DNA from: an uncultured Acidobacteriota bacterium
Lineage (GTDB): Bacteria; Acidobacteriota; Thermoanaerobaculia; Multivoradales; DATKCC01
DNA length: 64,000 bases
Direction of reading: 5' to 3'
NCBI GenBank assembly: GCA_963843755.1
Contig: CAWJLS010000002.1
Span: 193,279-257,278 of the forward strand
Shown: positions 1 to 64,000 of the stretch, piece after piece
How the letters are laid out: every line of letters starts with the position of its first letter
How positions within the stretch are numbered: position 1 is the stretch's first letter
Notes under the pieces: model-generated
Database searches by the model: none
Seen by the model: only the letters and a program-made list of their open reading frames with translations
Told to the model about the DNA's origin: nothing
Program-made: the position numbers and the translations under genes

Positions 1-869
1 CCGATCTGAAGGGCTTCCACTAGACAGTAGATAGGGGGCGTTCGCCGGGAGCGCGTGGGGAGGCACGGCTCCGGGACGGCGTGTGCGGGGTCGCGCGGGG
101 CGGGGCGAGGCGGGTCGGCCGGGGGACGCCCCCGCTGAGGACCGGCTCTCGCTTCGAAGAGTGATGAACCGGGTGCTCGCGCCTCGGTTCCGGCTCGCGG
201 CGCGGAGGCCTGTGTGCGGTCACCGCCCGCTGCGCGCGCTCGCCTCCAACGCCCTCTGCGGGGGCGTCCCCCGACCGACCCTGGTGGCCCGAAGCGTTCT
301 CTCTCTGTCCGGCGCCTCCCCCCCGCTCCACGATCGGACCGCCTGCCTCCTCCACCGACCGGCAATGGACTCCTGATTGAAGATCGTTCGGAGTGGGCGT
401 CAGATCCACAGCGATCGAGCGTCAGGATGGGTTGAGGAAGGGGGGGCGTCAGCCCAGCGTTCTTAGACCTTTCCGGGACTGGAGAGGGGTTCTCCACGCA
501 TCCCCCTGGGTCCCGACAGGCCCCAACCTCGGGTACCGTGCGGGATTGATCCACCGCCGGGTTGCCCATACCCCCTCGATGCTCGACCAGCCCCACCGTT
601 GAGTACCGCGGCGATCATCGTGGGGGAGGAGCGGGGCGGGAGGCCCGAGCTGGAGGGCGTTGAGGAGCGCGCCCGCGAGAGCGCCTGAGCAGACTGGCCA
701 GCCCGGCGCGCTCCGAACCGAGCCATGCGTTGATCCCCCAACCGTCCAGCTCGCATGGCGTCCCGGAGGCCGGGCCTCCCGGTCCGCTCCCGGCGACCCC
801 CTCGCCGAAGGACCTCCCCGCCGAAGGATCGCTGAAAGACCGCGACGCGAGCAGTACAATCAGCGGCCC

Positions 870-2246
870 ATGGAGAACCTGACCCTCTTCGACGAGACCT
901 ACTCGGTCTCGGACCTGTGCGAGGAGATCAAGGGGTTCTTGTCGACCACCTTCTCGTCGATCTGGGTGGCCGGGGAGGTCCAGCGCGTCCGCGAGAGCCG
1001 GCGCGGGCACCTCTACTTCGAGCTGGTCGAAAAGGGCGCCGGCGACGACATCCTCGGCAAGCTCGACTGCGTCCTCTGGCGCACCGACCACCAGCGGGTC
1101 CAGCGCATGCTCTCCCAGAGCGACCAGCGGATCGCCGAAGGGCTCCAGATGCGTGTCCGCGGCGGCGTCGACTTCTACCCGCCGGGCGGCCGCCTGCAGT
1201 TCGTCGTCCGCGAGGTCGATCCGCTGTTCACCGTCGGCCTGCTCGCCCAGCGCCGCCAGCAGACGCTCGAGGCGCTCGCCAGGGCCGGCCTCATGGAGCG
1301 CAACAAAGGGCTCGAGCTGCCCGAGGTGCCGCTCCGCCTGGGGCTGGTCACCTCCCACGGCAGCGCCGCCTACCACGACTTCCTCCACACCCTCGGCGAG
1401 AGCGCCTACGGCTTCCGGGTGCTGTTCGTCCATGCCGCGGTGCAGGGCAAGGGGGCCGAGGGGGAGCTGGTTTCGGCGCTCGCCGCGCTGGCCGGGGCGC
1501 CGATCGACTGTGCCGTCCTGATCCGCGGCGGCGGCTCGAAGACCGACCTGGCTGTGTTCGACAGCCGGCCGGTGGCCGAGGCGGTGGCGACGGCGCCGTT
1601 CCCGGTGCTGACCGGCCTGGGGCACGAGATCGACCAGTCGATCGCCGACCTGGTCGCCCACACGGCGCTCAAGACGCCGACCCGGGTGGCCGAGCACCTG
1701 ATCGACCGGGTGGCGCGGGCGGACCAGCGCCTCACCCTGGCCGTTCGCGATCTCAAGCGCGAGGCGGTCGAGCGGTTGCGGCGCGGGCGCGAGGCGCTGG
1801 GCAGCGCCGAACGGGGGGTGGAGCTGGCCCGCACGAAGGTGGCGGCCGCGGCCGGCCGTCTGGGTGAGCTCTCCCGGGCGCTGGGCCGCACGGGGCGGCT
1901 CCGCCTGGCCGGGGCCGCCGCCGGTGTGACGACGATCGCCCGGCGCCTGGGGGACGGGGCGCCCCGGCTGGTGGCCCGGCGCCGCGGTGCGCCGGATCAG
2001 CTCGCTCGCCGGCTGGTGGCGGTCGCCCGCGGGCGCCTGCGGGAGGCGCGGGCCACCGTCGACGGCCTCGACCGCCTGACCGGGGAGCTCGCCCCTCAAC
2101 GCGCCCTCGAACGGGGCTTCAGCATCACGCGCAGCGCCGCCGGGCGCGCGCTCCGGCAGCCGTCCGAGGCGGCGGCCGGCGAACGGATCACGACGCAACT
2201 GGCCGGCGGAACGCTGATCAGCCGAGTAGAAGAGGAGACGACATGA
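870..2246 (+). CDS. xseA: Exodeoxyribonuclease VII large subunit
   Basis: Lies in ORF 660..2246; the conserved part starts at ATG 870 (MENLTLFDETYSVSDLC). OB-fold-like N-terminus (IWVAGEVQRVRESRRGHLYFELVE). Core motifs LIRGGGSKTDL and GLGHEIDQS, then a long helical tail. ATGA overlap with xseB. Confidence 0.9.
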   Translation: MENLTLFDETYSVSDLCEEIKGFLSTTFSSIWVAGEVQRVRESRRGHLYFELVEKGAGDDILGKLDCVLWRTDHQRVQRMLSQSDQRIAEGLQMRVRGGVDFYPPGGRLQFVVREVDPLFTVGLLAQRRQQTLEALARAGLMERNKGLELPEVPLRLGLVTSHGSAAYHDFLHTLGESAYGFRVLFVHAAVQGKGAEGELVSALAALAGAPIDCAVLIRGGGSKTDLAVFDSRPVAEAVATAPFPVLTGLGHEIDQSIADLVAHTALKTPTRVAEHLIDRVARADQRLTLAVRDLKREAVERLRRGREALGSAERGVELARTKVAAAAGRLGELSRALGRTGRLRLAGAAAGVTTIARRLGDGAPRLVARRRGAPDQLARRLVAVARGRLREARATVDGLDRLTGELAPQRALERGFSITRSAAGRALRQPSEAAAGERITTQLAGGTLISRVEEETT

Positions 2247-2470
2247 GCGACGAGCGGACGATCGAGGACCTCAAGTTCGGTGAGGCGATGGAGGAGCTCG
2301 AGGCGATCCTGCGGCGGATCGAGGAGGAGGAGATCGACATCGACTCCCTCGCCGAGGAGCTCAAGCGGGCGACCGCCCTGCTCGAGCTGTGCCGCGGCAA
2401 GATCAGGAAGGCCGAGGTCGAGGTGACCCAGATCGTCCAGGGCCTGGAAGAGGAGGAGGCGGAGGGCTGA
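2243..2470 (+). CDS. xseB: Exodeoxyribonuclease VII small subunit
   Basis: 75-aa acidic helical protein (FGEAMEELEAILRRIEEEEIDIDSL...). Translationally coupled to xseA. Confidence 0.9.
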   Translation: MSDERTIEDLKFGEAMEELEAILRRIEEEEIDIDSLAEELKRATALLELCRGKIRKAEVEVTQIVQGLEEEEAEG

Positions 2471-2474
2471 CCCG

Positions 2475-2532
2475 GGTCGCCCCCCAATCCCTCGATCCCT
2501 TTCCCGCCCTCGCGGGGGGAAAGGGACGCCCC
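2475..2532. repeat. GC-rich palindromic REP-like element, copy 1
   Basis: 9-bp stem CCCTTTCCC/GGGAAAGGG. Nearly the same 58-mer occurs in inverted orientation at 6296..6354. Sits between the convergent xseB and 2580..3146 genes. Confidence 0.5.
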
Positions 2533-2579
2533 CGCCCGGGAGGGCACGTGGGATCTCGTTCGGTGGATCAGCCCGGCTT

Positions 2580-3146
2580 TCAGCCGCCGAAGGCGCGCTC
2601 CAGCTTCGCCAGCATCTCCTTCTCGGCGGAGGAGACCTTCCTGACGCCGAGGAACCCGCCGGCGGCCTCGGCCACATGGCGGGCGCGCGCCAGCAGGTCG
2701 TCGCGCAGCGTGTCGCGCTCGACCGGATCGAGCGTCGCCGAAAGCTCCTCCACGTAGGCCGTCCAGGCCGCGAGCAGGGCCGCCGGCGGCTTTTCGCTCA
2801 GCCACTCGTCGAGCAGCGTCCGCGCCGGGCTGTCCGGCTCGACGCCCGACTCCTCGGCGGCCCGGAGCACCGCGGCGTGCTCGTCCTCGTGGACGACCCG
2901 GTCGGCCCAGGCGACCTCGACCAGCGGCACCAGCCCGAGGGCGGCCACGGTCTCGGGCGACAGGCCGTGCTCGGCCAGCGTGTCGAGCACCGCGGGCTCG
3001 TGGATCCCGGACGCCGCCGCCAGCGCTTCCCGCATCGAGCGCTCCCGCGCCTTCTCCAGGAGCTTGCGTTCATGGTTGGCGAAAAACGCCTCTTCCAGGG
3101 CCCGGCCCCGGTTGCCCAGCGCTTGGGTCTTGCTTCGTCCGGCCAT
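2580..3146 (-). CDS. Hypothetical protein (TerB-like helical protein suspected)
   Basis: Lies in ORF 2580..3266. ATG 3146 (MAGRSKTQALGN) follows GAGAGGA. Non-Arg/Pro-biased composition, unlike the overlapping frames. The family call is from memory of similar sequences only. Confidence 0.5.
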   Translation of the reverse strand: MAGRSKTQALGNRGRALEEAFFANHERKLLEKARERSMREALAAASGIHEPAVLDTLAEHGLSPETVAALGLVPLVEVAWADRVVHEDEHAAVLRAAEESGVEPDSPARTLLDEWLSEKPPAALLAAWTAYVEELSATLDPVERDTLRDDLLARARHVAEAAGGFLGVRKVSSAEKEMLAKLERAFGG

Positions 3147-3264
3147 CGGTGATCCTCTCGGTGGTCGTTGGTGGTGGAGCCTGCGTGGCCCGGATTGTAC
3201 TTGGATTCCCGTGATAGCGTCCGCTCCGTTCATCCGGTCCATCGACTGCACGGGAGGTGCCCTC

Positions 3265-4095
3265 ATGACCGACGGTTCGTATCAGACTCCCCCGCCCCCG
3301 CCCCCTGGCCCGTCCTCCGCTCAGGGCGCTCCGCCGCCCGTTGCCCAACAGAAGAAGGGCCTGTCGCCGCTCGCCTGGATCGGCATCGGCTGTGGCGGCA
3401 TCGTTCTGGTCGGCCTGATCGCCTTCGTCATCGTCGGCGGCTGGCTGTTCGGCAAGGCCAAGGACGCGGCCAAGGACTTCCAGGACAACCCGGCCATGGC
3501 CTCGGCCAAGACGATCGTCAAGCTGAACCCGGAGCTGGAGCTGGTCTCCTCCGACGACGACGCCGGCACGCTCACGGTCCGGAACAAGAAGACCGGCGAG
3601 GTGGCGACCGTCGATCTCAAGGACGTGGAGAAGGGGCAGATCTCCTTCAAGTCGGGCGACCAGGAGATGACCGTCGGCATGGACAAGGACGACAAAGGGG
3701 GTGGCGCCTTCACGGTCCGCGACAAGGAAGGCAAGCAGCGCTTCCGGATCGGATCGGGCGGCGGCGACCAGTTGCCGGCCTGGATCCCGAGCTATCCGGA
3801 CCACGAGCCGGAGGGCACCTTCCTGTCGAGCTCCGATGGTCAGACCGCCGGCGGCTTCGGCTTCAAGACCGACGATGGCGTGGACGACGTCATCTCGTTC
3901 TACGAAGACACGCTCAAAGGAGACGGCTTCGAGATCAAAGGCCGCAACTCGATGCAGAGCGGCGACGCCGTGACCAAGACCATCAGCGCCCAGAAGGACG
4001 ATCGCACGATCCAGGTGATCGTGAGCGCCGGCGGTTCGGACGACGGTGGAAGCCAGATCGCGGTGACCTTCTCGGACAAGACGGACGCCCAGTAG
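3265..4095 (+). CDS. Membrane-anchored hypothetical protein
   Basis: ATG 3265 (MTDGSYQTPPPPPPGP) within ORF 2980..4095. Pro-rich N-terminus, one TM helix (LAWIGIGCGGIVLVGLIAFVIVGGWLF), then a soluble D/K/G-rich domain. Confidence 0.6.
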   Translation: MTDGSYQTPPPPPPGPSSAQGAPPPVAQQKKGLSPLAWIGIGCGGIVLVGLIAFVIVGGWLFGKAKDAAKDFQDNPAMASAKTIVKLNPELELVSSDDDAGTLTVRNKKTGEVATVDLKDVEKGQISFKSGDQEMTVGMDKDDKGGGAFTVRDKEGKQRFRIGSGGGDQLPAWIPSYPDHEPEGTFLSSSDGQTAGGFGFKTDDGVDDVISFYEDTLKGDGFEIKGRNSMQSGDAVTKTISAQKDDRTIQVIVSAGGSDDGGSQIAVTFSDKTDAQ

Positions 4096-4146
4096 GCCCG
4101 GAGCTGGAACGGCGGGGTGGCGGGCCGGGATGGCGCCGCGCCCGGT

Positions 4147-6237
4147 CTAGCGATACCGCTCGCGGAGCGCCCGGATCTCCTTCGCCCCGCCGATCACCGT
4201 CAGCCGGTCGCCGGCCTCGAGCACCGTGGCGCCACGCGGAACCCTGAGCTCCCCGTGGCGCCGCACCAGCGCCACCAGCACGCCCTCGGGCAGCGAGACA
4301 TCCCGGAGCGGGCGGCCGACGAGCTCCGCGCTCGGGCCGTCCGCCTGGAGCCGCAGCTTCATGTAGCGGTCCTCGTGCAGCAGGGTCTCCTTGAGCACCT
4401 GCTGGTTGCGGGCGCCGAGCCAGCTCTCCATGAACGTGTCGTCGTCCGCGTGCTCGGCGATCTGGGCCAGGATGCGCAGGTGCTGCTTCGGCGCTTCCTC
4501 CGGGGAGACCAGGAAGAAGAGGGCGTGGATCGGCTCGTCCGCGGCGTGGGCACCGTGGACGTCGATCACCTCGATCCGCACGCCGGCCTTCGCGCGCACC
4601 ATGACCATCTCGGGCAGCTCCATGCCGAAGAGTCGGAGATGGGGGAGGGAGACCCCCTTGGCCACCGGCGTGACGCCGATCCGCGTGCCTTCCAGGAAGC
4701 CCTCGACGAGCTCCTTCTCGGACGCCGGCACCCGCGGCTCGAGCACCTTCGACACCTGCCAGACCAGGTCTTCGAACGCCACTTCGTCTGCGGAGCCCAG
4801 GTCGAGGACCGACGCCCGCGCCACCACCTCTTCGAACGGGTCCTCCTCCCGCAGGCCCTTCTCGCGCAGGATCTGGCGCAGCTCCGGGTCGAGGCCGGCG
4901 TCCAGCCGCTGCTGCCCGAGGCGGGCGAAGATGTGGAACAGCGCGCCGCTCCGCGCCACCCGGTAGCGGCCGTAGTAGGCAAACAGCGCGACCCCGGCGA
5001 CGACGAACAGCGCCATGACGAGCATCGCCATGCCGCCCATCTCGGCGATCAGCAGCAGCGGGGTGACGATGCCGAGGATCTGCATCCACGGGTAGAACGG
5101 GCTGTGGTAGCCGGGGTCGTACGACTCGATGCGGCTCTCGCGCATGACGATCACCGCCAGGCAGATCAGGGCGAACATCAGGAGCTGGAAAGCGCTCGCC
5201 AGCTTGGCGATCTTCGTCGGATCGAGGAAGGCGAGGATCGCGACGATCGCCGCCACCGTGGTGACGATCGCCACCGTCGGGATGCGGGCGCCGGAGAGCC
5301 GGCGAAAGACGCGCGGGACCAGGTGGTCGCGGCTCATGGCGAGCGGATAGCGCGACGCGCTCATCGTGCCCGCGTTGGCCACCGACGTGAACGCCAGGAG
5401 CGCCGCGACGGAGACCACGATCACGCCCCACCGGCCGAAGAGATGATCCGCCGCCGTGGCGACCGGCGTCAGGTCGCCGCGTAGCGTCTCCATCGGCACC
5501 GTGCCGACCATCACCGCGGTACCCAGGCCGTAGACCACCATCGCCGTGCCCAGGGCGAGGAAGACGCCGAGCGGCAAGTTGCGCTCCGGGTCCTTCACCT
5601 CCTCGGACATGCTGGCGATGTGGGTCACCCCGACGTAGCTGATGTAGACCAGCCCGGCGGTCGAGAGCAGGGCGCTCGAGCCGGCGTCGAAGAACCCCTG
5701 GAAGTGCTCCGGGCGGATGCGCGGCACGCCGCCGCCGACGAACACCGCCAGGATCGCCATCAGGCCGAGCACCAGGAAGGTCTGGAGGCTGCCGCTCTTC
5801 TTCGCGCCGAACAGGTTCAGGGCGCCGAGGGCGATGGCCAGCCCGATCGCCAGCTCGGTGATCGGCAGGTCGGGGACGAACAGGCCGATGTAGGCGCCCA
5901 TGCCGACCAGGGCGAAGGCGACCTTGAGCATCAGCGCCATCCAGGTACCGATCCCGCCGATGGTGCCGACCATCGGACCGAGGCTGCGGTCGAGGAAGTA
6001 GTAGACGCCGCCGGCCCGCGGCATCGCCGTGGCCAGCTCCGCGATGCTGAACATGGCCGGGATCAACGGCACCGCGGCGAGCATGTAGGCCAGCACCAGC
6101 CCGGGCCCCGCCTGCTCGGCGGCCAGCCCCGGGAGCAGGAAAAACCCCGCCGAGAGCGTCGTGCCGGTCGCGACGGCGTAGACGTCGAACAGGCCGAGCT
6201 CCTTCTTCAGCCGGCGTTTCTTGGAGATCTGGACCAT
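4147..6237 (-). CDS. APC-family amino acid permease with C-terminal regulatory domains (EIIA-like plus TrkA-C/RCK_C-like)
   Basis: 696 aa with a polytopic N-terminus (LGLFDVYAVATGTTLSAGFFLLPG...). Soluble C-terminus ends with the RCK_C-like LVGRPLRDVSLPEGVLVALVRRHGELRVPRGATVLEAGDRLTVIG. Confidence 0.85.
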   Translation of the reverse strand: MVQISKKRRLKKELGLFDVYAVATGTTLSAGFFLLPGLAAEQAGPGLVLAYMLAAVPLIPAMFSIAELATAMPRAGGVYYFLDRSLGPMVGTIGGIGTWMALMLKVAFALVGMGAYIGLFVPDLPITELAIGLAIALGALNLFGAKKSGSLQTFLVLGLMAILAVFVGGGVPRIRPEHFQGFFDAGSSALLSTAGLVYISYVGVTHIASMSEEVKDPERNLPLGVFLALGTAMVVYGLGTAVMVGTVPMETLRGDLTPVATAADHLFGRWGVIVVSVAALLAFTSVANAGTMSASRYPLAMSRDHLVPRVFRRLSGARIPTVAIVTTVAAIVAILAFLDPTKIAKLASAFQLLMFALICLAVIVMRESRIESYDPGYHSPFYPWMQILGIVTPLLLIAEMGGMAMLVMALFVVAGVALFAYYGRYRVARSGALFHIFARLGQQRLDAGLDPELRQILREKGLREEDPFEEVVARASVLDLGSADEVAFEDLVWQVSKVLEPRVPASEKELVEGFLEGTRIGVTPVAKGVSLPHLRLFGMELPEMVMVRAKAGVRIEVIDVHGAHAADEPIHALFFLVSPEEAPKQHLRILAQIAEHADDDTFMESWLGARNQQVLKETLLHEDRYMKLRLQADGPSAELVGRPLRDVSLPEGVLVALVRRHGELRVPRGATVLEAGDRLTVIGGAKEIRALRERYR

Positions 6238-6295
6238 GCCTCAGAGTCTCGAAAAGTTGCCGAACCCTATCAGAGGGCGATTGGCCCCGACGGGC

Positions 6296-6354
6296 GGAGG
6301 CGTCCCCTTCCCCCCGGAGGGTGGGAAGGGGATCGAGGGGATGGGGGGAGATCC
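6296..6354. repeat. GC-rich palindromic REP-like element, copy 2 (inverted)
   Basis: Its reverse complement aligns base-for-base with 2475..2532 apart from a handful of substitutions. Stem CCCCTTCCC/GGGAAGGGG. Lies in the divergent region between the permease and the peptidase. Confidence 0.5.
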
Positions 6355-6389
6355 AGTCGATGGGCCGATCCGATAGATTCGGACCCGCC

Positions 6390-8525
6390 ATGCGAACAGC
6401 CATTCCCACTGTCCTCCTGGCGGCGGCCCTCGCCATCCCGGCGCCGGCCTCCGCCCAGGAAGGCTCCGCCGCCCTCTCGCCGCGCAACGCCTCCTACGAC
6501 CTCGAGGTCCGCCTCGATCCGGAGGCGCGCACTCTCGACGGCCATCAGGTCCTCACCTGGACCAACATCACCGACACCCCGACGGACGAGCTCCGGTTCC
6601 ACCTCTACTGGAACGCCTGGCGCAACGACCGCTCCACCTGGATGCGCGAGGCGCGGTTGACCCATCGCCTCGCGACCGACGTCCGCGAGGAGGACTGGGG
6701 CTGGATGAAGGTCGACCGCATCCGCCTGCTCGGTTCTCCTCCCGGTGTCGGAGGGGAGGGCCCCGCCGGCCCCGACGAGGTCGCGGAGGACCTCACCGGC
6801 GACGCCACCTACGCCGCGCCGGACGACGGCAACCCGGACGACCGGACGGTCCTGGTCGTGCCCCTGGGCCGGAGCGTGGCGCCGGGGGAGACGGTCCGCC
6901 TGGCCATGGACTGGCACTCGCAGGTGCCGCGCACCTTCGCCCGCACCGGCTACCGCGGCGACTTCTACCTGATCGCCCAGTGGTTTCCGAAGCTCGGCGT
7001 CTTCCAGGGGGCCGATGGCTGGAACTGCCACCAGTTCCACTCGAACACCGAGTTCTTCTCCGACTACGGTGTCTACCGGGTCGACATCACCCTGCCGAAG
7101 CGGTTCGTGGTCGGGGCGACCGGGGTCGAGACCGCCAGCGAGGACGCCGGGGAGGGCTTCGTCACCCACCGCTACGAGCAGGCGGACGTCCACGCCTTCA
7201 CCTGGACCGCCTCGCCGGCCTACCTCGAGGCGACCGACCGGTTCGAGGTCGCGGGGCTGCCGCCGGTCGACCTGCGGCTGCTCTACCAGCCGGAGCACTC
7301 CGACCAGGTGGCGCGCCACTTCGCCGCCACCAAGACGGCCCTCGAGCTCTACGGCACCTGGTACGGCCCCTACCCGTACGACCACCTGACGATCATCGAT
7401 CCGGCGTGGCAGAGCGGCGCCGGGGGGATGGAGTACCCGACGCTGTTCACCGCCGGCACCCGGCTGTTCAACCCGATGGGTAGCGGCGACCCGGAAGGGG
7501 TGACCATCCACGAGTGCGGGCATCAGTTCTGGTACGCCATCGTCGGCAACAACGAGACCGAGGACGCCTGGCTGGACGAGGGGCTCAACACCTTCTCGGA
7601 CGGCCGCGCCGAGAAAGAGCGCTACGGCGACGAAGCCCTGGTCGAGCGCTACCTCGCGCCGCCCGGGACCGACTGGCGGGGCTTCCTGCCGGTGCTCTTC
7701 CCCGAGATCCAACAGAGTCTGCTGGTCGGACGGATGAATCGCTTCCGGCGCCACGCCGACTGGGACGTGCCGTCGACCCACACCTACCTCTACTACCCGG
7801 GGAGCCACGGTGACATCACCTACTCGAAGACCATGCTGTGGCTCTCGACCCTGGAGCGCTACCTCGGCTGGGACGCGCTCCAGGACATCCTCTCCACCTT
7901 CTTCACGCGCTACGCCTTCCACCACCCGACGCCGGACGACTTCTTCGCGGTAGCCAACGAGGTGGCGGCGCGGCGCTTCGGCAACCCTGATGGGGAGGCC
8001 GGGGCTGCCAGCGGAGGAGCCGCCGATCCACGCGCCGACCTCACCTGGTTCTTCGACCAGGTCTACCGGAGCTCGGTGACCTTCGACTACCAGGTGCTGC
8101 GGGCGGACAGCTTCGCCCTCGAGCCGCGGGGGTTCGAGGAGCAGGACGGCAAGATGGTCTACGTCGGCGACGCGGACGACGATCCGGACGACGAAGACGG
8201 CGGGACGACCTACCGTTCGGAGGTCGTCGTCCGTCACGACGGCCAGGGGGTCTTCCCGGTCGACGTCCAGATGGTGTTCGAGGATGGCTCCGAGATGCGC
8301 GAGCACTGGGACGGCCGCGCGCGCTGGCGGCTGTTCGTCCACGAGGGCCCGTCGAAGCTCGAGTACGCCGTGGTCGACCCGGACCGGGTGCTGCAGCTCG
8401 ACCTCCACCCGTCGAACAACAGCCGCCTGGTGGAGGAGGGCTCGCACCTGGCCTCGGTCAAATGGGCCTCGAAGTGGATGCTCTGGCTCCAGGATTTCCT
8501 CGAGAGCGTCGCGTCCTTCGTCTGA
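6390..8525 (+). CDS. Secreted M1-family (gluzincin) metallopeptidase
   Basis: ATG 6390 gives the signal peptide MRTAIPTVLLAAALAIPAPASAQ. HECGHQFWY ... WLDEGLNTF is the HExxH plus downstream E signature. Confidence 0.85.
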   Translation: MRTAIPTVLLAAALAIPAPASAQEGSAALSPRNASYDLEVRLDPEARTLDGHQVLTWTNITDTPTDELRFHLYWNAWRNDRSTWMREARLTHRLATDVREEDWGWMKVDRIRLLGSPPGVGGEGPAGPDEVAEDLTGDATYAAPDDGNPDDRTVLVVPLGRSVAPGETVRLAMDWHSQVPRTFARTGYRGDFYLIAQWFPKLGVFQGADGWNCHQFHSNTEFFSDYGVYRVDITLPKRFVVGATGVETASEDAGEGFVTHRYEQADVHAFTWTASPAYLEATDRFEVAGLPPVDLRLLYQPEHSDQVARHFAATKTALELYGTWYGPYPYDHLTIIDPAWQSGAGGMEYPTLFTAGTRLFNPMGSGDPEGVTIHECGHQFWYAIVGNNETEDAWLDEGLNTFSDGRAEKERYGDEALVERYLAPPGTDWRGFLPVLFPEIQQSLLVGRMNRFRRHADWDVPSTHTYLYYPGSHGDITYSKTMLWLSTLERYLGWDALQDILSTFFTRYAFHHPTPDDFFAVANEVAARRFGNPDGEAGAASGGAADPRADLTWFFDQVYRSSVTFDYQVLRADSFALEPRGFEEQDGKMVYVGDADDDPDDEDGGTTYRSEVVVRHDGQGVFPVDVQMVFEDGSEMREHWDGRARWRLFVHEGPSKLEYAVVDPDRVLQLDLHPSNNSRLVEEGSHLASVKWASKWMLWLQDFLESVASFV

Positions 8526-8547
8526 ACGGGAAGAGGAGCTTAGAGAG

Positions 8548-9540
8548 ATGAGTCTGTTCCGCGCCATCCGTCAAGGCATCGTCCGCGCCGGCTCCGCGCC
8601 GGCCCTGCTCGCGCTCCTGTGGGCGCTCAACCTGCTGGTCGCCCTGCCGTTCGCCGCCACCCTCGCCGGCTCGATCGACGACTCGGTGAGCCACCGGCTC
8701 GTCCAACGTGATCTGGCCGAGGGGGCGGCCGGCGGTGCCCCGGAGTGGTTCGGCGAGCTCGAGGCCGGGTCCCCGGCCGGCGGCTTCGAGCAGACCTTCG
8801 GCCCGGGCATCGTCGGCGTCGGAGCGTTCCTCAAGAACCTCGACGCCTGGTGGAGCGGGCGCCTGTTCGAGCCCGGGTTCACCGGCGGCTGGGGGCTGCT
8901 CGCCGCGGGAGCGCTCTACGTCCTTGCCTGGTCGCTGCTCCTGGGCGGCGTGATCGACCGGCTGGCCGGGCGTGGCGGCCCGGCCTGGCGGTTGCCGTTG
9001 CGTGAGCTGCTGTCCGCCGGGGCCCGTTTCTTCTCGCGCTTCGTCCGCCTGGCCGTGCTCGCCGGCGTGCTCTACCTGCTGGTCTTCCTCGGCGCCCGCT
9101 GGCTGTTCGGGATGATCGAGGAGGCGGCCCGGGACGTGACCGTCGAGCGCACGGCGCTCCTCTGGACGCTGGCCGGCGTCGCCCTGGTCGTCCTGGTGCT
9201 GGCGGTGGTGCGGACCGCCTTCGACTACGCCAAGGTGGCGGTGGTCCTGGACGATCGCCGGAGCACCCTCGGCGCGGTGCTCTCCGGCTTCGGCTTCGTC
9301 GTCCGCCATCCGGCCAAGACCCTCGGGCTGTTCGCCGCCTTCGCCGTCGCCGGCCTGCTGCTGCTCTGGCTCTACGGTGTGATCGCCCCGACGGCCGGGC
9401 CGGCGAGCTGGGCCGGTGTCGCCGCGGCGTTCGTCTTCGGCCAGCTCGCCCTCGGTACGCGTCTCGCCCTGCGCCTGGCGACCCTCGGAGGCGAGACGGC
9501 GCTCTACGGCGCAGAGGGCGGTTCGGGCGGCACTACGTGA
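8548..9540 (+). CDS. Polytopic membrane protein, hypothetical
   Basis: ATG 8548 (MSLFRAIRQGIV) within ORF 8284..9540, with several hydrophobic helices. Its stop overlaps the kinase GTG start (GTGA). Confidence 0.6.
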   Translation: MSLFRAIRQGIVRAGSAPALLALLWALNLLVALPFAATLAGSIDDSVSHRLVQRDLAEGAAGGAPEWFGELEAGSPAGGFEQTFGPGIVGVGAFLKNLDAWWSGRLFEPGFTGGWGLLAAGALYVLAWSLLLGGVIDRLAGRGGPAWRLPLRELLSAGARFFSRFVRLAVLAGVLYLLVFLGARWLFGMIEEAARDVTVERTALLWTLAGVALVVLVLAVVRTAFDYAKVAVVLDDRRSTLGAVLSGFGFVVRHPAKTLGLFAAFAVAGLLLLWLYGVIAPTAGPASWAGVAAAFVFGQLALGTRLALRLATLGGETALYGAEGGSGGTT

Positions 9541-12191
9541 CGCCGGAGCGCTGGCAACGGATCGAACAGCTCTTCGAGCACGGTCTGGAGGTCGAGCCCG
9601 ACGCGCGGCCCAACTGGCTCGACTCGACCTGCGGGGAGGACGACGACCTGCGCCGGGAGGTCGCCTCCCTGCTGGAAGCCAACGCCGCCGCCGAGGGCTT
9701 CCTGGAGCGGCCGGTGGCCGGAGGGGGCCGAGCGACCACCGACGGCGGGGGCGGCGTGAACGCGGCTCTCGACTGGATCGGCCGCCGGTTCGGCGTCTAT
9801 CGCGTGGTCGAAGCCGTCGGCGAGGGCGGCATGAGCACCGTCCTCCTGGCGGAGCGCGACGACGCCCAGTTCCGCGACCGGGTGGCGATCAAGGTGCTCC
9901 GGGGCGTCCCGGGGCCGCTGGCGGTCCAGCGTTTCGAGCGCGAGCGCCAGATTCTCGCCGACCTCGATCATCCGAACATCGCCCGTCTGCGCGACGGCGG
10001 GACTTTGGAAGAGGGTGTGCCCTACGTGGTCATGGACTACGTCGAGGGCGCGCCGATCGACAGCTACTGCGACCGGCAGGGTCTCGACCTCGCCGAGCGC
10101 CTGGAGCTGTTCCTGCGGGTGTGCGACGCGGTCCAGGCGGCCCACCGGAGCCTGATCGTCCACCGCGACCTGAAGCCGGCCAACATCCTGGTCACCGCGG
10201 AGGGGGAGCCCAAGCTGCTCGACTTCGGGATCGCCAAGCCGCTCGATCCGGAGGCCGGCCAGACGGTGACCCGGACCCTGTTCCGGGCCATGACGCCCCG
10301 CTATGCCAGCCCGGAGCAGGTGACCGGCAAGCCGATCACCACCGCGACGGACGTCTACTCCCTCGGGGTTCTCCTCTACGAGCTGCTGACCGGCCGGCCG
10401 CCCTACGAGATCGCCAACCTGTCCATGGTGGCCTGGCAGCGGGTGATCGCCGAGGTCGAGCCGCCCCGGGCGAGCCAGGTGGCGGAATCGCCGGGCACCG
10501 CTCGCCGGCTGCGCGGCGACCTGGATACGATCCTCCAGAGCGCCCTGCGCAAAGACCCTGCGCGGCGCTACGGCTCGGTCGAGGCGTTCGCCGACGACAT
10601 CCGCCGTCACCTGCGGGATCTGCCCGTCCGTGCCCGGCCGGATACGTTCCGCTACCGGGTCGTCAAGCTGGTCCGCCGCAACCGGACGACCGCGGCGCTC
10701 GCGGCCGCGCTCTTCCTGCTGCTCTCCGGCTTCAGCGTGTTCACCGCCCTCCAGGCGCGGCGGCTGGCCGAGGAGCGGAGCAAGGCGGAGGAGTCGCTGG
10801 ACTTCCTGGTCGACGTCTTCCGGGTGTCGGACCCGAGCTCCGGCGCCAGCTCGAAGAAGGCGGAGGAGATCTCTGCCAAGGAGATCCTGGACCAAGGTGC
10901 CCGGAGGGTCCGCTCCGAGCTGGCGGGGCGGCCGGAGATCCAGACCCGGCTGCTCCATGCGGTCGGCGAGGCGTACATCGGTCTCGGTGACCACGAGCAG
11001 GCGCTCGATCTCCTCCAACAGGCCTATGGGCAGAGCCGCCGCCTGCTGGGCCCCGAGGATCCCGAGACGGTGGAGATCCAGTTCCAGTTGGCCGGCGCTC
11101 AGGACGGGGTGGGGGACACGCACGCCGCGGTGGCGACGTATCGCACCGTCGTGGACGTCCGCCGCCGCCGGCTGGGGCTCGGCGACCCCAAGACCCTGGA
11201 GGCGATCTCCAACCTGGCCCTCGAGCTGGAATGGTCCGATAGGGTCCCCGAGGCGGAGGCGATGCTGCGCGAAGCGATCGAGGCTGTCCAGCGGCGGCGG
11301 GAGGGCGGCGCGACCCGGCTCGGCGACCTCTACTCCAGCCTGGCCCGGTGCCGCTTCCTCCAGGGAGATTACCCCCGGGCGGAGGCGCTCTACCGCCAGG
11401 CGCTGGACACTCTCGGGGCGAGCGATGGTGAGGAGAGCCTCGGGGTGGCGGCCACCTTCAGCAACCTGAGCATCGTCCTGATCCGCGAGGCGCGCTACGA
11501 GGAAGCGATCGCGGCCGAGGAGCAGGCGCGGGAGATCTGGACCCCGATCCTCGCTCCCGATCACCCGAAGCTCCTGGCGAGCCTGGTCACCACCAGCGCC
11601 GCCTTGCGCGAGCTCGGCCGCTACCAGGAGGCGGAGCAGTCCCTCCGTCACGTGCTGGAGGTCCGGCGCGAGCGCCTCGATCCGCTGAACCCCCGGCTCC
11701 TGACGACGGTCTACAACCTGGGGCAGGTGGTGGCGGACCAGGGGCGCTACGCGGAGGCGGAGCCCCTGCTACGCGAGGCCCTCGACGGCGCGGAGGAGGC
11801 GTTCGGCGAGCACGGCCGCTACGTGGCGACCGCCGCCAACAACCTGGGGGGCTGCGTGTTCCGGTTGGGCAGGCTGGACGAGGCCGAGGAGCTCGAACAG
11901 CGTTCGCTACGGGAGTTTCGCGCGCTCTACGGCGACGACAACCCGCGCACCAGTTGGCCGCTCCTGTGGCTCGGACGCATCGCCCTGGCCCGCGGCGACC
12001 TCGCGGAGGCCGAGGAGCGGGCGGCGGAGGCCGTGGCGATCCGCCGCAAGCTCCTGGCCCCGGATCACCCGGACGTGCGCGAGGCCGTGGAGCTGCTCGA
12101 CGAGGTCCGGGCCCGGCGCGGTGAGTCGGCGGGCGCGGCGGTCGACGGGGAGCTGGACGGGGAGCGGGGGGCGCCGGCTTCCGACGGATAG
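9537..12191 (+). CDS. Ser/Thr protein kinase with TM helix and C-terminal TPR repeats
   Basis: Hanks motifs HRDLKPANILV, DFGIAK and SPEQ. TM segment AALAAALFLLLSGFSVFTAL. About 450 aa of TPR-like repeats follow. Confidence 0.9.
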   Translation: MTPERWQRIEQLFEHGLEVEPDARPNWLDSTCGEDDDLRREVASLLEANAAAEGFLERPVAGGGRATTDGGGGVNAALDWIGRRFGVYRVVEAVGEGGMSTVLLAERDDAQFRDRVAIKVLRGVPGPLAVQRFERERQILADLDHPNIARLRDGGTLEEGVPYVVMDYVEGAPIDSYCDRQGLDLAERLELFLRVCDAVQAAHRSLIVHRDLKPANILVTAEGEPKLLDFGIAKPLDPEAGQTVTRTLFRAMTPRYASPEQVTGKPITTATDVYSLGVLLYELLTGRPPYEIANLSMVAWQRVIAEVEPPRASQVAESPGTARRLRGDLDTILQSALRKDPARRYGSVEAFADDIRRHLRDLPVRARPDTFRYRVVKLVRRNRTTAALAAALFLLLSGFSVFTALQARRLAEERSKAEESLDFLVDVFRVSDPSSGASSKKAEEISAKEILDQGARRVRSELAGRPEIQTRLLHAVGEAYIGLGDHEQALDLLQQAYGQSRRLLGPEDPETVEIQFQLAGAQDGVGDTHAAVATYRTVVDVRRRRLGLGDPKTLEAISNLALELEWSDRVPEAEAMLREAIEAVQRRREGGATRLGDLYSSLARCRFLQGDYPRAEALYRQALDTLGASDGEESLGVAATFSNLSIVLIREARYEEAIAAEEQAREIWTPILAPDHPKLLASLVTTSAALRELGRYQEAEQSLRHVLEVRRERLDPLNPRLLTTVYNLGQVVADQGRYAEAEPLLREALDGAEEAFGEHGRYVATAANNLGGCVFRLGRLDEAEELEQRSLREFRALYGDDNPRTSWPLLWLGRIALARGDLAEAEERAAEAVAIRRKLLAPDHPDVREAVELLDEVRARRGESAGAAVDGELDGERGAPASDG

Positions 12192-12751
12192 AGCTTGCGG
12201 AACAGCCAGGCGCGGACGACCCGCCAGTGCCGGATCACGGTCGGCTCCGAGACGCCGAGCACCTGCGCCGTCTCGCGGACCGTGAACCCGGCGAAGAAGC
12301 GCAGCTCGACGATCGACTCCTTGAACGGGTCGAAGCCGGCCAGCTCGGTCAACGCTTCGTCCACGGCGAGAAGCTCCGGCGGGTGATGGATCGCCATCAC
12401 GGTGGCGTTCTCGAGCGGCACCCGGACCTGTTCCCCGCCGCGCTTGACCCGGTTCTTCGAGCGCGCGTGGTCGACCAGGATGCGCCGCATCATGCGCGCG
12501 GCGATCGAGTAGAACTGCTCGCGGTTGTGCCACTCGACCCGGCGCTGCTCGCTGAGCCGCAGGTAGGTCTCGTGGACCAGCGCCGTGGCGTTCAGGGTGT
12601 GGTCCACGCGTTCGCGTCGCAGCGAACGGTTGGCGACCCGGCGTAGCTCGTCGTACACCAGGGTCATCAACTCGGAGGTCGCCCGGTCTTCGCCGCGGTG
12701 CCACGCCCGGAGCGCCGAGGTGACCTCGCCTTCGGTCTGGAGATCGGTCAT
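12065..12751 (-). CDS. ECF-type RNA polymerase sigma factor (kinase-associated type)
   Basis: ATG 12751 (MTDLQTEGEV). Region 2 (LVYDELRRVA, ALVHETYLRL) and region 4 HTH (RETAQVLGVSEPTVIRHWRVVRAWL). The S/P/T-rich tail is encoded antisense to the kinase 3' end. Confidence 0.85.
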   Translation of the reverse strand: MTDLQTEGEVTSALRAWHRGEDRATSELMTLVYDELRRVANRSLRRERVDHTLNATALVHETYLRLSEQRRVEWHNREQFYSIAARMMRRILVDHARSKNRVKRGGEQVRVPLENATVMAIHHPPELLAVDEALTELAGFDPFKESIVELRFFAGFTVRETAQVLGVSEPTVIRHWRVVRAWLFRKLYPSEAGAPRSPSSSPSTAAPADSPRRARTSSSSSTASRTSG

Positions 12752-12963
12752 GGGATGAGCGATTCTACCGGGATCGCTCATGCTCGTGGATGCTTGCGCG
12801 GCGAGCTTCTGATCTTCCTCAGAATCCTCATCTCGCGTCGCCCCGCGGCCGATTCTTGACACGTTGCGGCAACGGTCCCTAGCATGGTGGGGGAGCCGCT
12901 AGGGCTCCCATCCCTCCCCCGCGCGTCGCACGCCGCGGACACCCACCGGAAAGGACCGCCTCC

Positions 12964-15162
12964 ATGCCCACCACCGCAGAACCTCCCGTCGAGAGCCCCT
13001 CCAGCAGTCCGGGCAAGGCCGAGACGCCGGGCCACCTGACGTTCGCCGACGGCATCGCCTGGCTCGTCCTCGACGACCCGGCCAAGAAGGTCAACACGCT
13101 GTCCTCGCGCATGATGGCGTGGTTCGAGGAGCAGCTCGCCCGGGTCGAGAGCGAGAGCCCCCGGGGGCTGGTGATCCTCTCCGGCAAGCCGGGGACGTTC
13201 GTCGCCGGCGCCGACATCGAAGAGCTCGAGGCGCTCGAAGACACCGACGAGGTACTGGCCCTGCTGCGCCGCGGCCACGCCCTGACCGCCCGTCTGTCGG
13301 CGCTGCCTCTGCCGACGGTGGCGGCGATCGACGGCACCTGCCTGGGCGGCGGCCTGGAGCTGACCCTGGCGTGCGACTCCCGCGTCGCCACGGAGACGGA
13401 CGCCACCCGCCTCGGTCTGCCGGAAGTTCAGCTCGGCCTGATCCCCGGGCTGGGCGGCACCCAGCGCCTGCCCCGGCTGATCGGCGTGCCGGACGCCCTC
13501 GACCTGATCCTGACGGGCAAGCGGGTGGCGGCGAAAAAGGCGCTCCGCTTAGGGCTCGTCGACGCCGTCTGCCATCCGGCCGACCTGCGCGACGCGGCGG
13601 TGCGGCTGATCGAGCGGGGGAAGAAGGGCGAGTCCGCCACGAAGGGCGGTCCGAAGAAGCCGCTTGCCAAGCGGGTGGCGGACCTGGCCGCGCGCCTGCC
13701 GCTGGCCCGGAAGCTGGTCTACGGCAAGGCCCGCGAGACGGTGATGGCCAAGACCGGCGGCCTCTACCCGGCGCCGCTCACCGCCATCGAGATCGTCCAC
13801 GACGGCATGGAGCTGCCGCTCGAGCGGGCCCTGGAGCTCGAGTCCGGCGCGTTCGTCGAGCTGGTCACCTCGGAGGTGGCCAAGAGCCTGATGGGCATCT
13901 TCTTCATGAAGAACGACGTCGACCGCCGAGCGAAGCGGCTCGCCGGCAAGGCGCGGGAGGTGGAGCGCATCGGGGTGCTCGGCGCCGGGCTCATGGGCTC
14001 CGGCATCGCCCAGGTGCTCGCCCAGAAGGGGCGCCAGGTGGTGATGAAGGACCGCGACGACGAGGCGGTCGCCCGGGGCATGAAGAGCGCCTCCAGAGTC
14101 TTCGAGGAGCGGGTCGCGCGCCGCCGCATGACGCCGGTCGAGAAGCGCACCGCCATGGCGCGCATCCACGGCACCTCGGACGACGAGCCCCTGGAGCGGG
14201 CCGACTTCGTCATCGAGGCGGTGTTCGAGGATCTCGGGGTCAAGCGCCAGGTGATCGCCGAGATGGAGGGGGTCTGCCCGGAGCGGATGATCTTCGCCTC
14301 CAACACCTCGACCATCCCGATCGCCGAGCTGGCCAAGGAGGCCGCGCGCCCGGAGCACGTGGTCGGCATGCACTTCTTCTCGCCGGTCCACAAGATGCCG
14401 CTGCTCGAGATCATCCGCCAGCCGAAGACCTCGGAAGAGACCCTCGCCACGACGGTCGGGGTCGGGCTCGAGATGGGCAAGACGGTGATCGTGGTCGACG
14501 ACGGGCCGGGCTTTTTCACCAGCCGGGTGCTCGGACCGTTCGTCAACGAGGCGGCGTGGATCCTCTCCGAAGGCGTGCCGATCCGCCGCATCGACCAGGC
14601 CATGCGCCGCTGGGGCTGGCCGGTCGGTCCGCTCGAGCTGCTCGACGAGGTCGGCCTCGACATCGCCCACCACGCCGGCCAGGTGATGGCGCCCTACTTC
14701 GGCGACCGGATCGCCGCGCCGCCCGCCTTCCAGCGGATGATCGACGCCGGCCGCCTGGGCAGGAAGTCCGGCATGGGGTTCTACGACTACGCGGGGGACG
14801 AGAAGCAGCCGGACGAGCAGGTCTACGAGCTGCTCGGCTGGCAGGAGGCCCCGGCCGATCGGCCCGGCTCCGTCACCGACGAAGAGATCACCGAGCGCTG
14901 CTGGCTCCAGATGCTCAACGAGACCGCCCGGTGCATCGAGGACGGCGTGATCGAGAACCCCACCGACATCGACATCGGGGTGATCTTCGGCTTCGGCTTC
15001 CCGCCGTTCCGCGGCGGCATCCTGAAGCAGGCCGACCGCATGGGTCTCCCCGCCGTGGTCGAGGCGCTGGACGGCTACGCGAAACGCTACGGCAAACGGC
15101 TCGAACCGGCCGGGCTGCTCCGGCAGATGGCGGCGGCGGGGAAGGGGTTCCACTCCAAATGA
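12964..15162 (+). CDS. Fatty-acid oxidation multifunctional protein (enoyl-CoA hydratase / 3-hydroxyacyl-CoA dehydrogenase), FadJ/FadB-like
   Basis: Crotonase N-terminus (VILSGKPGTFVAGADIEEL). Rossmann motif IGVLGAGLMGSGIAQV. C-terminal HACD domains; 732 aa. Confidence 0.9.
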   Translation: MPTTAEPPVESPSSSPGKAETPGHLTFADGIAWLVLDDPAKKVNTLSSRMMAWFEEQLARVESESPRGLVILSGKPGTFVAGADIEELEALEDTDEVLALLRRGHALTARLSALPLPTVAAIDGTCLGGGLELTLACDSRVATETDATRLGLPEVQLGLIPGLGGTQRLPRLIGVPDALDLILTGKRVAAKKALRLGLVDAVCHPADLRDAAVRLIERGKKGESATKGGPKKPLAKRVADLAARLPLARKLVYGKARETVMAKTGGLYPAPLTAIEIVHDGMELPLERALELESGAFVELVTSEVAKSLMGIFFMKNDVDRRAKRLAGKAREVERIGVLGAGLMGSGIAQVLAQKGRQVVMKDRDDEAVARGMKSASRVFEERVARRRMTPVEKRTAMARIHGTSDDEPLERADFVIEAVFEDLGVKRQVIAEMEGVCPERMIFASNTSTIPIAELAKEAARPEHVVGMHFFSPVHKMPLLEIIRQPKTSEETLATTVGVGLEMGKTVIVVDDGPGFFTSRVLGPFVNEAAWILSEGVPIRRIDQAMRRWGWPVGPLELLDEVGLDIAHHAGQVMAPYFGDRIAAPPAFQRMIDAGRLGRKSGMGFYDYAGDEKQPDEQVYELLGWQEAPADRPGSVTDEEITERCWLQMLNETARCIEDGVIENPTDIDIGVIFGFGFPPFRGGILKQADRMGLPAVVEALDGYAKRYGKRLEPAGLLRQMAAAGKGFHSK

Positions 15163-15344
15163 TCTTCGCCGCCACCCTGTTCATCGCCTTCACCATCCTC
15201 GCCACCGCGGGCCTCTGCTGGGTCCTCTGGTACCACTACGGCTGGAAAGTGGCGGCCATCTGGTCGACGCTCCTGTTCTTCGGCTTCGTCGTCCTCGGCT
15301 GGTTCGTCTGGTGGATCTTGAGCACCCAGGCGAGCGGGCTCTGA
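15159..15344 (+). CDS. Small two-TM membrane protein
   Basis: 61 aa (MIFAATLFIAFTILATAGLCWVLWYHYGWKVAAIWSTLLFFGFVVLGWFVWWIL). ATGA overlap with the fadJ-like stop. It forms the 3' end of the otherwise spurious ORF 13119..15344. Confidence 0.5.
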   Translation: MIFAATLFIAFTILATAGLCWVLWYHYGWKVAAIWSTLLFFGFVVLGWFVWWILSTQASGL

Positions 15345-15423
15345 CACGGCGACCAGTCCCCGGACGGAAACGGCCGGGCCCTCCGAAGAGGAGCCCGGCC
15401 GATGGATCGAAACTGTCAGCCCT

Positions 15424-17178
15424 CTAGGGGGCTGGCGGCACAGAGAGCGACTCCAGGAACTCGATCAGCAAGTCTTGCTCGGGGGTCGAGAGCGCCTGGA
15501 AGGCATTCACCTGCCCGATCGCCTCGCCATCGTTGTTGTTGCCGAGCGGGCCGTCGTGCATGAGGATGGCTTCCTCGAGGGTCCGCGCGCGGCCGTCGTG
15601 GAGCCACGGACCGTTGTCGGCCACGCCCCACAGCTTGGTGGTCAGCCACTTCTCGTTGGGGATGTCGTTGCCCCCGTCGTCGGCCTGGGCCGGCGCCACC
15701 TGCGCCAGGTACTTGCCCAGGTCGTGGCGCTTGAGGTCGCTGTAGAGCGGCACGTTGACCGACAAGTCCAGGTTGGCGGGGAGCCGCGGCCCGAACTCGG
15801 GCGGCAGCGTGCCCGGGTTGGTCAGGTCGATGCAGTAGAAGCCGCTCGGGCAGACCGCCAGGAGGCCCTTGGCCGCCGCGTCGGCCGTCTTCTGCGCGTC
15901 GATGGTCGCGAGCGCCGGATGCCGGGTGGCCTCCACCTCGGAGAAGCTACCCAGGCTCGGGGTGCTGCCGTAGATCGAGGTGTCCGGGCAGCCCTCCGCC
16001 GGATGGGCGAGCTGGATGCGGAACAGCGGCTGCGGCCGGGTCCTGAGGGCCGGGATGTGGCACTTCGCGCAGCCGATCTCCTTGAAGATCTCCGCACCCT
16101 TCGGAGCGGGGCCGGCGCTGGGCGTGACCGGTGGCCGCAGCATGCCGGTGAACGCCGTCAAGGCCGCCACGTTACCCAGCGACTGCTGGATCTGGAGGCT
16201 CTGCTCGTTGGCGGCGAAGGAGATGTTGTCCACCGCCATCTCGTTCCGGTAGGTGTCCAGGTCGCAGTCGGTGTTCATGCCCACGACCTCGACCGGCTGC
16301 ATGCTGAAGTGGAAGTCGAGGGCGCTCTTGCAGAAGCTCCGGAGCGTCGCCGTCACGCCCTTGTGCTGGAACGGCCGGACGATCAGATCCTGGGAGATAC
16401 CCACGACGTGGGTGACGTCGCGCACCGGGCTGTTGCAGTAGATGTCCGGGCAGGTGACGGTGAGGAAGCCGTAGTCGACCCCCTTGGCGACCAGGTGGGT
16501 CGTGATCGGAGTGCCCGGGTTCTGGACGGCAAGGGTCAGGGCGTCCGCCTCGAGCTGCTGGAGGATGCCGGTCATCTCGATGGCCAGCTCCTGCACGTAG
16601 CCGGTGCCGAAGGCCTTCGGCGGCACCCGCACGACGTGGGTGAGGCGCGCCTTGCTCACCTGGTCCTGGGTCAGGATGATCGCGCTCGGGAAGAACTGGT
16701 TGGACAAGAGGACGGAGGCGAAGTCCGCGGAGCCGCCGACGCCGCCCGGCTTCTGGGTGCGGTGCAGCTCCTCGGGTGGCACGTACGTACCGGCGGAGTT
16801 GTGGCAGCCGAAGCAGTCCTGGGAGTCGATGCCGTTGACCCGCAGGAACGGGATGTCGGTGCCCGGGCCGGTGACCGCGGAGGCCCACTGGGCCAGGCGC
16901 TGACCCGACCGGGGGCCGTTGACCCCCTCGCCGTGCCCGTCCTGGGTGATGTAGGCGGCGGCGAAGAACTGGCGGCCCGACTGAACCACCTCGTTCGGGG
17001 TGTAGGCGCCGAGGTCGAGCTGGTCCTGCTCGATGGAGACGGCGGAGGTGACCACCCGCTCCTGGGCGAGCGCCAAGCCGGCGGTGCCGAGGGCGATCAC
17101 CAAGACGGCGAAGGCGATCAGGTACGGAGTGACGGTGTGACGGGAGGCGGATATGGGATGGGTTGTCGAGCGAGTCAA
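15424..17178 (-). CDS. Di-haem c-type oxidoreductase (DUF1111 / putative peroxidase family)
   Basis: Two CxxCH motifs (CFGCH, CAKCH). TTG start at 17178 lies 6 nt after AAGGAG. Signal anchor YLIAFAVLVIALGTAGLALA. Confidence 0.75.
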   Translation of the reverse strand: MTRSTTHPISASRHTVTPYLIAFAVLVIALGTAGLALAQERVVTSAVSIEQDQLDLGAYTPNEVVQSGRQFFAAAYITQDGHGEGVNGPRSGQRLAQWASAVTGPGTDIPFLRVNGIDSQDCFGCHNSAGTYVPPEELHRTQKPGGVGGSADFASVLLSNQFFPSAIILTQDQVSKARLTHVVRVPPKAFGTGYVQELAIEMTGILQQLEADALTLAVQNPGTPITTHLVAKGVDYGFLTVTCPDIYCNSPVRDVTHVVGISQDLIVRPFQHKGVTATLRSFCKSALDFHFSMQPVEVVGMNTDCDLDTYRNEMAVDNISFAANEQSLQIQQSLGNVAALTAFTGMLRPPVTPSAGPAPKGAEIFKEIGCAKCHIPALRTRPQPLFRIQLAHPAEGCPDTSIYGSTPSLGSFSEVEATRHPALATIDAQKTADAAAKGLLAVCPSGFYCIDLTNPGTLPPEFGPRLPANLDLSVNVPLYSDLKRHDLGKYLAQVAPAQADDGGNDIPNEKWLTTKLWGVADNGPWLHDGRARTLEEAILMHDGPLGNNNDGEAIGQVNAFQALSTPEQDLLIEFLESLSVPPAP

Positions 17179-17502
17179 ACCAGGCTCCTTTGTCACCGGA
17201 GTGAGGACTCGTGGAGCCGGGCCTGGGCCCAGTATACCCACCGTCCGGTGGAAGCCCACGAGGCCGGTAGGGGCTGTCGCCAACGGCAGCCCGAAGAACG
17301 GACTTTTCCTGATTAAGAAGAATAGACAGATCGAGCGGAATGTGTATGTCAACCAGACGTCACGACACGTGGACTCGTTGACATTTCGGCGCGAGGTCCG
17401 CCCTGCGCGCGATGCCCCACGACCACCCGGAAACCGATGGGACCCACGCTTCGGCTCCCGGGCGGGTGAGGAACGGGCGGGGAAGGCCCCCGCCCGGTAC
17501 CC

Positions 17503-17952
17503 TCACGCGTCCGGGATCTCCGGCTCGACGAGTTGGGCGAGCTGGGCGAGCGACTCCTGCCAGCCCAGGTAGCACATTTCGACCGGGATCATCTCCGGCA
17601 GCCCCTCCTGGACGATGGTCAGCTCGGTGCCGCAGGAGACCTGCGCGAGCGTGATCTTCGTCTCCATCGTGCCGGGCAGGTTCGGGTCGTCGAACGCGTC
17701 GGTGTAGCGGATCGTCTCGTTCGGCACCAGCTCGAGGTACTCGCCGCCGAAGGAGTGTCCGTTGCCCGTCCCGAAATTGGAGAACGACATCCTGTACGTC
17801 CCGCCGACCCGGGCGTCCAGGTGGTGGACCGTGCAGGTGAATCCATACGGCGGCAGCCACTTGGCCATGGCGGCGGGCTCGAGGAACGCCCGGTAGACGC
17901 GCTCCGGGTTGGCTTTGAGGACACGGTGAAGTCGGACGGTTCCGGTAGGCAT
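17503..17952 (-). CDS. SRPBCC / Aha1-like domain protein
   Basis: ATG 17952 (MPTGTVRLHRVLKANPERVYRAFLEPAAMAKWLPP...GGTYRMSF...), the typical AHSA1/SRPBCC pattern. Confidence 0.8.
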   Translation of the reverse strand: MPTGTVRLHRVLKANPERVYRAFLEPAAMAKWLPPYGFTCTVHHLDARVGGTYRMSFSNFGTGNGHSFGGEYLELVPNETIRYTDAFDDPNLPGTMETKITLAQVSCGTELTIVQEGLPEMIPVEMCYLGWQESLAQLAQLVEPEIPDA

Positions 17953-18237
17953 GGGGTGCTCTCCTTTCAGGGTCTTCCAGGGTTCGTCCCGCGGCGGATC
18001 ACCGGCGTTCCGGCTCCGCTCGGCAGGCGGTTCTGTCCCTTGGTCGAACGCGGGGGCTCGAAATCGACATCGCGGCCCAGGACCTGACCGCGAGGTCGTC
18101 CTGAACGTCGACATCTTAGAGGCCGCGGATCCTGCTGGAGAGCCCGGAAGCCGAGCGCCGAGAGCTTGTCACCAAGACCAGGCACCAAGATCAACTGGGG
18201 CGAGCTCGTGGAGTACGCCGAGGAGCACGACCTCCCG

Positions 18238-18278
18238 TAGGAGTCTGCGCGGCAAGAACACATCGCCGCGCAGACTCC
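18238..18278. repeat. Miniature palindrome made of IS1182-type terminal repeats
   Basis: TAGGAGTCTGCGCGGCAAGAAC matches the left end of the IS at 41107.. with 1 mismatch. It is followed 4 nt later by GCCGCGCAGACTCC, which matches the right IR. Confidence 0.5.
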
Positions 18279-18352
18279 CGGCGGGCCGTACCACCGCGCC
18301 GGTGAGCGAGCGTTACGGCAGGAAGCCCTGCCGGTCGAAGAGTCCGGAGAGG

Positions 18353-18790
18353 TCACTGCTCTCCGGGGACGCCCCCTCGAGCCGGTAGTACTTCGCTGAA
18401 GCAGGTCGTCTCGTCGATGCACGCCGGTTCCGGTGTACCGGAGATCCCGAGACCCAGCGAGAAGGAGTTGGGTGGCAAGGCACCCAGGTCGAGCTCGAAC
18501 CTGGCCTGGTTCCCGGAGCTCCAGCTCCCCCCGGCCTCCGGGAGGCGATCCAGGCGCGCGGCCCAGGCGAAGCTACCTGCGTCCGGATCGGTGAGCTGGA
18601 GGTTGATCGCGTCGTTCGTGCTCCCGGAACCGATGGCCCGCGCCCAGGTCGAACCGACTGTCACCGTCCAGGTCGAAGTCGGCGGCGACCACCGTCGTCG
18701 GCCCACCTCCCACGTTCACCGGCCTGGTGAACAGAAAGTCCACCTCCGTGGACGCCCGGAGGGCCGCGGGCACCGCCTGTGGGATAGCGC
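18353..18790 (-). pseudogene. Frameshifted remnant of an FG-GAP/VCBS-like repeat protein
   Basis: One frame reads FTRPVNVGGGPTTVVAADFDLDGD. A second frame continues GSGSTNDAINLQLTDPDAGSF... to the stop at 18353. No intact N-terminus. Confidence 0.3.
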
Positions 18791-18911
18791 ACCAACTACC
18801 CGACCGAGTGCCGCGGGGGGAGTAAGAAGTACGCGCGTTGAGTCTGGTACCGACACCACGGCGCCGTACGCGGGGCGAAGAGTGCGACACTGGGGCTGGA
18901 AGGAGAAACCC

Positions 18912-19097
18912 GTGGAGATGGAAGAGATCGAGGTCCGGTGCCCCACCTGCGGGGAGGTCAACCAGGTGGGGCTCGAGTGGAGCTTCAGCGGCGAGCTGGT
19001 CCAGGACTGCTGGGTCTGCTGCCGGCCGATCCACCTCAGGGTCTGGCGGGACGAGTGGGGCGACCCGCAGGTCCGGGCGGAGCGGGAGGACGGCTGA
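18912..19097 (+). CDS. CPXCG-motif cysteine-rich small protein
   Basis: (V)EMEEIEVRCPTCGEVNQV...QDCWVCCRPIHLRV has two Cys pairs. AGGAGA lies 5 nt before GTG 18912; an alternative ATG is at 18918. Confidence 0.7.
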   Translation: MEMEEIEVRCPTCGEVNQVGLEWSFSGELVQDCWVCCRPIHLRVWRDEWGDPQVRAEREDG

Positions 19098-19225
19098 GGG
19101 CAGCGGCGTGTCCTCGGCACCGGTGAACGGGGAGGTGGGAATGCCCTGCCGGGTTCGTTCCGGATCGGCCATCGCGGGCAGCTTGCAGCAGGCGTCGAGA
19201 GCCTGAGTGGCACCAAGCGCGCGCG

Positions 19226-19384
19226 CTACCGCTCCTTGGGGTGCTGCGCACGCTGGCCCAGGTGGGCCTCGATCTCGGCGAAGACCTCCTCGGCGGGCCG
19301 ACCCTCGCCCCGGTCGAGCGACGCGAATCCCGCGTCGATCATCTCGCGGAGGCGATCGAGCGTGCTATTTCGCGAGGAGTCCAT
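19226..19384 (-). CDS. Small ParD-C-terminal-like protein (unlisted ORF, 52 aa)
   Basis: My own translation: MDSSRNSTLDRLREMIDAGFASLDRGEGRPAEEVFAEIEAHLGQRAQHPKER. Overlaps the upstream gene's end by 20 nt. Confidence 0.4.
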   Translation of the reverse strand: MDSSRNSTLDRLREMIDAGFASLDRGEGRPAEEVFAEIEAHLGQRAQHPKER

Positions 19385-19685
19385 CCCGTCTCCACCCGCT
19401 CAACAGGAACTCCCAGAAAGCTCGCCGGCGTCCGAGGCGGGGTGCGAGCTCCTCCCAGCGCCGCTCGACCTCCTCCGGTGTCGTGAACATCCACACCTCC
19501 GTGTCCCGTGCTTCCCGGAGGATCTTGGCGAGCAGGCGCGTGCGTTCCGCCTGGGACCCGGCCTCCAGCCGGCGGCGCAGCTCAGCCACCGTCATCGGCT
19601 CGTCCCAGAGGAAATACGGGACGGAGTCGGGATCTGTCAGATCGGAAGAGAGCGGACGGCTCTCGGTGGGCGCAGCTCCTCGCAT
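19365..19685 (-). CDS. Hypothetical protein
   Basis: ATG 19685 within ORF 19365..19736. Balanced composition (PYFLWDEPMTVAELRRRLEAGSQAERTRLLAKILREARDTEVWMF...). Family not recognised. Confidence 0.5.
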   Translation of the reverse strand: MRGAAPTESRPLSSDLTDPDSVPYFLWDEPMTVAELRRRLEAGSQAERTRLLAKILREARDTEVWMFTTPEEVERRWEELAPRLGRRRAFWEFLLSGWRRDGLLAK

Positions 19686-19796
19686 CGTGGACCGCAGTAC
19701 AGCGGTCGGTTTTCGCTGGGTTGCGTGGGAGCCCAACGCCAGGAGCCGGGCGCGAAGCCCTGCCAGCGAGGAAGCGGAGCAGGGGATCGCGGAGAT

Positions 19797-20124
19797 TCAG
19801 GGGAGCCGCTGTTCGAGCCGCTCCCGCAGGCCCTCGGCGGGGAAGCGCGCCTTGTACCGCTCCCGGACCGCCTCGGCCACACGGTGTCGCCGTTCGAGGT
19901 AGTCCTCGATCTCCTCTCGGTGCCGGAGAGAGTAGGCGATGGCGGCGTAGACGTCGGCGAGCTGAAGGGCGGAGTAGTCCTGGGCGATCTGCTCGGGGGT
20001 CGAGCCGTGTCTGGACGCCGTCAGAACCGTATCCAGTGTGTGTGACCCGAGTCCCGCCGACGTGGATGACGCCGTCAGCGTCTTCGCTCAGGGGGATGGG
20101 CTCGGTTCTTGTCAGCGGTGCCAT
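19797..20124 (-). pseudogene. DUF433 protein, frameshifted at an (AC)n run
   Basis: Frame A reads MAPLTRTEPIPLSEDADGVIHVGGTRVT and then becomes Arg/Pro nonsense. The +1 frame continues HTLDTVLTASRHGSTPEQIAQDYSALQLADVYAAIAYSLRHREEIEDYLERR... to the stop at 19797. The switch is at the GTGTGTGTG run, 20046..20054. Confidence 0.6.
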
Positions 20125-20253
20125 GCGGTTCTCCTCGACGAGCGTCTATCGATTGCAGCCGGCGCGGGCTTGACGAAAGCGGGCCCGGGGGCCGAGCGAC
20201 ACCATGGTGACGGAACTGTCCGCTACCGGGTGGCTGGAGCCGCCTGCTGGCTT

Positions 20254-20817
20254 CTACTGGTCGTCGAAGATCTTGGCCACCGGCAGCCGGAAGCCTGGGA
20301 GGACCGGCGCGCCGTCGAGGACATCGTCCTCCGACAGGTGACGGGGTTCGCCGTTGGGCCGGTGAACCGTCACCGTCCGCGTGCGCGGATCGATCACCCA
20401 GACCGCCCGGCCGCCGGCCCCGAAGTACTCCAGCACCTTCTCCTCGATCTCGCGCGCCGCGTTGCTCGGCGAAAGGACCTCCACCGCCAAGTCCGGTGCG
20501 CCTTCGAGGTACGGGCCGCGACGCCGTGCACGCTCGAGCCGCTCCGCCGAGACGAAGGCTGCGTCCGGCCCACGCACCGTGTCCGGGTCACTCTCCAGGA
20601 CGAAGCCGGTCTCCGTGTAGACCTTCCCCAGTCGCCGACCGTGGACGAAGGCGAAGAGAAGGGCGACGAGGACGGTGGTGACCCCTCCGTGGACCTCTCC
20701 CGGTGGCGGCTCGCGGACCATCTCGCCACGGACGAGCTCGATCCGGTCGTCGTCGTCCGGCAGGAAGGGCAGATCCTCGGCACGGAGACGGGGAGAAAGG
20801 AGTGCTGTTTCGGGCAT
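20254..20817 (-). CDS. Uma2-family (DUF820) endonuclease
   Basis: ATG 20817 (MPETALLSP). ELVRGEMV..., PDAAFV and PDLAVEVLSPSN form the restriction-endonuclease-like motif pattern of Uma2. Confidence 0.8.
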   Translation of the reverse strand: MPETALLSPRLRAEDLPFLPDDDDRIELVRGEMVREPPPGEVHGGVTTVLVALLFAFVHGRRLGKVYTETGFVLESDPDTVRGPDAAFVSAERLERARRRGPYLEGAPDLAVEVLSPSNAAREIEEKVLEYFGAGGRAVWVIDPRTRTVTVHRPNGEPRHLSEDDVLDGAPVLPGFRLPVAKIFDDQ

Positions 20818-20856
20818 TTGTATCCTCAGTCGATGACTATAGCGCATTCCCCTGCT

Positions 20857-21304
20857 GGCGCTTCCGGAGAGTCAACGCCCCATCCGCCCGCTCCGCGACC
20901 TCACCCACCGGTCCGGTGAGCGCCGAGATCAGCGCACACGGCCCCCGGGGCTTCGTCTTCCGCCGCGGGCTCATCGGGTCACCTCCCCGGAACCGGCCGC
21001 CAGCTCGGAGAGAATTCTCCCCACCCGCGCCAACGTCTCATCCCCCACGGACAGCAGGTAATGAGCCAGCGCCAGCGGCCGCACCCGCAGCCCATCCAGC
21101 ACCGTCAGCACAGCCGGCAGATCCTCGTTCCAGCCGAGGACCGTGCCGACGTCGACATGTCCATTTCCCCATCCGGAGACCAGGAGGTACAGATCCTCCT
21201 CCGCATCCAGATCCTCCACCAGCGCGAACCGCGGCGCCCGCCCGGTCAACGGCAACGCCGCAGCGGTCAGGTAGGCGAGATCCGGGTCGGCCAGACACGC
21301 CCGC
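20857..21304. repeat. 448-bp direct repeat, copy 1 (truncated symE-like 5' end plus 3' part of the 195-aa gene)
   Basis: Collinear with 24120..24567 with no indels and about 17 substitutions by eye. Contains ORF 20971..21255, whose 94 aa match the C-terminus of the 24234..24821 protein. Confidence 0.85.
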
Positions 21305-21453
21305 CTACAGCATGAACAGGCTTGAGAGGGAGGTTCTCTGGTGTCACGCCTTCAAGGTGTCCCGCAGATCGGTCCACTCCATCGGAAATTCGAGGACGTC
21401 GTCCGTCTACTAGTGAGAGCCGCTTTACGAACTTACTGACGAGGTGCCGGAGA

Positions 21454-22788
21454 ATGAACCGAAAATTGTCGAGGTATCTGCCGCTCGTGCTGCTGCTTGT
21501 TTGGACCCTACATATCTCGGAGGCCGCCATGGCTCAAGACCCCCCGCCCGCCGAAGATGACTCCACGGTGATCAATCCCGAGCTGAAGAACCTCCAGGAT
21601 GAAGTCGATCGGCTCTCCCTCGAGCAGAAGAAAGCCGAGGCTCTCAAGGCGATTGCCGAGGCAAACAAGGCTGCGGTTGCGGCCAGTCTCCCGGCGACAG
21701 AGACGAAGGGCAAAACCGGCTCGGTGACGGTTGATGACAAGGCTGGCTACTTCGCCGAGTTGATGGCCTACAGCACCTTGTCGGACAGCGCCTGCAGTAT
21801 CGATGAGATGTTGCAGAAGGAAGTCAAGGGCAAGACCGTGGTCGTGACCGCTCAGGTCGATCTTTCCCAGCAGGCTGCGCTTTGGGAGTTGGTTCATCTC
21901 AAGCTCGGCCGGTTCCAGGACGACTTCGACTACCTCATCTCCCAGTTCGACAAACAGGGGGAACCCGTGAAAAAGGAGTTTCAACCGGAGAGTGTGGGTG
22001 CTGCCGCAATTACGCTGACGTCACTCTTGGGGGCGGCTTCGGACATAGCCGCGTTCTTTCGGGTGGATCGAGAGCTGAAGGGTCGAGATGTGACTCTCTC
22101 GGAACGTGCGCTCGTGGCAGACGTCGCCGGGCAGCTCGAGGCTGAAGAGGTTCTCGTGCCCGACCTAGCCGTAGCCGGGGACAGACCTCTGGTCCACCAG
22201 ATCGAAAGAGCGCAAGAAAGGAAGGCTGAAATCGCAGTCCGCCTCGATGCGATCAGCACTCGGCTTGCCGCGACAGAGGTGGACCGGGAACAGAAGAAGA
22301 CTGAGTGGGAGAAGCTCAAGAAAGAGAAGGCCTCCGCGGACCAGGTCGCTCAGGCCAAGAAAGCATTCGAAGCTGCTGGGGGCACGGTCGAGAAGTTGAA
22401 GCGCCGGGAGACCCGTTTCGAGACGGTGATAACCGCTTTCGACAGCTTCATGAACGCGCTTGGTACAGCTCCGGCCGCGGGAGGGAAGTCTCCGCTGGAG
22501 ATGGTTGCGGCCGTCGATCTGGTTCGAGGAAATGAGAACGCTCTGCTGTTGTATCTGGACATTGCCAGCCAGGGTGCGGAGCTCCATATCAGCAAGAGCG
22601 CCTGGCGATCCGGCCGAGTGTCGTACATCGGGGGGAGCGTGGCTGTGTTCTTCCTGGTCGACCAGAAGGGGCTTGTGAAGATGGCAGGCTCGATGCCGCG
22701 AAGCGCGACCTCCTCCTTCGAAGGTCGGGAAGGTAGTCAGAAGTTGCCGGAGATTGGATGGAAACCCCTATGTAACCCTTCAGACTAA
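21454..22788 (+). CDS. Secreted coiled-coil protein, hypothetical
   Basis: ATG 21454 after GGAGA. Signal peptide MNRKLSRYLPLVLLLVWTLHISEAAMA. K/E/A-rich coiled-coil stretches. G+C visibly lower than in the flanks. Confidence 0.7.
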   Translation: MNRKLSRYLPLVLLLVWTLHISEAAMAQDPPPAEDDSTVINPELKNLQDEVDRLSLEQKKAEALKAIAEANKAAVAASLPATETKGKTGSVTVDDKAGYFAELMAYSTLSDSACSIDEMLQKEVKGKTVVVTAQVDLSQQAALWELVHLKLGRFQDDFDYLISQFDKQGEPVKKEFQPESVGAAAITLTSLLGAASDIAAFFRVDRELKGRDVTLSERALVADVAGQLEAEEVLVPDLAVAGDRPLVHQIERAQERKAEIAVRLDAISTRLAATEVDREQKKTEWEKLKKEKASADQVAQAKKAFEAAGGTVEKLKRRETRFETVITAFDSFMNALGTAPAAGGKSPLEMVAAVDLVRGNENALLLYLDIASQGAELHISKSAWRSGRVSYIGGSVAVFFLVDQKGLVKMAGSMPRSATSSFEGREGSQKLPEIGWKPLCNPSD

Positions 22789-22820
22789 TCCAAAACGCCA
22801 ACAGAATCTGAGGGAGAACC

Positions 22821-23783
22821 GTGAGCACACTGAGACGCTTCGAGGCAGAACTCAACCGGGAGCTGCGGGAGCGCGCCCATAGCCGGGATCTGCCGGAACT
22901 CCTCTTCGAGGCAGCAGGGCTGGAGGGGGAGGAGCTCGACGCTTCGATTCTACGGATCATCGACCTTGCCAACGATCCGGCCGTCGAGCTTCGCGGCGAG
23001 GACTTCCGCGTCGAGCGCATCGTCCGCGAGTTCCGGCGACCTACGCTCCTCGTGCGCGATGGATCGTTCGAGTCCGTCCTCAGTGAGGTTTGGACCAACA
23101 CCCTGGAGATGCACCGGGCCGCGATCGAGGCTTCGCTTCCCGCGGTCGGGCGCATTGAGGTGAAGAACCACTCGAGATTCGCGTGGCTTGGGACCGGCTT
23201 TCTCATCGACTGTGACGTGCTCGTGACCAATCGACACGTCGCGGCGGAGTTCGCCCGTCGTGATGGAAACGGCTTTTCCTGGAAGCGGAACGATCGAGGG
23301 AAGCTCATCCACCCGAGGATCGACTTCCGTGAGGAGTATCAAGTCCCTGACGAGGAGGAATTCGAGATCGTCGATGTCCTTTTCCTGGCGCCGGAGGGCG
23401 GTCCTGATGTGGCACTCCTGCGGGTGGACGCGTCTGACCTTTCGACCACGCCGCTCAGCTTGCAGGACGACCTGAGCAGCGTCGACTTTGTGGGAGCAGT
23501 CGGCTACCCGTGGCGGGACTCCAGGGTCGAGCCTCACCTCGCTGACGCCATGGAGCGCTATTTCAAGGGCATCTTCGATGTCAAGCGATTCGCCCCCGGC
23601 AAGCTCGTGCCAGTAGACGGCGGAGACGTGGGCCATGACTGCACGACCCTGGGGGGGAGCTCCGGCTCGGCTGTGCTCGATCTCGCGACTGGCGGAGTTG
23701 TGGCTCTCCACTACGGTGGCTACAAGGACTACAACGTTGGGATTCCGGCGACTGTTCTCCGGGAGGCTGTGGGTTCGCTTTAG
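22821..23783 (+). CDS. Trypsin-like (S1/Trypsin_2) serine protease with N-terminal helical extension and no signal peptide
   Basis: Catalytic triad context: VLVTNRHVA (His), PDVALLRV (Asp), TLGGSSGSAVL (Ser). The RPTLLVRDGSF pre-domain is typical of conflict-system proteases. Confidence 0.8.
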   Translation: MSTLRRFEAELNRELRERAHSRDLPELLFEAAGLEGEELDASILRIIDLANDPAVELRGEDFRVERIVREFRRPTLLVRDGSFESVLSEVWTNTLEMHRAAIEASLPAVGRIEVKNHSRFAWLGTGFLIDCDVLVTNRHVAAEFARRDGNGFSWKRNDRGKLIHPRIDFREEYQVPDEEEFEIVDVLFLAPEGGPDVALLRVDASDLSTTPLSLQDDLSSVDFVGAVGYPWRDSRVEPHLADAMERYFKGIFDVKRFAPGKLVPVDGGDVGHDCTTLGGSSGSAVLDLATGGVVALHYGGYKDYNVGIPATVLREAVGSL

Positions 23784-23922
23784 ACCGTGGAGCGCGGCGC
23801 TGGCCGGTTCGACGCAAACGTCCGGGCGGTTGCGATCGATACCATGGCGAGGGACGCCGCCGCCATCACAGAGAAGACCCGAGCGGGAGCCACGCCCCCG
23901 CCCGGATCTTCGAGAGGGTCGC

Positions 23923-24237
23923 CTACAACGCCCGGATTACCAGCTCCCCGTCCTCCACCTCCACGGAGTAGCGCTGGCCGATCGGAAAGCCGCTCTCCTG
24001 GAGCCAGTTGCCTGACAGCCGGATCATGGGCAACACCTTCCCCCGCTCCGCCCCCTGCCCCGGCCGGTAGAGGGGGTGGATCCGCGCCAGCCGCCGCCCC
24101 TCCCGGTCGAACCGCGGCCGGCGCTTCCGGAGAGCCAACGCCCCGTCCGCCCGCTCCGCGACCTCACCCACCGGCCTGGTGAGCGCCGAGATCAGCGCAC
24201 ACGGCCCCCGGGGCTTCGTCTTCCGCCGCGGGCTCAT
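23923..24237 (-). CDS. SymE-family (AbrB-fold) toxin-like protein
   Basis: C-terminus MIRLSGNWLQESGFPIGQRYSVEVEDGELVIRAL matches the SymE/SpoVT-AbrB pattern. Basic N-terminus. ATGA overlap with the upstream gene. Confidence 0.7.
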   Translation of the reverse strand: MSPRRKTKPRGPCALISALTRPVGEVAERADGALALRKRRPRFDREGRRLARIHPLYRPGQGAERGKVLPMIRLSGNWLQESGFPIGQRYSVEVEDGELVIRAL

Positions 24238-24567
24238 CGGGTCACCTCCCCGGAACCGGCCGCCAGCTCGGAGAGAATCCTCCCCACCCGCGCCAACGTC
24301 TCATCCCCCACGGACAGCAGGAAATGAGCCAGCGCCAGCGGCCGCACCCGCAGCCCATCCAGCACCGTCAACACCTCTGGCAGATCCTCGTTCCAGCCGA
24401 GGACCGTGCCGACGTCGACATGTCCATTTCCCCATCCGGAGACCAGGAGGTACAGATCCTCCTCCGCATCCAGATCCTCCACCAGCGCGAACCGCGGAGC
24501 CCGGCCGGTCAAGGGCAACGCCGCCGCGGTCAGGTAGGCGAGATCGGGCTCGGCCAGGCACGCCCGC
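24120..24567. repeat. 448-bp direct repeat, copy 2 (inside the intact gene pair)
   Basis: See copy 1 at 20857..21304. Confidence 0.85.
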
Positions 24568-24821
24568 GGTGCCGACTCCCCGGCGCAGAGACACCTCCAG
24601 GGAAACGGCGGCGCCTCGCGTCGGCGGGACGGAGGGACGATCTCCGCTGGATGGACGGAGAAGGGCCCCGCGCTCGCAGCCTCCGGCGTGGCCGGATGGT
24701 CGTGCTTCCTGCGGAGTTGGTCGAGGAACTCGGGGGAGAAGGCGTTGGTGAGAGAAGGGCGGTCGGGACCGCCGGGAGGGGTGTTCGGGGTCTTGCTACA
24801 CTGATCGTCAGATCGGCGCAT
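24234..24821 (-). CDS. Hypothetical protein coupled to the SymE-like gene
   Basis: ATG 24821 lies 8 nt after AAGGAG, within ORF 24234..24866. C-terminal domain LVEDLDAEEDLYLLVSGWGNGHVDVGTVLGWNEDLP...; family unknown. Confidence 0.55.
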   Translation of the reverse strand: MRRSDDQCSKTPNTPPGGPDRPSLTNAFSPEFLDQLRRKHDHPATPEAASAGPFSVHPAEIVPPSRRREAPPFPWRCLCAGESAPRACLAEPDLAYLTAAALPLTGRAPRFALVEDLDAEEDLYLLVSGWGNGHVDVGTVLGWNEDLPEVLTVLDGLRVRPLALAHFLLSVGDETLARVGRILSELAAGSGEVTR

Positions 24822-25116
24822 TGGCTGTGCTCCTTTGCGTCGGTTCAGGGCGCGGCAGAGGGTCACAGCTCTGTCGCGTCCGTTTGAGGGTTCATGTGTT
24901 TGCTGCGTCGTCCACGGCCTGTGCGGCCTTGCGTCGTGGTTGCCGGGCGCCTCCTCTCGGTGTCGCGAGTGGTGGGTTACTGTGTCTCGTTGCGCCTAGT
25001 TTACGCGTTTCTGTGTGGCGCCGTCAAGATTACGCTTAGTTGCGACGACGCCCGCTGGTGATTAGGGTATCGGGCTCCAAGGTGGCCGTTTCAGTCCAGA
25101 TCGAGAAGCACGACCG

Positions 25117-26475
25117 ATGGATCGTTCTACCTTCGAACCTCGCGAGTTGGTCTTTCTCTGTGGCGCCGGTGTCTCTCTCGATCCGCCGTCGGGCTTTCCT
25201 ATTGCGGCCACGATCATCGAGGATCTCGTTCGCGAGATCGCACCGAACCCCGCTGCACACGACCACCTCCTCCGGCTCTGCGATCCCGGGCGCGAAGACA
25301 AGCGTTCGCCCGGTGACTATCTTCGTTTCGAGATGCTGCTTGACATCTTGAGCGACTGGGTCGATCCCGAGCTTCGAATCCTGGACTTCATTCACGAATT
25401 TGAAACGCCGAACGATCTCCATCTGTCGATCGCGTCGTTGGCGCTTGAGGGTGCGACTGTTGTCACGACGAACTTCGATTCGCTGTTCGAGTTGGCGCTC
25501 CTAGGGTCGGGCGCCCAACCCATGACGCTCTGTACTGACGAGCACTTCAACAAGTGGCGAGAGCTTGCTTCCAGGGACCGCGTACCGATCTTTAAGATTC
25601 ATGGGTCGTTCTGTCGTCATGACGGCCACTCCTGCGAGCCGGCCAAAGACTCGATTGAAGCGACCCTTAGTCAGATCTCTAGGGGTGTGACCGGACTCGT
25701 GCTGACTAAGCCCAAGGCCTCGTTTCTGGAACACGTTCTTGCCGGTCGGCATCTCGTCGTCGTCGGCTACTCGGGGAGTGACGACCTCGATTTGATGCCG
25801 ACGCTTCTTCAGATGAAGTCGGTTTCCTTCACGTGGATCCAGCACGAAGAAGGCGAGCTTCGGGAGGTGAGTGAAGACGTGCTCACCCAAGCCCGGTCCA
25901 CTCCCAAGGTATCCCGGAATGCGCGCTACAGCTTCTTCCTTCGCCATCTGAGCCGAGGGCCTTCAGGATGCGTCGTGGCGGGTCCGACGCGCCGGATCCT
26001 ACGCGAATGGTTTGATGTTCCGGTCCCAGAACGGACCGAAGGCTCTGGCGGATTCTCGTTCCGCACATACGCCAAAGACTGGGGCGGCGAGACGCTTCGG
26101 CCGGTTGACCGGAGGCTTCTTCTCGCCGAGATCTACTTTCGCCTTTCCCGCTTCACCGAGGCTCTCCACCACCTAAATGGTGTTTTGGCGAGGGACAAGG
26201 AGGAACTGGGCGACGAACTGGCTCGCATCCTGTCCACGTATAGCAACGCCTTGGTCCAAGGCGGTCGCTTCGCGGAAGGACTAGAGGCGGCGAAGCGCAG
26301 TGTAGATTGCTTGTCGCCCGGAGCGTCGTCTAGAACGCGGATTCGCACTCGGCGACAACTGGCCTTCAGCTTGTTCCGAAGCGGCGAGCACGCTGAGGCC
26401 CTGCCGGTGTACGAGGACTGTCTGAGGCTGGCGCTCGACGAAGGTCTGGCAGACGAAGCAGGTGACGCGGCGTGA
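25117..26475 (+). pseudogene. SIR2-like (SIR2_2) NADase-type domain plus TPR protein, N-terminal part; interrupted by a transposon
   Basis: VFLCGAGVSLDPPSGFP, VVTTNFDSLFE, IFKIHGSF and VVVGYSGSDDLD, then TPR-like repeats. The stop TGA (26473-26475) is the first 3 nt of the inserted element. Confidence 0.8.
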
Positions 26476-26715
26476 GCCTGATCACGATAGGCGGTGGTTC
26501 GGCGCCCCAATCTGATCAGATTGGGTGAGGGAGGGGGACAGTGGTCCCTTGAAGACCGTGATCAGGTCGTTGTTTGCTCGGCATCCTCCGCGCCCGGAGG
26601 GCGCGCGGGGTGGGAGGGGGCTGTGGATGGGGTGAAGGATGCCCCCCAGGGGGTTGACGTGCCCCCCGGAGGGCGTGTCTTCTTTCGGTGTCAAGCCAGA
26701 AAGGAGACCCCTTCC

Positions 26716-27300
26716 TTGTACCAGAGCCTGCTCGCCGACACCAGGTTTTTCTCGCTTCTTCTTCGCATCGACCGGGACCTGGCGCAGCAGGCCCATGCCG
26801 GCGGTTGCCCTTGGTGCGGCGGTGCACTGCACCGGGCGAGCTACCGGCGCAAGCCACGGGGCGGGGCGGGCCGGTTGGGCCCGGAGCACGCCGAGCGCTT
26901 CAGCTTCTGCTGCTCGGTGGAGGGGTGCCGGCGGCGGGTGACGCCGGCCTCGGTGCGGTTCCTCGGACGCAAGGTCTTCTTCGCCACTGTGGTGCTGCTG
27001 GTGCCGGTGCTGCGCGACGGTCCGAGTCCGGAGCGCCTCGGCCGGCTCGAGGAGCTTTTCGCGGTGGACCGCCGGACCTTGGGGCGCTGGCGGCTGTGGT
27101 GGCGCAGGGTCGTGCCGGCGACGCCCTTCTGGAGAGCGGCGCGCGGCCGGTTTCGCCGTCCGCTGGGGGAGGACGCCCTGCCAGGCAGCCTCTTGGCGGT
27201 GTTTCGGGGGGAGCGAGGGCTCGGGGCGCAGGTGCTCTCGGCCCTGGCATGGCTGGCGCCGCTGAGCGTGGGAACGGCGCTCGCCGGGAGCGCTTGGTGA
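26716..27300 (+). CDS. Transposon-encoded Cys-rich (zinc-finger-like) protein
   Basis: TTG 26716 lies 9 nt after AAGGAG, within ORF 26494..27300. Contains CPWCGG...FCCSVEGC. Confidence 0.55.
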   Translation: MYQSLLADTRFFSLLLRIDRDLAQQAHAGGCPWCGGALHRASYRRKPRGGAGRLGPEHAERFSFCCSVEGCRRRVTPASVRFLGRKVFFATVVLLVPVLRDGPSPERLGRLEELFAVDRRTLGRWRLWWRRVVPATPFWRAARGRFRRPLGEDALPGSLLAVFRGERGLGAQVLSALAWLAPLSVGTALAGSAW

Positions 27301-27405
27301 TGGGCGCGACGGACCCGCAGAAGATGCATCTCGACGGCGGCCGGGACGGCCCGTAGCGTCTCTTCGGCCGGCGAGCGACGGACGCCGCCGGGAAAGGAGA
27401 CGCAC

Positions 27406-28887
27406 ATGGGGAAGGATCGCCGCTCCGGCGGGCTCGGGCGCTGGGCCGAGCTTCGCTTCTCGATCATCGGGCCGCTCTTGGCCTCACCGCCGTCGCGCGG
27501 CGAGCTCGCCGCCGAGCTCGCCCGCCTGGCGGAAAGGGAATGGCTCCACCCGCAGAGCGGGGAGCCGGTGCGCTTCGGGGTCTCGACCCTGGAGCGCTGG
27601 TACTACACGGCCCGCAACGCGCCGGACCCGGTGGCGGTGCTCGCCCGGGAGCCGCGCAAGGACCGGGGCCGCCCACGGGCCGTCACGCCCGCCCTGGGCG
27701 CCGTGGTGCGCGAGCAATCGGGCGAGCATCCGAGCTGGAGCTACCAGCTCCATCGCGACAATCTGGCGGCGGTGCTCGCCGAGCGCCCGGAGCTGGGGCC
27801 ACTGCCCTCGTACTCGACCCTGCGCCGCTACCTCCTGGCCCAGGGCCTGATCCGCCAGCCCCGGCGGCCGGCCGGACGCCGGGGCGAGACCGAGCGCCGG
27901 GCCGGCGAGGCCCGCGAGCGGCGCGAGATGCGCAGCTTCGAGGCCGAGTACGTGAACGGGCTGTGGCACCTCGACTTCCACCACGGCTCGCGCAAGATCC
28001 CGACCCCGGCCGGCGAGTGGGTGCGGCCGCGGCTCCTCGCGGTGCTCGACGACCGCTCGCGCCTGGTCTGCCACGCCCAGTGGTACCTCGCCGAAACCGC
28101 CGAGACCCTGGTCCACGCCCTGACCCAGGCGATCTTGAAGCGCGGCCTGCCGCGGGCGCTGATGAGCGACAACGGCGGCCCGATGATCGCCGGCGAGACC
28201 CGCGAGGGCCTCGCCCGGCTGAGCATCCTCCACCACACGACGCTGCCGTACTGCCCGGCGCAAAACGGCAAGCAGGAGGTGCTGTGGGCCCAGGTCGAGG
28301 GCCGGCTCATGGCGATGCTCGAAGGCGAGCCCGACCTCTCGCTGGCGCGGCTCAACGAGGTCACCCAGGCGTGGGTGGAGATGGAGTACCAGCGCACGCG
28401 CCACTCCGAGACCGGCCAGACGCCGGTCGAACGCTGGCTCGCCGGCCCCGCGGTGCTGCGCCCGGCTCCCGACGTCGAGGAGCTCGCCCGGGCCTTCACC
28501 GTCCGCCAAGGGCGGGTCCCGAGGCGCAGCGACGGCACGGTGACCATCGCCAGCAAGCGCTTCGAGGTGCCGCAGCGCTTCGTCCACCTGCGCCGGCTCG
28601 AGCTGCGCTTCGCCTCCTGGGACCTGTCCCGGGTCTGGCTGATGGACGAGTCCGCCGGGGTCGTCCTCGCCCGCCTCTACCCGCTCGACCGTACCCGCAA
28701 CGCCGACCGGGTCCGACGGCCGGTCACCCCGCCCGACCCATCGAGCACGCCAGCGAGCCGACCGTCGAGCCAGGCTCCCGGCATCGCTCCGCTCCTGCAC
28801 CGCTACCTGGCCGACTACGCCGCCACCGGGCTGCCGCCCGCCTACCTGCCCCACCACTCTGACGACGACTCCGGAGACCCCGCATGA
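27406..28887 (+). CDS. DDE (rve) transposase/integrase, TniA/MuA-like
   Basis: WHLDFH (D), LMSDNGG (D) and PYCPAQNGKQE (E) form the DDE triad. N-terminal HTH region; Mu-transposase-like C-terminus. Confidence 0.85.
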   Translation: MGKDRRSGGLGRWAELRFSIIGPLLASPPSRGELAAELARLAEREWLHPQSGEPVRFGVSTLERWYYTARNAPDPVAVLAREPRKDRGRPRAVTPALGAVVREQSGEHPSWSYQLHRDNLAAVLAERPELGPLPSYSTLRRYLLAQGLIRQPRRPAGRRGETERRAGEARERREMRSFEAEYVNGLWHLDFHHGSRKIPTPAGEWVRPRLLAVLDDRSRLVCHAQWYLAETAETLVHALTQAILKRGLPRALMSDNGGPMIAGETREGLARLSILHHTTLPYCPAQNGKQEVLWAQVEGRLMAMLEGEPDLSLARLNEVTQAWVEMEYQRTRHSETGQTPVERWLAGPAVLRPAPDVEELARAFTVRQGRVPRRSDGTVTIASKRFEVPQRFVHLRRLELRFASWDLSRVWLMDESAGVVLARLYPLDRTRNADRVRRPVTPPDPSSTPASRPSSQAPGIAPLLHRYLADYAATGLPPAYLPHHSDDDSGDPA

Positions 28888-29729
28888 ACCCCCCGAAGCT
28901 GCTCGCCCTCTACGGCCTGAAGTGGAATCCCTTCCATCCCGACGTCCCGGTCGACGCCCTGTGGCGCCCGCCCGAGCTCGATCACTTCTGCTGGCGCATC
29001 GAAAACCTCGCCCGCGACGGCGGCTTCGCCCTCGTCACCGGCGAGCCGGGCACCGGCAAGTCGGTGGCTCTGCGCCTCGTGGCCCACCACCTCAAGACTC
29101 TCCCGGACCTCGCCCCGGCGGTCCTGACCCGGCCCCAGAGCGGCGTCGCCGACTTCTACCGCGAGCTCGGTCAGCTCTTCGGCGTGCCGCTCAAACCCCA
29201 CAACCGCTGGGCCGGCTTCCACGCCCTGCGCGAGACCTGGCTCGGCCACGTCGAGGCCACCCGTCTGCGTCCGGTGCTACTCGTCGACGAGGCCCAGGAG
29301 GTGCCCGCCGCCGTCCTGGCCGAGCTGCGCATCCTCGCCTCCACCGACTTCGACTCCCGCTCGCTGCTGACCACGGTCCTGTGCGGCGACCAACGCCTGA
29401 CCCAGCACTTTCGCCACCAGGACCTGCTCCCCGTGGCCAGCCGCATCCGCACCCGCCTCGAGCTCGGCTACCGCACCCCGAAGCAACTCGCCGACTGGCT
29501 GGCCCACACCCTCGCCCAGGCCGGCCAGCCCCACCTGATGACCGAGGAGCTCGTCGTCACCCTCACCGAGCACGCCGCCGGAAACCTCCGCATCCTCGCC
29601 AACCTGGCCCAGGAGATGCTCGCCACCGCCGCCCACCGCGACCTGACCCACCTCGACCAGAAGCTCTACCTCGAGCTCTTCACCCCGCCGACCCAAGCCC
29701 GGCCCCGAAGCGCCGGCGAGCGACCGTGA
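28884..29729 (+). CDS. AAA ATPase, TniB/ExeA-like transposition helper
   Basis: Walker A TGEPGTGKS and Walker B LLVDEAQ. ATGA overlap with the transposase. Confidence 0.85.
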   Translation: MNPPKLLALYGLKWNPFHPDVPVDALWRPPELDHFCWRIENLARDGGFALVTGEPGTGKSVALRLVAHHLKTLPDLAPAVLTRPQSGVADFYRELGQLFGVPLKPHNRWAGFHALRETWLGHVEATRLRPVLLVDEAQEVPAAVLAELRILASTDFDSRSLLTTVLCGDQRLTQHFRHQDLLPVASRIRTRLELGYRTPKQLADWLAHTLAQAGQPHLMTEELVVTLTEHAAGNLRILANLAQEMLATAAHRDLTHLDQKLYLELFTPPTQARPRSAGERP

Positions 29730-29736
29730 GCTCCCC

Positions 29737-30099
29737 ATGACCGCCTTCCCCGAGCGCCACGACTACATCCAGCGCCTCCTCGGCCTCTACCGCCGCACAC
29801 CCGAGACCACCGGCGTCGTGCGTCGCGCCGACCGCCGCCTGGCCGGCCAGCTCTACGACCGACGCGTCCCCCTCGAGCTGCTCGACGTCGCCCTGCGCCT
29901 CACCATCGCCCGCCGCCAGCTCCGGCCTCCCGACGCCCCGCCCCTGACCACCATCCGCTCGCTCCACTACTTCCTCCCCGTCCTCGACGAGCTCGCCGAC
30001 CCCACGATCGATCCCGACTACCTCGACTACCTCCGCCATCGGCTCACGCCAACTCAGCGCTCCTCGCCCGACCGCATCCCTTCCCATCGACGACCGTGA
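29737..30099 (+). CDS. Transposon-encoded hypothetical protein
   Basis: 120-aa ORF directly after the ATPase, ending about 30 bp from the right IR. Confidence 0.45.
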   Translation: MTAFPERHDYIQRLLGLYRRTPETTGVVRRADRRLAGQLYDRRVPLELLDVALRLTIARRQLRPPDAPPLTTIRSLHYFLPVLDELADPTIDPDYLDYLRHRLTPTQRSSPDRIPSHRRP

Positions 30100-30137
30100 A
30101 CACAGTGCCATCGATTAGCTTGATCACTCTCACGGCG

Positions 30138-30980
30138 CACGACCTGGCGCTGATTCATCTTGATCTTGGGAACCTAACAACTGCCGAATCGTTCTTCGAG
30201 CAGAGCATCGGCCTGAGCAGTCGCGCCGGCGATCTGCGACATGTCGGCTGGTCCCACTTCCAGCTCGGAATCCTGAGTTATGAGCGCGGTGATTTTCCGG
30301 TGGCCGAGGCCCGTTTCCGAGAGTCCGAGAGAATCGCTTCAACGGTAGGCGACGTAAATCATCTGGCCTTCGTCGATCACGAGTTAGGTCTTCTTCTTTT
30401 TCTGCAAGGTAAACTGAAGGCGGCAGCCAAGCGGTTTCTCTCTGCGCTGAGGACGGACCGACACACAGGCAGCGAGGCGTTCTCCGGCATGGACTACCAA
30501 CACTTGGGGGTTGCCCTTCTCGAAGTCGGGCGATGGCGATGCGCGGAGCGCTTCCTCTCTCGCGCCCAGGAGATTTATGAACGCACGGGCGACCGCGAGA
30601 CTCTTTCCGAACTCCGTAGCTACTTCGCACAGCTCTACCTCCTCCAAGGACGACTTGACGACGCCACCGACGCGGCGACCCGCGCGGTCGAGGAAGCGTC
30701 ACAGCATGGCCTTCCACAGTTTCGACGAAGGGCGGCTTTCGTTCGCTCCCTCTGTCGGGTTGTGGCGGGGCGGGCTCGATCGGAATCCCTGCTCGGAGAA
30801 ATCGACGACGCTGTCCGGGCGGAGCAGCTCCCGCTGATACTCGACGAGGTCTACCTCACATTCAAGAAGGGGTGGGGCAGCGTGTTGCTGAGGGAACGCC
30901 CCGAATTGGTCTCGCGCGTCCGCGGGATCTTCAAGAACCTTGGGAATACGCGCCGTTTGGCTAGAATCTCCCCTTCGTGA
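30138..30980 (+). pseudogene. SIR2-TPR protein, C-terminal TPR part (displaced by the transposon)
   Basis: The frame of ORF 30096..30980 from HDLALIHLDLGN onward joins in-frame to ...DEAGDAA at 26472 once the element and one TSD copy are removed. TPR-like repeats (GDLRHVGWSHFQLGILSYERGDFPVAEARF...). Confidence 0.75.
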
Positions 30981-31303
30981 CAGTTGTCAGGCTATGCGGA
31001 CCAGGCCTGTTGACCCAAGGTGGGTTGTGCTTCGGGTGCACGGGTGGATGGCGTCAGTTGTCTTTCGCGAACGAAACAACCAGCCTGGCGTTGTCCAACC
31101 GGAACTCCAATCTCGCGAAGAGAAGGAGCCTAACCCATCTTCTACAGTCGCCGAGCCCTCCAAACGCGTAAGTCGTTTATTTCTGTAACTTGATCTGGCG
31201 GATTTTGGGGAAATCCCTGAATCCTGGTGCCAACTTTTTCCGGGATGCCTGTTGACGGGCAATGGATAGGGCGCTATTGTCTAGGTGTCAACCGGAGGCG
31301 CCA

Positions 31304-32947
31304 ATGTTCTTCCGACAGAAGACGGTCAAGGGCTACACCTACCTCCAGATCGTCGAGAACCGCTGGGAGAAAGGCCGAAGCCGTCAGCGGGTGCTCGCCA
31401 CCCTGGGCCGGCTCGACCAGCTCCGCGAAGAAGGGCGTCTGGAGGTTCTCCTCGAGTCTGGTGCTCGCTTTGCCGAGTCGATGCTGGTGCTCTCGGAAGT
31501 CCGCCGGGGCGAGCTCGCCACGAGTGCCTCTCGACGGATCGGCCCACCGAAGGTCTTCGAGCGGCTCTGGCACGAGACGGGCTGTGCCGAGGTGATCCGG
31601 AAGCTCCTCGCCGAGCGCGCCTTCGAGTTTCCCGTCGAGCGGGCGATCTTCCTCGAGGTGCTCCACCGCCTGGTGGCTCCCGGCTCCGACCGCGGCGGTG
31701 TCGAGTGGCGCCGGGCCTACGGGATCGACGGCGTCGAGGGCCTGGAGCTCCACCACGCCTACCGGGCCATGGCCTGGCTGGGCGAGCCGCTGGCCGAGGA
31801 GACCCCCGCCGGAGCGCTCGCTCCCCGCTGCACCAAAGACCGCATCGAGGAGGCCCTCTTCGCGCGGGACCAGGATCTCTTCTCCTCGCTCCAACTCGTC
31901 TTCTTCGACACGACCTCGATCTACTTCGAGGGTGAGGGTGGCCAGAGCCTCGGCCAGCACGGTCACAGCAAGGATCATCGGCCGGACCTGAAGCAAATGG
32001 TCGTGGGGATGGTCCTCGACCAGGAGGGTCGGCCGATCTCGTGCGAGCTGTGGCCCGGCAACACGAGCGACGTGACGACGCTCGTGCCGGTGGCCAAGCG
32101 GCTCCGGACGCGCTTCGGCATCGGCCGCGTTTGCTTGATCGCCGACCGGGGGATGATCCAGGCCAAGACTCTCCAAGCCCTGGAGGCCGAGGGCTGGGAC
32201 TACATCGTCGGTGCCCGGATGCGGAGCCAGAAGGAAGTGCGTGACGAGGTCCTCGGCCGAGGCGGGCGCTTCCGCCAAGTCGTGGGACCGCGCAAGAGAG
32301 CCAAGGACCCCTCGCCACTCGAAGTCAAGGAGGTGTGGGTCGACGAGCGGCGCTACATCGTCTGCCGCAACGAGGAGCAGGCGAGGAAGGACGCCGCCGA
32401 CCGGGAGGCGATCCTCGCCGCCCTCGAGAACAAGCTCCACGGCGGCGCGACATCGCTGGTCGGCAACCGCGGCTTCCGGCGCTACCTCTCGGCGAAGGGG
32501 AAGGGCTTCCAGATCGATCCGGGCAAGATCGAGCGCGACCGGCGCTACGACGGCAAGTGGGTGCTGCGCACCACCACCGACCTCGATGCGGCCGACGTCG
32601 CCTGGGCCTACAAGCAGCTCTGGACGGTCGAGGAGATCTTCCGCACCATGAAATCGTTGCTCGAGACCCGCCCGATCTGGCACCGCCTCGACGAGACGAT
32701 CCGCGGCCACGTCTTCTGCTCGTTTCTGGCCCTGCGGCTGCGCTTCGAGCTCGAGAGCCGCCTCGCCGAGCGCGGTGAGAGCTTCGAATGGGCCTCCGTC
32801 CTCCGCGACCTCGACCAGGTCGAGGAGATCGAGGTGGAGAAGAAGGGCACCCGCTTCGTCCTACGCTCCGAGGCCCCGGGCTCGGCCGGCAAGGCCTTCC
32901 AGGCTGCCGGCGTCGCCCTGCCTCCCACGGTTCGGAAGGTGAGCTGA
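31304..32947 (+). CDS. IS1634-family (IS4-like DDE) transposase
   Basis: ATG 31304 after GGAGG. MFFRQKTVKGYTYLQIVENRWEKGRSRQRVLATLGRLDQL N-terminus. DDE context FFDTTSIYFEG, LIADRGM. The element's ends were not resolved. Confidence 0.85.
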   Translation: MFFRQKTVKGYTYLQIVENRWEKGRSRQRVLATLGRLDQLREEGRLEVLLESGARFAESMLVLSEVRRGELATSASRRIGPPKVFERLWHETGCAEVIRKLLAERAFEFPVERAIFLEVLHRLVAPGSDRGGVEWRRAYGIDGVEGLELHHAYRAMAWLGEPLAEETPAGALAPRCTKDRIEEALFARDQDLFSSLQLVFFDTTSIYFEGEGGQSLGQHGHSKDHRPDLKQMVVGMVLDQEGRPISCELWPGNTSDVTTLVPVAKRLRTRFGIGRVCLIADRGMIQAKTLQALEAEGWDYIVGARMRSQKEVRDEVLGRGGRFRQVVGPRKRAKDPSPLEVKEVWVDERRYIVCRNEEQARKDAADREAILAALENKLHGGATSLVGNRGFRRYLSAKGKGFQIDPGKIERDRRYDGKWVLRTTTDLDAADVAWAYKQLWTVEEIFRTMKSLLETRPIWHRLDETIRGHVFCSFLALRLRFELESRLAERGESFEWASVLRDLDQVEEIEVEKKGTRFVLRSEAPGSAGKAFQAAGVALPPTVRKVS

Positions 32948-33233
32948 GCGAGGCTGACCGGCCGCAAACCTCGATTTCATGGTGCCAACGCCGAATTGCG
33001 CCTGCGTAAGTGGCGCAAGGTCAGTGAGTTACGATTGGGCACTGTAGAAGATGGGCTTGAGGGTGCCCTGGGGAGACACGGTGGCTGCGAGTGGACCGCG
33101 TCAGGCCAGATCGTGAGGTCAACCCTGGAACCCCAAGGGGTCCTTGTATGGCATGTACGCGAAACCTGTATCGAGAACCTCGCACCAAGCCCGGCTTGGC
33201 CGTTGGATCTTGCGGACCACAGCTTCCCCGTGC

Positions 33234-35285
33234 TCAGTACGCTAGGTCGTCAAAGAGGGTGGCGTGGCCGTCGTTGATGGGGGGGAGGACGACACGGGCC
33301 CCGTGACGGATGGGTTGGACAAGGGTGTGCTGCTGGACCCGCGCCAAGACTTCGTCAGATTCGATGCGCTTCCGGAGCCAGCGCTCTGTCCACCAGAGGG
33401 TGATCTCCTCGGTGGTACGTTCTGGCTCACTCATGTCAAAGAGATACTCTGGCTCAGTATCCATCCCGAGGAGAAACTCACGCAGATTCCTGACGAGCGG
33501 CACGCCGTAGACGATGCGCTGCCTTCCATGCTGGAGTAGGGCGTCGGCTGGCAGATTGAGCGCGTCGAGACCGGCTCGGACTTTACGGAGTTTCGGGCTT
33601 ACGCCCTCACCGAATATGCTGTTGACCCTCTGGCCGTTGCTGGATTGCTGGACCAGGGAGACGAGAGCGTCGACTGTGTCCGAGCTGAATTGCGAGGTAC
33701 CATAGGCTTCGGACTTACCAAGCTCGCGGAAAGCGATCCGCTCACCCTCGGCGCCATCAATGCGGTCGGCCGGAATGTGCAGCCTGTTGTATTGACTAGA
33801 TCCGACTCCGTAGAGTGAGGTCGTCCCGAGAAATACCAACTCTGAGGGTCGAACAATAGGCTTACCCGCTATCGAAGACGCGATTTCGCTCTCCTGCTCA
33901 GCGTACTTCTTTCGATAGGCGGCGACCATTTGCGGGCTCACAGCCAACATAGAGACGAGTTTCCCACCGAGGATCGGGTTGTATGGAGCGACCGCACCGC
34001 AGACGGTGATATCGGCCATTGCGATCCCAACTCGGTCCGCCTTGGCTTTTCGGAGCACCTTCTTCACGATACGCTGTCCGTCTGCGGTCCCCAGCAGCGT
34101 GCGCACCTCATCTCGGGTTGGCGGCGAGGATAAGTACTCCTGGAGAACCATCCGCGAACGGAGCATGTCGGCCAGAGAGAGTGCGCGCTTGCTGCGATAG
34201 AGATGTGCTCGGGCGCGCATTCGCCAGTGAGCTTCGGTGCTGCCGGTTTGGTCGCGTTTCGCCGAGTGCTTCAAGTCTTGCGATCTAGCGAGCCGGTGGT
34301 GGAGTTCCCGCTGCTGCTCTCCGTGTTTGATGAGACGTTGAAGCGCTGCGAGCGTCGGAGCACGGAGTTCGGCTGGAGAGAGCAGTTCTTCCTCGAAGAA
34401 ATCGTCGAGATGAATCTCCCCGATTGCTGTCTCCACCGTCTTGCGGAGCCAACTTCCGAGCTCTGCAGACGGTGCCTCGCTCACAAGTTCCATGAACGCT
34501 TCGGGGTGCCATCCAATCCAAGCGTCCCGTTCTCGGATCTGAACGATTGGGCTCCCTAGAGACCCGATCCCAATCACGGGGTGGTACTCGCGAGCTCGAT
34601 CGCGGACAAGGAATGCCATCGAGCGTCCAGGTGTATTCGTGTATTGGTTCGTCCATGTATGACGAAAATACCGCCAAATGTCTTGGGTGCGGAGCCCGGT
34701 GTATTCGCAATACTCAACTTCATCTACGAACTGGATGTACGGGTTGATCACCGCCCTTAGTGCGCGGATGCGCCTATCTCCAGTTAGCGACCTCGCAGCG
34801 CGGAGCGACTCAGCAAGTTCGCGCCCGTCCCGGATTATTGAGTAGATCGAAACGAAGTGTCCATTGTGGACGGACCTCTTCTCCATCCCCTTGATGAACC
34901 TCCTCGTCGCGGCCTCTCGGAGCTGTTCATCGCGCTTGACAAGCTCCTGGGCTTTGATGCGCGCCTTCTCGCGCCCTGGGTCGAGCTGATCCCCTTCCGG
35001 GCGCTTTACCTCGACATCGCCGGCCTTGGTGACTTGGATCGACCAGCGCTGGCGAGCGAGGTCAGTCAGCACGCACAGCGCTGCGCGCAAAGCGGTCGCG
35101 CAGGCGTCAGGGCTACCGAGGCGCAATGATTCATTGAGCGCCTCGTCGAAGTTCTCACCGTCATCATTGTTGGTCAGCAACGCGGATAGCCGCGTGGCGT
35201 GGTTGCGGAAAGCCTGCTTTGCCGCGCTGCGCTCCGAGAACGGTGGAGAGAGCACAACCCAGTTGTTGTGTGCTTGACGGCCCAT
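33234..35285 (-). CDS. DruA-like DUF4338 domain protein (683 aa)
   Basis: GRSMAFLVRD...VIGIGSLGSPIVQIRERDAWIGW, ITVCGAVAPYNPILGGKLVSML and LGTTSLYGVGSSQYNRL resemble the DUF4338 core. Its start lies 3 nt after the upstream stop. Confidence 0.65.
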   Translation of the reverse strand: MGRQAHNNWVVLSPPFSERSAAKQAFRNHATRLSALLTNNDDGENFDEALNESLRLGSPDACATALRAALCVLTDLARQRWSIQVTKAGDVEVKRPEGDQLDPGREKARIKAQELVKRDEQLREAATRRFIKGMEKRSVHNGHFVSIYSIIRDGRELAESLRAARSLTGDRRIRALRAVINPYIQFVDEVEYCEYTGLRTQDIWRYFRHTWTNQYTNTPGRSMAFLVRDRAREYHPVIGIGSLGSPIVQIRERDAWIGWHPEAFMELVSEAPSAELGSWLRKTVETAIGEIHLDDFFEEELLSPAELRAPTLAALQRLIKHGEQQRELHHRLARSQDLKHSAKRDQTGSTEAHWRMRARAHLYRSKRALSLADMLRSRMVLQEYLSSPPTRDEVRTLLGTADGQRIVKKVLRKAKADRVGIAMADITVCGAVAPYNPILGGKLVSMLAVSPQMVAAYRKKYAEQESEIASSIAGKPIVRPSELVFLGTTSLYGVGSSQYNRLHIPADRIDGAEGERIAFRELGKSEAYGTSQFSSDTVDALVSLVQQSSNGQRVNSIFGEGVSPKLRKVRAGLDALNLPADALLQHGRQRIVYGVPLVRNLREFLLGMDTEPEYLFDMSEPERTTEEITLWWTERWLRKRIESDEVLARVQQHTLVQPIRHGARVVLPPINDGHATLFDDLAY

Positions 35286-35288
35286 TGA

Positions 35289-36848
35289 TCATCCGTTTAG
35301 GAAAGTAGCGAGCGTGTCGCTCCACCCGGCCCGCAGTTGCTCCGCGACCTCAAGCGTCTCCGTTCCCTCGAGCAGTGCCTCGGTACGCGCCGCCGCAAGC
35401 AGCAGTAGGTCGATCTGCGACCGCACCGTCTCGTCCCTGGGGTTCTCGGACTCGAGTAGTGGCTTGTACACAAGCTTGTAGAACGGGTGATCTGGGTTGA
35501 GGACGAGGACTAGCCGTCCCTTGTCTCGCGCATAGTTGAAAAAAGAGGTCTCGCTCAATGCGGTTGGGACGATCCGATACTCGGTCAAGGTGTCGTTGTC
35601 ACTCCCTGAACGCGCTGTTGGGGGCAGCGTCTTTCCCAGTGCTCCGAGGATCCTCTTGTCGCGCAACCGCGGCTTCGGCGGCAGGGGAGCCAGCGTGTCG
35701 TCCTTCTCGCTCGCGCGGTTCTCAGACGAAGTGAATCGCTCCGCGATCTTCGCGTTGAGGTGAGCCTTCCTTGCGCGGCTGTTGAGTGCACGCGCTGTCG
35801 CCTCCATGTCGGCGCTCAGCGCCTCTACAAGGTGGGGGCGTGGCCGGATCTGTTGCTTGGTGTGCGTGATCCCAAACGCCTCGTCCAGGATCGGATCGAA
35901 CATGATCTCGCAGCGCCACCAGTCGTCATAGTTCTCCCGCCGCTTCCCTCCGAGGAAGAACCAGCCGTAGTCCACTTCGCGACCACAACGGACGACAGAA
36001 ACACCAGCGCCTTTGGCGATCCCACGGGCCCGCTTCTCTTTGTTGCTGAGCTTCGACCACTCGGCGACAGGCAACTCCGAGAACCGCACCTTGACGAACC
36101 CTGTCTTACTCAGGTCTTCGGGGTCGGTAGCAATCTCGTAGACCAACTCCTCCGCGAACTGGCTCGCACCGCTGTAGAGTGCGTCTGGGTGGAGAAAGAG
36201 GGGGTCGATGGGCTGGACTGCGTCACCGTTCACTGTGATAGTCGTCCCGCCCCACAAGAAGTGGCGGAATCGCCTTCCAAGAGCCACTAAGAGCTTCCGT
36301 GTAATGGTCGAGATGCGGCGGTTGTCCAGCCTGTCGCAACGACTCCAGGTCACCGCGGTGCCCGATCCGTATCCGTTGACGAACTCCGGCCTCCTGACCC
36401 GGCTCGGTTTGGGGACCTCGGTCAGTTTGCCGGACACGATCTCCTCGAGGTCGAGGTAGGAGGTGAGTACCTGGCCGCGTCCTGTGGTCCAGGTATGCAC
36501 CGTCACCCGCTGGGCCTGGCTCAATGAGCTGTTGGGTAGGCCCATGCCATAACGCCCAAGGCCTCTTCGATCGTCGAAGCGAGTACTGCCGCCGAATCGG
36601 AGCGCGGTCCGCAAGGTTCGAGAGTCCATACCAGAGCCGTTGTCGATGACGGTGAGGATGAGCGGATGTTGATCCTCGTCCTCGTCCACCATGACCGACA
36701 CTGCGATCGACGTAGCGCCCGCCTGTAGGGAGTTGTCGACAAGTTCGGCGACAGCGCTCGCCGTGCCCTTGTACCCTGAGTCGCGCGTAGCCTGGATGAA
36801 CCTGTCGACCGCGACAATCGAGAAGTCCTGATCCCCGGATGCGTTCAT
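35289..36848 (-). CDS. GHKL (Bergerat-fold, MORC/HATPase_c_3-like) ATPase, paralog 1
   Basis: N-box AELVDNSLQAGA, G1 box IDNGSGM, G2 box GRYGMGLP. Shared paralog motifs FGITHTKQQI and NPDHPFYKLVY. Confidence 0.8.
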   Translation of the reverse strand: MNASGDQDFSIVAVDRFIQATRDSGYKGTASAVAELVDNSLQAGATSIAVSVMVDEDEDQHPLILTVIDNGSGMDSRTLRTALRFGGSTRFDDRRGLGRYGMGLPNSSLSQAQRVTVHTWTTGRGQVLTSYLDLEEIVSGKLTEVPKPSRVRRPEFVNGYGSGTAVTWSRCDRLDNRRISTITRKLLVALGRRFRHFLWGGTTITVNGDAVQPIDPLFLHPDALYSGASQFAEELVYEIATDPEDLSKTGFVKVRFSELPVAEWSKLSNKEKRARGIAKGAGVSVVRCGREVDYGWFFLGGKRRENYDDWWRCEIMFDPILDEAFGITHTKQQIRPRPHLVEALSADMEATARALNSRARKAHLNAKIAERFTSSENRASEKDDTLAPLPPKPRLRDKRILGALGKTLPPTARSGSDNDTLTEYRIVPTALSETSFFNYARDKGRLVLVLNPDHPFYKLVYKPLLESENPRDETVRSQIDLLLLAAARTEALLEGTETLEVAEQLRAGWSDTLATFLNG

Positions 36849-37642
36849 TCGCCTGACTCCGTAGCTTCCTCGTTCGCCTTGCCCATCACCTTGACCTCCA
36901 CTCGCTCCATCACCATGGACTGGCCGAGGTCAAGCTGCTCGACGTGCTTGACTACGGTATCCCACTTGGTCGGGCGGTGATCTCCACGCGCGCGATCTCC
37001 TCTCGTACTAACCTCTCGTAGGCTCTCACCGTGTCCACGACCTCCTGATCGCCGGGGTGCTCCATCCTCGTCGTCCGACAGCGAGGTAACCCGCTCAACC
37101 CGGAGAGCGAGAGTGTGGAGGAGGGTCGGCGGCGCTTCAGGCTCGGCTGCTTCTGGCAGGCGGCCGACCGCGTCCGGTTTTGTCCCCAGGTGGTGGTTCG
37201 GGAACATCGCCGACCGCCCCTCCGGCTCGAGATGCCTGGCGAGTTCCACGTGTCGGCCATGGTCGTGGAGAGGGTAGTCGGGATTCTTCGGCTTGTTCTT
37301 CGGGCGGTACGATCTGCGTAACGCCACGGCCGACGGCGGCCCAGAGCCTAAGGCTCCGGACTCGGCAGAAGAGACCGCTTCGGCTTCGGACGCGCGCCGC
37401 ATGACCAGGGAGAGCCTACCCAAGGACAGGGCAGAGAAGATACTCCCCGACAAATCGAGCGGCTCGGCCCGTGACACTGGAGAAAGTGGTGGGTTCCCCC
37501 GCGCTTTGCCAGACGAAGCCAGCGGCGCCAGAGGCGAGGCTACGCCTGAGCCCGGGGTGGCGTCGGCGAGCGAACTGGAAGGGCTGGTTCGAAGAGGTGG
37601 GCTGCCTGTGGGGCGGCTGCTAGACTTCTCGTGGTTCTGCAC
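36845..37642 (-). CDS. Hypothetical protein (S/P-rich N-terminus), first gene of the GHKL-DUF4338 operon
   Basis: GTG 37642 lies 10 nt after AAGGAGG. ATGA overlap with the GHKL start. No recognisable domain. Confidence 0.5.
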   Translation of the reverse strand: MQNHEKSSSRPTGSPPLRTSPSSSLADATPGSGVASPLAPLASSGKARGNPPLSPVSRAEPLDLSGSIFSALSLGRLSLVMRRASEAEAVSSAESGALGSGPPSAVALRRSYRPKNKPKNPDYPLHDHGRHVELARHLEPEGRSAMFPNHHLGTKPDAVGRLPEAAEPEAPPTLLHTLALRVERVTSLSDDEDGAPRRSGGRGHGESLREVSTRGDRARGDHRPTKWDTVVKHVEQLDLGQSMVMERVEVKVMGKANEEATESGE

Positions 37643-38192
37643 GGAGCTATATCCTCCTTGCGGGATCGGGCCCGGGTGAGTTGCAGCTCGCCCGGGCCGC
37701 TTCTGGGATGGCCCTGGAGGTTAGACCCTAGGGCCAGCGTCTCAAAGAATAACGCTCTGATACCGCCATTCTAGGGCCTCGGAACGCAGAAGTCAAGCAG
37801 TTCGCGAATCTGGTCGCCTCCACGGCGTGTGCTCGGCGCCTTCCCCTCCAACCGTTTGGGGCGTTCGCCGTAGTCCCAACTCCGAAGCGGAGCCTCCGCT
37901 GACCGCTGCCTCAGAGCCCTTCCCTCCGGAGCTAGGATGCCTCGGAATGCGTGTCTACTTGGAGCCGAGAGTCCGACGACCCTCGCAAGAAGTCACCGCC
38001 GGGCGAGGCGAGGGGGTTATCGGATGTCGATGCGGTTGTGTGTATACTCCTGAACGGCAGGCGAGGTCCTCGCCCTAACCAGGCTCCGAAAAATGGGGCC
38101 TATAGGCAAAGGTCGAAGATCGTGCCACGGGAGAGCCTCTTCTGCTGCAACTGACGGACGAGCCGTCAGGATTGACAGAAGAGAGGCTCTCA

Positions 38193-38759
38193 ATGAAGAC
38201 GACGCAACCTGTTCTGTGCGCAACGTCGTCGGCGCACATCTCCCCCTCTAAATCCCGCCCCAACACGGAGGACGGAACCCTTGAGCGCTGGAACGACGAC
38301 ATCGTCCAGGCCTCCCGCGCGTGTGCTCGCAAACGTGGGCTGCAAGCCGACCACCCCTTTGCTGATGACGTCGCCCAAGAGGTGCGCTTGGCGCTCGTAC
38401 TCGCCATCCGAAAGACAGGTATCAAGGACGAGCGGTACCTCCGGCGCGTAATCAGCAACAGTGCGAAGAATTCAACGCGACAGACGCTGGTCGTCACTCG
38501 GGAGGTCTCTGACGACTCCATTGAGGAACTCCCGCAGGAGCAGCCAGCGGTGCGCGACGTCCTCGCCGAGCGCCGTACCCGAGAGTGGCTTCACGACTTG
38601 CCGAGACAGCTCAAGGCAGTGTTCCACTTGCTGTATCGAAGAGGCCTGAGTCAGCGTGAGGCTGCCGTGTGCCTCGGGGTGAGCCAGCCTCGCGTAGCGA
38701 AGCTCCACCGACAGTTGCTCAGGTGCGGTGCAGATGGGCTGCGCGACCTGGCAGCCTGA
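38193..38759 (+). CDS. Sigma-70/ECF-like small sigma factor or HTH regulator
   Basis: Region-2-like DDVAQEVRLALVLAIRK. Region-4 HTH LPRQLKAVFHLLYRRGLSQREAAVCLGVSQPRVAKLHRQ. Confidence 0.6.
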   Translation: MKTTQPVLCATSSAHISPSKSRPNTEDGTLERWNDDIVQASRACARKRGLQADHPFADDVAQEVRLALVLAIRKTGIKDERYLRRVISNSAKNSTRQTLVVTREVSDDSIEELPQEQPAVRDVLAERRTREWLHDLPRQLKAVFHLLYRRGLSQREAAVCLGVSQPRVAKLHRQLLRCGADGLRDLAA

Positions 38760-38865
38760 TTCGACCACGCCGCACGGACCGGTGGGCCACGCTCGTGCGA
38801 TTTCAACTCGGCCCGATCTGGCGGCTCCCAAAAACGGGGCTGTCGCAATAGCAAGGAGAAGAACT

Positions 38866-40707
38866 ATGACACAGCAGAAGATGACTACAGAGACCACGGA
38901 GCGGCAGCGCAAGTACGTGAACGAACAGAAGGCCAAGGGGCACGGCCTCGGAGTCGTGTTCGCAGATGCATTCCTTCGGGGGATGCGCGACATCGGGTAC
39001 AAGGACCCCGCCTGGGCCCTCGCCGAGCAGATCGACAACGCCGTTCAGGCGGCCGCCAAGACGATTTCGCTCCGTTTCAGCTTCGACAAGAAGAACAAGA
39101 GTCAAGCCAAGCCCGACCAACTCGCGCTGGTCGACGACGGCAACGGCATGATCCCCGAAATGCTCGGCTACGCCGTTCGCTGGGGTGGGACGGATCGCGA
39201 GGGCGATCGGCAAGGATTTGGTCGCTATGGGTACGGGCTGCCGAGTTCTGCCGTCAGCATTGCCAAGCGGTACACGGTGTACTCGAAGACCTCCGAGTCG
39301 CCATGGCACTCGGTGACCGTCGACATCGACGAACTCGCATCGGCTGCCAGCGACATCAAGCGCACTGAGGAACTCCTTTCCGCTACGCCGGCGAAACTGC
39401 CGAAGTGGCTTGTCGAGGCTGAAGATCAGATCGATCTGGCGAAACTCGAGTCCGGGACGGTAGTCGTACTGGAGGACCTCGACCGCTTGCGGGCGACCAG
39501 TGGATGGAAGAAGGCCGACACGATCAAGACAAAGCTTCTTCAGCATTTCGGTGTGATCTACCGGCATTGGTTGGGGGAGCGGCGGATTTTCGTCCACGGG
39601 ATCCGCACTCTGCCCGTCGACCCGCTTTTCCTAATGGAGCATGGGCGGTTTTTCGACGAGACCTCCATTCGAGCTATTGGTGTCCAGACCCGGACGTTCG
39701 AGATGGAGACCTCCCGGAAAACAAAGGGGACGGTTACCATTCGTGCCGCGCTGCTACCACCGAACTTCCAGTTGAAGACGCCGCCGGGACGCCTCAACTC
39801 GAATGGCGATATTGCCGGCCCGACTAACGACCGATTCAAGATCATGAAGGAGTTCAACGGGCTCCTTATTTGCCGGGAGCGCCGGCAGATCGACTGCGTC
39901 TCTCCGCGCTGGACGAAGTTCCAGAACTACGACGCGCACGTGAAGGTCGAGGTCGATTTCGACCCCGAACTGGACGAGTTCTTCGGCATTACTACTGCCA
40001 AGCAGCAGATTGTGATCGCGGATGAAATGTGGGAGAAACTGCAGCACAGCGGTCGCGGAGGTGGTGGACTAAAGGACTTGGTCAGGGACCTGCGTAAGCG
40101 GCTGGATGAACTGCGTGACGAACTCAAGGCGAAGCTCAAGTCCACCGAGGGAAAGGACGAGCCTCGCCCTAGCGCCATCGCGATGACTGAGACTGAGAAG
40201 TTCAAGGTCTCGACGACCGAGCCGACGCGGGAGCATCGTGAGGAGGCGGAGCGCAACCTCGACCGCGAAGCGAAGGAGCGCGCCGAGGCCACTGGAAAGC
40301 GCCACGAGGAGGTCGTGGAGGAACTCCGTCAAGAGATCTCCAAGCGCCGCTGGGAAGTGGAATTCGCGGCGATCCCGGAGGGACCTTTCTACTCGCCAAA
40401 GCGCCTCGGTGAGCAGAAGCGCATCGTCCTCAACACGGATCACCCCTTCTACTCGAAGGTCTATGAAATCGCGCCGGACGTGAGCGCCGCACTCGAGGTC
40501 TTGCTGTTTGTTCTCGCAGAGCGAGAGCTTGAGTCCTTTGGGGACGCGGAGATCTTCTACAAGGCCGAACGGCAGCGCTGGTCCGAGCGGCTACGCTATG
40601 CCCTCGACGTGCTCACGACAGACGAGGACCTCGCTGACCGTGCAGCGGCGATAGCGGAAGCCATGTACCTGAATGATGAAGCGACCCCGCCACCATCGAT
40701 CGAGTAA
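38866..40707 (+). CDS. GHKL (MORC/HATPase_c_3-like) ATPase, paralog 2, with charged coiled-coil insert
   Basis: ATG 38866 after AAGGAGA. AEQIDNAVQAAA, VDDGNGM and GRYGYGLP. FGITTAKQQI and NTDHPFYSKVY match paralog 1. Confidence 0.8.
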   Translation: MTQQKMTTETTERQRKYVNEQKAKGHGLGVVFADAFLRGMRDIGYKDPAWALAEQIDNAVQAAAKTISLRFSFDKKNKSQAKPDQLALVDDGNGMIPEMLGYAVRWGGTDREGDRQGFGRYGYGLPSSAVSIAKRYTVYSKTSESPWHSVTVDIDELASAASDIKRTEELLSATPAKLPKWLVEAEDQIDLAKLESGTVVVLEDLDRLRATSGWKKADTIKTKLLQHFGVIYRHWLGERRIFVHGIRTLPVDPLFLMEHGRFFDETSIRAIGVQTRTFEMETSRKTKGTVTIRAALLPPNFQLKTPPGRLNSNGDIAGPTNDRFKIMKEFNGLLICRERRQIDCVSPRWTKFQNYDAHVKVEVDFDPELDEFFGITTAKQQIVIADEMWEKLQHSGRGGGGLKDLVRDLRKRLDELRDELKAKLKSTEGKDEPRPSAIAMTETEKFKVSTTEPTREHREEAERNLDREAKERAEATGKRHEEVVEELRQEISKRRWEVEFAAIPEGPFYSPKRLGEQKRIVLNTDHPFYSKVYEIAPDVSAALEVLLFVLAERELESFGDAEIFYKAERQRWSERLRYALDVLTTDEDLADRAAAIAEAMYLNDEATPPPSIE

Positions 40708-40798
40708 GAGCTCGATCGCCTTTCGGTCCCGACAGATAGGGCAATCGAGGGCAGATGAGGCAGCGTCGGTGCCGACTCGTCGAGTGCCGGCCTGCCGC

Positions 40799-40814
40799 GG
40801 GGGGGGGGGGGGGG
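40799..40814. repeat. G16 homopolymer tract
   Basis: 16 consecutive G residues counted in gccgcGGGGGGGGGGGGGGGGcagatt. Confidence 0.9.
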
Positions 40815-40859
40815 CAGATTCGCTCTCTGCGGGCGGCCTTCTATACACTGACACGTGAA

Positions 40860-41023
40860 GATGTTTGCACGTCCAGCAGGACGCAGTGCCAGGCGAGTAG
40901 AGCGGCTCTCCCACCAATCCCGGGTCACTCTTGTTGGTGACCGGCGACCAGTAGATCCCGGCTCGGGCGAGAGACAACGTAGCTGATCACGGAGGTTTCG
41001 ACGTAGACGAGAGGTTTGATCGC
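40860..41023 (-). pseudogene. PIN-domain toxin remnant (start lost, frameshifted)
   Basis: Reads (A)IKPLVYVETSVISYVVSRPSRDLLVAGHQQE*, against the intact MLKPLVYVETSVISYLVSRPSRDLLVAGHQQVTQDWW at 43614. GTG has become GCG, and a 1-nt insertion creates TGA. Confidence 0.6.
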
Positions 41024-41105
41024 GGGGCCACTCTAGCGCAAACACGGTGCGCTGCCCGGGCGGCGTGCCAGGCGATTGGAGCTGCCCCCGGCGGATCACG
41101 GCCTG

Positions 41106-42668
41106 CTAGGAGTCTGCGCGGCAGGAACCGGCGTGGGTAGAATGCCCCATGTCCACGACGTTCAGGCCGTACGAGCCGGACCAGAGCCTGCTTCTGCCAC
41201 CGTCTCCTCGGGACTGGCTTCCTGAGGAGCATCTGGCGTACTTCATCTCGGACACGATTGAGGCGCTGGACCTGAGCGGGTTCTTCGCGCGCTACGAGGG
41301 GGACGGTCGTCGCAATCGTCCCTACCATCCGGAGATGATGGTGAAGATTCTGGTCTACGCCTATTCGACCGGGGTGTTCTCCTCGCGCAAGATCGCCAAG
41401 AAGCTCGAGGAGGACGTGGCGTTCCGGGTGCTCGGGGCGGGCAACTTTCCGGCGCACCGCACGATCTGCGACTTCCGGCACGACCACCTGGAGGAGTTCG
41501 GCAAGCTGTTCGTCCAGGTGGTGCGGGTGGCCCGCGAGTCGGGGATGGTGAAGCTGGGCACCGTGGGGGTGGACGGCTCGAAGGTCAAGGCCAACGCCAG
41601 CCGCCACAAGGCGATGAGCTACAAGAGGATGAAGCAGGAGGACAAGCGCCTTCGGCGCGAGATCGACGAGCTCTTGGGTCAGGCCGAAGACCAGGACGCC
41701 GAGGAGGATCGCCTCTACGGTCCGGACCGGCGGGGCGACGAGCTTCCGGAAGAGCTGCGGCGGCGCGAGGATCGGCTCAAGACGATCCAGGCCGCCAAGA
41801 AGCGCCTGGAGCAGCGCCAAGCTGAGGAGGACCGCAAGAAGGGGCGTCACGAGGGGGACGAGCGCAAGAGCCCTCGGGGTGGACCCCGCTTCGCCCGGGA
41901 CTTCGGGGTGCCCGAGGACAAGGCCCAGGACAACTTCACCGATCCAGAGAGCCGGATCATGAAGACCTCCCGAGGCTTCGAGCAGTGCTACAACCCGCAG
42001 ATCGCCGTCGACGACGAGCACCAGATCATCGTCGCGACCACCTTCACCAACAGTGCGAACGACATGAGGCAGCTCGAGCCCCTGGTCGACGCGATCGACC
42101 GGGTGACGGACCAACGGCCCAAGCGGCTGCTCGCGGACGCCGGCTATTGCTCGGAGGAGAACTTGAGCCGCCTGGAGAAGCATGGGATCGATGCCTACGT
42201 CTCGCTCGGCCGCGAAGGAAAGGAGGCGCCCGAGAAGGACCTCTCGGGCAAGCCCGCCACCGCACGGATGCGCGAGAAGCTGGCCACCGAGCAAGGCAGA
42301 CGGCGCTACGCCAGGCGTAAGGCGATCCCGGAGCCGGTCTTCGGCTGGATCAAGAATGTCCTCGGCTTCCGGCAATTCAGTCTCCGGGGAGAGCGTAAGG
42401 CGGGCGGTGAATGGGATCTGGTCTGCCTCGCCACCAACCTGCGGCGCATGAGGAACCTCGCGAGGGCGGCCGGATGAGCCAACTCGGTCCAGCTCGCGGG
42501 CTCGGGCTCCTGCCAGGCGGCTGCGTCGCCTTCGCCGAGGTCCCGCTCACCGGACATCCGGTCGGCCCAACACCGGACCCGGCCTCGATTCGACGGCTCG
42601 GCCACCCGGCGAGGCGCGGGAACCACCGATTGCCGGGTCTACGCGCGTCCTGCCGCGCAGACTCCTAG
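41106..42668 (+). mobile_element. IS1182-family insertion sequence
   Basis: Perfect 21-bp terminal inverted repeats CTAGGAGTCTGCGCGGCAGGA (41106-41126) and TCCTGCCGCGCAGACTCCTAG (42648-42668) flank the transposase gene. Confidence 0.85.
41149..42477 (+). CDS. IS1182-family transposase
   Basis: MSTTFRPYEPDQSLLLPPSPRDWLPEEHLAYFISD...YHPEMMVKILVYAYSTGVFSSRKIA N-terminus. Charged coiled-coil middle. DDE C-terminus (LLADAGY). Confidence 0.9.
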   Translation: MSTTFRPYEPDQSLLLPPSPRDWLPEEHLAYFISDTIEALDLSGFFARYEGDGRRNRPYHPEMMVKILVYAYSTGVFSSRKIAKKLEEDVAFRVLGAGNFPAHRTICDFRHDHLEEFGKLFVQVVRVARESGMVKLGTVGVDGSKVKANASRHKAMSYKRMKQEDKRLRREIDELLGQAEDQDAEEDRLYGPDRRGDELPEELRRREDRLKTIQAAKKRLEQRQAEEDRKKGRHEGDERKSPRGGPRFARDFGVPEDKAQDNFTDPESRIMKTSRGFEQCYNPQIAVDDEHQIIVATTFTNSANDMRQLEPLVDAIDRVTDQRPKRLLADAGYCSEENLSRLEKHGIDAYVSLGREGKEAPEKDLSGKPATARMREKLATEQGRRRYARRKAIPEPVFGWIKNVLGFRQFSLRGERKAGGEWDLVCLATNLRRMRNLARAAG

Positions 42669-42886
42669 CTCGGCGCCGCCACCAGTCGAGGATCTGGTCC
42701 TCGCCGATGGGGCGGTCGTCGGCGGGGATGCGGAGGCTTTCGCGGACCGCTCCCCAGGTTCCGCGGTCGACGGTCATCGCCACCGCGAAGGTGATCACCA
42801 TGGCCAGGAGCGCGCCGAGGCCGGCGACGCCCATGTCCTTCTGGGCGTCCCAGACGTCTCCCTGGGCGCCGAGGAAGGCGAGGCCG
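42669..42886 (-). pseudogene. DUF2238-like membrane protein C-terminal fragment (copy A)
   Basis: AFLGAQGDVWDAQKDMGVAGLGALLAMVITFAVAMTVDRGTWGAVRESLRIPADDRPIGEDQILDWWRRR is nearly identical to 43686..43920. The reading frame runs into the IS. Confidence 0.5.
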
Positions 42887-42953
42887 CCAACCACCACCCA
42901 CCAAGTTCCCGGCACCAACCCCGGCAGTCCCAGTCCCGGAGTCGCGGCGGCTC

Positions 42954-43133
42954 TCAGCCTTCCGTCTCGGCGACCAGCTCGACGGGGCGGGGCGGATGGG
43001 AGATATACCGGCGGCCGCTTGTTTCTTCGCGCCTCTTCAGCTCCTGGTAGATCCGGTCCAGGTCGTGTCCGAACCGGGAGGAGTGCTCTTCGCGGATCTT
43101 CCGAACTTCCTTGACGATCGGGTCTTCCCACAT
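42954..43133 (-). CDS. Small conserved-looking protein downstream of the PIN gene
   Basis: ATG 43133 (MWEDPIVKEVRKIREEHSSRFGHDLDRIYQELKRREE...), 4 nt after the PIN stop. Confidence 0.55.
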   Translation of the reverse strand: MWEDPIVKEVRKIREEHSSRFGHDLDRIYQELKRREETSGRRYISHPPRPVELVAETEG

Positions 43134-43137
43134 GAAC

Positions 43138-43614
43138 TTACTCCTCCAGCAGATCTTCGGGGGTGCAGAGGATCGAGGGCTCGAAACCATTGTGACGGCA
43201 GATTCTGTCGATGGCGGCGCGCATGGCTGCATTCGCCAGGTGCTTGTGGTTCCAGGTCAACAGGAACTCCGCACCGTTGGTGACGGCGATCGCGATGTGC
43301 AGCGCGTCCTCGGCCGCCTTCTGGGGCAGCGGCCCGTCGTCGACGAGTTGCCGCGCGAGGGCGAGAGCGTCCTCGGAAATCGCCAAGAGCTCCAGATGCT
43401 CCAGGATCTCGAGCTGTTCGCGGGCTGCCTGCTCGTCTCCTTGCGAGGCCTCCTCGACGACCAGCTCCGATGCAGCGAGGCGAAAGGCGCTCCGTCGGTG
43501 TTCCCACCAATCCTGGGTCACCTGTTGATGACCGGCGACCAGTAGATCCCGGCTCGGGCGAGAGACGAGGTAGCTGATCACGGAGGTTTCGACGTAGACG
43601 AGAGGTTTGAGCAC
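43138..43614 (-). CDS. PIN-domain (VapC-like) ribonuclease toxin
   Basis: The YVETSVI N-terminal acidic motif and ALHIAIAVTNGAEFLLTWNHKHL fit the PIN fold pattern. GTG start. Confidence 0.75.
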   Translation of the reverse strand: MLKPLVYVETSVISYLVSRPSRDLLVAGHQQVTQDWWEHRRSAFRLAASELVVEEASQGDEQAAREQLEILEHLELLAISEDALALARQLVDDGPLPQKAAEDALHIAIAVTNGAEFLLTWNHKHLANAAMRAAIDRICRHNGFEPSILCTPEDLLEE

Positions 43615-43685
43615 GAGGCCACTCTAGCGCAACCACGATGCTCCGCCCTGGCGGCAAGCCAGGCGATGAGAGCTGGCCCCGGCGG

Positions 43686-43988
43686 TCACGGCTTGTCGGC
43701 TTGGCGCCGCCGCCACCAGTCGAGGATCTGGTCCTCGCCGATGGGGCGGTCGTCGGCGGGGATGCGGAGGCTTTCGCGGACCGCTCCCCAGGTGCCGCGG
43801 TCGACGGTCATCGCCACGGCGAAGGTGATCGCCATGGCCAGGAGCGCGCCGAGGCCGGCGACGCCCATGTCCTTCTGGGCGTCCCAGACGTCGCCTTGGG
43901 CGCCGAGGAAGGCGAGGCCGGCTTCGGGGTTGACCTTCAGGTGGGCGACCAGGAACCCGAAGCAGAAGTGCACCAGCCGGTCGTACAT
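43686..43988 (-). pseudogene. DUF2238-like membrane protein C-terminal fragment (copy B)
   Basis: Only 100 aa, whereas I recall this family (unverified) as being about twice that long. Shares 43686..43920 with copy A. Confidence 0.45.
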
Positions 43989-44174
43989 GTTGCGGTCGGT
44001 GCCGGCCCAGCGCTGGAGGGTGAAGCCGAAGGGGACCGCCGGGTAGGTGTATCCGCGCCGCCTTCAACGCTCCCGCAAGAGCCCGAGTTGCGCGAGTCCG
44101 GACAGGAGCTCTATGGAGGTGTGGTCCCGTGAGGAAACGTCCTACCGGCGGGCGTTCACTTGAATAGGAGACCT

Positions 44175-44831
44175 ATGGAGGGCATGACCATGCGACACCG
44201 ATGGCTCCTCACCACCATGATCGTCGCCGCCATCGCGGCCGGCTCGGCTGTTTCGGCAAGAGCGGCTCGCGCCGCGGAGGCATCGCCGCTGGGCTTCTGG
44301 GAATCGACCGACACCTCGTCGGGCGGGATCGGAGTAGCTCTCGAGCTGCGGGCTGACGGCAGTCTGCGCCATTGCGCCGTGGTTCTCGTGGACTTCGACT
44401 ACCGGCTCAAGGGGGACCAGGTCGTCCTGTCCGATCCCACCGGCGCTGACCAGGCGCCCGCGGCCACGCTCGGGGACAACGTCATGATCCTGACCGGTCC
44501 CGATGGCTCGACGCTCGAGAAGAAGAGATTCCGAGCGCCACCCGGGGGCAATTCGCCCATCCTCGGCGATTGGTCCTACGACTATTACGGCCAGGCGACC
44601 GCCTTCGAAAGGTACGCCGAAGACGGCAAGGTGCACTTCCGACTGCCGCTCCGCACCGAGACCGGCACCTACCGGCTCGACGGCGACCGGATCCGGGTGA
44701 CGCTGGCCGGTCACCGAGAGAAGTGGCTCTGGAGCGTCGAGGGTGACGAGCTTCTCGTCGGCCCGCGCGGGGAACGGCGCCGGTACCGGAGGGTGCCGGG
44801 CGGGGCCTGGTACCTGGCGCCGGCCGATTGA
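44175..44831 (+). CDS. Secreted hypothetical protein
   Basis: Signal peptide RHRWLLTTMIVAAIAAGSAVSARAARA. The start is ambiguous among ATGs at 44175, 44184 and 44190. Confidence 0.55.
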   Translation: MEGMTMRHRWLLTTMIVAAIAAGSAVSARAARAAEASPLGFWESTDTSSGGIGVALELRADGSLRHCAVVLVDFDYRLKGDQVVLSDPTGADQAPAATLGDNVMILTGPDGSTLEKKRFRAPPGGNSPILGDWSYDYYGQATAFERYAEDGKVHFRLPLRTETGTYRLDGDRIRVTLAGHREKWLWSVEGDELLVGPRGERRRYRRVPGGAWYLAPAD

Positions 44832-45106
44832 GGGCGCGCCAGAGGGAGGCTCCACGCCCACAGCGGGTGGCTCCGGTGGCGCGGAGGTCCGTGCCCCGGC
44901 ATGTGGCGCCGGCCCTCCGGTTCTGTGGCCGTTGCCGATTCATGGCACCGCTTGCCGATCGACGGCACGGGCTGCACGCAGGCCTCGGTGCCTGATCGAG
45001 GTCCTGTCCGCCGGGTGTCCATCGCCCCGATCCTGCCACCAGTCTCCACTGCCGCTTGCCGACGGCATGCAATTTGTCATACAATATCAATGACATTGGA
45101 GATACC

Positions 45107-45400
45107 GTGCGTACACTAAGCGTCAGGTTGCCCGATCCGCTCGATCGCAAGCTCGACCACGAGGCCCGCGACGAAGGGAAGAGTCGCTCGGAGCTGGCTC
45201 GTGAGGCGATCGCGGACTTCGTCGAGCGGCGGGAACGGGAGCGGTTCCTCGCCACGTTGGCGGAGGAGGCGCGAGGGGTCCGGGGTGCTCCCGAGAGCCA
45301 GCGCATCGCTGAGGAGTTTCTGGTCGCGGAGAACGAGGCCTTGAAGGTGGCGGAGGGAGGGGGCCAGGGGGATGATCCAGACGAGCGCTGGTGGGAGTGA
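45107..45400 (+). CDS. Ribbon-helix-helix (CopG/MazE-like) antitoxin
   Basis: GTG 45107 after GGAGA. VRTLSVRLPDPLDRKLDHEARDEGKSRSELAREAIADFV is an RHH signature. Confidence 0.75.
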   Translation: MRTLSVRLPDPLDRKLDHEARDEGKSRSELAREAIADFVERRERERFLATLAEEARGVRGAPESQRIAEEFLVAENEALKVAEGGGQGDDPDERWWE

Positions 45401-45403
45401 CCG

Positions 45404-45748
45404 ATGAGGCGCGGCGAGGTCTGGGTGGCGAACCTGAATCCGAACCGCGGCGCGGAGATCGGGAAGATCCGGCCGGTCCTGGTCATCCAAGAGGACGCGC
45501 TCGGGCCGGAGGTCACGGAGACGGTGGTTGTCTTGCCGTTGACGTCGCAGGTCCGCGAGACGGTGCAGCACCTGCGATGCACCCTGCCGGCCCGGGATCG
45601 TCTACGGCGGCCGTGCCAGGTGCTGATCGATCAGCCGCGAACCCTCGACCGCAACCGAATCGGCGAAGGCCCCCTCACTCGTCTGACCGAGCAGGAGATG
45701 GCCGCCGTGGAGCGGACGCTCAAGGCCGTGCTCGGGCTGACGGAATAG
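45404..45748 (+). CDS. mazF: MazF/PemK-family endoribonuclease toxin
   Basis: MRRGEVWVANLNPNRGAEIGKIRPVLVIQ...VVVLPLTS...IDQPRTLD. Confidence 0.85.
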   Translation: MRRGEVWVANLNPNRGAEIGKIRPVLVIQEDALGPEVTETVVVLPLTSQVRETVQHLRCTLPARDRLRRPCQVLIDQPRTLDRNRIGEGPLTRLTEQEMAAVERTLKAVLGLTE

Positions 45749-45996
45749 GGATCGGGGGTGTAGCCAGCAGCGTTGGGTATCTCGACACCCCGCCGGTCAC
45801 TCATTGAGGGCCTATTGTCTCTCCCAAGAGAAACCTTCGCACGGAGATCTTTTTCTCTCCTGGCGACTATTAGTTTCCACTTTATCGATAACCCAGGGAC
45901 ATATATCCTCTATATGGGTGCAACCATCCATTAAGTCGCTTGTTCGCAGTGGGTTAGCGCTTGCGTTGTCGCTCGGGCCGGTCTACCCTCCGGGCC

Positions 45997-46473
45997 ATGG
46001 AGAGTCCGCACGAGGTTCCATCGCAGAAGCGGCGCAAGAAGAAAGCGTACGACGGCCGCCCGCTCGCGATCCTGCGGAGGATCCGGGGCTTGACCCAGCA
46101 GAGGCTCGCCGACGCGACCGGGATCGAGGCGCGGAACATCGGCAAGTTCGAGCGAAGCGAGTCGGTTCCTGACGAGGAACAGCTCGGGCAAATCGCCGAC
46201 GCGTTGCGCGTCCCTGTCTTCGTCGTGGAGGAACTACGCGACATGGTTTCCCGGGTGGAACGGTTCGGGGAGCAGTCCAGCCTTTGGAGCGGTCGGATTA
46301 GTGCGGAAGGTCCTCAGCCGGAGATCGTTGGGGAGCCGGATCCCTTCGATCCGGAAGACACCACAAAGCAGGCCAGGCGCTTGAAAGATTCCCGTACGAT
46401 AAGCCGGATGCAGCAGGCGATGGGCGAGACCCTCTGGCGTCTCATGCAGGGCTCTGACGACTCGCGGGGGTAG
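45997..46473 (+). CDS. XRE-family HTH protein
   Basis: ATG 45997. LRRIRGLTQQRLADATGIEARNIGKFERSESVPDEEQLGQIADAL. Confidence 0.7.
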   Translation: MESPHEVPSQKRRKKKAYDGRPLAILRRIRGLTQQRLADATGIEARNIGKFERSESVPDEEQLGQIADALRVPVFVVEELRDMVSRVERFGEQSSLWSGRISAEGPQPEIVGEPDPFDPEDTTKQARRLKDSRTISRMQQAMGETLWRLMQGSDDSRG

Positions 46474-46566
46474 CGGGGTCTCCCGCTCGGGCCCATCCCC
46501 TCCGACTGTCCTCGGGCCTCTTGTCTGAGAAGCCGAAGTGTGGCTACAATGGCCACGGAGGCGCCC

Positions 46567-46854
46567 ATGACCACCGTCAGCACCCGCAAGCTCAAGGACA
46601 GCCTGTCGGCCTATCTCCGCCGCGTCGAGCGCGGTGAGCAGATCGTCGTCATGCGGGGCAAGAAGGCTGTCGCGGCACTCGTCCCGTTCGAGGAGGCCGC
46701 CGGCCTGGACGAGGACGCCAAGTTGCGCCAGCTCGCCGCGCAGGACCTGATCGTGCTTCCCGAGGGTCCGACGCCAGAGGAACGCTTCACCGCTCCTCGC
46801 ATCCCGGCCCGCGGCAAGTCCGCCTCGGAGATGGTGCTCGAGGACCGCCGGTGA
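46567..46854 (+). CDS. Phd/YefM-type antitoxin
   Basis: ATG 46567 lies 5 nt after GGAGG. MTTVSTRKLKDSLSAYLRRVERGEQIVVMRGKKAVAALVP. Confidence 0.75.
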   Translation: MTTVSTRKLKDSLSAYLRRVERGEQIVVMRGKKAVAALVPFEEAAGLDEDAKLRQLAAQDLIVLPEGPTPEERFTAPRIPARGKSASEMVLEDRR

Positions 46855-47279
46855 TCCTGTTTGTGGACACGAGCGCTCTGATCAAGCTGTACATCGAGGA
46901 AGACGGCAGTGAGGCCATGGCCGAGCGCGCTCGGGGCAGCCGGATCGCGCTGTCGGTGCTGGCCTACGCGGAGGTCTACTCCACGTTCGCCCGCCGTCTG
47001 CGCGAGGCCTTGCTCACCGAGGAGGAGCACGACGAGCTGGCCGATCGGTTCGAGCGCGACTGGCAGAGCGTGATCGCGGTCGCGGTCCGGCCGCCGCTCA
47101 TCGGCCGGGTCCCGCGGCTGGTCAGAGAGCACCCCCTGCGGGGCGCTGATGCGGTCCACCTGGCCAGCGCGCTGGCGCTCCGGGAGGCCGGCGTGGACGT
47201 CACGTTCGCCGTCGCCGACGGACGGCTGGTGGACGCTGCCGCGCTCGAGGGCCTGCAAGTCTTCAATCCGTTGAATTGA
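46851..47279 (+). CDS. vapC: VapC (PIN) toxin
   Basis: GTGA overlap with the antitoxin. (M)ILFVDTSALIKLY...LRGADAVHLASAL. Confidence 0.8.
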   Translation: MILFVDTSALIKLYIEEDGSEAMAERARGSRIALSVLAYAEVYSTFARRLREALLTEEEHDELADRFERDWQSVIAVAVRPPLIGRVPRLVREHPLRGADAVHLASALALREAGVDVTFAVADGRLVDAAALEGLQVFNPLN

Positions 47280-47623
47280 CGACGCACCACTCCGTGTTCG
47301 GCGCGCAGACGAGGCACCACGAGCTCAGAGGTGCGGACGACGTGCCCGGACGACGTGCCAGGCGAATGGAGGTTGGCAGATCGTGGAGTCGTACGGGCCA
47401 CCTCTACTTGGCTGACACCTCGTCCGTCTCGTCGAGCCGGTCGAGGACGGCAGGATCCAGAAGCCGGAGCCGAGGAATTAGAAGGTCACGCGCCGGTTCC
47501 CGCTCACCTGGACCGCCCAGGTACCTTCGCGGCTTCCCGCGAGGGAAGAGCAGCAGCATCGGGGGCGCTCTCGGCCTTCAGCAGGAGCTTGACTAGCGCC
47601 GAATAGGGCGGTATTGTGGCGGT

Positions 47624-48541
47624 ATGTATGACGAGCGCGAACACCTGTCACACCAGTTCGGTGGTGCTTGGACGGATCGCAAGCTGCAGGTCCTGGAGAG
47701 CTACCTCCAGGCATACACGACGGCTCTCAAAGACAAGCCGAGCCGGGACCGACCGTTCCGGAAGGCCTTCGTCGATGCGTTCGCGGGGACCGGCTACCGG
47801 GAGATCCGTCGGGCCGAGGACGATTCGGACCAACAGTCGCTGGAGTTCCCCGACCTGGCAGGTGAGGAGCCCCAGCAACTCCTCGACGGTTCCGCGAGAA
47901 TTGCGCTCAGGACGGAGCCGTCCTTCGACACGTACATCTTCATCGAGCAGAGCGCGGCGCGGTGCGCTGAGCTCGAAGGTCTGAAGGAAGACTTCCCGCG
48001 CCGCGCTGACCGGATCAAGATTCGACAGGGCGATGCCAATGCCGAGATTCGGGCGCTGTGCCGCCGGAACTGGTCATCCCATCGTGCCGTGCTCTTCTTG
48101 GACCCGTACGGCATGCAAGTCGAATGGCAGACCATCGAAGCGGTCGCGGGAACCGAGGCCATTGACCTTTGGTTGCTGTTCCCGCTCGGAATCGGCGTGA
48201 ATCGGCTGTTGACCAGGTCAGGCGACATTCCGCCCAGTTGGCGTCGTCGCCTGGACCTGCTGCTGGGGACGACGGACTGGTACGATGAGTTCTACCGAGT
48301 CGAGACAGAGCCAACGCTCTTCGGCGATGAGCAGCAGGTCATCAAGGCCAGGATGGAGACCGTGGGGCACTACTTCAACGAGCGGCTGAAGACGGTCTTC
48401 GCAGGCGTGGTCGATCAGCCCGGCATCCTCCGAAACTCGGCCAACAGCCCCCTCTATTTGTTCTGCTTCGCTGCCGGGAACCCGAGGGGCGCCCGAATCG
48501 CCGTGAAGATCGCGAAACACCTCCTCAAGGAGCTTCGGTGA
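47624..48541 (+). CDS. tcmP: Three-Cys-motif partner protein TcmP-like
   Basis: [26 protein letters not shown]...[10 protein letters not shown]...LFLDPYG resembles TIGR04474-type proteins. Coupled to the downstream DUF5131 gene. Confidence 0.7.
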
Positions 48542-49278
48542 TGGCGCAAGGCTCCGGGATCGAGTGGACCGAGTCGACCTGGAATCCGGTCACCGGGTGC
48601 ACGAAGGTGAGCCCCGGCTGCAAGCACTGCTATGCAAAGCGGATGGCGGAGCGGCTCCGGGCGATGGGGCAGGCGAACTACGCGAACGGGTTCGAGCTGA
48701 CGCTCCAGCCCCACATGCTGGAGCTCCCCCTCCGGTGGAAGAAGCCGCAGACGGTCTTCGTCAACTCGATGAGCGACCTCTTCCACGACCGCGTGCCGAT
48801 CGAGTACATCGAGCAGGTGTTCGACGTCATGGGGCGGGCCGACTGGCACCGGTTCCAGGTCCTCACCAAGCGGGCCGAGCGCCTGGCACGCCTGGCGCCG
48901 GAGCTTGACTGGGCCGAGAACATCTGGATGGGGGTGAGTGTCGAGACGGACCGCTACCGCCATCGGATCGACGCTCTTCGGGCGACCCCAGCGCGGGTCA
49001 AGTTTCTGTCGCTCGAGCCGTTGCTAGGGCCGCTCCATGATCTCGATCTCGAGGGAGTCGACTGGGTGATCGTCGGCGGGGAGTCGGGACCGAAGGCGCG
49101 GCCGATGGATGCCGCGTGGGTGACGGACCTCCGAGATCAGTGCCGGAGGGCCGGGGTGCCGTTCTTCTTCAAGCAATGGGGCGGGAGGAACAAGAAGAAG
49201 GCCGGCCGCCTTCTCCAGGGGCGGACCTGGAGCCAGATGCCCGTGAGCGACGCAACCTGTGGGGCAGCTCCGGCCTGA
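48538..49278 (+). CDS. Phage Gp37/Gp68-family protein (DUF5131, three-Cys motif)
   Basis: [27 protein letters not shown]...[10 protein letters not shown]...VIVGGESG...FFFKQWGG. Confidence 0.85.
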
Positions 49279-49485
49279 GGCGGACGCGGCCGGTCTGGGG
49301 GGCAGGCGGACGTGAACCAGGTGTCCGTGAACCAGGTGTCAGGTAAGTAGAGACCCCGCGCCAACTCTTGAGGACCGCTTCCTCTCGCGTGTTCTTGCGT
49401 GAAGCATCTTCTTTGATACTCCTCCTCCCTTGCTCCACCGACACGCTGGGCACGGCTCCGGCCCGAGCCCGAAAGGAGGACCGTC

Positions 49486-49842
49486 ATGTTTCGACCCATC
49501 TCCCCGGCCGCCTCGCCCCCTCGTTCCGTTCCCGTCTACAGCCTCGCGATCGTCTCGGTGCTGGTAGCGCTTCTCCTGCCGTCCGCGGTCTCTGCTGCCA
49601 AGCTCCTGGTCAACGTGCTCAAGGCCTGCCCCGATTGCCGCTTGCCGGCCGCGCCGGCCTGCACGTCGGTCAAGGAGCACTGGGACCGGGCGGCGACCTG
49701 GACGCCGGAGGAGACGGTGCGTATCCACGCTGTCAGTATTCCGGAGCAGGCCGAGATCGCCCTCTACACCGATATCGAGGTCAGCACTGCGCCTCGTCCC
49801 CGGCTTCGTGGGTCTCGGCGGACCGTGCGATCTGTTCCATGA
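49486..49842 (+). CDS. Small secreted or membrane hypothetical protein
   Basis: AAAGGAGG lies 6 nt before ATG 49486. Hydrophobic segment VYSLAIVSVLVALLLPSAVSA. The 3' end overlaps the convergent gene. Confidence 0.4.
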   Translation: MFRPISPAASPPRSVPVYSLAIVSVLVALLLPSAVSAAKLLVNVLKACPDCRLPAAPACTSVKEHWDRAATWTPEETVRIHAVSIPEQAEIALYTDIEVSTAPRPRLRGSRRTVRSVP

Positions 49843-50287
49843 GGGATCGATTTTGAAGCACGTAGGCGGTCTCGTTCTCGCCCGGATCGAGCTTGCTCCG
49901 AGGAACTCCCTTCTCCGGCCAGACCGCCTCACAGAGCAAGTAGGAGAGCGAGAGTGCCGTGAAGGTCGCCGCCACCGAGCACAGGGTCAAGAGAGCGGTC
50001 TCGACCGGCTGCGGGAGATGGAACGCTCTGAAGAGAAACGGGAAGAGGATCAACCCTCCGCGTGCGAGGTTCAACGCGACGGCCAGAAAGATCGGCACCA
50101 GGAAGAGGATGATGCCCGCGATGCCCAGGACCTGACCGGTGGTGTACTGGCCGGTGTTGGCGTCGGCGCCCTGACCGGCTTCGTCGGCCCTCGCAGCTCG
50201 GGCCCGACGGCGCTTGATCACCCAGACGACGGTGAGGATGACTGCGGAGCTCAGGCTGATGAGCCCTGTTGCTTGATGACTCTCCAT
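49781..50287 (-). CDS. Membrane protein, hypothetical
   Basis: ATG 50287, with 4 predicted TM segments (LISLSSAVILTVVWVI, VLGIAGIILFLVPIFLAVAL...). Confidence 0.5.
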   Translation of the reverse strand: MESHQATGLISLSSAVILTVVWVIKRRRARAARADEAGQGADANTGQYTTGQVLGIAGIILFLVPIFLAVALNLARGGLILFPFLFRAFHLPQPVETALLTLCSVAATFTALSLSYLLCEAVWPEKGVPRSKLDPGENETAYVLQNRSLMEQIARSAETHEAGDEAQC

Positions 50288-50373
50288 CGGTTTTCGGGTC
50301 TTCGGTAGCGACTCCGGCAGGTCCAACGTACTAGGTCACCGGAGGTCGCCTGTCGAGGCGCCTCAGCTCATGG

Positions 50374-50793
50374 TCACTCCGAAGCGCCGCCCCTGTAGCC
50401 GAGAACCTCGAGGCCGTCGATCCGGCGGAAGTGCTCCTCGTTGGCGGTGACGATCGGGAGCTGGAACCGGAGACTCGACGCACCGATCCAGAGGTCGTTG
50501 GTGCGGATGAGCAGGTCCCTTCCGCGCAGGTCGCGGACGAGCCCGGCGTAGATCAGGGCGGTCCTCTCGTCCACGGGGAGGGGCGTGTGCTGCTGCCGCA
50601 CGATCCGGACGGTGGGGTGTTCGATGCTGGGGAAGCCCTCCGCGAGCTCGCCCAGGGCCACGGTGGAGAGGAACAGCTCGGCGTCCGGGGACCGCGCGAG
50701 GAAGCGATGGGCCGGTCCGTCTTCCTGGCCTCTGGACCGCTCCCGCTGGAGGTCGATGAGGAACGAAGTGTCGAGGCTCAGTCGGAGTGCCAC
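50374..50793 (-). CDS. vapC: VapC (PIN) toxin
   Basis: GTG 50793. (V)ALRLSLDTSFLIDLQRE...TNDLWIGASSL...IVTANEEHF. Confidence 0.75.
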   Translation of the reverse strand: MALRLSLDTSFLIDLQRERSRGQEDGPAHRFLARSPDAELFLSTVALGELAEGFPSIEHPTVRIVRQQHTPLPVDERTALIYAGLVRDLRGRDLLIRTNDLWIGASSLRFQLPIVTANEEHFRRIDGLEVLGYRGGASE

Positions 50794-51023
50794 GGGTCCT
50801 CCGGCGGCGCGTCGGAGCGCTGGGCCTCGTCCAGCCGGTCGAGGACGGCCGGAGCCAGCAGGGGGGCTTCTTCGAGGGCGCTCAAGAGTCCGGCCGCCGT
50901 CTTGCGCTCGTCCCGCCACCGGGCACGCTTGATCACCCGCGAGAAGGACTCGTCGGGCGTGAGCCTCGCGCGGCGCAACCGCTCATACGCTTCGAGGTCG
51001 ACGGAGATGGTCTTGGTCGCCAT
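50778..51023 (-). CDS. VapB-type antitoxin
   Basis: ATG 51023 (MATKTISVDLEAYERLRRARLTPDESFSRVIKRA). Overlaps the vapC start by 16 nt. Confidence 0.65.
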   Translation of the reverse strand: MATKTISVDLEAYERLRRARLTPDESFSRVIKRARWRDERKTAAGLLSALEEAPLLAPAVLDRLDEAQRSDAPPEDPWHSD

Positions 51024-51238
51024 GGTCTGTGTATGCGTGCATGGATCTGTGCAGTCAAGCACGGCGCCGCCAAGGCCATGGCACCCAGCCCCGCGTTCGC
51101 TGACCTCGATTGACCCGAGATTCCTTTGATACTAAACTGCCTGACAATGTCACGAAAGCTATCGCGTTCCCGTGAGATCGCGGCCGTTCCGATACGACGG
51201 GAGGCCCTGCTCGGATCGCCTACGGAAAGGAGCACTTG

Positions 51239-51403
51239 ATGGCAGAACGCAGTGATACGGATGCGCTTACCGACTACGAGCGCCACCAGATCCTGGCGAT
51301 GATCCACGCCGAGATCAGCCAACGGTTCGACGACTCGGTGCACACGGTCGGGGACCTCAAGAACCTCGCGATCGACAAGCTGTTGACGATCGAGAGGGGC
51401 TGA
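51239..51403 (+). CDS. Candidate RiPP precursor or accessory peptide 1 (54 aa, not in the ORF track)
   Basis: AAGGAG lies 6 nt before ATG 51239. MAERSDTDALTDYERHQILAMIHAEISQRFDDSVHTVGDLKNLAIDKLLTIERG. Confidence 0.5.
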   Translation: MAERSDTDALTDYERHQILAMIHAEISQRFDDSVHTVGDLKNLAIDKLLTIERG

Positions 51404-51496
51404 AGCCTCTCGCCGAGTCCGCGGGCGTTGGCCCGACCCGGTGAGCCCCGAAGGAAGACGAACCCTACCAACCTGCACGACACAAGGAGAGACGGC

Positions 51497-51625
51497 ATGA
51501 GCCAGAAGAAGACCCAGGTCCGCATTCTCGAGAAGATCCGCCAAGAGGTGAAGCAGAGCTTCGAGCAGCAGAGCCGGAGGGAGGAGGACAACCCCGCGCC
51601 GGAGAAGCTGCTCTACATCCGTTAA
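51497..51625 (+). CDS. Candidate RiPP precursor peptide 2 (42 aa)
   Basis: AAGGAGA lies 6 nt before ATG 51497. MSQKKTQVRILEKIRQEVKQSFEQQSRREEDNPAPEKLLYIR; this is the 3' part of ORF 51428..51625. Confidence 0.5.
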   Translation: MSQKKTQVRILEKIRQEVKQSFEQQSRREEDNPAPEKLLYIR

Positions 51626-51701
51626 CCCCTCGACGGAAGGGCCTCCCGTCGCACCGGAAGAGCCACGACACGCGAACCCAGTCCGAGCCGAGGTGAGCAC
51701 G

Positions 51702-52919
51702 ATGTTCCGCGATGTCTTCGAAGGCATGTCCCACCCGTACGCCGCGCTCGAGGCGGAGGTGCTCGACGCCATTGCCGGCGAGCACGCCGCCCAGGTGGTC
51801 GCCTCCTTCACCGACCGCTTCTCCGTCCCGCTCGCCGAAGCGGGCGGAGGGCTCGCCTCCTATCTGGAGGGTTGGTCTGCCCACGAACCGAGGCTGGGCG
51901 ACGTCTGGAACACCGCCTTCGGCGCCGCCGAGAACCTGGCGCGTGGCACGTCCGCCTCCGCGGGCGCCGTCCGCCGGCACGCGGTCGAGCTCGCTCTCGC
52001 CATGCAGGAGGCCGGTCGCGCTGGCGGCCTGCGTGTCGATCTCGACGCCGCCGTGCCGCTGCGCTTCGGCCGCTGGTGCCTTCCGCCTGCTACGCGGGTG
52101 GCGGTGGACGGCGACGGCGAGCGCGTTCGGATCGACTTCGACGGCGGCCTGAACGGCTCCTGCGCCGTCTTCGCCCGCGACGGCGAAGGCGCCTGGGCGC
52201 TCGAAGACGGCGCCGCCACGCCGCTGGCCCGGACGCCGGTGCGCGAGCGTGCACTCCACTTCCTGCCGCCGGCCCTGGCCGACGAGGACCGCGGGGAGGA
52301 GCTGGCCTACGAGGTGGTGCCGGCGGACGAACGCGTCGTCTCCGCCTGGGCCGCGGCGCTCGAGCTGATCGGGCGCGCCGAGCCGCGCTACCTCGGGTGG
52401 ATCGATCGCGGCATCCGCGACATCGTTCCGCTCGACGTGCCGGGCGGCAAGATGGTCAGCGGCAGCCGCACCCGCCGCTGGGGGGAGGTCTTCATGACCG
52501 CCGTCCTCGAGCCGCTCCAGCTCTGCGAGATGCTGGTCCACGAGGTGAGCCACCAGCACTACTTCCTCGGCCTGATGGTCAGCCCGGTTCACGACGGCTC
52601 GGACGAGACCCTCTACTACTCGCCGCTCAAGCGCCGCGGCCGGCCGATCGACAAGATCTTGCTCGGCTACCACGCCTTCGCCAACGTGGTGCTCTTCTAC
52701 CGCGCCTGCCGCGCTCGGGGCATCGAGACCCACGTCGAGGAGGCGAAGATCCTTCCCGAGCTCGCCGAGCTCGAGGCGCCGCTACGCGAGACCCGGGCGC
52801 TCACCGAGCTGGGCCGAGCGATCTGGGAGCCGCTGGCCGAACGCCTCGAAGCGACCCGCGACGCGGCGCCGCCCACACCCGGCCCGTCCGTCGCGGCCGC
52901 TCCCGCCGGCACGCTCTGA
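51702..52919 (+). CDS. HExxH-motif peptide-modification protein (aKG-HExxH beta-hydroxylase / FxsC-like)
   Basis: LVHEVSHQHYF motif, with LGYHAFANVVLFY downstream. Sits directly upstream of, and coupled to, a radical SAM/SPASM gene (TGATG overlap). Confidence 0.7.
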   Translation: MFRDVFEGMSHPYAALEAEVLDAIAGEHAAQVVASFTDRFSVPLAEAGGGLASYLEGWSAHEPRLGDVWNTAFGAAENLARGTSASAGAVRRHAVELALAMQEAGRAGGLRVDLDAAVPLRFGRWCLPPATRVAVDGDGERVRIDFDGGLNGSCAVFARDGEGAWALEDGAATPLARTPVRERALHFLPPALADEDRGEELAYEVVPADERVVSAWAAALELIGRAEPRYLGWIDRGIRDIVPLDVPGGKMVSGSRTRRWGEVFMTAVLEPLQLCEMLVHEVSHQHYFLGLMVSPVHDGSDETLYYSPLKRRGRPIDKILLGYHAFANVVLFYRACRARGIETHVEEAKILPELAELEAPLRETRALTELGRAIWEPLAERLEATRDAAPPTPGPSVAAAPAGTL

Positions 52920-54082
52920 TGGGTATCGCCGCCGTCGTCCTCAAGATCGCTTCGCGCTGCAACCTCAACTGCAGCTACTGCTACATGTACAACCACGAGG
53001 ACCAGAGCTGGCGCCACCAGCCGAAGGTTCTCGCGGACGACGTCTTGGACGCCACGCTGGCGGCGATGCGCGCTGAGTGTGAGCGCCGCGGGACGCGCCA
53101 CCGGATGACGCTCGCCCTCCACGGAGGGGAGCCGACGCTGGTCGGCACCCGGCGCTTCGCGGAGATCGCCGAACGGGCGCGCGCCGCCCTCGGCGACCGT
53201 CTCGCGGCGCTCACCGTGCAGACGAACGCGGTGCTGCTGACCCCGGAGTGGATCGACACCTTCCGAGCCCACGGCGTGCGGGTGAGCGTGAGCCTGGACG
53301 GGCCGCCGGAGATCCACGACGCGGCGCGCGTCGACCACCGCGGGCGAGGCAGCTACGCGCGCACGGTCGCCGGGCTCGACCTGCTGATCGACGGCGGGCT
53401 CGACCCGAAGGTGCTCTCGGTCGTCCACCCCGGCCGCTCGGGTGCCGCCGCCTACCGCCACCTGCGCGCGCTCGGCATCACGCGGATCGACTTCCTGCTA
53501 CCGGACGTCACCCACGACAGCAAGGCGCGCCTCTACCCGCAGGCGGGGCCTCCCACCAGCTCGAGCGGGCCGACCGGAACCGGTCCCACCCCGGTGGCGG
53601 ACTTCCTGGTCGGCGCCTTCGACGCCTGGATGGACGAGGACGACCCGGCGGTCGAGGTGCGGGTGTTCGCCGATCTGCTGCGCAGCATGCTCGGCGACGC
53701 TCCCGGCTCCGATGCTTTCGGCAACCCGCTGATGAGCTACCTGGTGGTCGACACCGACGGCTCGATCGAGGCGATGGATGCGCTGCGCGTCTGCCGGGAG
53801 GGCATCGTCGCCAGCGGGCTCAACGTCCTCACGCACGGCTTCGACGCGCTCGAGGAGGGGATGCCGCTCGTCCACCGCGCGGTCCACGAGGGCTTCCCGC
53901 TGGCCGAGACCTGCCGGCGCTGCCCGGAGCGCGGCGTGTGCGCCGGGGGCCACCTGCCGCACCGCTGGTCCGCCGCGCGTGGCTTCGACAACCCCTCGGC
54001 CTGGTGCGCGGACATCCGGGTGTTGCTCGCCCACATGCGCGCGCGCACCGGCATCGCCGAGCCGCTCTCCGAGGCGGTCTGA
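52919..54082 (+). CDS. Radical SAM/SPASM peptide maturase (FxsB-like)
   Basis: CNLNCSYCY (CxxxCxxC) near the N-terminus and a GGEP motif. The C-terminal Cys cluster CRRCPERGVCAGG...WC is SPASM-like. Confidence 0.85.
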   Translation: MGIAAVVLKIASRCNLNCSYCYMYNHEDQSWRHQPKVLADDVLDATLAAMRAECERRGTRHRMTLALHGGEPTLVGTRRFAEIAERARAALGDRLAALTVQTNAVLLTPEWIDTFRAHGVRVSVSLDGPPEIHDAARVDHRGRGSYARTVAGLDLLIDGGLDPKVLSVVHPGRSGAAAYRHLRALGITRIDFLLPDVTHDSKARLYPQAGPPTSSSGPTGTGPTPVADFLVGAFDAWMDEDDPAVEVRVFADLLRSMLGDAPGSDAFGNPLMSYLVVDTDGSIEAMDALRVCREGIVASGLNVLTHGFDALEEGMPLVHRAVHEGFPLAETCRRCPERGVCAGGHLPHRWSAARGFDNPSAWCADIRVLLAHMRARTGIAEPLSEAV

Positions 54083-54097
54083 GGGAGGCTGCCCGGC

Positions 54098-55111
54098 ATG
54101 CGTCCGTACCGCTTCACCGTCCCGCGGGCACGTCTTCCTGGTGGCGAGGCACCGCGCACCGCGCTGCTCGCGCGCACGTTCCAACGCCGCTTCGCGACGG
54201 CGCGGCGGTGCGCCGCCGGCTGGGAGGTTACTCTGCGCGCCCCCACCTCGGCCGCCAGCTTCGTCGATCCGAGGCTCGCCGAGGGCCTGGCCTGGTGGGG
54301 TGACGGCGTCACCGCCGCGACGCTCCCGCTCGCCGTGCGTCTCGACGCCGGGTTCCAGCTCGCCCTCGACGACTGCTGGACGCTCTTCGCCTGGAGCTGC
54401 CGCGGTGACGCCGGGCCGGTCGACGTGCTTCACCTCGACAGCCACGCCGACCTCGGAAGCCCGCGCCTCGGCCGTGCCGAGGGCGCCGGTCCCGGCGCCG
54501 GCTGGCGCGACCTGGTGACCGGCGAGCCGGTAGGTCTCGCCGCGCCCGAGTCGATCGCCGCGGCGATCGCCAGCGGGGCCATCGGCATCGGCAGCTTCTT
54601 CGCTCTCTTCCTCGCCGCGGCGCCCGCGACGCGCCTGGTGCACCTGGCTCCGGCCGGGCGGCTGCCACGGCCGGCCGGGGACTACCGCTGGCGGGTCGAT
54701 GCCGCCGCGGACGACGGCGTGTTCGCGGGCGCCCTCCGGCCGCGGGTCGCGATCGAGCCGGCGAGCGATCGGGAGCAGGCCAACCTGCTCGTCCACCACG
54801 ATCTCGCCGCCGCCCTGCCGCGGCTCGGATCGCGCCCCCTCTACCTCCACCTCGACATGGACTACTTCAACGACCGCTACGACCACCATCCCGACTGGGC
54901 GCGGCGGGACCACCACGACCCTCCGCCGGCCGCGGCGCTCGCCGCCGTCGACGCGCTGTTCGCCCGCCTCGCGGCGCACCCGGCCGGAGCGCGGGTGGTC
55001 GACGTCACGGTCGCGCTCTCGCCCGGCTTCTTCCCGGCCGAGCTCTGGGCCCCGGCGCTCGAGCGGGTGCGCGCCGGCGTCGCGCGCCTCGGGATCGCGG
55101 AGGCGGCGTGA
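54098..55111 (+). CDS. Arginase/deacetylase-fold-like metal hydrolase (tentative)
   Basis: HLDSHADLG (DxHxD-like) and LHLDMDYFN (DxD-like) resemble ureohydrolase metal-binding motifs. The assignment rests on motifs alone. Confidence 0.4.
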   Translation: MRPYRFTVPRARLPGGEAPRTALLARTFQRRFATARRCAAGWEVTLRAPTSAASFVDPRLAEGLAWWGDGVTAATLPLAVRLDAGFQLALDDCWTLFAWSCRGDAGPVDVLHLDSHADLGSPRLGRAEGAGPGAGWRDLVTGEPVGLAAPESIAAAIASGAIGIGSFFALFLAAAPATRLVHLAPAGRLPRPAGDYRWRVDAAADDGVFAGALRPRVAIEPASDREQANLLVHHDLAAALPRLGSRPLYLHLDMDYFNDRYDHHPDWARRDHHDPPPAAALAAVDALFARLAAHPAGARVVDVTVALSPGFFPAELWAPALERVRAGVARLGIAEAA

Positions 55112-56142
55112 GGGCGCGGCCGGACCGGGGCGGGGCGCGGCGGCCGGCGGCGATCTTCTCGAACGGCCTCGGCGACCACCTGCTCAACCTCCCGGCGGTC
55201 CGCGCGCTCGCCCACCTCTTCCCGCACCGCCTCGCCCTGCTCTGCCAGCCCGGCGCGGGGGAGACCTTCTTCCACGGACTGCCCCTGCGCGCCGTGGTCG
55301 AGACGCCGATGGCGGTCGAGGCGCGGGGCAAGCGCTTCGACCCGGAGGCCGCCGCCCGCGCTCTCGGTCCGACCGACCTGCTGCTGTCGCTCAACCCGTG
55401 GCACAGCGCGTCGGTCGACCGCCTGCTCGAGCTCCTGTCTCCGTCCCGCTCGATCGGCTTCCACCCCGGCTTCACCGAGGTGCTCGAGCGCGACTTCACG
55501 AAGCACTCCGCCGAGCTCGCCTTCGATGTCCCGCGCCGTGTCGCGCCGCACCTCGCCCTCGACGACTTCGCCGCCCCGCCGAGCTTTCCGCCGTCGGCCC
55601 ACGCGGCGGCGGAGGCGGCTTGGCGCTCGCTTCCGCCCGGCGAGCGCACCCTGGTCGTCCACGCCGACAGCGACGAGCCGCGCAAGGGGTGGCCGGCCGC
55701 CGCCTTTCGCGAGGTGCTGCACGCGGCGCTGGAGCGCGACCCCGGGATGCGCGCCGTCGTGGTCGGGCTCAGCGACCTCGGCCTCGCCTCCGGCCGCCAC
55801 GGCGCGCGGGTGGCGCTCCGGCTCGGCCTACCGGTGAGCGTCTCCGCGCTGCTGGTCGCCCGCTCGGACCTCTTCCTCGGCGTCGACTCGTGCTTCCTCC
55901 ACGCCGCCGACCTTTTCCGCGTTCCCGGTGTGGCGCTTTTCGGCCCCACCGCCCCTCACGAGTGGGGCTTCCGCTTCGGCCCCGGCCGTGAGCTCGTCGG
56001 GCGCGGCGGCGACCTCGCGACGATTCCGCCGGCGGCCGTCGTCGAAACCCTCGGAGAGCTGCTCGGCCCCCCGTCCCGGCCGGCGCCGCGCAGACCCCTG
56101 CTCGAACCCCCCATCACCCGGACCGGAGGGATCGCCTGGTGA
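55108..56142 (+). CDS. Glycosyltransferase family 9 (heptosyltransferase-like)
   Basis: GLGDHLLNLPAVRALAHLFP N-terminal motif. C-terminal VGVDSCFLHAADLFRVPGVALFGPT. GTGA overlaps on both sides. Confidence 0.7.
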   Translation: MRARPDRGGARRPAAIFSNGLGDHLLNLPAVRALAHLFPHRLALLCQPGAGETFFHGLPLRAVVETPMAVEARGKRFDPEAAARALGPTDLLLSLNPWHSASVDRLLELLSPSRSIGFHPGFTEVLERDFTKHSAELAFDVPRRVAPHLALDDFAAPPSFPPSAHAAAEAAWRSLPPGERTLVVHADSDEPRKGWPAAAFREVLHAALERDPGMRAVVVGLSDLGLASGRHGARVALRLGLPVSVSALLVARSDLFLGVDSCFLHAADLFRVPGVALFGPTAPHEWGFRFGPGRELVGRGGDLATIPPAAVVETLGELLGPPSRPAPRRPLLEPPITRTGGIAW

Positions 56143-58103
56143 GCCGAAGCTCCGTGCACGACGTCGACTGGATCTCGCGAATCGGCCGGGCGCTGCGCCC
56201 GGCGCATGCGCTGATCGTGGTGCCCCCCTTCTCGCGGCTGATCTTCCCCTCGCTCGGCGCGCACCTGCTCCAGGCGTGCGCCCGTGAGCGGGGTTTCGAC
56301 GTGCAGGTGCTCTACGCGAGCGCCGTGCTCGGTGGCATGCTGGGCGAGGACGCCTACCAGCGCATCGCGGAGGAGACCCTCTCGGTGATGCTCGGCGAGC
56401 GCTTCTTCGCGCGGCTCGCCCACGGCCTGCCGCCGCTCGGGCAGGTCTCGGACGGCCGGATCCTCACCCTGGAGCGCGACCTCGGGCCGGAGAAGGCGGC
56501 GCGCATCGACGTCGAGCTCGATGCCCGGCTCGCGATCGATCTCGAGGAGGTGCGCCGGCTGGAGGCCGAGCACGCGGACGCATGGCTCGAGGCGGTCACC
56601 GAGGCGATCCTCGCCTCCGGCTACCCGATCGTCGGCTGCACCTCGATGTTCCAGCAGACCGGCGCCGCGGTCGCCATCCTGCGGCGCCTCAAGGAGCGGC
56701 GCCCGGGCATTGTCACTCTGCTCGGGGGCGCCAACTGCGAGGGCGAGATGGCCGAGGGCGTGGTGAGCCTCGGGGCACCGATCGACCACGTCTTCTCCGG
56801 CGAGAGCGAGGAGACCTTCCCGGCCTTCCTGGCGGCGGCCGTCGCCGGCCGTCGGCCCGCGGCGCAAATCGTCCGCGGCACGCCGCTCACCGCGATGGAC
56901 ACGCTGCCGACGCCGGACTTCGAGGACTACTTCACCCAGCTCGACGCTTTCCTGGACGGCCGCGTAGCGCCGGAGCGCACGTGGGTGATGTACGAGACCA
57001 GCCGCGGTTGCTGGTGGGGGCAGAAGCAGCACTGTACCTTCTGCGGGCTCAACGGCCAGGGGATGACCTTTCGGCGCAAGTCCCCGCGGCGCGTGCTCGC
57101 CGAGCTGCGCGAGATCGGCGCGCGCTACTCCATCCGCAACGTCATGATGACCGACAACATCATGCCGTTCGACTATTTCAAGAGCCTGCTGCCGGCGCTC
57201 GCCGAGGAGGGCCTGGACCTGAACCTCTTCTACGAGCAGAAGGCGAACCTGAGCCTCGAGAAGGTCGTGGCGCTGGCGGCGGCCGGCATCCACTCGATCC
57301 AGCCCGGCATCGAAGCCCTCTCGACCCGGCTGCTCCGGCGCATGCGCAAGGGGGTCTCGGCCTACCAGAACCTCCAGCTCTTGCGCTACGGCCGCGCCGT
57401 CGGCACCTATCTTTCCTGGAACCTTCTCTGGGGCTTCCCCGGCGACGAGTTGGAGGCGTACACGGAGACCCTGGAGCTGTTGCCGCTGCTCTCGCACCTC
57501 CAGCCGCCCGGCGCGCTCGGCCACCTCGTCCTCGACCGCTTCAGCCCACACTTCTTCGACGCCGAGGCGTTCGGCATCGAGCGGGTCCGCCCGCTCGCCG
57601 CGTACGGCGACGTCTTCCCCGACGGCGCCGACCTCGCCCGGCTCGCTTACCACTTCGTGGGCGACTACGACTGCGGCGGCTACGCGGCGATCGACACGGT
57701 GCGTGCGCTGCGTGCCGCCGTCACCGCCTGGCAAGAGGGATGGGCGGCCGACCCGCGCCCCGACCTGCGGATCGGTCCATGGGATGACGGCTGGGCGCTG
57801 CTCGACACGCGCGGGCTGCCCGGCACCGAGGAGGTGCGCCTGCTCGACCGGGACGAGGCCGCCGCCCTCCTGGTCGCCCGGCCGGCCGACGGCCGTGACG
57901 GCGAGGACGAGGCTGTGGCGGCGAAGGTCGCCGTGCGCCTCGACGGCTGGCTCGTGCCTCTCGCGGTCGCCGAGCCGCAGGTGCTCCTCACCTTCGAGCG
58001 GGAGGCTCGCTCGGGCCGCGCGGGCGCTCAGCCCTCACCGCAGGCGCTGCACGGCGAGGAGCCCCAGCATCGACATCAGCACGAAGAGCCCCCAGGTTCC
58101 TAG
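56139..58103 (+). CDS. B12-binding radical SAM RiPP maturase (TIGR03975-like C-methyltransferase type)
   Basis: [21 protein letters not shown] signature. N-terminal B12-binding-like domain ([10 protein letters not shown]...LLGGANCEG). Confidence 0.85.
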
Positions 58104-61100
58104 CGTGGGGATGGTTTGCACGGCTAGCGCCACGACGGTGGGCGCGGAGTCGTTCTCCGGGTCCCCGTTGCCGTCGGCATCCGGCGATGTACCGTCGGTC
58201 GACGCGTCGGACACCTGGGCGCCGGACGGAGCGAAGGCGCTCGCGGTGACCTGGTTCGAGAACGGGCCGACGCCTCCCGAGAGGTCGGTGATCCGCACTT
58301 CGATCGTCAGCTCGACCGTTTCGCCGACGGCCAGGGTCGAGCCCGGCGCGAACAGCTCCACGTCGGAGCTCCCGTCGTACGCCGGATTGACCGAGACCGT
58401 TCCCGGCCCGGCCACCACGGTCGGCCCCTGGGTCAGGGTGTAGCTCCCGCCGCCGAACACCGCGTCGAGGTCCTCGGGCATGGAAAGGTCGGAGAGGTCG
58501 ACGTTGCCGAAGTTCTGGACCCGGAAGTCGTAGACCACCTGGAAGCCGTCGATCGCGGCGCTCTTGGCCACGCCGAGCGAAGCGAACGCGTCGGAGAAGC
58601 CGAAGTCGGCGGTGGTGAGGTCCTCGCCGGCCGTCAGGGTGACGGCGAGGGGCTGGTTGTGGGTGGACAGCGCCAGGCCCGTCGGCACGGTGGTGGTGTC
58701 GACCCGCACGGTGTAGGAGCCGGCGGCGAGCCCGGTGAAGGTGTAGGCGCCGGTGCCGTCGGTGACCTGGGTCGGCTCCCCGCCGTCGGGCGTTCCGTTG
58801 CCGTTGGCGTCGAGGAAGACGGTCACGCCGGCCAGGCCGGGCTCGCCGGCATCGCGCACGCCGTCGCCGTCGAGGTCGTTCCAGACGAGATCGCCGAGCG
58901 ACCCCTGGAGCGCGATCGGCGAGGGGTCGTTTTCGCCCGCGCCGCTCGGATCGCCGTCACCGTTGGGGTCCGCGTCCACCCCGTCGTCCGAGAGGTCGGA
59001 CGCCGGCGTGTTGTCGGGGCTGGTGGCGCTGGCGAGTGCCTGGTTCAGGTAGACGCCCATCCCGTTTCCCTGATCGGTCACCGTGTCGACGCGCACGGCG
59101 AAGCGGATCTGGGCGGTGTCGCCGACCGCGAGCGTGCTGCCGGCAGGCGACAGGAGGTCGGTGTTGCCGGCGCTGCCGTCGAACCCGGCATTGAGCGTCA
59201 GGGTGCCCGGATCGGCGATCAACGCGGGCGGCGTGACGATCGTGTAGTTGCCGGCACCGAACACGCCGTCGAGGTCGTCGACCAGCGAAACCGCGTCGAG
59301 CGGCACGTTGCCGAACGCCTCGAGGTAGAGGTCGACGGTGACCGTCTTCCCGGTCACCGTCGCCGTCTTGGCGACGCCGAGGACCGGCTGCTGGGCCACG
59401 GTGAACAGCGTCGGGTCGTTCTCGCCCGCTTCGGTGGCGTCGCCGTTGCCGTTGGGGTCCGGGTTCGTGCCCGCGTCGGAGGCGTCGCTCAAGGCGCCCG
59501 AGGTGGCGGTGACCTGGTTGGAGTAGACCCCGAGGCCGCTGCCCGAGTCGATCAGCTTCGTCACGGCGACCTGGAGCTGGATGTGCTCGGTGTCGCCCAG
59601 GCCGAGGCCACCCGAGGCGACGAGATCGGTCTCGGAGCTGCCGTCGAAGCTCGGATTGACCACCAGGGCGCGCGGTGTCCCGATCAGGGTCGGGCCGCTC
59701 GTCACCGTGTAGTTGCCGGCCCCGAACACCGCGTCGAGGTCGTCGGGAAGGCTGACGTTCGCCAGCGTCGTGGTCCCCAGGTTCTCCACGTAGTAGTCGA
59801 AGGTCACCTGGTCGCCGTTGACGGTGGCCGCTTTCGCCGCGCCGATGGCGTTGTAGCCGACGCTGAACGTGGTCGGGTCGTCCTCGCCGGCATCGTTGGC
59901 GAATCCGTTACCGGTCGGGTCGGGGTCGGTGCCGTCGTCCGAGAGATCCATGGCGAGCGCACCGAGCGGAGTCGTGGCCGAAAGGACCACCTGGTTCGAG
60001 TAGTTACCGAACCCCGCCCCGCGGTCGACGACGTTGGTGACGTCGACGATGACGCGGATCTGGGCCGTCCCGCCCGCAGCCAGCGTGCTGCCCGCGCTCA
60101 AGATGGCAGTGTCCCCGCTACCGTCGAAGGAGCCATTGAGATTGAGAGTGCCCGGGTCGTCGATCAGCGTCGGTCCGGCGGTCAGGGTCCAGTTGCCGGC
60201 GCCGAAGACCGCGTCCAGATCCTCGGGCAAGAACAGGCTGTTCAGTGCATTGCCGCCCAAATTCTCCAGGTAGTAGTCGAAGGTCACCTGAGTGCCGCTG
60301 ACGGAGGCCGTCTTCGCCACGCCGGGGTTGCCTTCGTCACCGATGGTCATCACGGTCGGATCGTCCTCGCCGGCGTCGTCGGCGACCCCGTTGCCGTTGG
60401 GGTCCGGGTCGTAGCCGTCGTCAGAGACGTCGCTCACGGTGTTGCCGGCCGGATCGTCGGCCGTCACGGTGACCTGGTTGTGATAGATGCCGAACCCGTA
60501 CCCCACGTCGGAGACGGAGTTGACGTTGATCACCGTGCGGAAGCGTTCGGTTTCACCGGGCCTCAGGCTGCCTCCCAGGATGATCCTGGAAAAGATGTTG
60601 AAGCCGAAGTACTGCGGCGACAGGAGGAGAGTCCCCGGACCGGTCACCTGGAACGGTTGGGTCATGATGGAGTACTTGCCCGACCCGAAGACCGAGTTGA
60701 GCGGGTCGTCCATGAAGAAGTTGGTCAGGGTCACGTCGCCGAGGTTCTCGACGGTGAACTCGAAGGTCACCTGGGTGCCCTGCACCATGGCCTTCTTGGC
60801 GATCCCCACCGCCGGATGGCCTGCAATGGCAATGACCGTCGGATCGTCCTCCCCCGCGTCCCCCGGATTGCCGTTGCCGTTGGGGTCCGGATCGGTGCCG
60901 TCGTCTGATCGGTCCGTGAGCCGCACGAGATTCGCCTGCGTGCCGCCGGCCACGGCCTGGTTCGAGTAGACGCCGAAGCCGTTCCCCTGGTCGGACTCGG
61001 TGTCGACGCGGACGGCGAGCTCGATCTGCGCCGTGGCACCGCCGGCGAGGGTGCTCGAGGAATCCAGCAGATCGTCGTTCGCCGAGCCGTCGTAGGCGCC

Positions 61101-63875
61101 GTCGAGGGTCAGCGTGCCGGGGTCGGAGATCAGGCTCGGGGGCGTGATGATCGTGTAGTTGCCGGCGCCGAAGGTGGCGTCGAGATCCTCGACCAGGCTC
61201 ACGTTGCTCAGGGTGCCGGCGCCGAGGTTCTCCAGGTACAGATCGATGGTGACGTCGAAGTCGGAGATCGCCGCCTGCTTGGCGACCCCGATCGGACTGT
61301 CGACCGCGAGCGAGAACGTGGTCGGGTCGTTCTCGCCCGACTCGCCCGGGTTGCCGTTGCCGTTGGGGTCGGGATCGGTGCCGAAATCGGACAGGTCCGT
61401 GACCACGGCGCCGCCGCCCACCGCCTGGGCGGTCACCTGGTTCGAGTAGTTGCCGAGGCCCAGGCCGACGTTCTGCACGTCGTCGACGTCGACCACCCAG
61501 CGGACCTGGGCCGTGTCGCCCGGCGCGAGCGTGCTGGTGGACGGCACCAGGAGCTCGTTGTTGGCCGGTGTCCCGTCATAGCTCGGGTTCAGCGCCACGG
61601 TGCCCGGATCGTCGACGAAGAAGGGCGGGGTGGCCAGGGTGTAGGTGCCGGCGCCGAAGACCAGGTCGAGGTTGTCGACGAAACTGATCCCCGAGAGCGG
61701 CAGCGAGCCGAGATTTTCGAGGTAGACGTCGAAGGTGACCTGGTTGCCCGAGACGGAGACGTCCTTGGCGGCACCGATCGCCGCGGTGGCGTTGACGTCG
61801 ATCACCGTCGGCGACGACTCGCTCGGGTCGCCGTCCCCGTTGGGGTCCGGGTTGGCTCCGTCCACCGACAGGTCCGAAAGCTTCACGGCGGAAGGATCCT
61901 GTCCCTTGACGGTCACCTGATTGTGGTAGACGCCGATGCCGAAGCCCTGGTCGGTGATGTTGTTCACCCTCTCCTGGGTCTTGAACATCACGCTCTCCCC
62001 GGGATCGAGGTAGCTGCCTGCGTTCAGGAGATCCGGGTTGGTGTTGCCGTTGAAGGCCGCGTTGTAGTTGAGCGTCGTCGCGCCGGCGACTCTCGTGGGA
62101 TCGATCTGGTGGGAGAAGTTGCCGGCGCCGAAGACGGCGTTCAGGTCGTCGGAGATCTCGATGTTCGAAATGCGCTGGTTGCCGTAGTTGACCAGGGTGA
62201 AATGGAGCTCGATCTGGGGGTTGGTTCCGCCGAGATTGACGTACTGCTTGGAGATGCCGATCGAGGCGATGGGCGGCACCGTAAACAGCGTCGGGTCGTC
62301 CTCGCCGGCGTCGGCCGGGTCGCCGTTGCCGTTGGGGTCGGGATCGGTGCCGTCGTCGGAGAGGTCCAGCGCCAGGCCGCCGCTCGGCGCCACGCCGCGT
62401 GCCGCCACCTGGTTCGAGTACGACCCCAGGCCGAGGCCGCGATCGGTCACCTCGATCACGTGCACGTCGAACTGAAGGTGGGCCGTATCCCCCGCGGCCA
62501 GGCTGCTCGTGGCCGGGTCCAGGAGCTCACGGTCGGTCTTGCCATCGTAGCCGGGGTTGAGGGTGAGCGTGCCGGGGTCGTCGATGAGCGTCGGGGCCGA
62601 GTCGACGACGAACTTTCCGGAGCCGAAGACGGTGTCGAGCTCGTCGGTGAGCGAGATGTCGTCCAGCGCGACGTTGCCGAGGTTCTCGAGGTACACGTCG
62701 AACGTGACCGTGCTCCCCGAGATCGTGGCCGTCTTCGCGACGCCGAGCGACGGTTGCTCCCCGATGGCGATCACCGTCGGGTCGTTCTCCCCGGCCTCGC
62801 CGGGATTGCCGTCGCCGTTGGGGTCCGGGTTCGTCCCGTCGTCCGAGAGGTCGCTGACCGTCGTCCCGTTCGGCGCCTCACCGCCCGCCGTCGCCTGGTT
62901 GGAGTACACGCCCAGCCCCAGTCCCTGGTCGGTGACGTTGGTGACGCCGACCACCAGGTGAATCGCCGCGGTGTCGCCCAGGGCGAGCGTTCCGCTGGCG
63001 ATCAGACCGGTCTGGGCGCTGCCGTCGAACCCCCCGTTGAGGGTCAGGGTCCCGGGGTCGTCGACGAAGGACGGCGGGCTGGTGATCGAGTAGTTGCCGG
63101 CGCCGAACGTGGCGTCGAGATCGTCGGCCAGCGAAACGTTGGACAGGTCGACGTTGCCGTAGGTCTGGAGGTAGAAGTCGAGGGTGACCTGGTTCCCCGA
63201 GACATGCGCCCGCTTGGCCACACCGATCTGCGGGTTCTCGAGGATGGCGATGATCGTCGGGTCGTCCTCGCCGGCGTCGGCCGGGTCGCCGTTGCCGTTG
63301 GGGTCGGGATCGGTGCCGTCGTCGGAGAGGTCGCTGGTCGGAGTGCCCATCGCGTCCTCGCCGCTGGCGGTCACCTGGTTGCTGTAGGTGCCGACCCCCA
63401 TCCCCAGGTCGGCGAGGGCGGTGATCTGGACCGCCATCGAGACCGTGGCAGAGGTCCCCACGGCCAGGGAGCCGGAGGAGAAGAGCTCCGTGTCGCTGCT
63501 GCCGTCGAAGGACGGGTTGAGCGTCAGCGTGCCCGGAGTCGCGTCGAAGGCCGGTGCGGAGGTGACCGTGTAGTTGCCGGCTCCGAACGCCGCGTCGAGG
63601 TTCTCGACCAGGCTCACGTTGACGAGGGCCTCGTCCCCGAGATTCTCGACCACGAAGCGCAGCGTCACGTCGCGCCCGAGATGGGACTCGCTCTTCGCCA
63701 CGCCGATCACCGCGCCCGTACCCTGGGCCGCGGCCGGTGAGGCGAGCAAGGCCGCGGCGAGGGCGACCCAGGCCATGGCCACCAGGCTCTTCGCGGTGAG
63801 CCGGGTGAAGGGACCACAGTGCCCCATCGCCGACGAGGGAACCTGCCTGCCGGACATCGGAAAGCTCATCATCAA
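58035..63875 (-). CDS. Giant secreted repeat protein (11 DUF11-like repeats, one SdrD-B-like domain, IPTL-CTERM sorting signal)
   Basis: Signal peptide ([20 protein letters not shown]). About 190-aa units, each ending in [45 protein letters not shown]-terminal [25 protein letters not shown]. The exact start Met is uncertain. Confidence 0.85.
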
Positions 63876-64000
63876 AGACTCCGAGAAATCTGTCGAGAAA
63901 TCAGAAGAAGGCAGTGGCTCTTGTCGGCGCTCCGCCCCGCATCACTGCGGGCACGCCTGCAGGAGACCTCCGATGCCCAGGCTCCTGACAGGTGACCCGC

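Follow-up and report, generated by a model that had tools for sequence, protein, structure and literature searches.

A MORC-like GHKL ATPase gene paired with a long form of druA in an acidobacterial genome: probable orphaned head of a type I Druantia variant

Results

Two adjacent genes of the 64-kb stretch of acidobacterial DNA analysed here (the window) code for a MORC-like GHKL ATPase and a long form of DruA, and constitute a translationally coupled two-gene module. This pair probably represents the head module of a widespread type I Druantia variant, and of related islands, that includes a GHKL protein; in the window it would be orphaned, the rest having been lost in association with an insertion sequence (IS). 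No description of such a variant was found in the searchable literature, where Druantia combined with GHKL and Druantia combined with MORC returned no papers; the earlier remark that no named system is known to pair the two proteins agrees with this.

The features of the region are reported in table 1. A preliminary description presented three minus-strand frames (683, 519 and 265 aa) as a coupled operon. Their coordinates are correct, and so are the positions given for the AAGGAGG Shine–Dalgarno (SD) sequence before GTG 37642, the ATGA overlap (36845–36848) and the 3-nt gap between the GHKL gene and druA (35286–35288). The three-gene operon itself stands only in part: GHKL and druA form a true conserved pair, whereas the 265-aa frame is not a gene, which leaves a module of two genes preceded by a long leader.

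Table 1. Features of the region surrounding the GHKL–druA pair (positions in the window).
Feature	Position	Strand	Description and basis
IS1634-like element	31134..33055	+	DDE_Tnp_1 transposase 31262-32947; perfect 15-bp terminal inverted repeats
druA (gene 3)	33234..35285	-	683 aa, long-form DruA, DUF4338; ORF, Pfam, PADLOC
GHKL gene (gene 2)	35289..36848	-	519 aa, MORC-like GHKL+S5 ATPase (predicted); ORF, Pfam, Foldseek
Decayed HTH_17 (AlpA/excisionase-type) gene	36845..37065	-	homology to L007; alignment with L007, L002, L006
265-aa frame ('gene 1')	36845..37642	-	open frame over leader and HTH relic
Promoter-like site	37768..37796	-	TTGACT-17-TAGAAT, 10/12; ~125 nt upstream of GTG 37642
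ECF-sigma-like/HTH protein	38172..38759	+	195 aa; TIGR02937 sigma70-ECF 3.4e-12; Sigma70_r4
Second MORC-like GHKL paralogue	38728..40707	+	659-aa ORF
IS1182-like element	41105..42669	+	DUF772 + DDE_Tnp_1 + DDE_Tnp_1_6; perfect 22-bp terminal inverted repeats

The GHKL and DruA proteins

The product of gene 2 matches Pfam HATPase_c_3 (6.3e-23). Its Bergerat boxes, noted previously as ELVDNS, DNGSGM and GRYGMGLP, are intact (N-box E35/N39; G1 D69xGxGM; G2 GRYGMGLP, from G98), and the core residues of these motifs are at least 95% conserved across 78 orthologues. Among PDB sequences, MORC2/3/4 are the best phmmer matches (5e-6), with MutL after them. A Foldseek search with the AF2 model (pLDDT 79) ranks the ATPase modules of MORC3 and MORC2 (2.5e-11 to 1e-10, ~410 columns) ahead of Hsp90, ParE and MutL. 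As modelled, gene 2 is a MORC-like ATPase with a GHKL domain followed by a predicted S5-fold transducer, in keeping with the original assignment. The N-terminal ~200 residues have MzaB as their top NCBIfam and PADLOC match, but membership of that family is ruled out by the score of 77.8 bits, far under the 850-bit NCBIfam equivalog cut-off.

Gene 3, described as a DUF4338 protein resembling DruA, is identified as such by both the Pfam DruA family PF14236 (4.7e-31) and the PADLOC DruA model PDLC00001 (5.3e-202), the latter match placing residues 12–670 on profile positions 15–666 of 675. There are more than 3700 DruA homologues, and the best 120 are mostly ~683 aa long. Compared with a 410-aa short DruA, the long form is extended by ~90 aa at the N-terminus, and its DUF4338 domain is interrupted by a helical insertion of ~160 aa (residues ~261–420). 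The Pfam match is split in two stretches, and becomes a single stretch when the insertion is deleted in silico.

The DUF4338/DruA domain has been given a GNAT-like fold (PMC10853773). With the full AF2 model of the window DruA (pLDDT 76), Foldseek found no significant structural match in PDB; matches to MYST/Esa1/MOF acetyltransferases are weak (probability ~0.2, E > 5). Sub-constructs of DruA matched no acetyltransferase family of Pfam up to E = 10, and a profile of the DruA alignment found no relative among PDB sequences. The conserved PYNxxLGGKL, which follows a strand (residues 423–431), is compatible with an acetyl-CoA-binding beta4–alpha3 loop motif. For DruA, the signature protein of type I Druantia, no paper was found that assigns a mechanism.

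Conservation of the pair

The functional link proposed between the two genes is borne out by their strict pairing across genome and metagenome loci. The GHKL gene lies immediately upstream of druA of this clade in all 75 genome loci having enough DNA upstream of druA (36–86% identity, at least seven phyla), and druA immediately downstream of GHKL in 69 of the 69 metagenome loci having room for it. The spacing is mostly +3 or −4 nt, and the two proteins co-vary in their identity to the window copies (Pearson r = 0.89; 139 loci). A second GHKL gene adjoins the pair in 10 of 79 genome loci and 24 of 80 metagenome loci.

Among 2.9 million viral contigs only four loci were found. A plasmid search detected only distant DruA homologues (at most 36% identity), and no GHKL was detectable by BLAST near them in two loci examined. 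More distant homologues, on haloarchaeal and Hymenobacter plasmids, adjoin FtsK/HerA-type giants.

Partner engines in homologous loci

Partners were sought within 10 kb of the pair in 49 complete loci, defined as those with at least 9 kb on both sides. The pair adjoins a restriction-like module in 47 of them: DruD and DruE in 25 loci, a protein of ~1000 aa (C2) with SNF2, with or without a NERD helicase and YprA, in 13, another DruE/YprA arrangement in five and DndFGH/SspFGH-like genes in four. This result contradicts the suggestion of an undescribed system without Druantia partners, and a PADLOC model for DruA of type I Druantia already includes the long form; the window copy does not resemble a three-gene system of recent invention. 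The two remaining loci, L035 and L056, have no partner within 10 kb, so a stand-alone pair is not unique to the window; both carry a second GHKL gene.

The usual full layout is a small HTH regulator, GHKL and DruA, followed by the helicase/nuclease genes, here called the engine. The commonest engine is composed of C2 (~960 aa), DruD and DruE, to which a PD-(D/E)xK nuclease may be added, and DruE occurs in the majority of homologous loci; an alternative engine comprises C2, an SNF2 helicase, a NERD-UvrD helicase and a 2050-aa YprA-like helicase. PADLOC identifies DruD1 (3.5e-120), DruE1 (1969 bits) and a Cas4/DruK-like nuclease among the partners, and DndH, SspG and SspF-like proteins in the DndFGH-type loci. 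Representatives of C2 (L030, L007 and Nitrosococcus watsonii) match nothing in Pfam or in PADLOC, DruB and DruC included, and a C2 profile found nothing in PDB; equivalence to canonical DruABCDE is therefore incomplete.

The N. watsonii plasmid pNWAT01 carries a four-gene Druantia-I-like cassette, short DruA–C2–DruD–DruE, with no GHKL gene. Its C2, DruD and DruE are 34%, 40% and 56% identical to the pair-linked ones of L030. Its DruA (410 aa) shares the core motifs of DUF4338 and is devoid of the extension and the insertion; by BLASTP, only residues 93–260 and 421–637 of the window protein align with it. This short DruA without GHKL indicates that the ATPase goes with the long form.

No methyltransferase was seen in the homologous loci. 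ARMADA (Bell et al. 2025) was considered for the SNF2/YprA loci and rejected, because their ~1000-aa protein has no methyltransferase domain and its N-terminus is homologous to the Druantia-like C2.

Surroundings of the pair in the window

None of these engines is present in the window. Searches of the 64 kb by tblastn with the proteins of related loci detected no DruD, DruE, C2, SNF2, NERD-helicase or DndFGH-like gene (the DruE queries were 39 DruE-cluster and nine YprA N-terminal-cluster proteins), and five scanned proteins of the island (the three reported ones, the second GHKL and the sigma-like protein) match no DruB or DruC model, which upholds the reported absence of DruB–E. No helicase domain was found in ten large ORFs scanned outside the island, and no SFII helicase or nuclease in operon with the window GHKL.

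The right end of the IS1634-like element lies 178 bp past the druA stop, at the spot that holds C9/C2/DruD/DruE or SNF2 genes in relatives. A Logan contig 100% identical to the window breaks at 33032. The IS1182-like element constitutes the other boundary of a ~8-kb segment. As first described, IS elements flank the region and genes for SIR2 and a protease are present, and the GC content of the pair's region is indeed lower (59–65% versus about 70%). Further IS21-like genes are found in the same IS-rich region.

The sigma-like gene is divergent from the pair, and its homologues adjoin the pair in L035, L042 and L090. The second GHKL shares 28% identity with the 519-aa GHKL along the full length; its true start is probably further downstream than that of the 659-aa ORF.

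Leader and HTH_17 relic

The 265-aa frame, considered previously to be a real gene, is an artefact and not a conserved protein-coding gene. It overlies the relic of an HTH_17 gene, and has a single homologue besides itself (P0123, 164 aa) in 5.8e9 proteins, with a dN/dS of 0.93 in the N-terminal part and 0.75 in the tail. The frame matches nothing in Pfam, PADLOC or NCBIfam, and the homologous region of L090 carries a ~305-nt deletion.

Intact HTH_17 ORFs of 72–89 aa are found in L007, L002 and L006, and the gene is intact in L002–L008, L092 and others. Nucleotide homology of the window to L007 reaches position 37048. The window copy has a +1 insertion, a −2 deletion and an in-frame TAG; the ancestral frame is kept only in the last ~19 HTH_17 codons, which carry the GGAG SD sequence of GHKL. 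An Rfam search of the window from 30 to 43 kb found no RNA family in the long leader. The promoter-like site upstream is a lead only, since the count of such sites is not above shuffle expectation.

Selection on the pair

The closest relative, L090, continues in a second contig of the same sample, L091 (SRR31012009). The arrangement is the same as in the window, with the second GHKL and the sigma-like gene both kept and divergent from leader–GHKL–DruA, and the HTH relic of L090 is in the same state. The dN/dS values against L091 are 0.10 for GHKL and 0.10–0.12 for DruA; the sigma-like gene has a dN/dS of 0.32 and the second GHKL one of 0.14. Judged from these sequence comparisons (dN/dS ~0.1), GHKL and DruA are under purifying selection. 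There are no excess changes at the columns of the two proteins conserved at 95% or more, and GHKL and druA form 3.6 kb of intact frame with no indels, whereas the adjacent relic (~220 bp) is disrupted by two indels and a stop. The stretch of 240 bp that follows druA in L091 matches nothing.

Discussion

The best explanation, which we regard as likely, is that the window has retained the head of a GHKL-containing type I Druantia variant and lost its engine. The head would comprise the HTH regulator, GHKL and DruA; in the window the regulator has decayed, and the IS1634-like element occupies the place where the engine should begin. By analogy with MORC and MutL, the GHKL protein may dimerise on ATP and clamp or loop DNA, with DruA docking on it via the clade-specific N-terminal extension and helical insertion. 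Together they might detect or tag invading DNA, or a protein bound to it, and thereby license a helicase/nuclease of the DruE type. Without this engine, the window copy would be unable to restrict by the canonical route. The selection nevertheless retained suggests a partner acting in trans, a partnership with the sigma-like protein and the second GHKL, or a recent orphaning.

The same selection, acting in a lineage already devoid of the HTH gene, could also mean that the pair is autonomous. GHKL and DruA, possibly with the sigma-like gene and the second GHKL, would then be a self-sufficient defence or abortive-infection module, in which detection of foreign DNA by the ATPase would switch on DruA, a GNAT-type effector acetylating a host or phage molecule, and the helicase/nuclease sets found elsewhere would be optional add-ons. 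Consistent with this idea, the closest relative retains both divergent genes (second GHKL and sigma-like), both partner-less complete loci carry a second GHKL, and the pair is constant in structure whichever of three unrelated engines accompanies it. In the interpretation of the Aravind group, moreover, a DUF4338/GNAT domain fused to DndF is a secondary effector that targets proteins (PMC10853773). We nevertheless consider autonomy quite improbable: an engine lies within 10 kb of the pair in nearly all complete loci, the adjoining GHKL of L035 is split into two ORFs, suggesting decay once orphaned, and in the window an IS insertion sits exactly at the junction beyond which the partners are missing. 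In addition, neither protein has a toxin-like or nuclease domain according to Pfam, PADLOC and NCBIfam.

It is unlikely, too, that the pair is a recently stranded, functionless fragment of a Druantia-like island heading to decay. The missing engine, the pseudogene state of the regulator, the IS elements on both sides of the low-GC segment and the IS-rich region with its IS21-like genes would all suit a dead remnant; the indel-free frame beside a damaged relic, the low dN/dS even against the nearest relative, the conserved sites without excess substitutions and the intactness of every catalytic GHKL motif would not. Very improbable, finally, is a role of HTH_17–GHKL–DruA in the integration, excision or maintenance of a carrier element instead of defence. 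In L006, L042 and L092 a large serine recombinase and DUF2924 immediately precede the unit, which is found elsewhere beside ICE genes (RAQPRD, DUF2976, TraG-like coupling protein, relaxase), and HTH_17 is an excisionase-type fold. However, such contexts concern a minority of loci, whereas the link to DruD/DruE, SNF2/NERD/YprA or DndFGH is near-universal, and the ends of such elements are a typical place for defence cargo.

A large DruA clade, spread over many phyla, is thus always preceded by a MORC-like ATPase, has an extension and an insertion that the GHKL-less short form lacks, and is combined with three different helicase/nuclease engines. These observations lead us to the hypothesis that the pair is a sensing/licensing head and the helicases interchangeable engines. 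Druantia would thereby be linked to the MORC systems that were predicted for prokaryotes in 2008. For annotation, this Druantia subtype should be given a GHKL gene as an additional component, and isolated DruA matches like that of the window should be treated as orphan heads rather than new systems. More tentatively, GHKL and the long DruA could be a portable, self-contained sensor/effector cassette, a MORC-type clamp with a GNAT-like enzyme, that plugs into at least three unrelated engines and also persists and acts alone or with a second GHKL, as it would in the window, the paralogue possibly heterodimerising. If so, this would be the first mechanistic role for DruA and a sixth component of Druantia, of which no description was found.

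Comparison with known systems

Prokaryotic MORC/paraMORC GHKL ATPases occur in restriction-modification-like operons with SFII helicases and RE-fold nucleases (Iyer, Abhiman & Aravind 2008, PMC2292703). The window protein resembles them in its predicted GHKL+S5 architecture and in its best sequence and structure matches, MORC2/3/4, and in relatives its neighbours likewise include RE-fold nucleases and SFII helicases (DruE/YprA, SNF2), but PMC2292703 mentions no DUF4338/GNAT partner. None of the DruE, SNF2, NERD-helicase and DndH-like clusters analysed here contains the helicase motif DThhQXuRhFG of that work, and for this reason our loci cannot be equated with the 'type 3' MORC operons.

The DUF4338 (GNAT) domain is also fused to DndF in DndFGH/SspFGH restriction modules (PMC10853773). 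The pair lies beside SspF, SspG and DndH-like genes in the four DndFGH-type loci; in contrast to those modules, DruA is here a separate protein after the GHKL ATPase, and the window holds none of the module. The N-terminal similarity of GHKL to MzaB recalls the MZA system, from which the window differs by the sub-threshold score and by the absence of other Mza genes.

Type I Druantia is said to have been described by Doron et al. in 2018 as DruABCDE. The canonical system is not known to include a GHKL ATPase, which here precedes DruA, and the paired DruA differs by its extension and insertion. Relatives of the pair have one ~960-aa protein replacing DruB and DruC, and often an additional PD-(D/E)xK nuclease, whereas the window has no DruB–E at all. 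The resemblance to type I Druantia lies in DruA itself, which fits the PADLOC model over its full length, and in the partners of the relatives, which match DruD1 and DruE1 in about half of the complete loci.

Organization of the locus

The genes and elements of the locus are listed in the first table. The three minus-strand open reading frames (ORFs) that the preliminary description had joined in one operon lie exactly where it had placed them, and the AAGGAGG sequence (9 nt upstream of GTG 37642), the ATGA overlap, in which the stop of the 265-aa ORF is shared with the ATG of the GHKL gene, and the 3-nt spacer between the GHKL gene and druA are all present. The lower GC content was also found (59–65%, against approximately 70% in the surrounding DNA), and both of the flanking elements named there, IS1634 and IS1182, were located with their inverted repeats, the former ending 178 bp past the druA stop. 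The approximately 8 kb between them contain a leader, the GHKL gene, druA, and a divergent ECF-sigma-like gene with a second GHKL gene. To the left of this segment (21322–30980) is a low-GC island, rich in IS elements, that contains further candidate defence genes, including the SIR2 and protease neighbours reported before. The host appears to be a high-GC bacterium, possibly a myxobacterium.

Features of the locus and of the surrounding DNA (window positions).
Feature	Position	Strand	Remarks
Ser/Thr kinase-TPR protein	9537–12191	+	high-GC flank
488-aa ORF	within 21322–30980		no family assignment
Trypsin_2 protease	22821–23783
SIR2_2-TPR protein	25117–26475
IS21-like pair	27406–28887; 28884–29729		rve integrase; AAA_22
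TPR protein	30096–30980
IS1634-like element	31134–33055		perfect 15-bp inverted repeats
druA (gene 3)	33234–35285	-	683 aa
GHKL ATPase (gene 2)	35289–36848	-	519 aa
'Gene 1'	36845–37642	-	265 aa, GTG start
ECF-sigma-like gene	38172–38759	+	divergent from the GHKL–DruA pair
Second GHKL	38728–40707	+	longer MORC-like paralogue, 28% identical to the first
IS1182-like element	41105–42669		22-bp inverted repeats; other side of the segment
Radical-SAM/B12 genes	51.9–58.1 kb
tRNA-Leu(GAG)	55719–55807
Repeat surface protein	58035–63875	-	1946 aa, DUF11/DUF7507/SdrD_B; high-GC flank

The GHKL ATPase and DruA

The product of gene 2 is a MORC-like GHKL ATPase, as proposed. It matches HATPase_c_3 (6.3e-23), and among proteins of known structure it is most similar in sequence to MORC2, MORC3 and MORC4 (5e-6) and then to MutL. 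Its AlphaFold2 model (pLDDT 79) matches the GHKL + S5 ATPase modules of MORC3 and MORC2 over approximately 410 columns (2.5e-11). The N-box, G1 and G2 motifs are kept across 78 orthologues, as is an ENYDDWWRCE...TKQ block downstream of the ATP-binding motifs. The only PADLOC model that it matches is MzaB, and weakly; its NCBIfam score for MzaB is 77.8 bits, where the cut-off is 850, and this assignment was rejected.

Gene 3 encodes a bona fide member of the DruA family already modelled by PADLOC, in agreement with the earlier DUF4338 call: it matches PDLC00001 (DruA of type I, 675 positions) end to end (5.3e-202) and the Pfam DruA/DUF4338 profile in two separate stretches (4.7e-31). More than 3700 proteins are homologous to it; nearly all of the top 120 are approximately 683 aa long and 62–87% identical. 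In an alignment with the short DruA of Nitrosococcus watsonii (410 aa; PADLOC PDLC00002, 2e-217), the window protein is longer by an N-terminal extension (approximately 90 residues) and by a helical insertion (residues 261–420, approximately 160 in all) inside the DUF4338 domain; once the insertion is removed, the Pfam match becomes a single stretch. The extension and the insertion are obvious candidates for the surface that would contact the GHKL protein. DUF4338 has been described in one paper as a GNAT-like domain that is sometimes fused to DndF, in which case its authors take it for a secondary effector with protein targets (PMC10853773). For DruA, the MYST-type matches that Foldseek gave were weak and did not confirm the GNAT fold.

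Strict pairing of GHKL and DruA

A search with a DruA alignment, limited to one genome per species, yielded 80 loci (40–79% identity) from Alpha-, Beta- and Gammaproteobacteria, Myxococcota, Acidobacteriota, Actinomycetota, Chloroflexota, Spirochaetota and Gemmatimonadota. A GHKL orthologue lies directly upstream of DruA in all 75 of these genome loci with enough upstream DNA; three seeming exceptions were ORF-calling artefacts, tblastn placing the GHKL gene at the expected site. Conversely, a GHKL alignment retrieved 80 loci from metagenome contigs, and DruA follows directly in 69 of the 69 with room for it. The spacing is mostly +3 or -4 nt, and the identity of the GHKL protein to its window counterpart co-varies with that of DruA (Pearson 0.89, 139 loci). 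The pairing is strict and ancient, and the coupling is obligate.

Partner genes of the pair

Neighbouring ORFs were clustered and the cluster representatives scanned (second table); the counts are restricted to the 49 loci flanked on each side by 9 kb or more. DruD and DruE accompany the pair in 25 loci. C2 and the SNF2 helicase do so in 13, in most cases together with a NERD helicase in convergent orientation and, if the flank extends far enough, with a YprA-like helicase of approximately 2050 aa carrying a YjiV_N domain. Another DruE/YprA arrangement is found in five loci, a DndFGH-like triad in four, and no partner at all in two (L035 and L056). The pair is thus almost never alone, and its partner engines are swapped in a modular fashion. 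The three-gene system first proposed stands as regards the GHKL–DruA pair (75/75 and 69/69); its partner-less nature is not general (47/49 loci have partners), and gene 1 is not part of it (see below).

Partner families found beside the GHKL–DruA pair.
Cluster	Length (aa)	Assignment
C2	~960–1000	no match in any library
C3	~1850	DruE (DruE1, 1969 bits; DEAD, Helicase_C, MZB/DUF1998)
C4	~365	DruD (PADLOC DruD1, 3.5e-120)
C5	~400	PD-(D/E)xK nuclease, Cas4/DruK-like
C6	~1000–1060	SNF2 helicase, DpdE/BrxHII/DrmD-like
C8	~580	NERD-UvrD helicase
C16	~560	SspF-like
C17	~1600	DndH-like
C18	~500	SspG-like

The closest homologues (L002, L003, L006–L008, L010, L092 and many contigs) share a conserved island of approximately 20 kb with the order HTH_17-GHKL-DruA-(C9)-C2-SNF2, convergent with the 2050-aa YprA-like helicase, the NERD-UvrD helicase and a 336-aa protein. 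Several of these islands directly follow a large serine recombinase and DUF2924, and strikingly many of the metagenome contigs measure 20–24 kb, as if the island were a discrete assembly unit. In other clades (L028–L038, L081/L082), the pair is found at the border of integrative conjugative elements (ICEs) encoding Plasmid_RAQPRD, DUF2976, a TraG/TrwB-like coupling protein and a Replic_Relax relaxase. In the partner-less locus L035 (~8.4–10.0 kb), the DruA-adjacent GHKL is broken into ORFs of 291 and 303 aa, either by decay of an orphaned pair or by an assembly error in the metagenome-assembled genome.

Distant DruA homologues (~33% identity, 705–1052 aa) on plasmids of Hymenobacter (L088) and Haloplanus (L089) adjoin FtsK/SpoIIIE-type giants, with a divergent DruE-like helicase in the haloarchaeon. 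No GHKL was detectable by BLAST at either locus; in archaea and Bacteroidota, DUF4338 proteins thus have partner sets of yet other kinds.

The leader and the HTH_17 relic

The 265-aa ORF, taken for the first gene of the operon, is not a gene. In relatives, an HTH_17 gene of 72–89 aa precedes the GHKL gene, its stop overlapping the GHKL start. Nucleotide homology with these loci extends to window position 37048, and in the window the HTH_17 region is frameshifted by a +1 insertion and a -2 deletion and interrupted by an in-frame TAG; the original frame is kept only in the last approximately 19 codons, including the GGAG before the GHKL ATG. The 265-aa ORF reads through this relic, in part in another frame. 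It matches no family in Pfam, PADLOC or NCBIfam, and a search of 5.8 billion proteins found, apart from the ORF itself, one homologue, the 164-aa P0123 (59% amino-acid and 77% nucleotide identity over the first 110 codons). Their dN/dS is 0.93; for the same sequence pair (window and L090), the second GHKL has a value of 0.14 and the sigma-like gene one of 0.32. The most plausible reading is that the ORF belongs to a leader of approximately 900 nt. The leader region has no Rfam match, and it has a candidate promoter-like site (37796–37768), of a kind whose count is not above chance.

State of the window copy

Homology searches of the whole 64-kb window found no partner family, and none of the ten large ORFs that were scanned beyond the island encodes a helicase, which upholds the reported absence of DruB–E and helicase genes. 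The relatives at approximately 81% identity (L092, L007, L008) have the complete form. The window copy is best interpreted as an orphaned fragment whose engine is gone. The nearest relative, two Logan contigs from one sample (L090, L091; DruA 87% identical), has the same arrangement, including the sigma-like gene with the second GHKL, and the same HTH-relic tail; L091 ends 240 bp past druA, and those 240 bp match nothing.

A second GHKL lies beside the pair in 10 of 79 genome loci and 24 of 80 metagenome loci. It often immediately precedes the short GHKL as a tandem copy (L070, L081, L084, L151), and both partner-less complete loci have it. A C-terminal NP(D/E)HPFY motif is common to both paralogues, and the two might thus form a heterodimer of the MutL-alpha kind.

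Possible function

GHKL ATPases, MORC and MutL among them, form ATP-dependent dimers that clamp or loop DNA. For the MORCs of prokaryotes, a joint action with nucleases and SFII helicases has been predicted in systems resembling restriction (PMC2292703), and the engines of Druantia are DruE-type YprA helicases (10.1101/2025.09.15.676423). Our best inference is that GHKL–DruA is a sensing or licensing head, which would recognise or mark the invader and then pass it to an interchangeable helicase/nuclease engine.

As rival explanations, the pair might be an autonomous module, possibly of abortive infection, working with the second GHKL, or the window copy might be a dead remnant. Between the window and L091, dN/dS is 0.10 for GHKL and 0.12 for DruA (dS 0.36–0.60), and changes at columns conserved in at least 95% of sequences (0 and 4 in the two proteins, against medians of 2.5 and 3) are not in excess; both genes have therefore remained under selection since the loss of the regulator. 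A third rival, a housekeeping role for the mobile element on which the pair travels, is suggested by the serine recombinase and ICE genes that adjoin many copies.

Comparison with known systems

A GHKL partner of this DruA is not mentioned in a survey of the YprA family (10.1101/2025.09.15.676423). No literature on Druantia together with GHKL or MORC was found in a search that left most subscription journals outside, so that the lack of an earlier mention in the searchable literature is absence of evidence only. The window locus differs from complete type I Druantia because DruB–E are absent. In the plasmid cassette of N. watsonii, the short DruA is followed by C2, DruD and DruE, and there is no GHKL; together with the extension and insertion of the long form, this indicates that GHKL goes with the long DruA. 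At the level of the family, we rate these loci as a GHKL-containing subtype of Druantia type I, the head of which also couples to SNF2/NERD/YprA and DndFGH-like engines.

Follow-up and report, generated by a model that had tools for sequence, protein, structure and literature searches.

The locus described here raises the question of why two diverged copies of a GHKL ATPase are encoded back to back in an uncultured Acidobacteriota bacterium, one beside a sigma-like gene and the other beside a DUF4338 gene. The window, meaning the whole stretch of DNA that was analysed, spans 64,000 nucleotides of contig CAWJLS010000002.1. A preliminary description had offered two readings: the gene pairs could be two versions of a single system type that have exchanged partners, or the sigma factor and its ATPase could form a sensor or regulator arm controlling the effector operon across the intergenic region. 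The observation was confirmed and the interpretation was partly supported. The features concerned are as follows.

31134..33055, plus strand: IS element with a DDE_Tnp_1 transposase at 31262-32947 (15-nt inverted repeats; Pfam)
33234..35285, minus strand: long DruA (DUF4338), 683 aa (PADLOC PDLC00001, E 5e-202; Pfam DruA)
35289..36848, minus strand: GHKL-A, 519-aa ATPase, paralog of GHKL-B (Pfam, BLASTP)
38017..38048, plus strand: promoter-like motif, TTATCG (-35-like) ... TATACT (-10-like) (conservation among related loci)
38054..38127, plus strand: leader RNA domain 1 (covariance model R1, 84.9 bits)
38131..38191, plus strand: leader RNA domain 2, predicted anti-SD:SD helix (MFE folds, covariation)
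38193..38759, plus strand: sigma-70-family gene, 188 aa (Pfam, family HMM, AF2 model)
38822..38842, plus strand: second A-loop hairpin, CGGCUCC-CAAAAAC-GGGGCUG (partial R1 match, strict hairpin pattern)
38866..40707, plus strand: GHKL-B, 613-aa MORC/SMCHD1/Hsp90-like ATPase (Pfam, BLASTP, motifs, AF2 model)
41149..42477, plus strand: IS1182-type transposase gene (Pfam DDE_Tnp_1, DUF772, DDE_Tnp_1_6)

The 659-aa open frame at 38728-40707 exists as described, and its proposed start at ATG 38866 fits homolog lengths, the database's own call and the spacing from a Shine-Dalgarno (SD) sequence. The resulting 613 aa agree with nearly all of the 120 homologs listed (mostly 599-634 aa) and with the database entry for GHKL-B, and AAGGAG lies 8 nt 5' of the ATG. 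Homologs of GHKL-B number at least 788. Paralogy with GHKL-A was borne out by BLASTP (E 3e-40; 28% identity in 568 aligned columns), in an alignment that extends end to end and beyond the Bergerat fold. The downstream motifs said to be shared do align (FGITTAKQQI with FGITHTKQQI, and NTDHPFYSKVY with NPDHPFYKLVY), and their core residues F373, K379, Q380, N523, H526 and F528 are invariant among 57 members of both paralog families. The same holds for the Bergerat boxes (E54/D57/N58, D90-G92-G94, and G119/G122/G124), which are intact in both paralogs and invariant in the 57 sequences. The invariant K379 of FGITTAKQQI is presumably the phosphate-sensing lysine. GHKL-B matches PF13589 (HATPase_c_3) at 1.6e-16 and, in PADLOC, weakly matches MzaB. 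In its AF2 model (pLDDT 86) the GHKL domain is followed by an S5-like transducer domain, then by a charged helical arm at residues 402-493 and, from 496 to 605, a C-terminal domain. The top fold matches are MORC2/3/4, SMCHD1 and Hsp90/TRAP1; for MORC2/3/4 and SMCHD1 the model aligns with their ATPase modules over 420-490 columns (probability 1.0). What had been called an extra coiled-coil insert was found to consist of long modelled helices at 402-493 of the 613-aa protein, but it is not a clean insertion: in the pairwise alignment the GHKL-A linker at the same site is only about 24 residues shorter, and uncharged. As modelled, the arm is an elaborated linker.

The small protein encoded before GHKL-B, earlier described as sigma-70/ECF-like, proved to be a true sigma-70-family member. 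Pfam reported Sigma70_r4 at 7e-6 and r2 at 4e-3. A profile of 20 family sequences searched against the PDB matched FliA at 1.6e-18 in two stretches covering both sigma2 and sigma4, and the Foldseek matches of the AF2 model (pLDDT 85) were exclusively ECF and group-3 sigma structures. The protein has sigma2 and sigma4 domains and no sigma3. On the opposite strand, DruA matches PDLC00001 over its full length and PF14236 at 4.7e-31. DUF4338 has been assigned to GNAT (PMC10853773), and a search of PDB sequences with the DruA profile returned nothing significant.

Further genomic comparison revealed that the sigma factor, GHKL-B, GHKL-A and long DruA occur together in about 25 loci (more than 20), usually as a single co-directional operon with gaps of 20-250 bp. 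These loci belong to Myxococcota, Acidobacteriota, Planctomycetota, Gemmatimonadota, Proteobacteria, Methylomirabilota, and Binatia, and one cultured carrier is Corallococcus exercitus SDU142. By the family HMM, the sigma gene lies 5' of GHKL-B in 24 of the 26 loci with enough upstream sequence, so that the sigma-GHKL linkage is a recurrent one in other genomes. Among the 21 well-flanked GHKL-B loci, 18 also carry GHKL-A and DruA, and 20 carry DruA or DruE; the sigma-GHKL pair does recur beside GHKL-DUF4338 genes, a point that the preliminary description had raised. GHKL-A adjoins long DruA on its 5' side in 56 of the 58 DruA loci with upstream sequence. Downstream sequence of 9 kb or more was available for 35 DruA loci, of which 29 were followed by DruE, 3 by sigma-GHKL-B, and 3 by neither. 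Divergence is correlated within each pair (Mantel r 0.86 for GHKL-A and DruA, 0.72 for sigma and GHKL-B) and across the two modules (Mantel r 0.43-0.58, p <= 0.0025). Each pair also occurs with the DruE helicase and without the other pair. GHKL-A and DruA are the core pair, whose usual add-on is DruE and, less often, sigma-GHKL-B. The sigma factor and GHKL-B are a real and widely conserved two-gene module that travels with the DruA/ATPase pair, as an optional add-on to DruA/DruE systems. The reading of two system variants with swapped partners was mostly wrong: the pairs are semi-independent modules, as it implied, but they are not alternatives, being found together in most well-flanked loci, usually in one operon and with correlated divergence.

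The other reading, a sensor or regulator arm, was the better fit in that the module is an optional add-on under a conserved predicted RNA switch; the target proposed for it did not stand. The motif TTATC-N17-19-TATAxx has 20 matches in 1.6 Mb of related loci, 17 of them 113-178 nt 5' of the sigma gene and 1 before the first gene of a reordered operon. The window contains a single copy, where chance would give 0; the spacer of this copy is 2 nt longer than the family norm, and DNA homology to relatives starts at this motif (38015-38017). Lying 5' of the sigma factor's own gene, TTATC-N18-TATAWT is a candidate target of that sigma, and it resembles a housekeeping promoter equally well. The claim that the sigma factor drives the "37642 operon" found no support, since this motif is absent 5' of GHKL-A in all loci. 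No conserved motif was found in the region 5' of GHKL-A, and a sigma-dependent promoter there was rejected: neither the 11 loci with separate GHKL-A-DruA nor 54 sigma-less loci gave shared k-mers above shuffles, and in B-adjacent loci the k-mer signal comes from the coding sequence of GHKL-B. A third gene was likewise discarded: the 265-aa ORF that ends at 37642 (36845-37642) has no Pfam or PADLOC match and no homolog in about 120 related loci, and was regarded as spurious.

Between the promoter motif and the sigma gene lies a structured leader of 142 nt. Its domain 1 is a 74-nt RNA that forms a long irregular hairpin with the 5' strand GCAGGCGGAG, an apical A-loop hairpin (GGCUCC-GAAAAAU-GGGGCC) and an invariant GGCAAAGG. 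The covariance model R1, at E <= 0.001, found this element in 31 loci, always directly 5' of sigma or GHKL-B; DruE-only loci are not among them. One locus, L016, seems to retain the leader and GHKL-B with the sigma gene missing. In an alignment fitted to the R1 model, on which the following covariation counts rest, 86.7% of cells pair, versus 54% with the partner slid by one column, and 14 of 23 pairs show compensatory change; none of 500 shuffles reached the observed values. From a plain, unfitted MAFFT alignment, RNAalifold recovered the apical hairpin alone. None of the 4227 Rfam families matches at E <= 1, apart from SorX, which hit another part of the spacer by chance. The source genome has one copy of the element.

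In domain 2, an anti-SD strand (GGAGAGCCUCUUCUG) is paired with the SD region of the sigma gene (GAGAGG at about 38181-38186) and a variable apical hairpin is present. The whole leader of the window has an MFE z of -5.7, and MFE folds gave the anti-SD:SD helix in the window and 12 other loci. SD nucleotides were paired at 107 of 115 positions in 23 leaders whose folds were bounded at the start codon; these folds replaced RNAduplex over long downstream sequence, where competing GC-rich coding sequence made the outcome too noisy. Moreover, the pairs flanking the SD covary, for example GCCUCC:GGAGGC versus AUCUCC:GGAGAU. An alternative helix was predicted between the 5' strand of domain 1 and the anti-SD strand, in which cognate pairs are stabler than non-cognate ones (permutation p = 0.0004). 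The leader is thus predicted to be a two-state cis-regulatory RNA, in which an SD-occluding helix would exchange with one that frees the SD. A structured RNA family of this kind, about 140 nt long and with two predicted folds that exclude each other, would be new and previously undescribed. A second A-loop hairpin is found 8 nt 5' of the GHKL-B Shine-Dalgarno sequence. Partial R1 matches (model positions 28-48) occur in the spacer between sigma and GHKL-B in five loci, the window included, and a strict 7-7-7 hairpin with an A-rich loop precedes GHKL-B in 22 of 32 loci, its stems covarying. Two other candidates were dismissed. In the window the leader could begin with a local GGCGAG/CUCGCC hairpin as its first helix; in most relatives, however, that hairpin would have too small a loop, and it is long-range pairing that the MFE folds consistently give. 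An upstream ORF was rejected too: in the window a frame of 20 codons starts at the ATG of the AAAAATGG loop, but many loci have ACG, AGG or TCG in place of that ATG.

We know of no described mode of action for type I Druantia and of no role assigned to DruA. In the summary given in PMC7251935, type I Druantia consists of DruABCDE (Doron et al., 2018). Comparison was based on the PADLOC models DruA1 (PDLC00001), DruD1, and DruE1 (PDLC00013). What is shared is a full-length DruA1 adjoining the sigma-GHKL-B locus and, in related loci, sigma-GHKL-B and GHKL-A-DruA accompanied by DruE1, DruD1 and a gene weakly matching DruB1. The differences are that DruB, DruC, DruD and DruE were not found among the ORFs around the locus, which comprise transposases, a TPR fragment and the four cassette genes, and that the cassette adds two MORC-like ATPases, a sigma factor and a leader RNA, all outside the published definition. 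The four-gene form also occurs in DruE-less genomes, DruE1 being absent from 11 whole genomes that carry it. With prokaryotic MORC/paraMORC ATPases (PMC2292703) and MzaB, the cassette shares the GHKL and transducer architecture and a conflict-system gene context; it differs in having two diverged ATPase paralogs with DruA and no methylase or restriction endonuclease partner. Iyer, Abhiman and Aravind (2008; PMC2292703) described GHKL ATPases of restriction-modification-like systems, without mention of a sigma factor or an acetyltransferase partner. In the literature searched, no paper describes the four-gene form or an anti-phage activity of it, and none joins DruA/DUF4338 with GHKL/MORC or a sigma factor.

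We hold with moderate confidence that sigma and GHKL-B form a self-contained, horizontally mobile module that brings along a conserved promoter of its own and a leader RNA with two states, and that together with GHKL-A-DruA they constitute a four-gene relative of type I Druantia that lacks the helicase and is most likely an anti-phage/anti-MGE defence cassette. Its sigma and GHKL-B would then most likely be a mobile, RNA-gated regulatory arm of a Druantia-related defence cassette. The family shows long DruA consistently partnered with a MORC-like ATPase and suggests that the helicase is dispensable, or replaceable by a sigma/ATPase module with a conserved predicted RNA switch. The analysis also adds a predicted structured RNA family to those known.

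The window locus has a history of its own, being rearranged to divergent order, bracketed by two IS elements and horizontally acquired. Its divergent gene order is the sole example among about 45 loci. The first IS element, with perfect 15-nt inverted repeats at 31134-31148 and 33041-33055, is inserted 179 bp past the DruA stop codon, and the IS1182-type transposase gene lies about 440 bp beyond GHKL-B, with its IS element about 400 bp away. The GC content of the surrounding island is 60-66%, against about 70% genome-wide, and the island also holds SIR2-TPR and PIN genes and IS elements, a defence-island context. DNA homology places the module boundaries at 38015-40668 (sigma-GHKL-B) and 33194-37048 (GHKL-A-DruA). 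The closest relatives of the window's sigma-GHKL-B (81-85% identity) are attached to HTH-DruE-NERD and not to GHKL-A-DruA, and those of its GHKL-A-DruA (78%) have DruE and no sigma-GHKL-B. These differing relatives suggest that the two modules may have come together only recently, with each perhaps having lost a helicase partner to the flanking IS elements. It is conceivable, though rather unlikely, that the locus is a decayed remnant: the stumps of two DruE-dependent Druantia-type systems (GHKL-A-DruA...DruE and sigma-GHKL-B-HTH-DruE-NERD) whose helicase ends were lost by IS-mediated deletion, leaving it inactive here. The IS elements do sit where relatives carry more genes, DruE is present in the nearest relatives of both modules, the divergent order is unique, and the roughly 970 bp between the modules (37049-38014) are unrelated to either relative. 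DruE was not found in the source assembly either, where PDLC00013 gave just two weak generic-helicase matches (E 1e-8) elsewhere, an absence that is no proof because the assembly is only 82% complete. However, none of the four ORFs is truncated, the R1 score of the leader is among the highest in its family, no traces of HTH, DruE or NERD are left in the window, and the helicase-less four-gene form is common, with 11 genomes that carry it free of DruE.

For the preferred reading, a four-gene defence cassette with an RNA-gated arm, a mode of operation can be proposed. Transcription would start from the TTATC-N18-TATAWT promoter, whose conservation is observed and whose activity is presumed. By default, domain 1 would be closed and the anti-SD strand would cover the sigma ribosome-binding site, so that no sigma factor would be translated, as MFE predictions and covariation suggest. 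An infection-related cue, at present purely conjectural, would open domain 1, perhaps as a ligand or by way of a protein leaving the A-loop hairpins to which it was bound. The second copy of the apical hairpin before the next gene suggests a protein rather than a small-molecule ligand, and GHKL-B is the preferred candidate for binding the hairpins because it is the only protein found in every RNA-bearing locus. Once domain 1 is open, its 5' strand would capture the anti-SD strand and free the SD, in line with the cognate versus non-cognate comparison. The sigma factor would bind core RNAP, boost its own operon and possibly redirect RNAP more widely. Judging from their families, the two MORC-like ATPases, which may be homodimers or an A/B heterodimer, and the GNAT-like DruA would act on the invader.

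Parts of this scheme resemble known systems. In type III CRISPR, the ECF-like sigma of CalpL-CalpT-CalpS is released by a cA4-activated protease (bioRxiv 10.1101/2024.05.08.593097; PMC11417357). A dedicated small sigma in an immune locus, inactive until a signal arrives, is shared with it (as predicted for the cassette), whereas the predicted lock is here an RNA structure over the ribosome-binding site rather than a protease-cut anti-sigma, and the cassette has no CRISPR, SAVED or Lon component. If its presumed defence role is right, it would be the second case, after CalpS, of an immune locus with its own sigma factor. Translational riboswitches and protein-binding leaders share the aptamer-like domain, the anti-SD:SD helix and the mutually exclusive alternative helix, all predicted here; the cassette leader differs from them in matching none of the Rfam families searched. 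Tentatively, one may go further and suppose that the leader, as RNA or RNA-GHKL-B complex, is a dedicated infection sensor of a phage-derived cue, unlocking a private sigma factor that reprograms RNA polymerase as the output of helicase-less Druantia-type immunity, with the sigma-GHKL-B module in DruE's place. Were this doubtful extension true, it would represent an RNA-switch-to-sigma route of immune signalling without described precedent.

The lock could also lie in the protein. SpoIIAB and RsbW are GHKL-fold anti-sigma kinases, small (about 145 aa) single-domain HATPase_c proteins. GHKL-B might be an anti-sigma like them, freeing the sigma factor on ATP turnover or on a cue, with the RNA setting basal levels only. 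The near-constant adjacency of the two genes and their co-divergence would suit such partner switching, as would the best PDB matches of the sigma profile, which are the group-3 sigmas FliA, SigF, SigB and WhiG and include sigmaF of the SpoIIAB complex (1l0o). We nevertheless consider it improbable, as GHKL-B is a MORC/Hsp90-type protein of 613 aa with transducer, coiled-coil and C-terminal domains, matches HATPase_c_3 only and not the small anti-sigma kinase type, has a paralog, GHKL-A, that operates sigma-free in most loci, and in L016 seems to accompany the leader with no sigma factor.

The distribution of the cassette is very patchy: there were 0 orthologs in 400 genomes of the source phylum, and in 400 Myxococcota genomes R1 was found in none besides the centre genome (1/401), a weak negative with 12 candidates scored per genome. 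Together with the IS elements on both flanks, and with sigma-less relatives beside ParB on mobilizable Rhodobacterales plasmids, this could point to a non-defence function in mobile-element maintenance or competition, such as transcriptional control of an integrative element or plasmid. That seems quite improbable given the tight linkage to DruA and DruE, which PMC7251935, in its summary, places in an experimentally validated defence family, and given that no GHKL-B relative was found in the viral contigs searched; a patchy, island-borne distribution is, moreover, equally typical of defence systems. Least probable of all are two independent systems that are neighbours merely through defence-gene clustering, since, although each module is found without the other and their nearest relatives differ, GHKL-A-DruA or another Druantia component accompanies nearly every well-flanked GHKL-B, mostly in one operon and with significant cross-module co-divergence.

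The four-gene system is invisible to current annotation because the RefSeq labels are generic, the genes being named just "ATP-binding protein" and "DUF4338 domain-containing protein". Other neighbours seen in related loci include PDC-S37/Hhe-like and NERD helicases, or a toxin-antitoxin gene.

The locus is a Druantia-related cassette whose sigma/ATPase module is undescribed and whose leader RNA is new; the window copy is rearranged and flanked by insertion sequences (IS). It occupies an island (30-52 kb) of 60-66% G+C in a window of ~70% overall. Its features are as follows:

31134-33055, IS element with perfect 15-nt inverted repeats
33234-35285, minus strand, DruA, the long DUF4338 protein (PADLOC DruA1 match over the full length, E 5e-202)
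35289-36848, minus strand, the ATPase GHKL-A
Between GHKL-A and the sigma-like gene, a spacer of ~1.3 kb
38054-38127, leader domain 1, 74 nt, a long irregular hairpin with the cap GGCUCC-AAAAAAU-GGGGCC and the invariant GGCAAAGG
38193-38759, plus strand, the sigma-like gene
38822-38842, look-alike hairpin before the GHKL-B Shine-Dalgarno
38866-40707, plus strand, the ATPase GHKL-B
Beyond GHKL-B, an IS1182-type transposase gene

A homolog search with a 265-aa ORF of the window returned none.

Pairwise alignment bore out the proposed paralogy of the two ATPases, which are similar over their whole length (28% identity, 568 columns, E 3e-40) and beyond the generic GHKL fold. The coordinates, the start codon (ATG at 38866), and both shared motifs reported for GHKL-B in the preliminary description were all correct. 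In a 57-sequence alignment of both ATPase families, the Bergerat motifs are invariant, as are K379-Q380 of FGITxxKQQI and N523, H526, and F528 of NxDHPFY. Because of this invariance, GHKL-A and GHKL-B are both probably active ATPases with a common family-specific transducer loop and C-terminal domain. In the AF2 model of GHKL-B (pLDDT 86, pTM 0.74), the GHKL domain is followed by a transducer rich in beta structure, long helices spanning 402-493, and a C-terminal domain of mixed structure; the closest structural matches of the model are TRAP1/Hsp90, MORC2/3/4, and SMCHD1. The coiled coil once regarded as an extra insert is indeed long, charged, and helical, but pairwise alignment revealed a shorter version of this linker in GHKL-A.

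Single-sequence Pfam matches of the sigma protein were weak. A profile of its family (20 members) matched FliA (1.6e-18) in two stretches, one sigma2 and one sigma4, along with SigF, WhiG, and ECF SigE. Moreover, its AF2 model (pLDDT 85) has two helical domains, and all significant Foldseek matches were sigma factors. Profile and model identify the small ORF noticed upstream of GHKL-B as a minimal sigma-70-family protein without sigma3, unique in its own genome (195 bits vs ≤50 bits for the host's other sigmas).

Further survey anchored on GHKL-B, in which one genome per species was scanned and the four proteins of the window were mapped onto the loci, revealed GHKL-B homologs 57-89% identical across distant phyla. 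Sigma, GHKL-B, GHKL-A, and DruA cluster in more than 20 loci; sigma-GHKL pairs do recur beside GHKL-A-DUF4338 (DruA) genes in other genomes, as had been asked at the outset. These four-gene loci are mostly co-directional in the order sigma, GHKL-B, GHKL-A, DruA, with gaps of 20-250 bp; some are convergent, one places GHKL-A and DruA before sigma and GHKL-B, and only the window copy is divergent. GHKL-A and DruA are present in 18 of the 21 well-flanked GHKL-B loci, and a Druantia component (DruA or the type I helicase DruE) in 20/21. Among 80 DruA-anchored metagenome loci, GHKL-A adjoins DruA in 56 of 58 testable cases. Where at least 9 kb was available downstream of DruA (35 loci), a DruE1-type helicase was found without sigma-B (the sigma and GHKL-B module) in 29, sigma-B without DruE in three, and neither in three. 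DruE is accompanied in related loci by DruD1 and a weak DruB1 match. DruE1 is absent at E ≤ 1e-30 from 11 whole genomes carrying the four-gene form, and no DruE was found in the window's own assembly (82% complete). The partner counts and the absence of DruE therefore define GHKL-A and DruA as the core pair, sigma-B and DruBCDE as partner modules, and the four-gene form as a recurrent helicase-less variant. That sigma-B and DruE are nearly exclusive in DruA-anchored loci would fit a role of sigma-B as an alternative output. Both occur beside GHKL-A and DruA in L010, L015, L016, L025, and L066, and sigma-B occurs with DruE but without the core pair in L026, L124, and L125. No phage-borne copies were found; plasmid copies at 35% identity lack sigma and carry generic annotation only. 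A literature search found no paper describing the set of four genes.

The co-divergence of the modules was examined through pairwise identities among 19 four-gene loci. Identities correlated within pairs (GHKL-A with DruA, r 0.86; sigma with GHKL-B, r 0.72) and less between pairs (r 0.43-0.58), every value being significant. DNA similarity between the window and its relatives covers 38015-40668, beginning exactly at the promoter motif described below, and separately 33194-37048; the intervening 37049-38014 matches neither relative. The closest GHKL-B relatives (81-85% identity; 77-85% for L026, L124, and L125) belong to an operon of sigma-B, HTH_17, DruE, and a NERD helicase, whereas the closest relatives of the window's DruA (78%) have DruE and lack sigma-B. 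The window's two modules may have come together recently, or have recently been trimmed by the IS elements on either side. Since a search of 400 genomes from the phylum of the window returned no GHKL-B ortholog, the locus was horizontally acquired. The operons in L124 (157-10912), L125 (707-11416), and L026 (9299-19874) encode sigma, GHKL-B, a 67-aa HTH_17 protein, a 2053-aa DruE1-type helicase, and a NERD-UvrD helicase; GHKL-A and DruA were undetected in the sequence covered, with 10 kb on each side in L026 and <1 kb upstream of sigma in L124 and L125.

K-mer counts over the 300-nt regions preceding 27 sigma genes gave 8-mers common to 14-21 loci (maximum of 5 in shuffles), and these words are collinear across loci. 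Upstream of GHKL-A, no conserved motif was found. The motif TTATC(G/A)-N17/18-TATAWT occurs once in the window, and of its 20 occurrences across 1.6 Mb of loci, 17 sit 113-178 nt upstream of sigma. In the window (38017-38048) the TTATC-to-TATACT spacer is 21 nt, vs 18-19 nt in all relatives, and this longer spacer may weaken the predicted promoter. On the minus strand, a sigma-70-like promoter (37768-37796, TTGACT-17-TAGAAT, 10/12 matches) faces GHKL-A from ~900 nt upstream; only the adjoining 200 bp (36849-37048) of GHKL-A upstream DNA is common to relatives.

The leader had no match in Rfam. R1, a covariance model of domain 1, found 31 loci at E ≤ 0.001, eight of them outside the seed; matches always precede sigma or GHKL-B and never occur in DruE-only loci, and the element is single-copy in the window's own genome. 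In the alignment fitted to the model, 86.7% of cells pair (54% with a one-column slide), and 14 of 23 pairs show compensatory change, with 0/500 shuffles attaining the observed values; an unfitted MAFFT alignment recovered the apical hairpin alone. Downstream, a predicted helix enclosing a variable apical hairpin joins an anti-Shine-Dalgarno strand to the sigma Shine-Dalgarno region. Across 23 leaders the Shine-Dalgarno nucleotides are paired at 107/115 positions, with covariation in the stems and z-scores between -1.8 and -6.4. In a predicted alternative helix (dG -14 to -26 kcal/mol), the 5' strand of domain 1 (GCAGGCGGAGUUCUC) is complementary to the anti-Shine-Dalgarno strand (..CCUCCUCCUGC). 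Matched changes occur in L013 (UCGGG:CCCGA) and L021 (GAAGG:CCUUC), and cognate pairs beat non-cognate ones (permutation p = 0.0004). Domain 1 and the two competing helices therefore predict a riboswitch-like lock with two states that controls sigma translation.

The look-alike hairpin (CGGCUCC-AAAGAAY-GGGGCUG) stands 8-16 nt before the GHKL-B Shine-Dalgarno and is present in 22 or more of 32 loci. The A-loop hairpin is thus repeated, ahead of sigma's platform and again ahead of GHKL-B, which suggests a protein as the leader's ligand. GHKL-B is the preferred candidate for an autoregulatory sensor, as the sole protein present in every RNA-bearing locus, including L026, L124, and L125 (without GHKL-A and DruA) and L016 (seemingly without sigma).

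What computation shows is the set of genes and how it is conserved, the module structure, and the covarying RNA folds; beyond this, a mechanism can be proposed. The module would be weakly transcribed, with the leader blocking sigma translation, until a cue opens domain 1 and the freed 5' strand captures the anti-Shine-Dalgarno strand. Sigma would then be produced, amplifying its own operon and perhaps redirecting RNA polymerase, and the MORC-like ATPases and DruA would act on the invader, DUF4338/DruA being assigned as GNAT-like (PMC10853773). The initial observation of a sigma and GHKL-B locus stands, its genes, paralogy, and motifs confirmed, but its interpretation, as a variant with swapped partners or a regulatory arm for the effector operon, is only partly supported.

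Several loci show further variation. In every sigma-B spacer (38760-38821 in the window, and other loci), the first element is a strong, G+C-rich hairpin that varies in sequence and lacks a U-tract. Words resembling GGGCUCA/CUCAC come next, ahead of the A-loop hairpin, and CUCAC is found ahead of the leader's apical hairpin as well. L016 (9658-9726) seems to have retained a weak leader copy (26 bits) immediately before GHKL-B and no sigma gene. In L023, ordered GHKL-B, GHKL-B-like, DruA, sigma, the promoter motif precedes GHKL-B at 3826 and a weak leader copy (9872-9941) precedes sigma. The Acidobacteriota cassette L024 (9191-15570) has GHKL-B, GHKL-A, and DruA each broken into several frames, reflecting either pseudogenisation or assembly errors; its leader still scores 62.6 bits.

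An optional fifth gene, absent from the window, where the IS follows DruA, encodes a ~335-aa family without Pfam or PADLOC match and comes immediately after long DruA in 13 loci: L003 (9884-10906, minus strand), L010, L015, L016, L019, L047, L053, L059, L062, L065, L071, L086, and L101. On one Polyangiaceae contig (L005/L006/L027), the neighbour of sigma-B is a different DruA-type operon without GHKL-A, consisting of a ~995-aa DruA and ORFs of ~537, 449, and 1016 aa without PADLOC match; its sigma frame lacks a stop and extends 317 codons into the GHKL-B start. The mobilizable Rhodobacterales plasmid L122 (NZ_CP083555.1, Leisingera, 77616-91147) carries a sigma-less relative with two GHKL ATPases, a DUF4338 protein, and a DruE-like DEAD/DEAH helicase, all under generic RefSeq names. 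Lastly, the four-gene cassette of a Phycisphaerales member (L017, 15919-21735, minus strand) is followed by a convergent gene for a 1938-aa PDC-S37/Hhe-like helicase protein, a neighbour that fits a defence-island setting.
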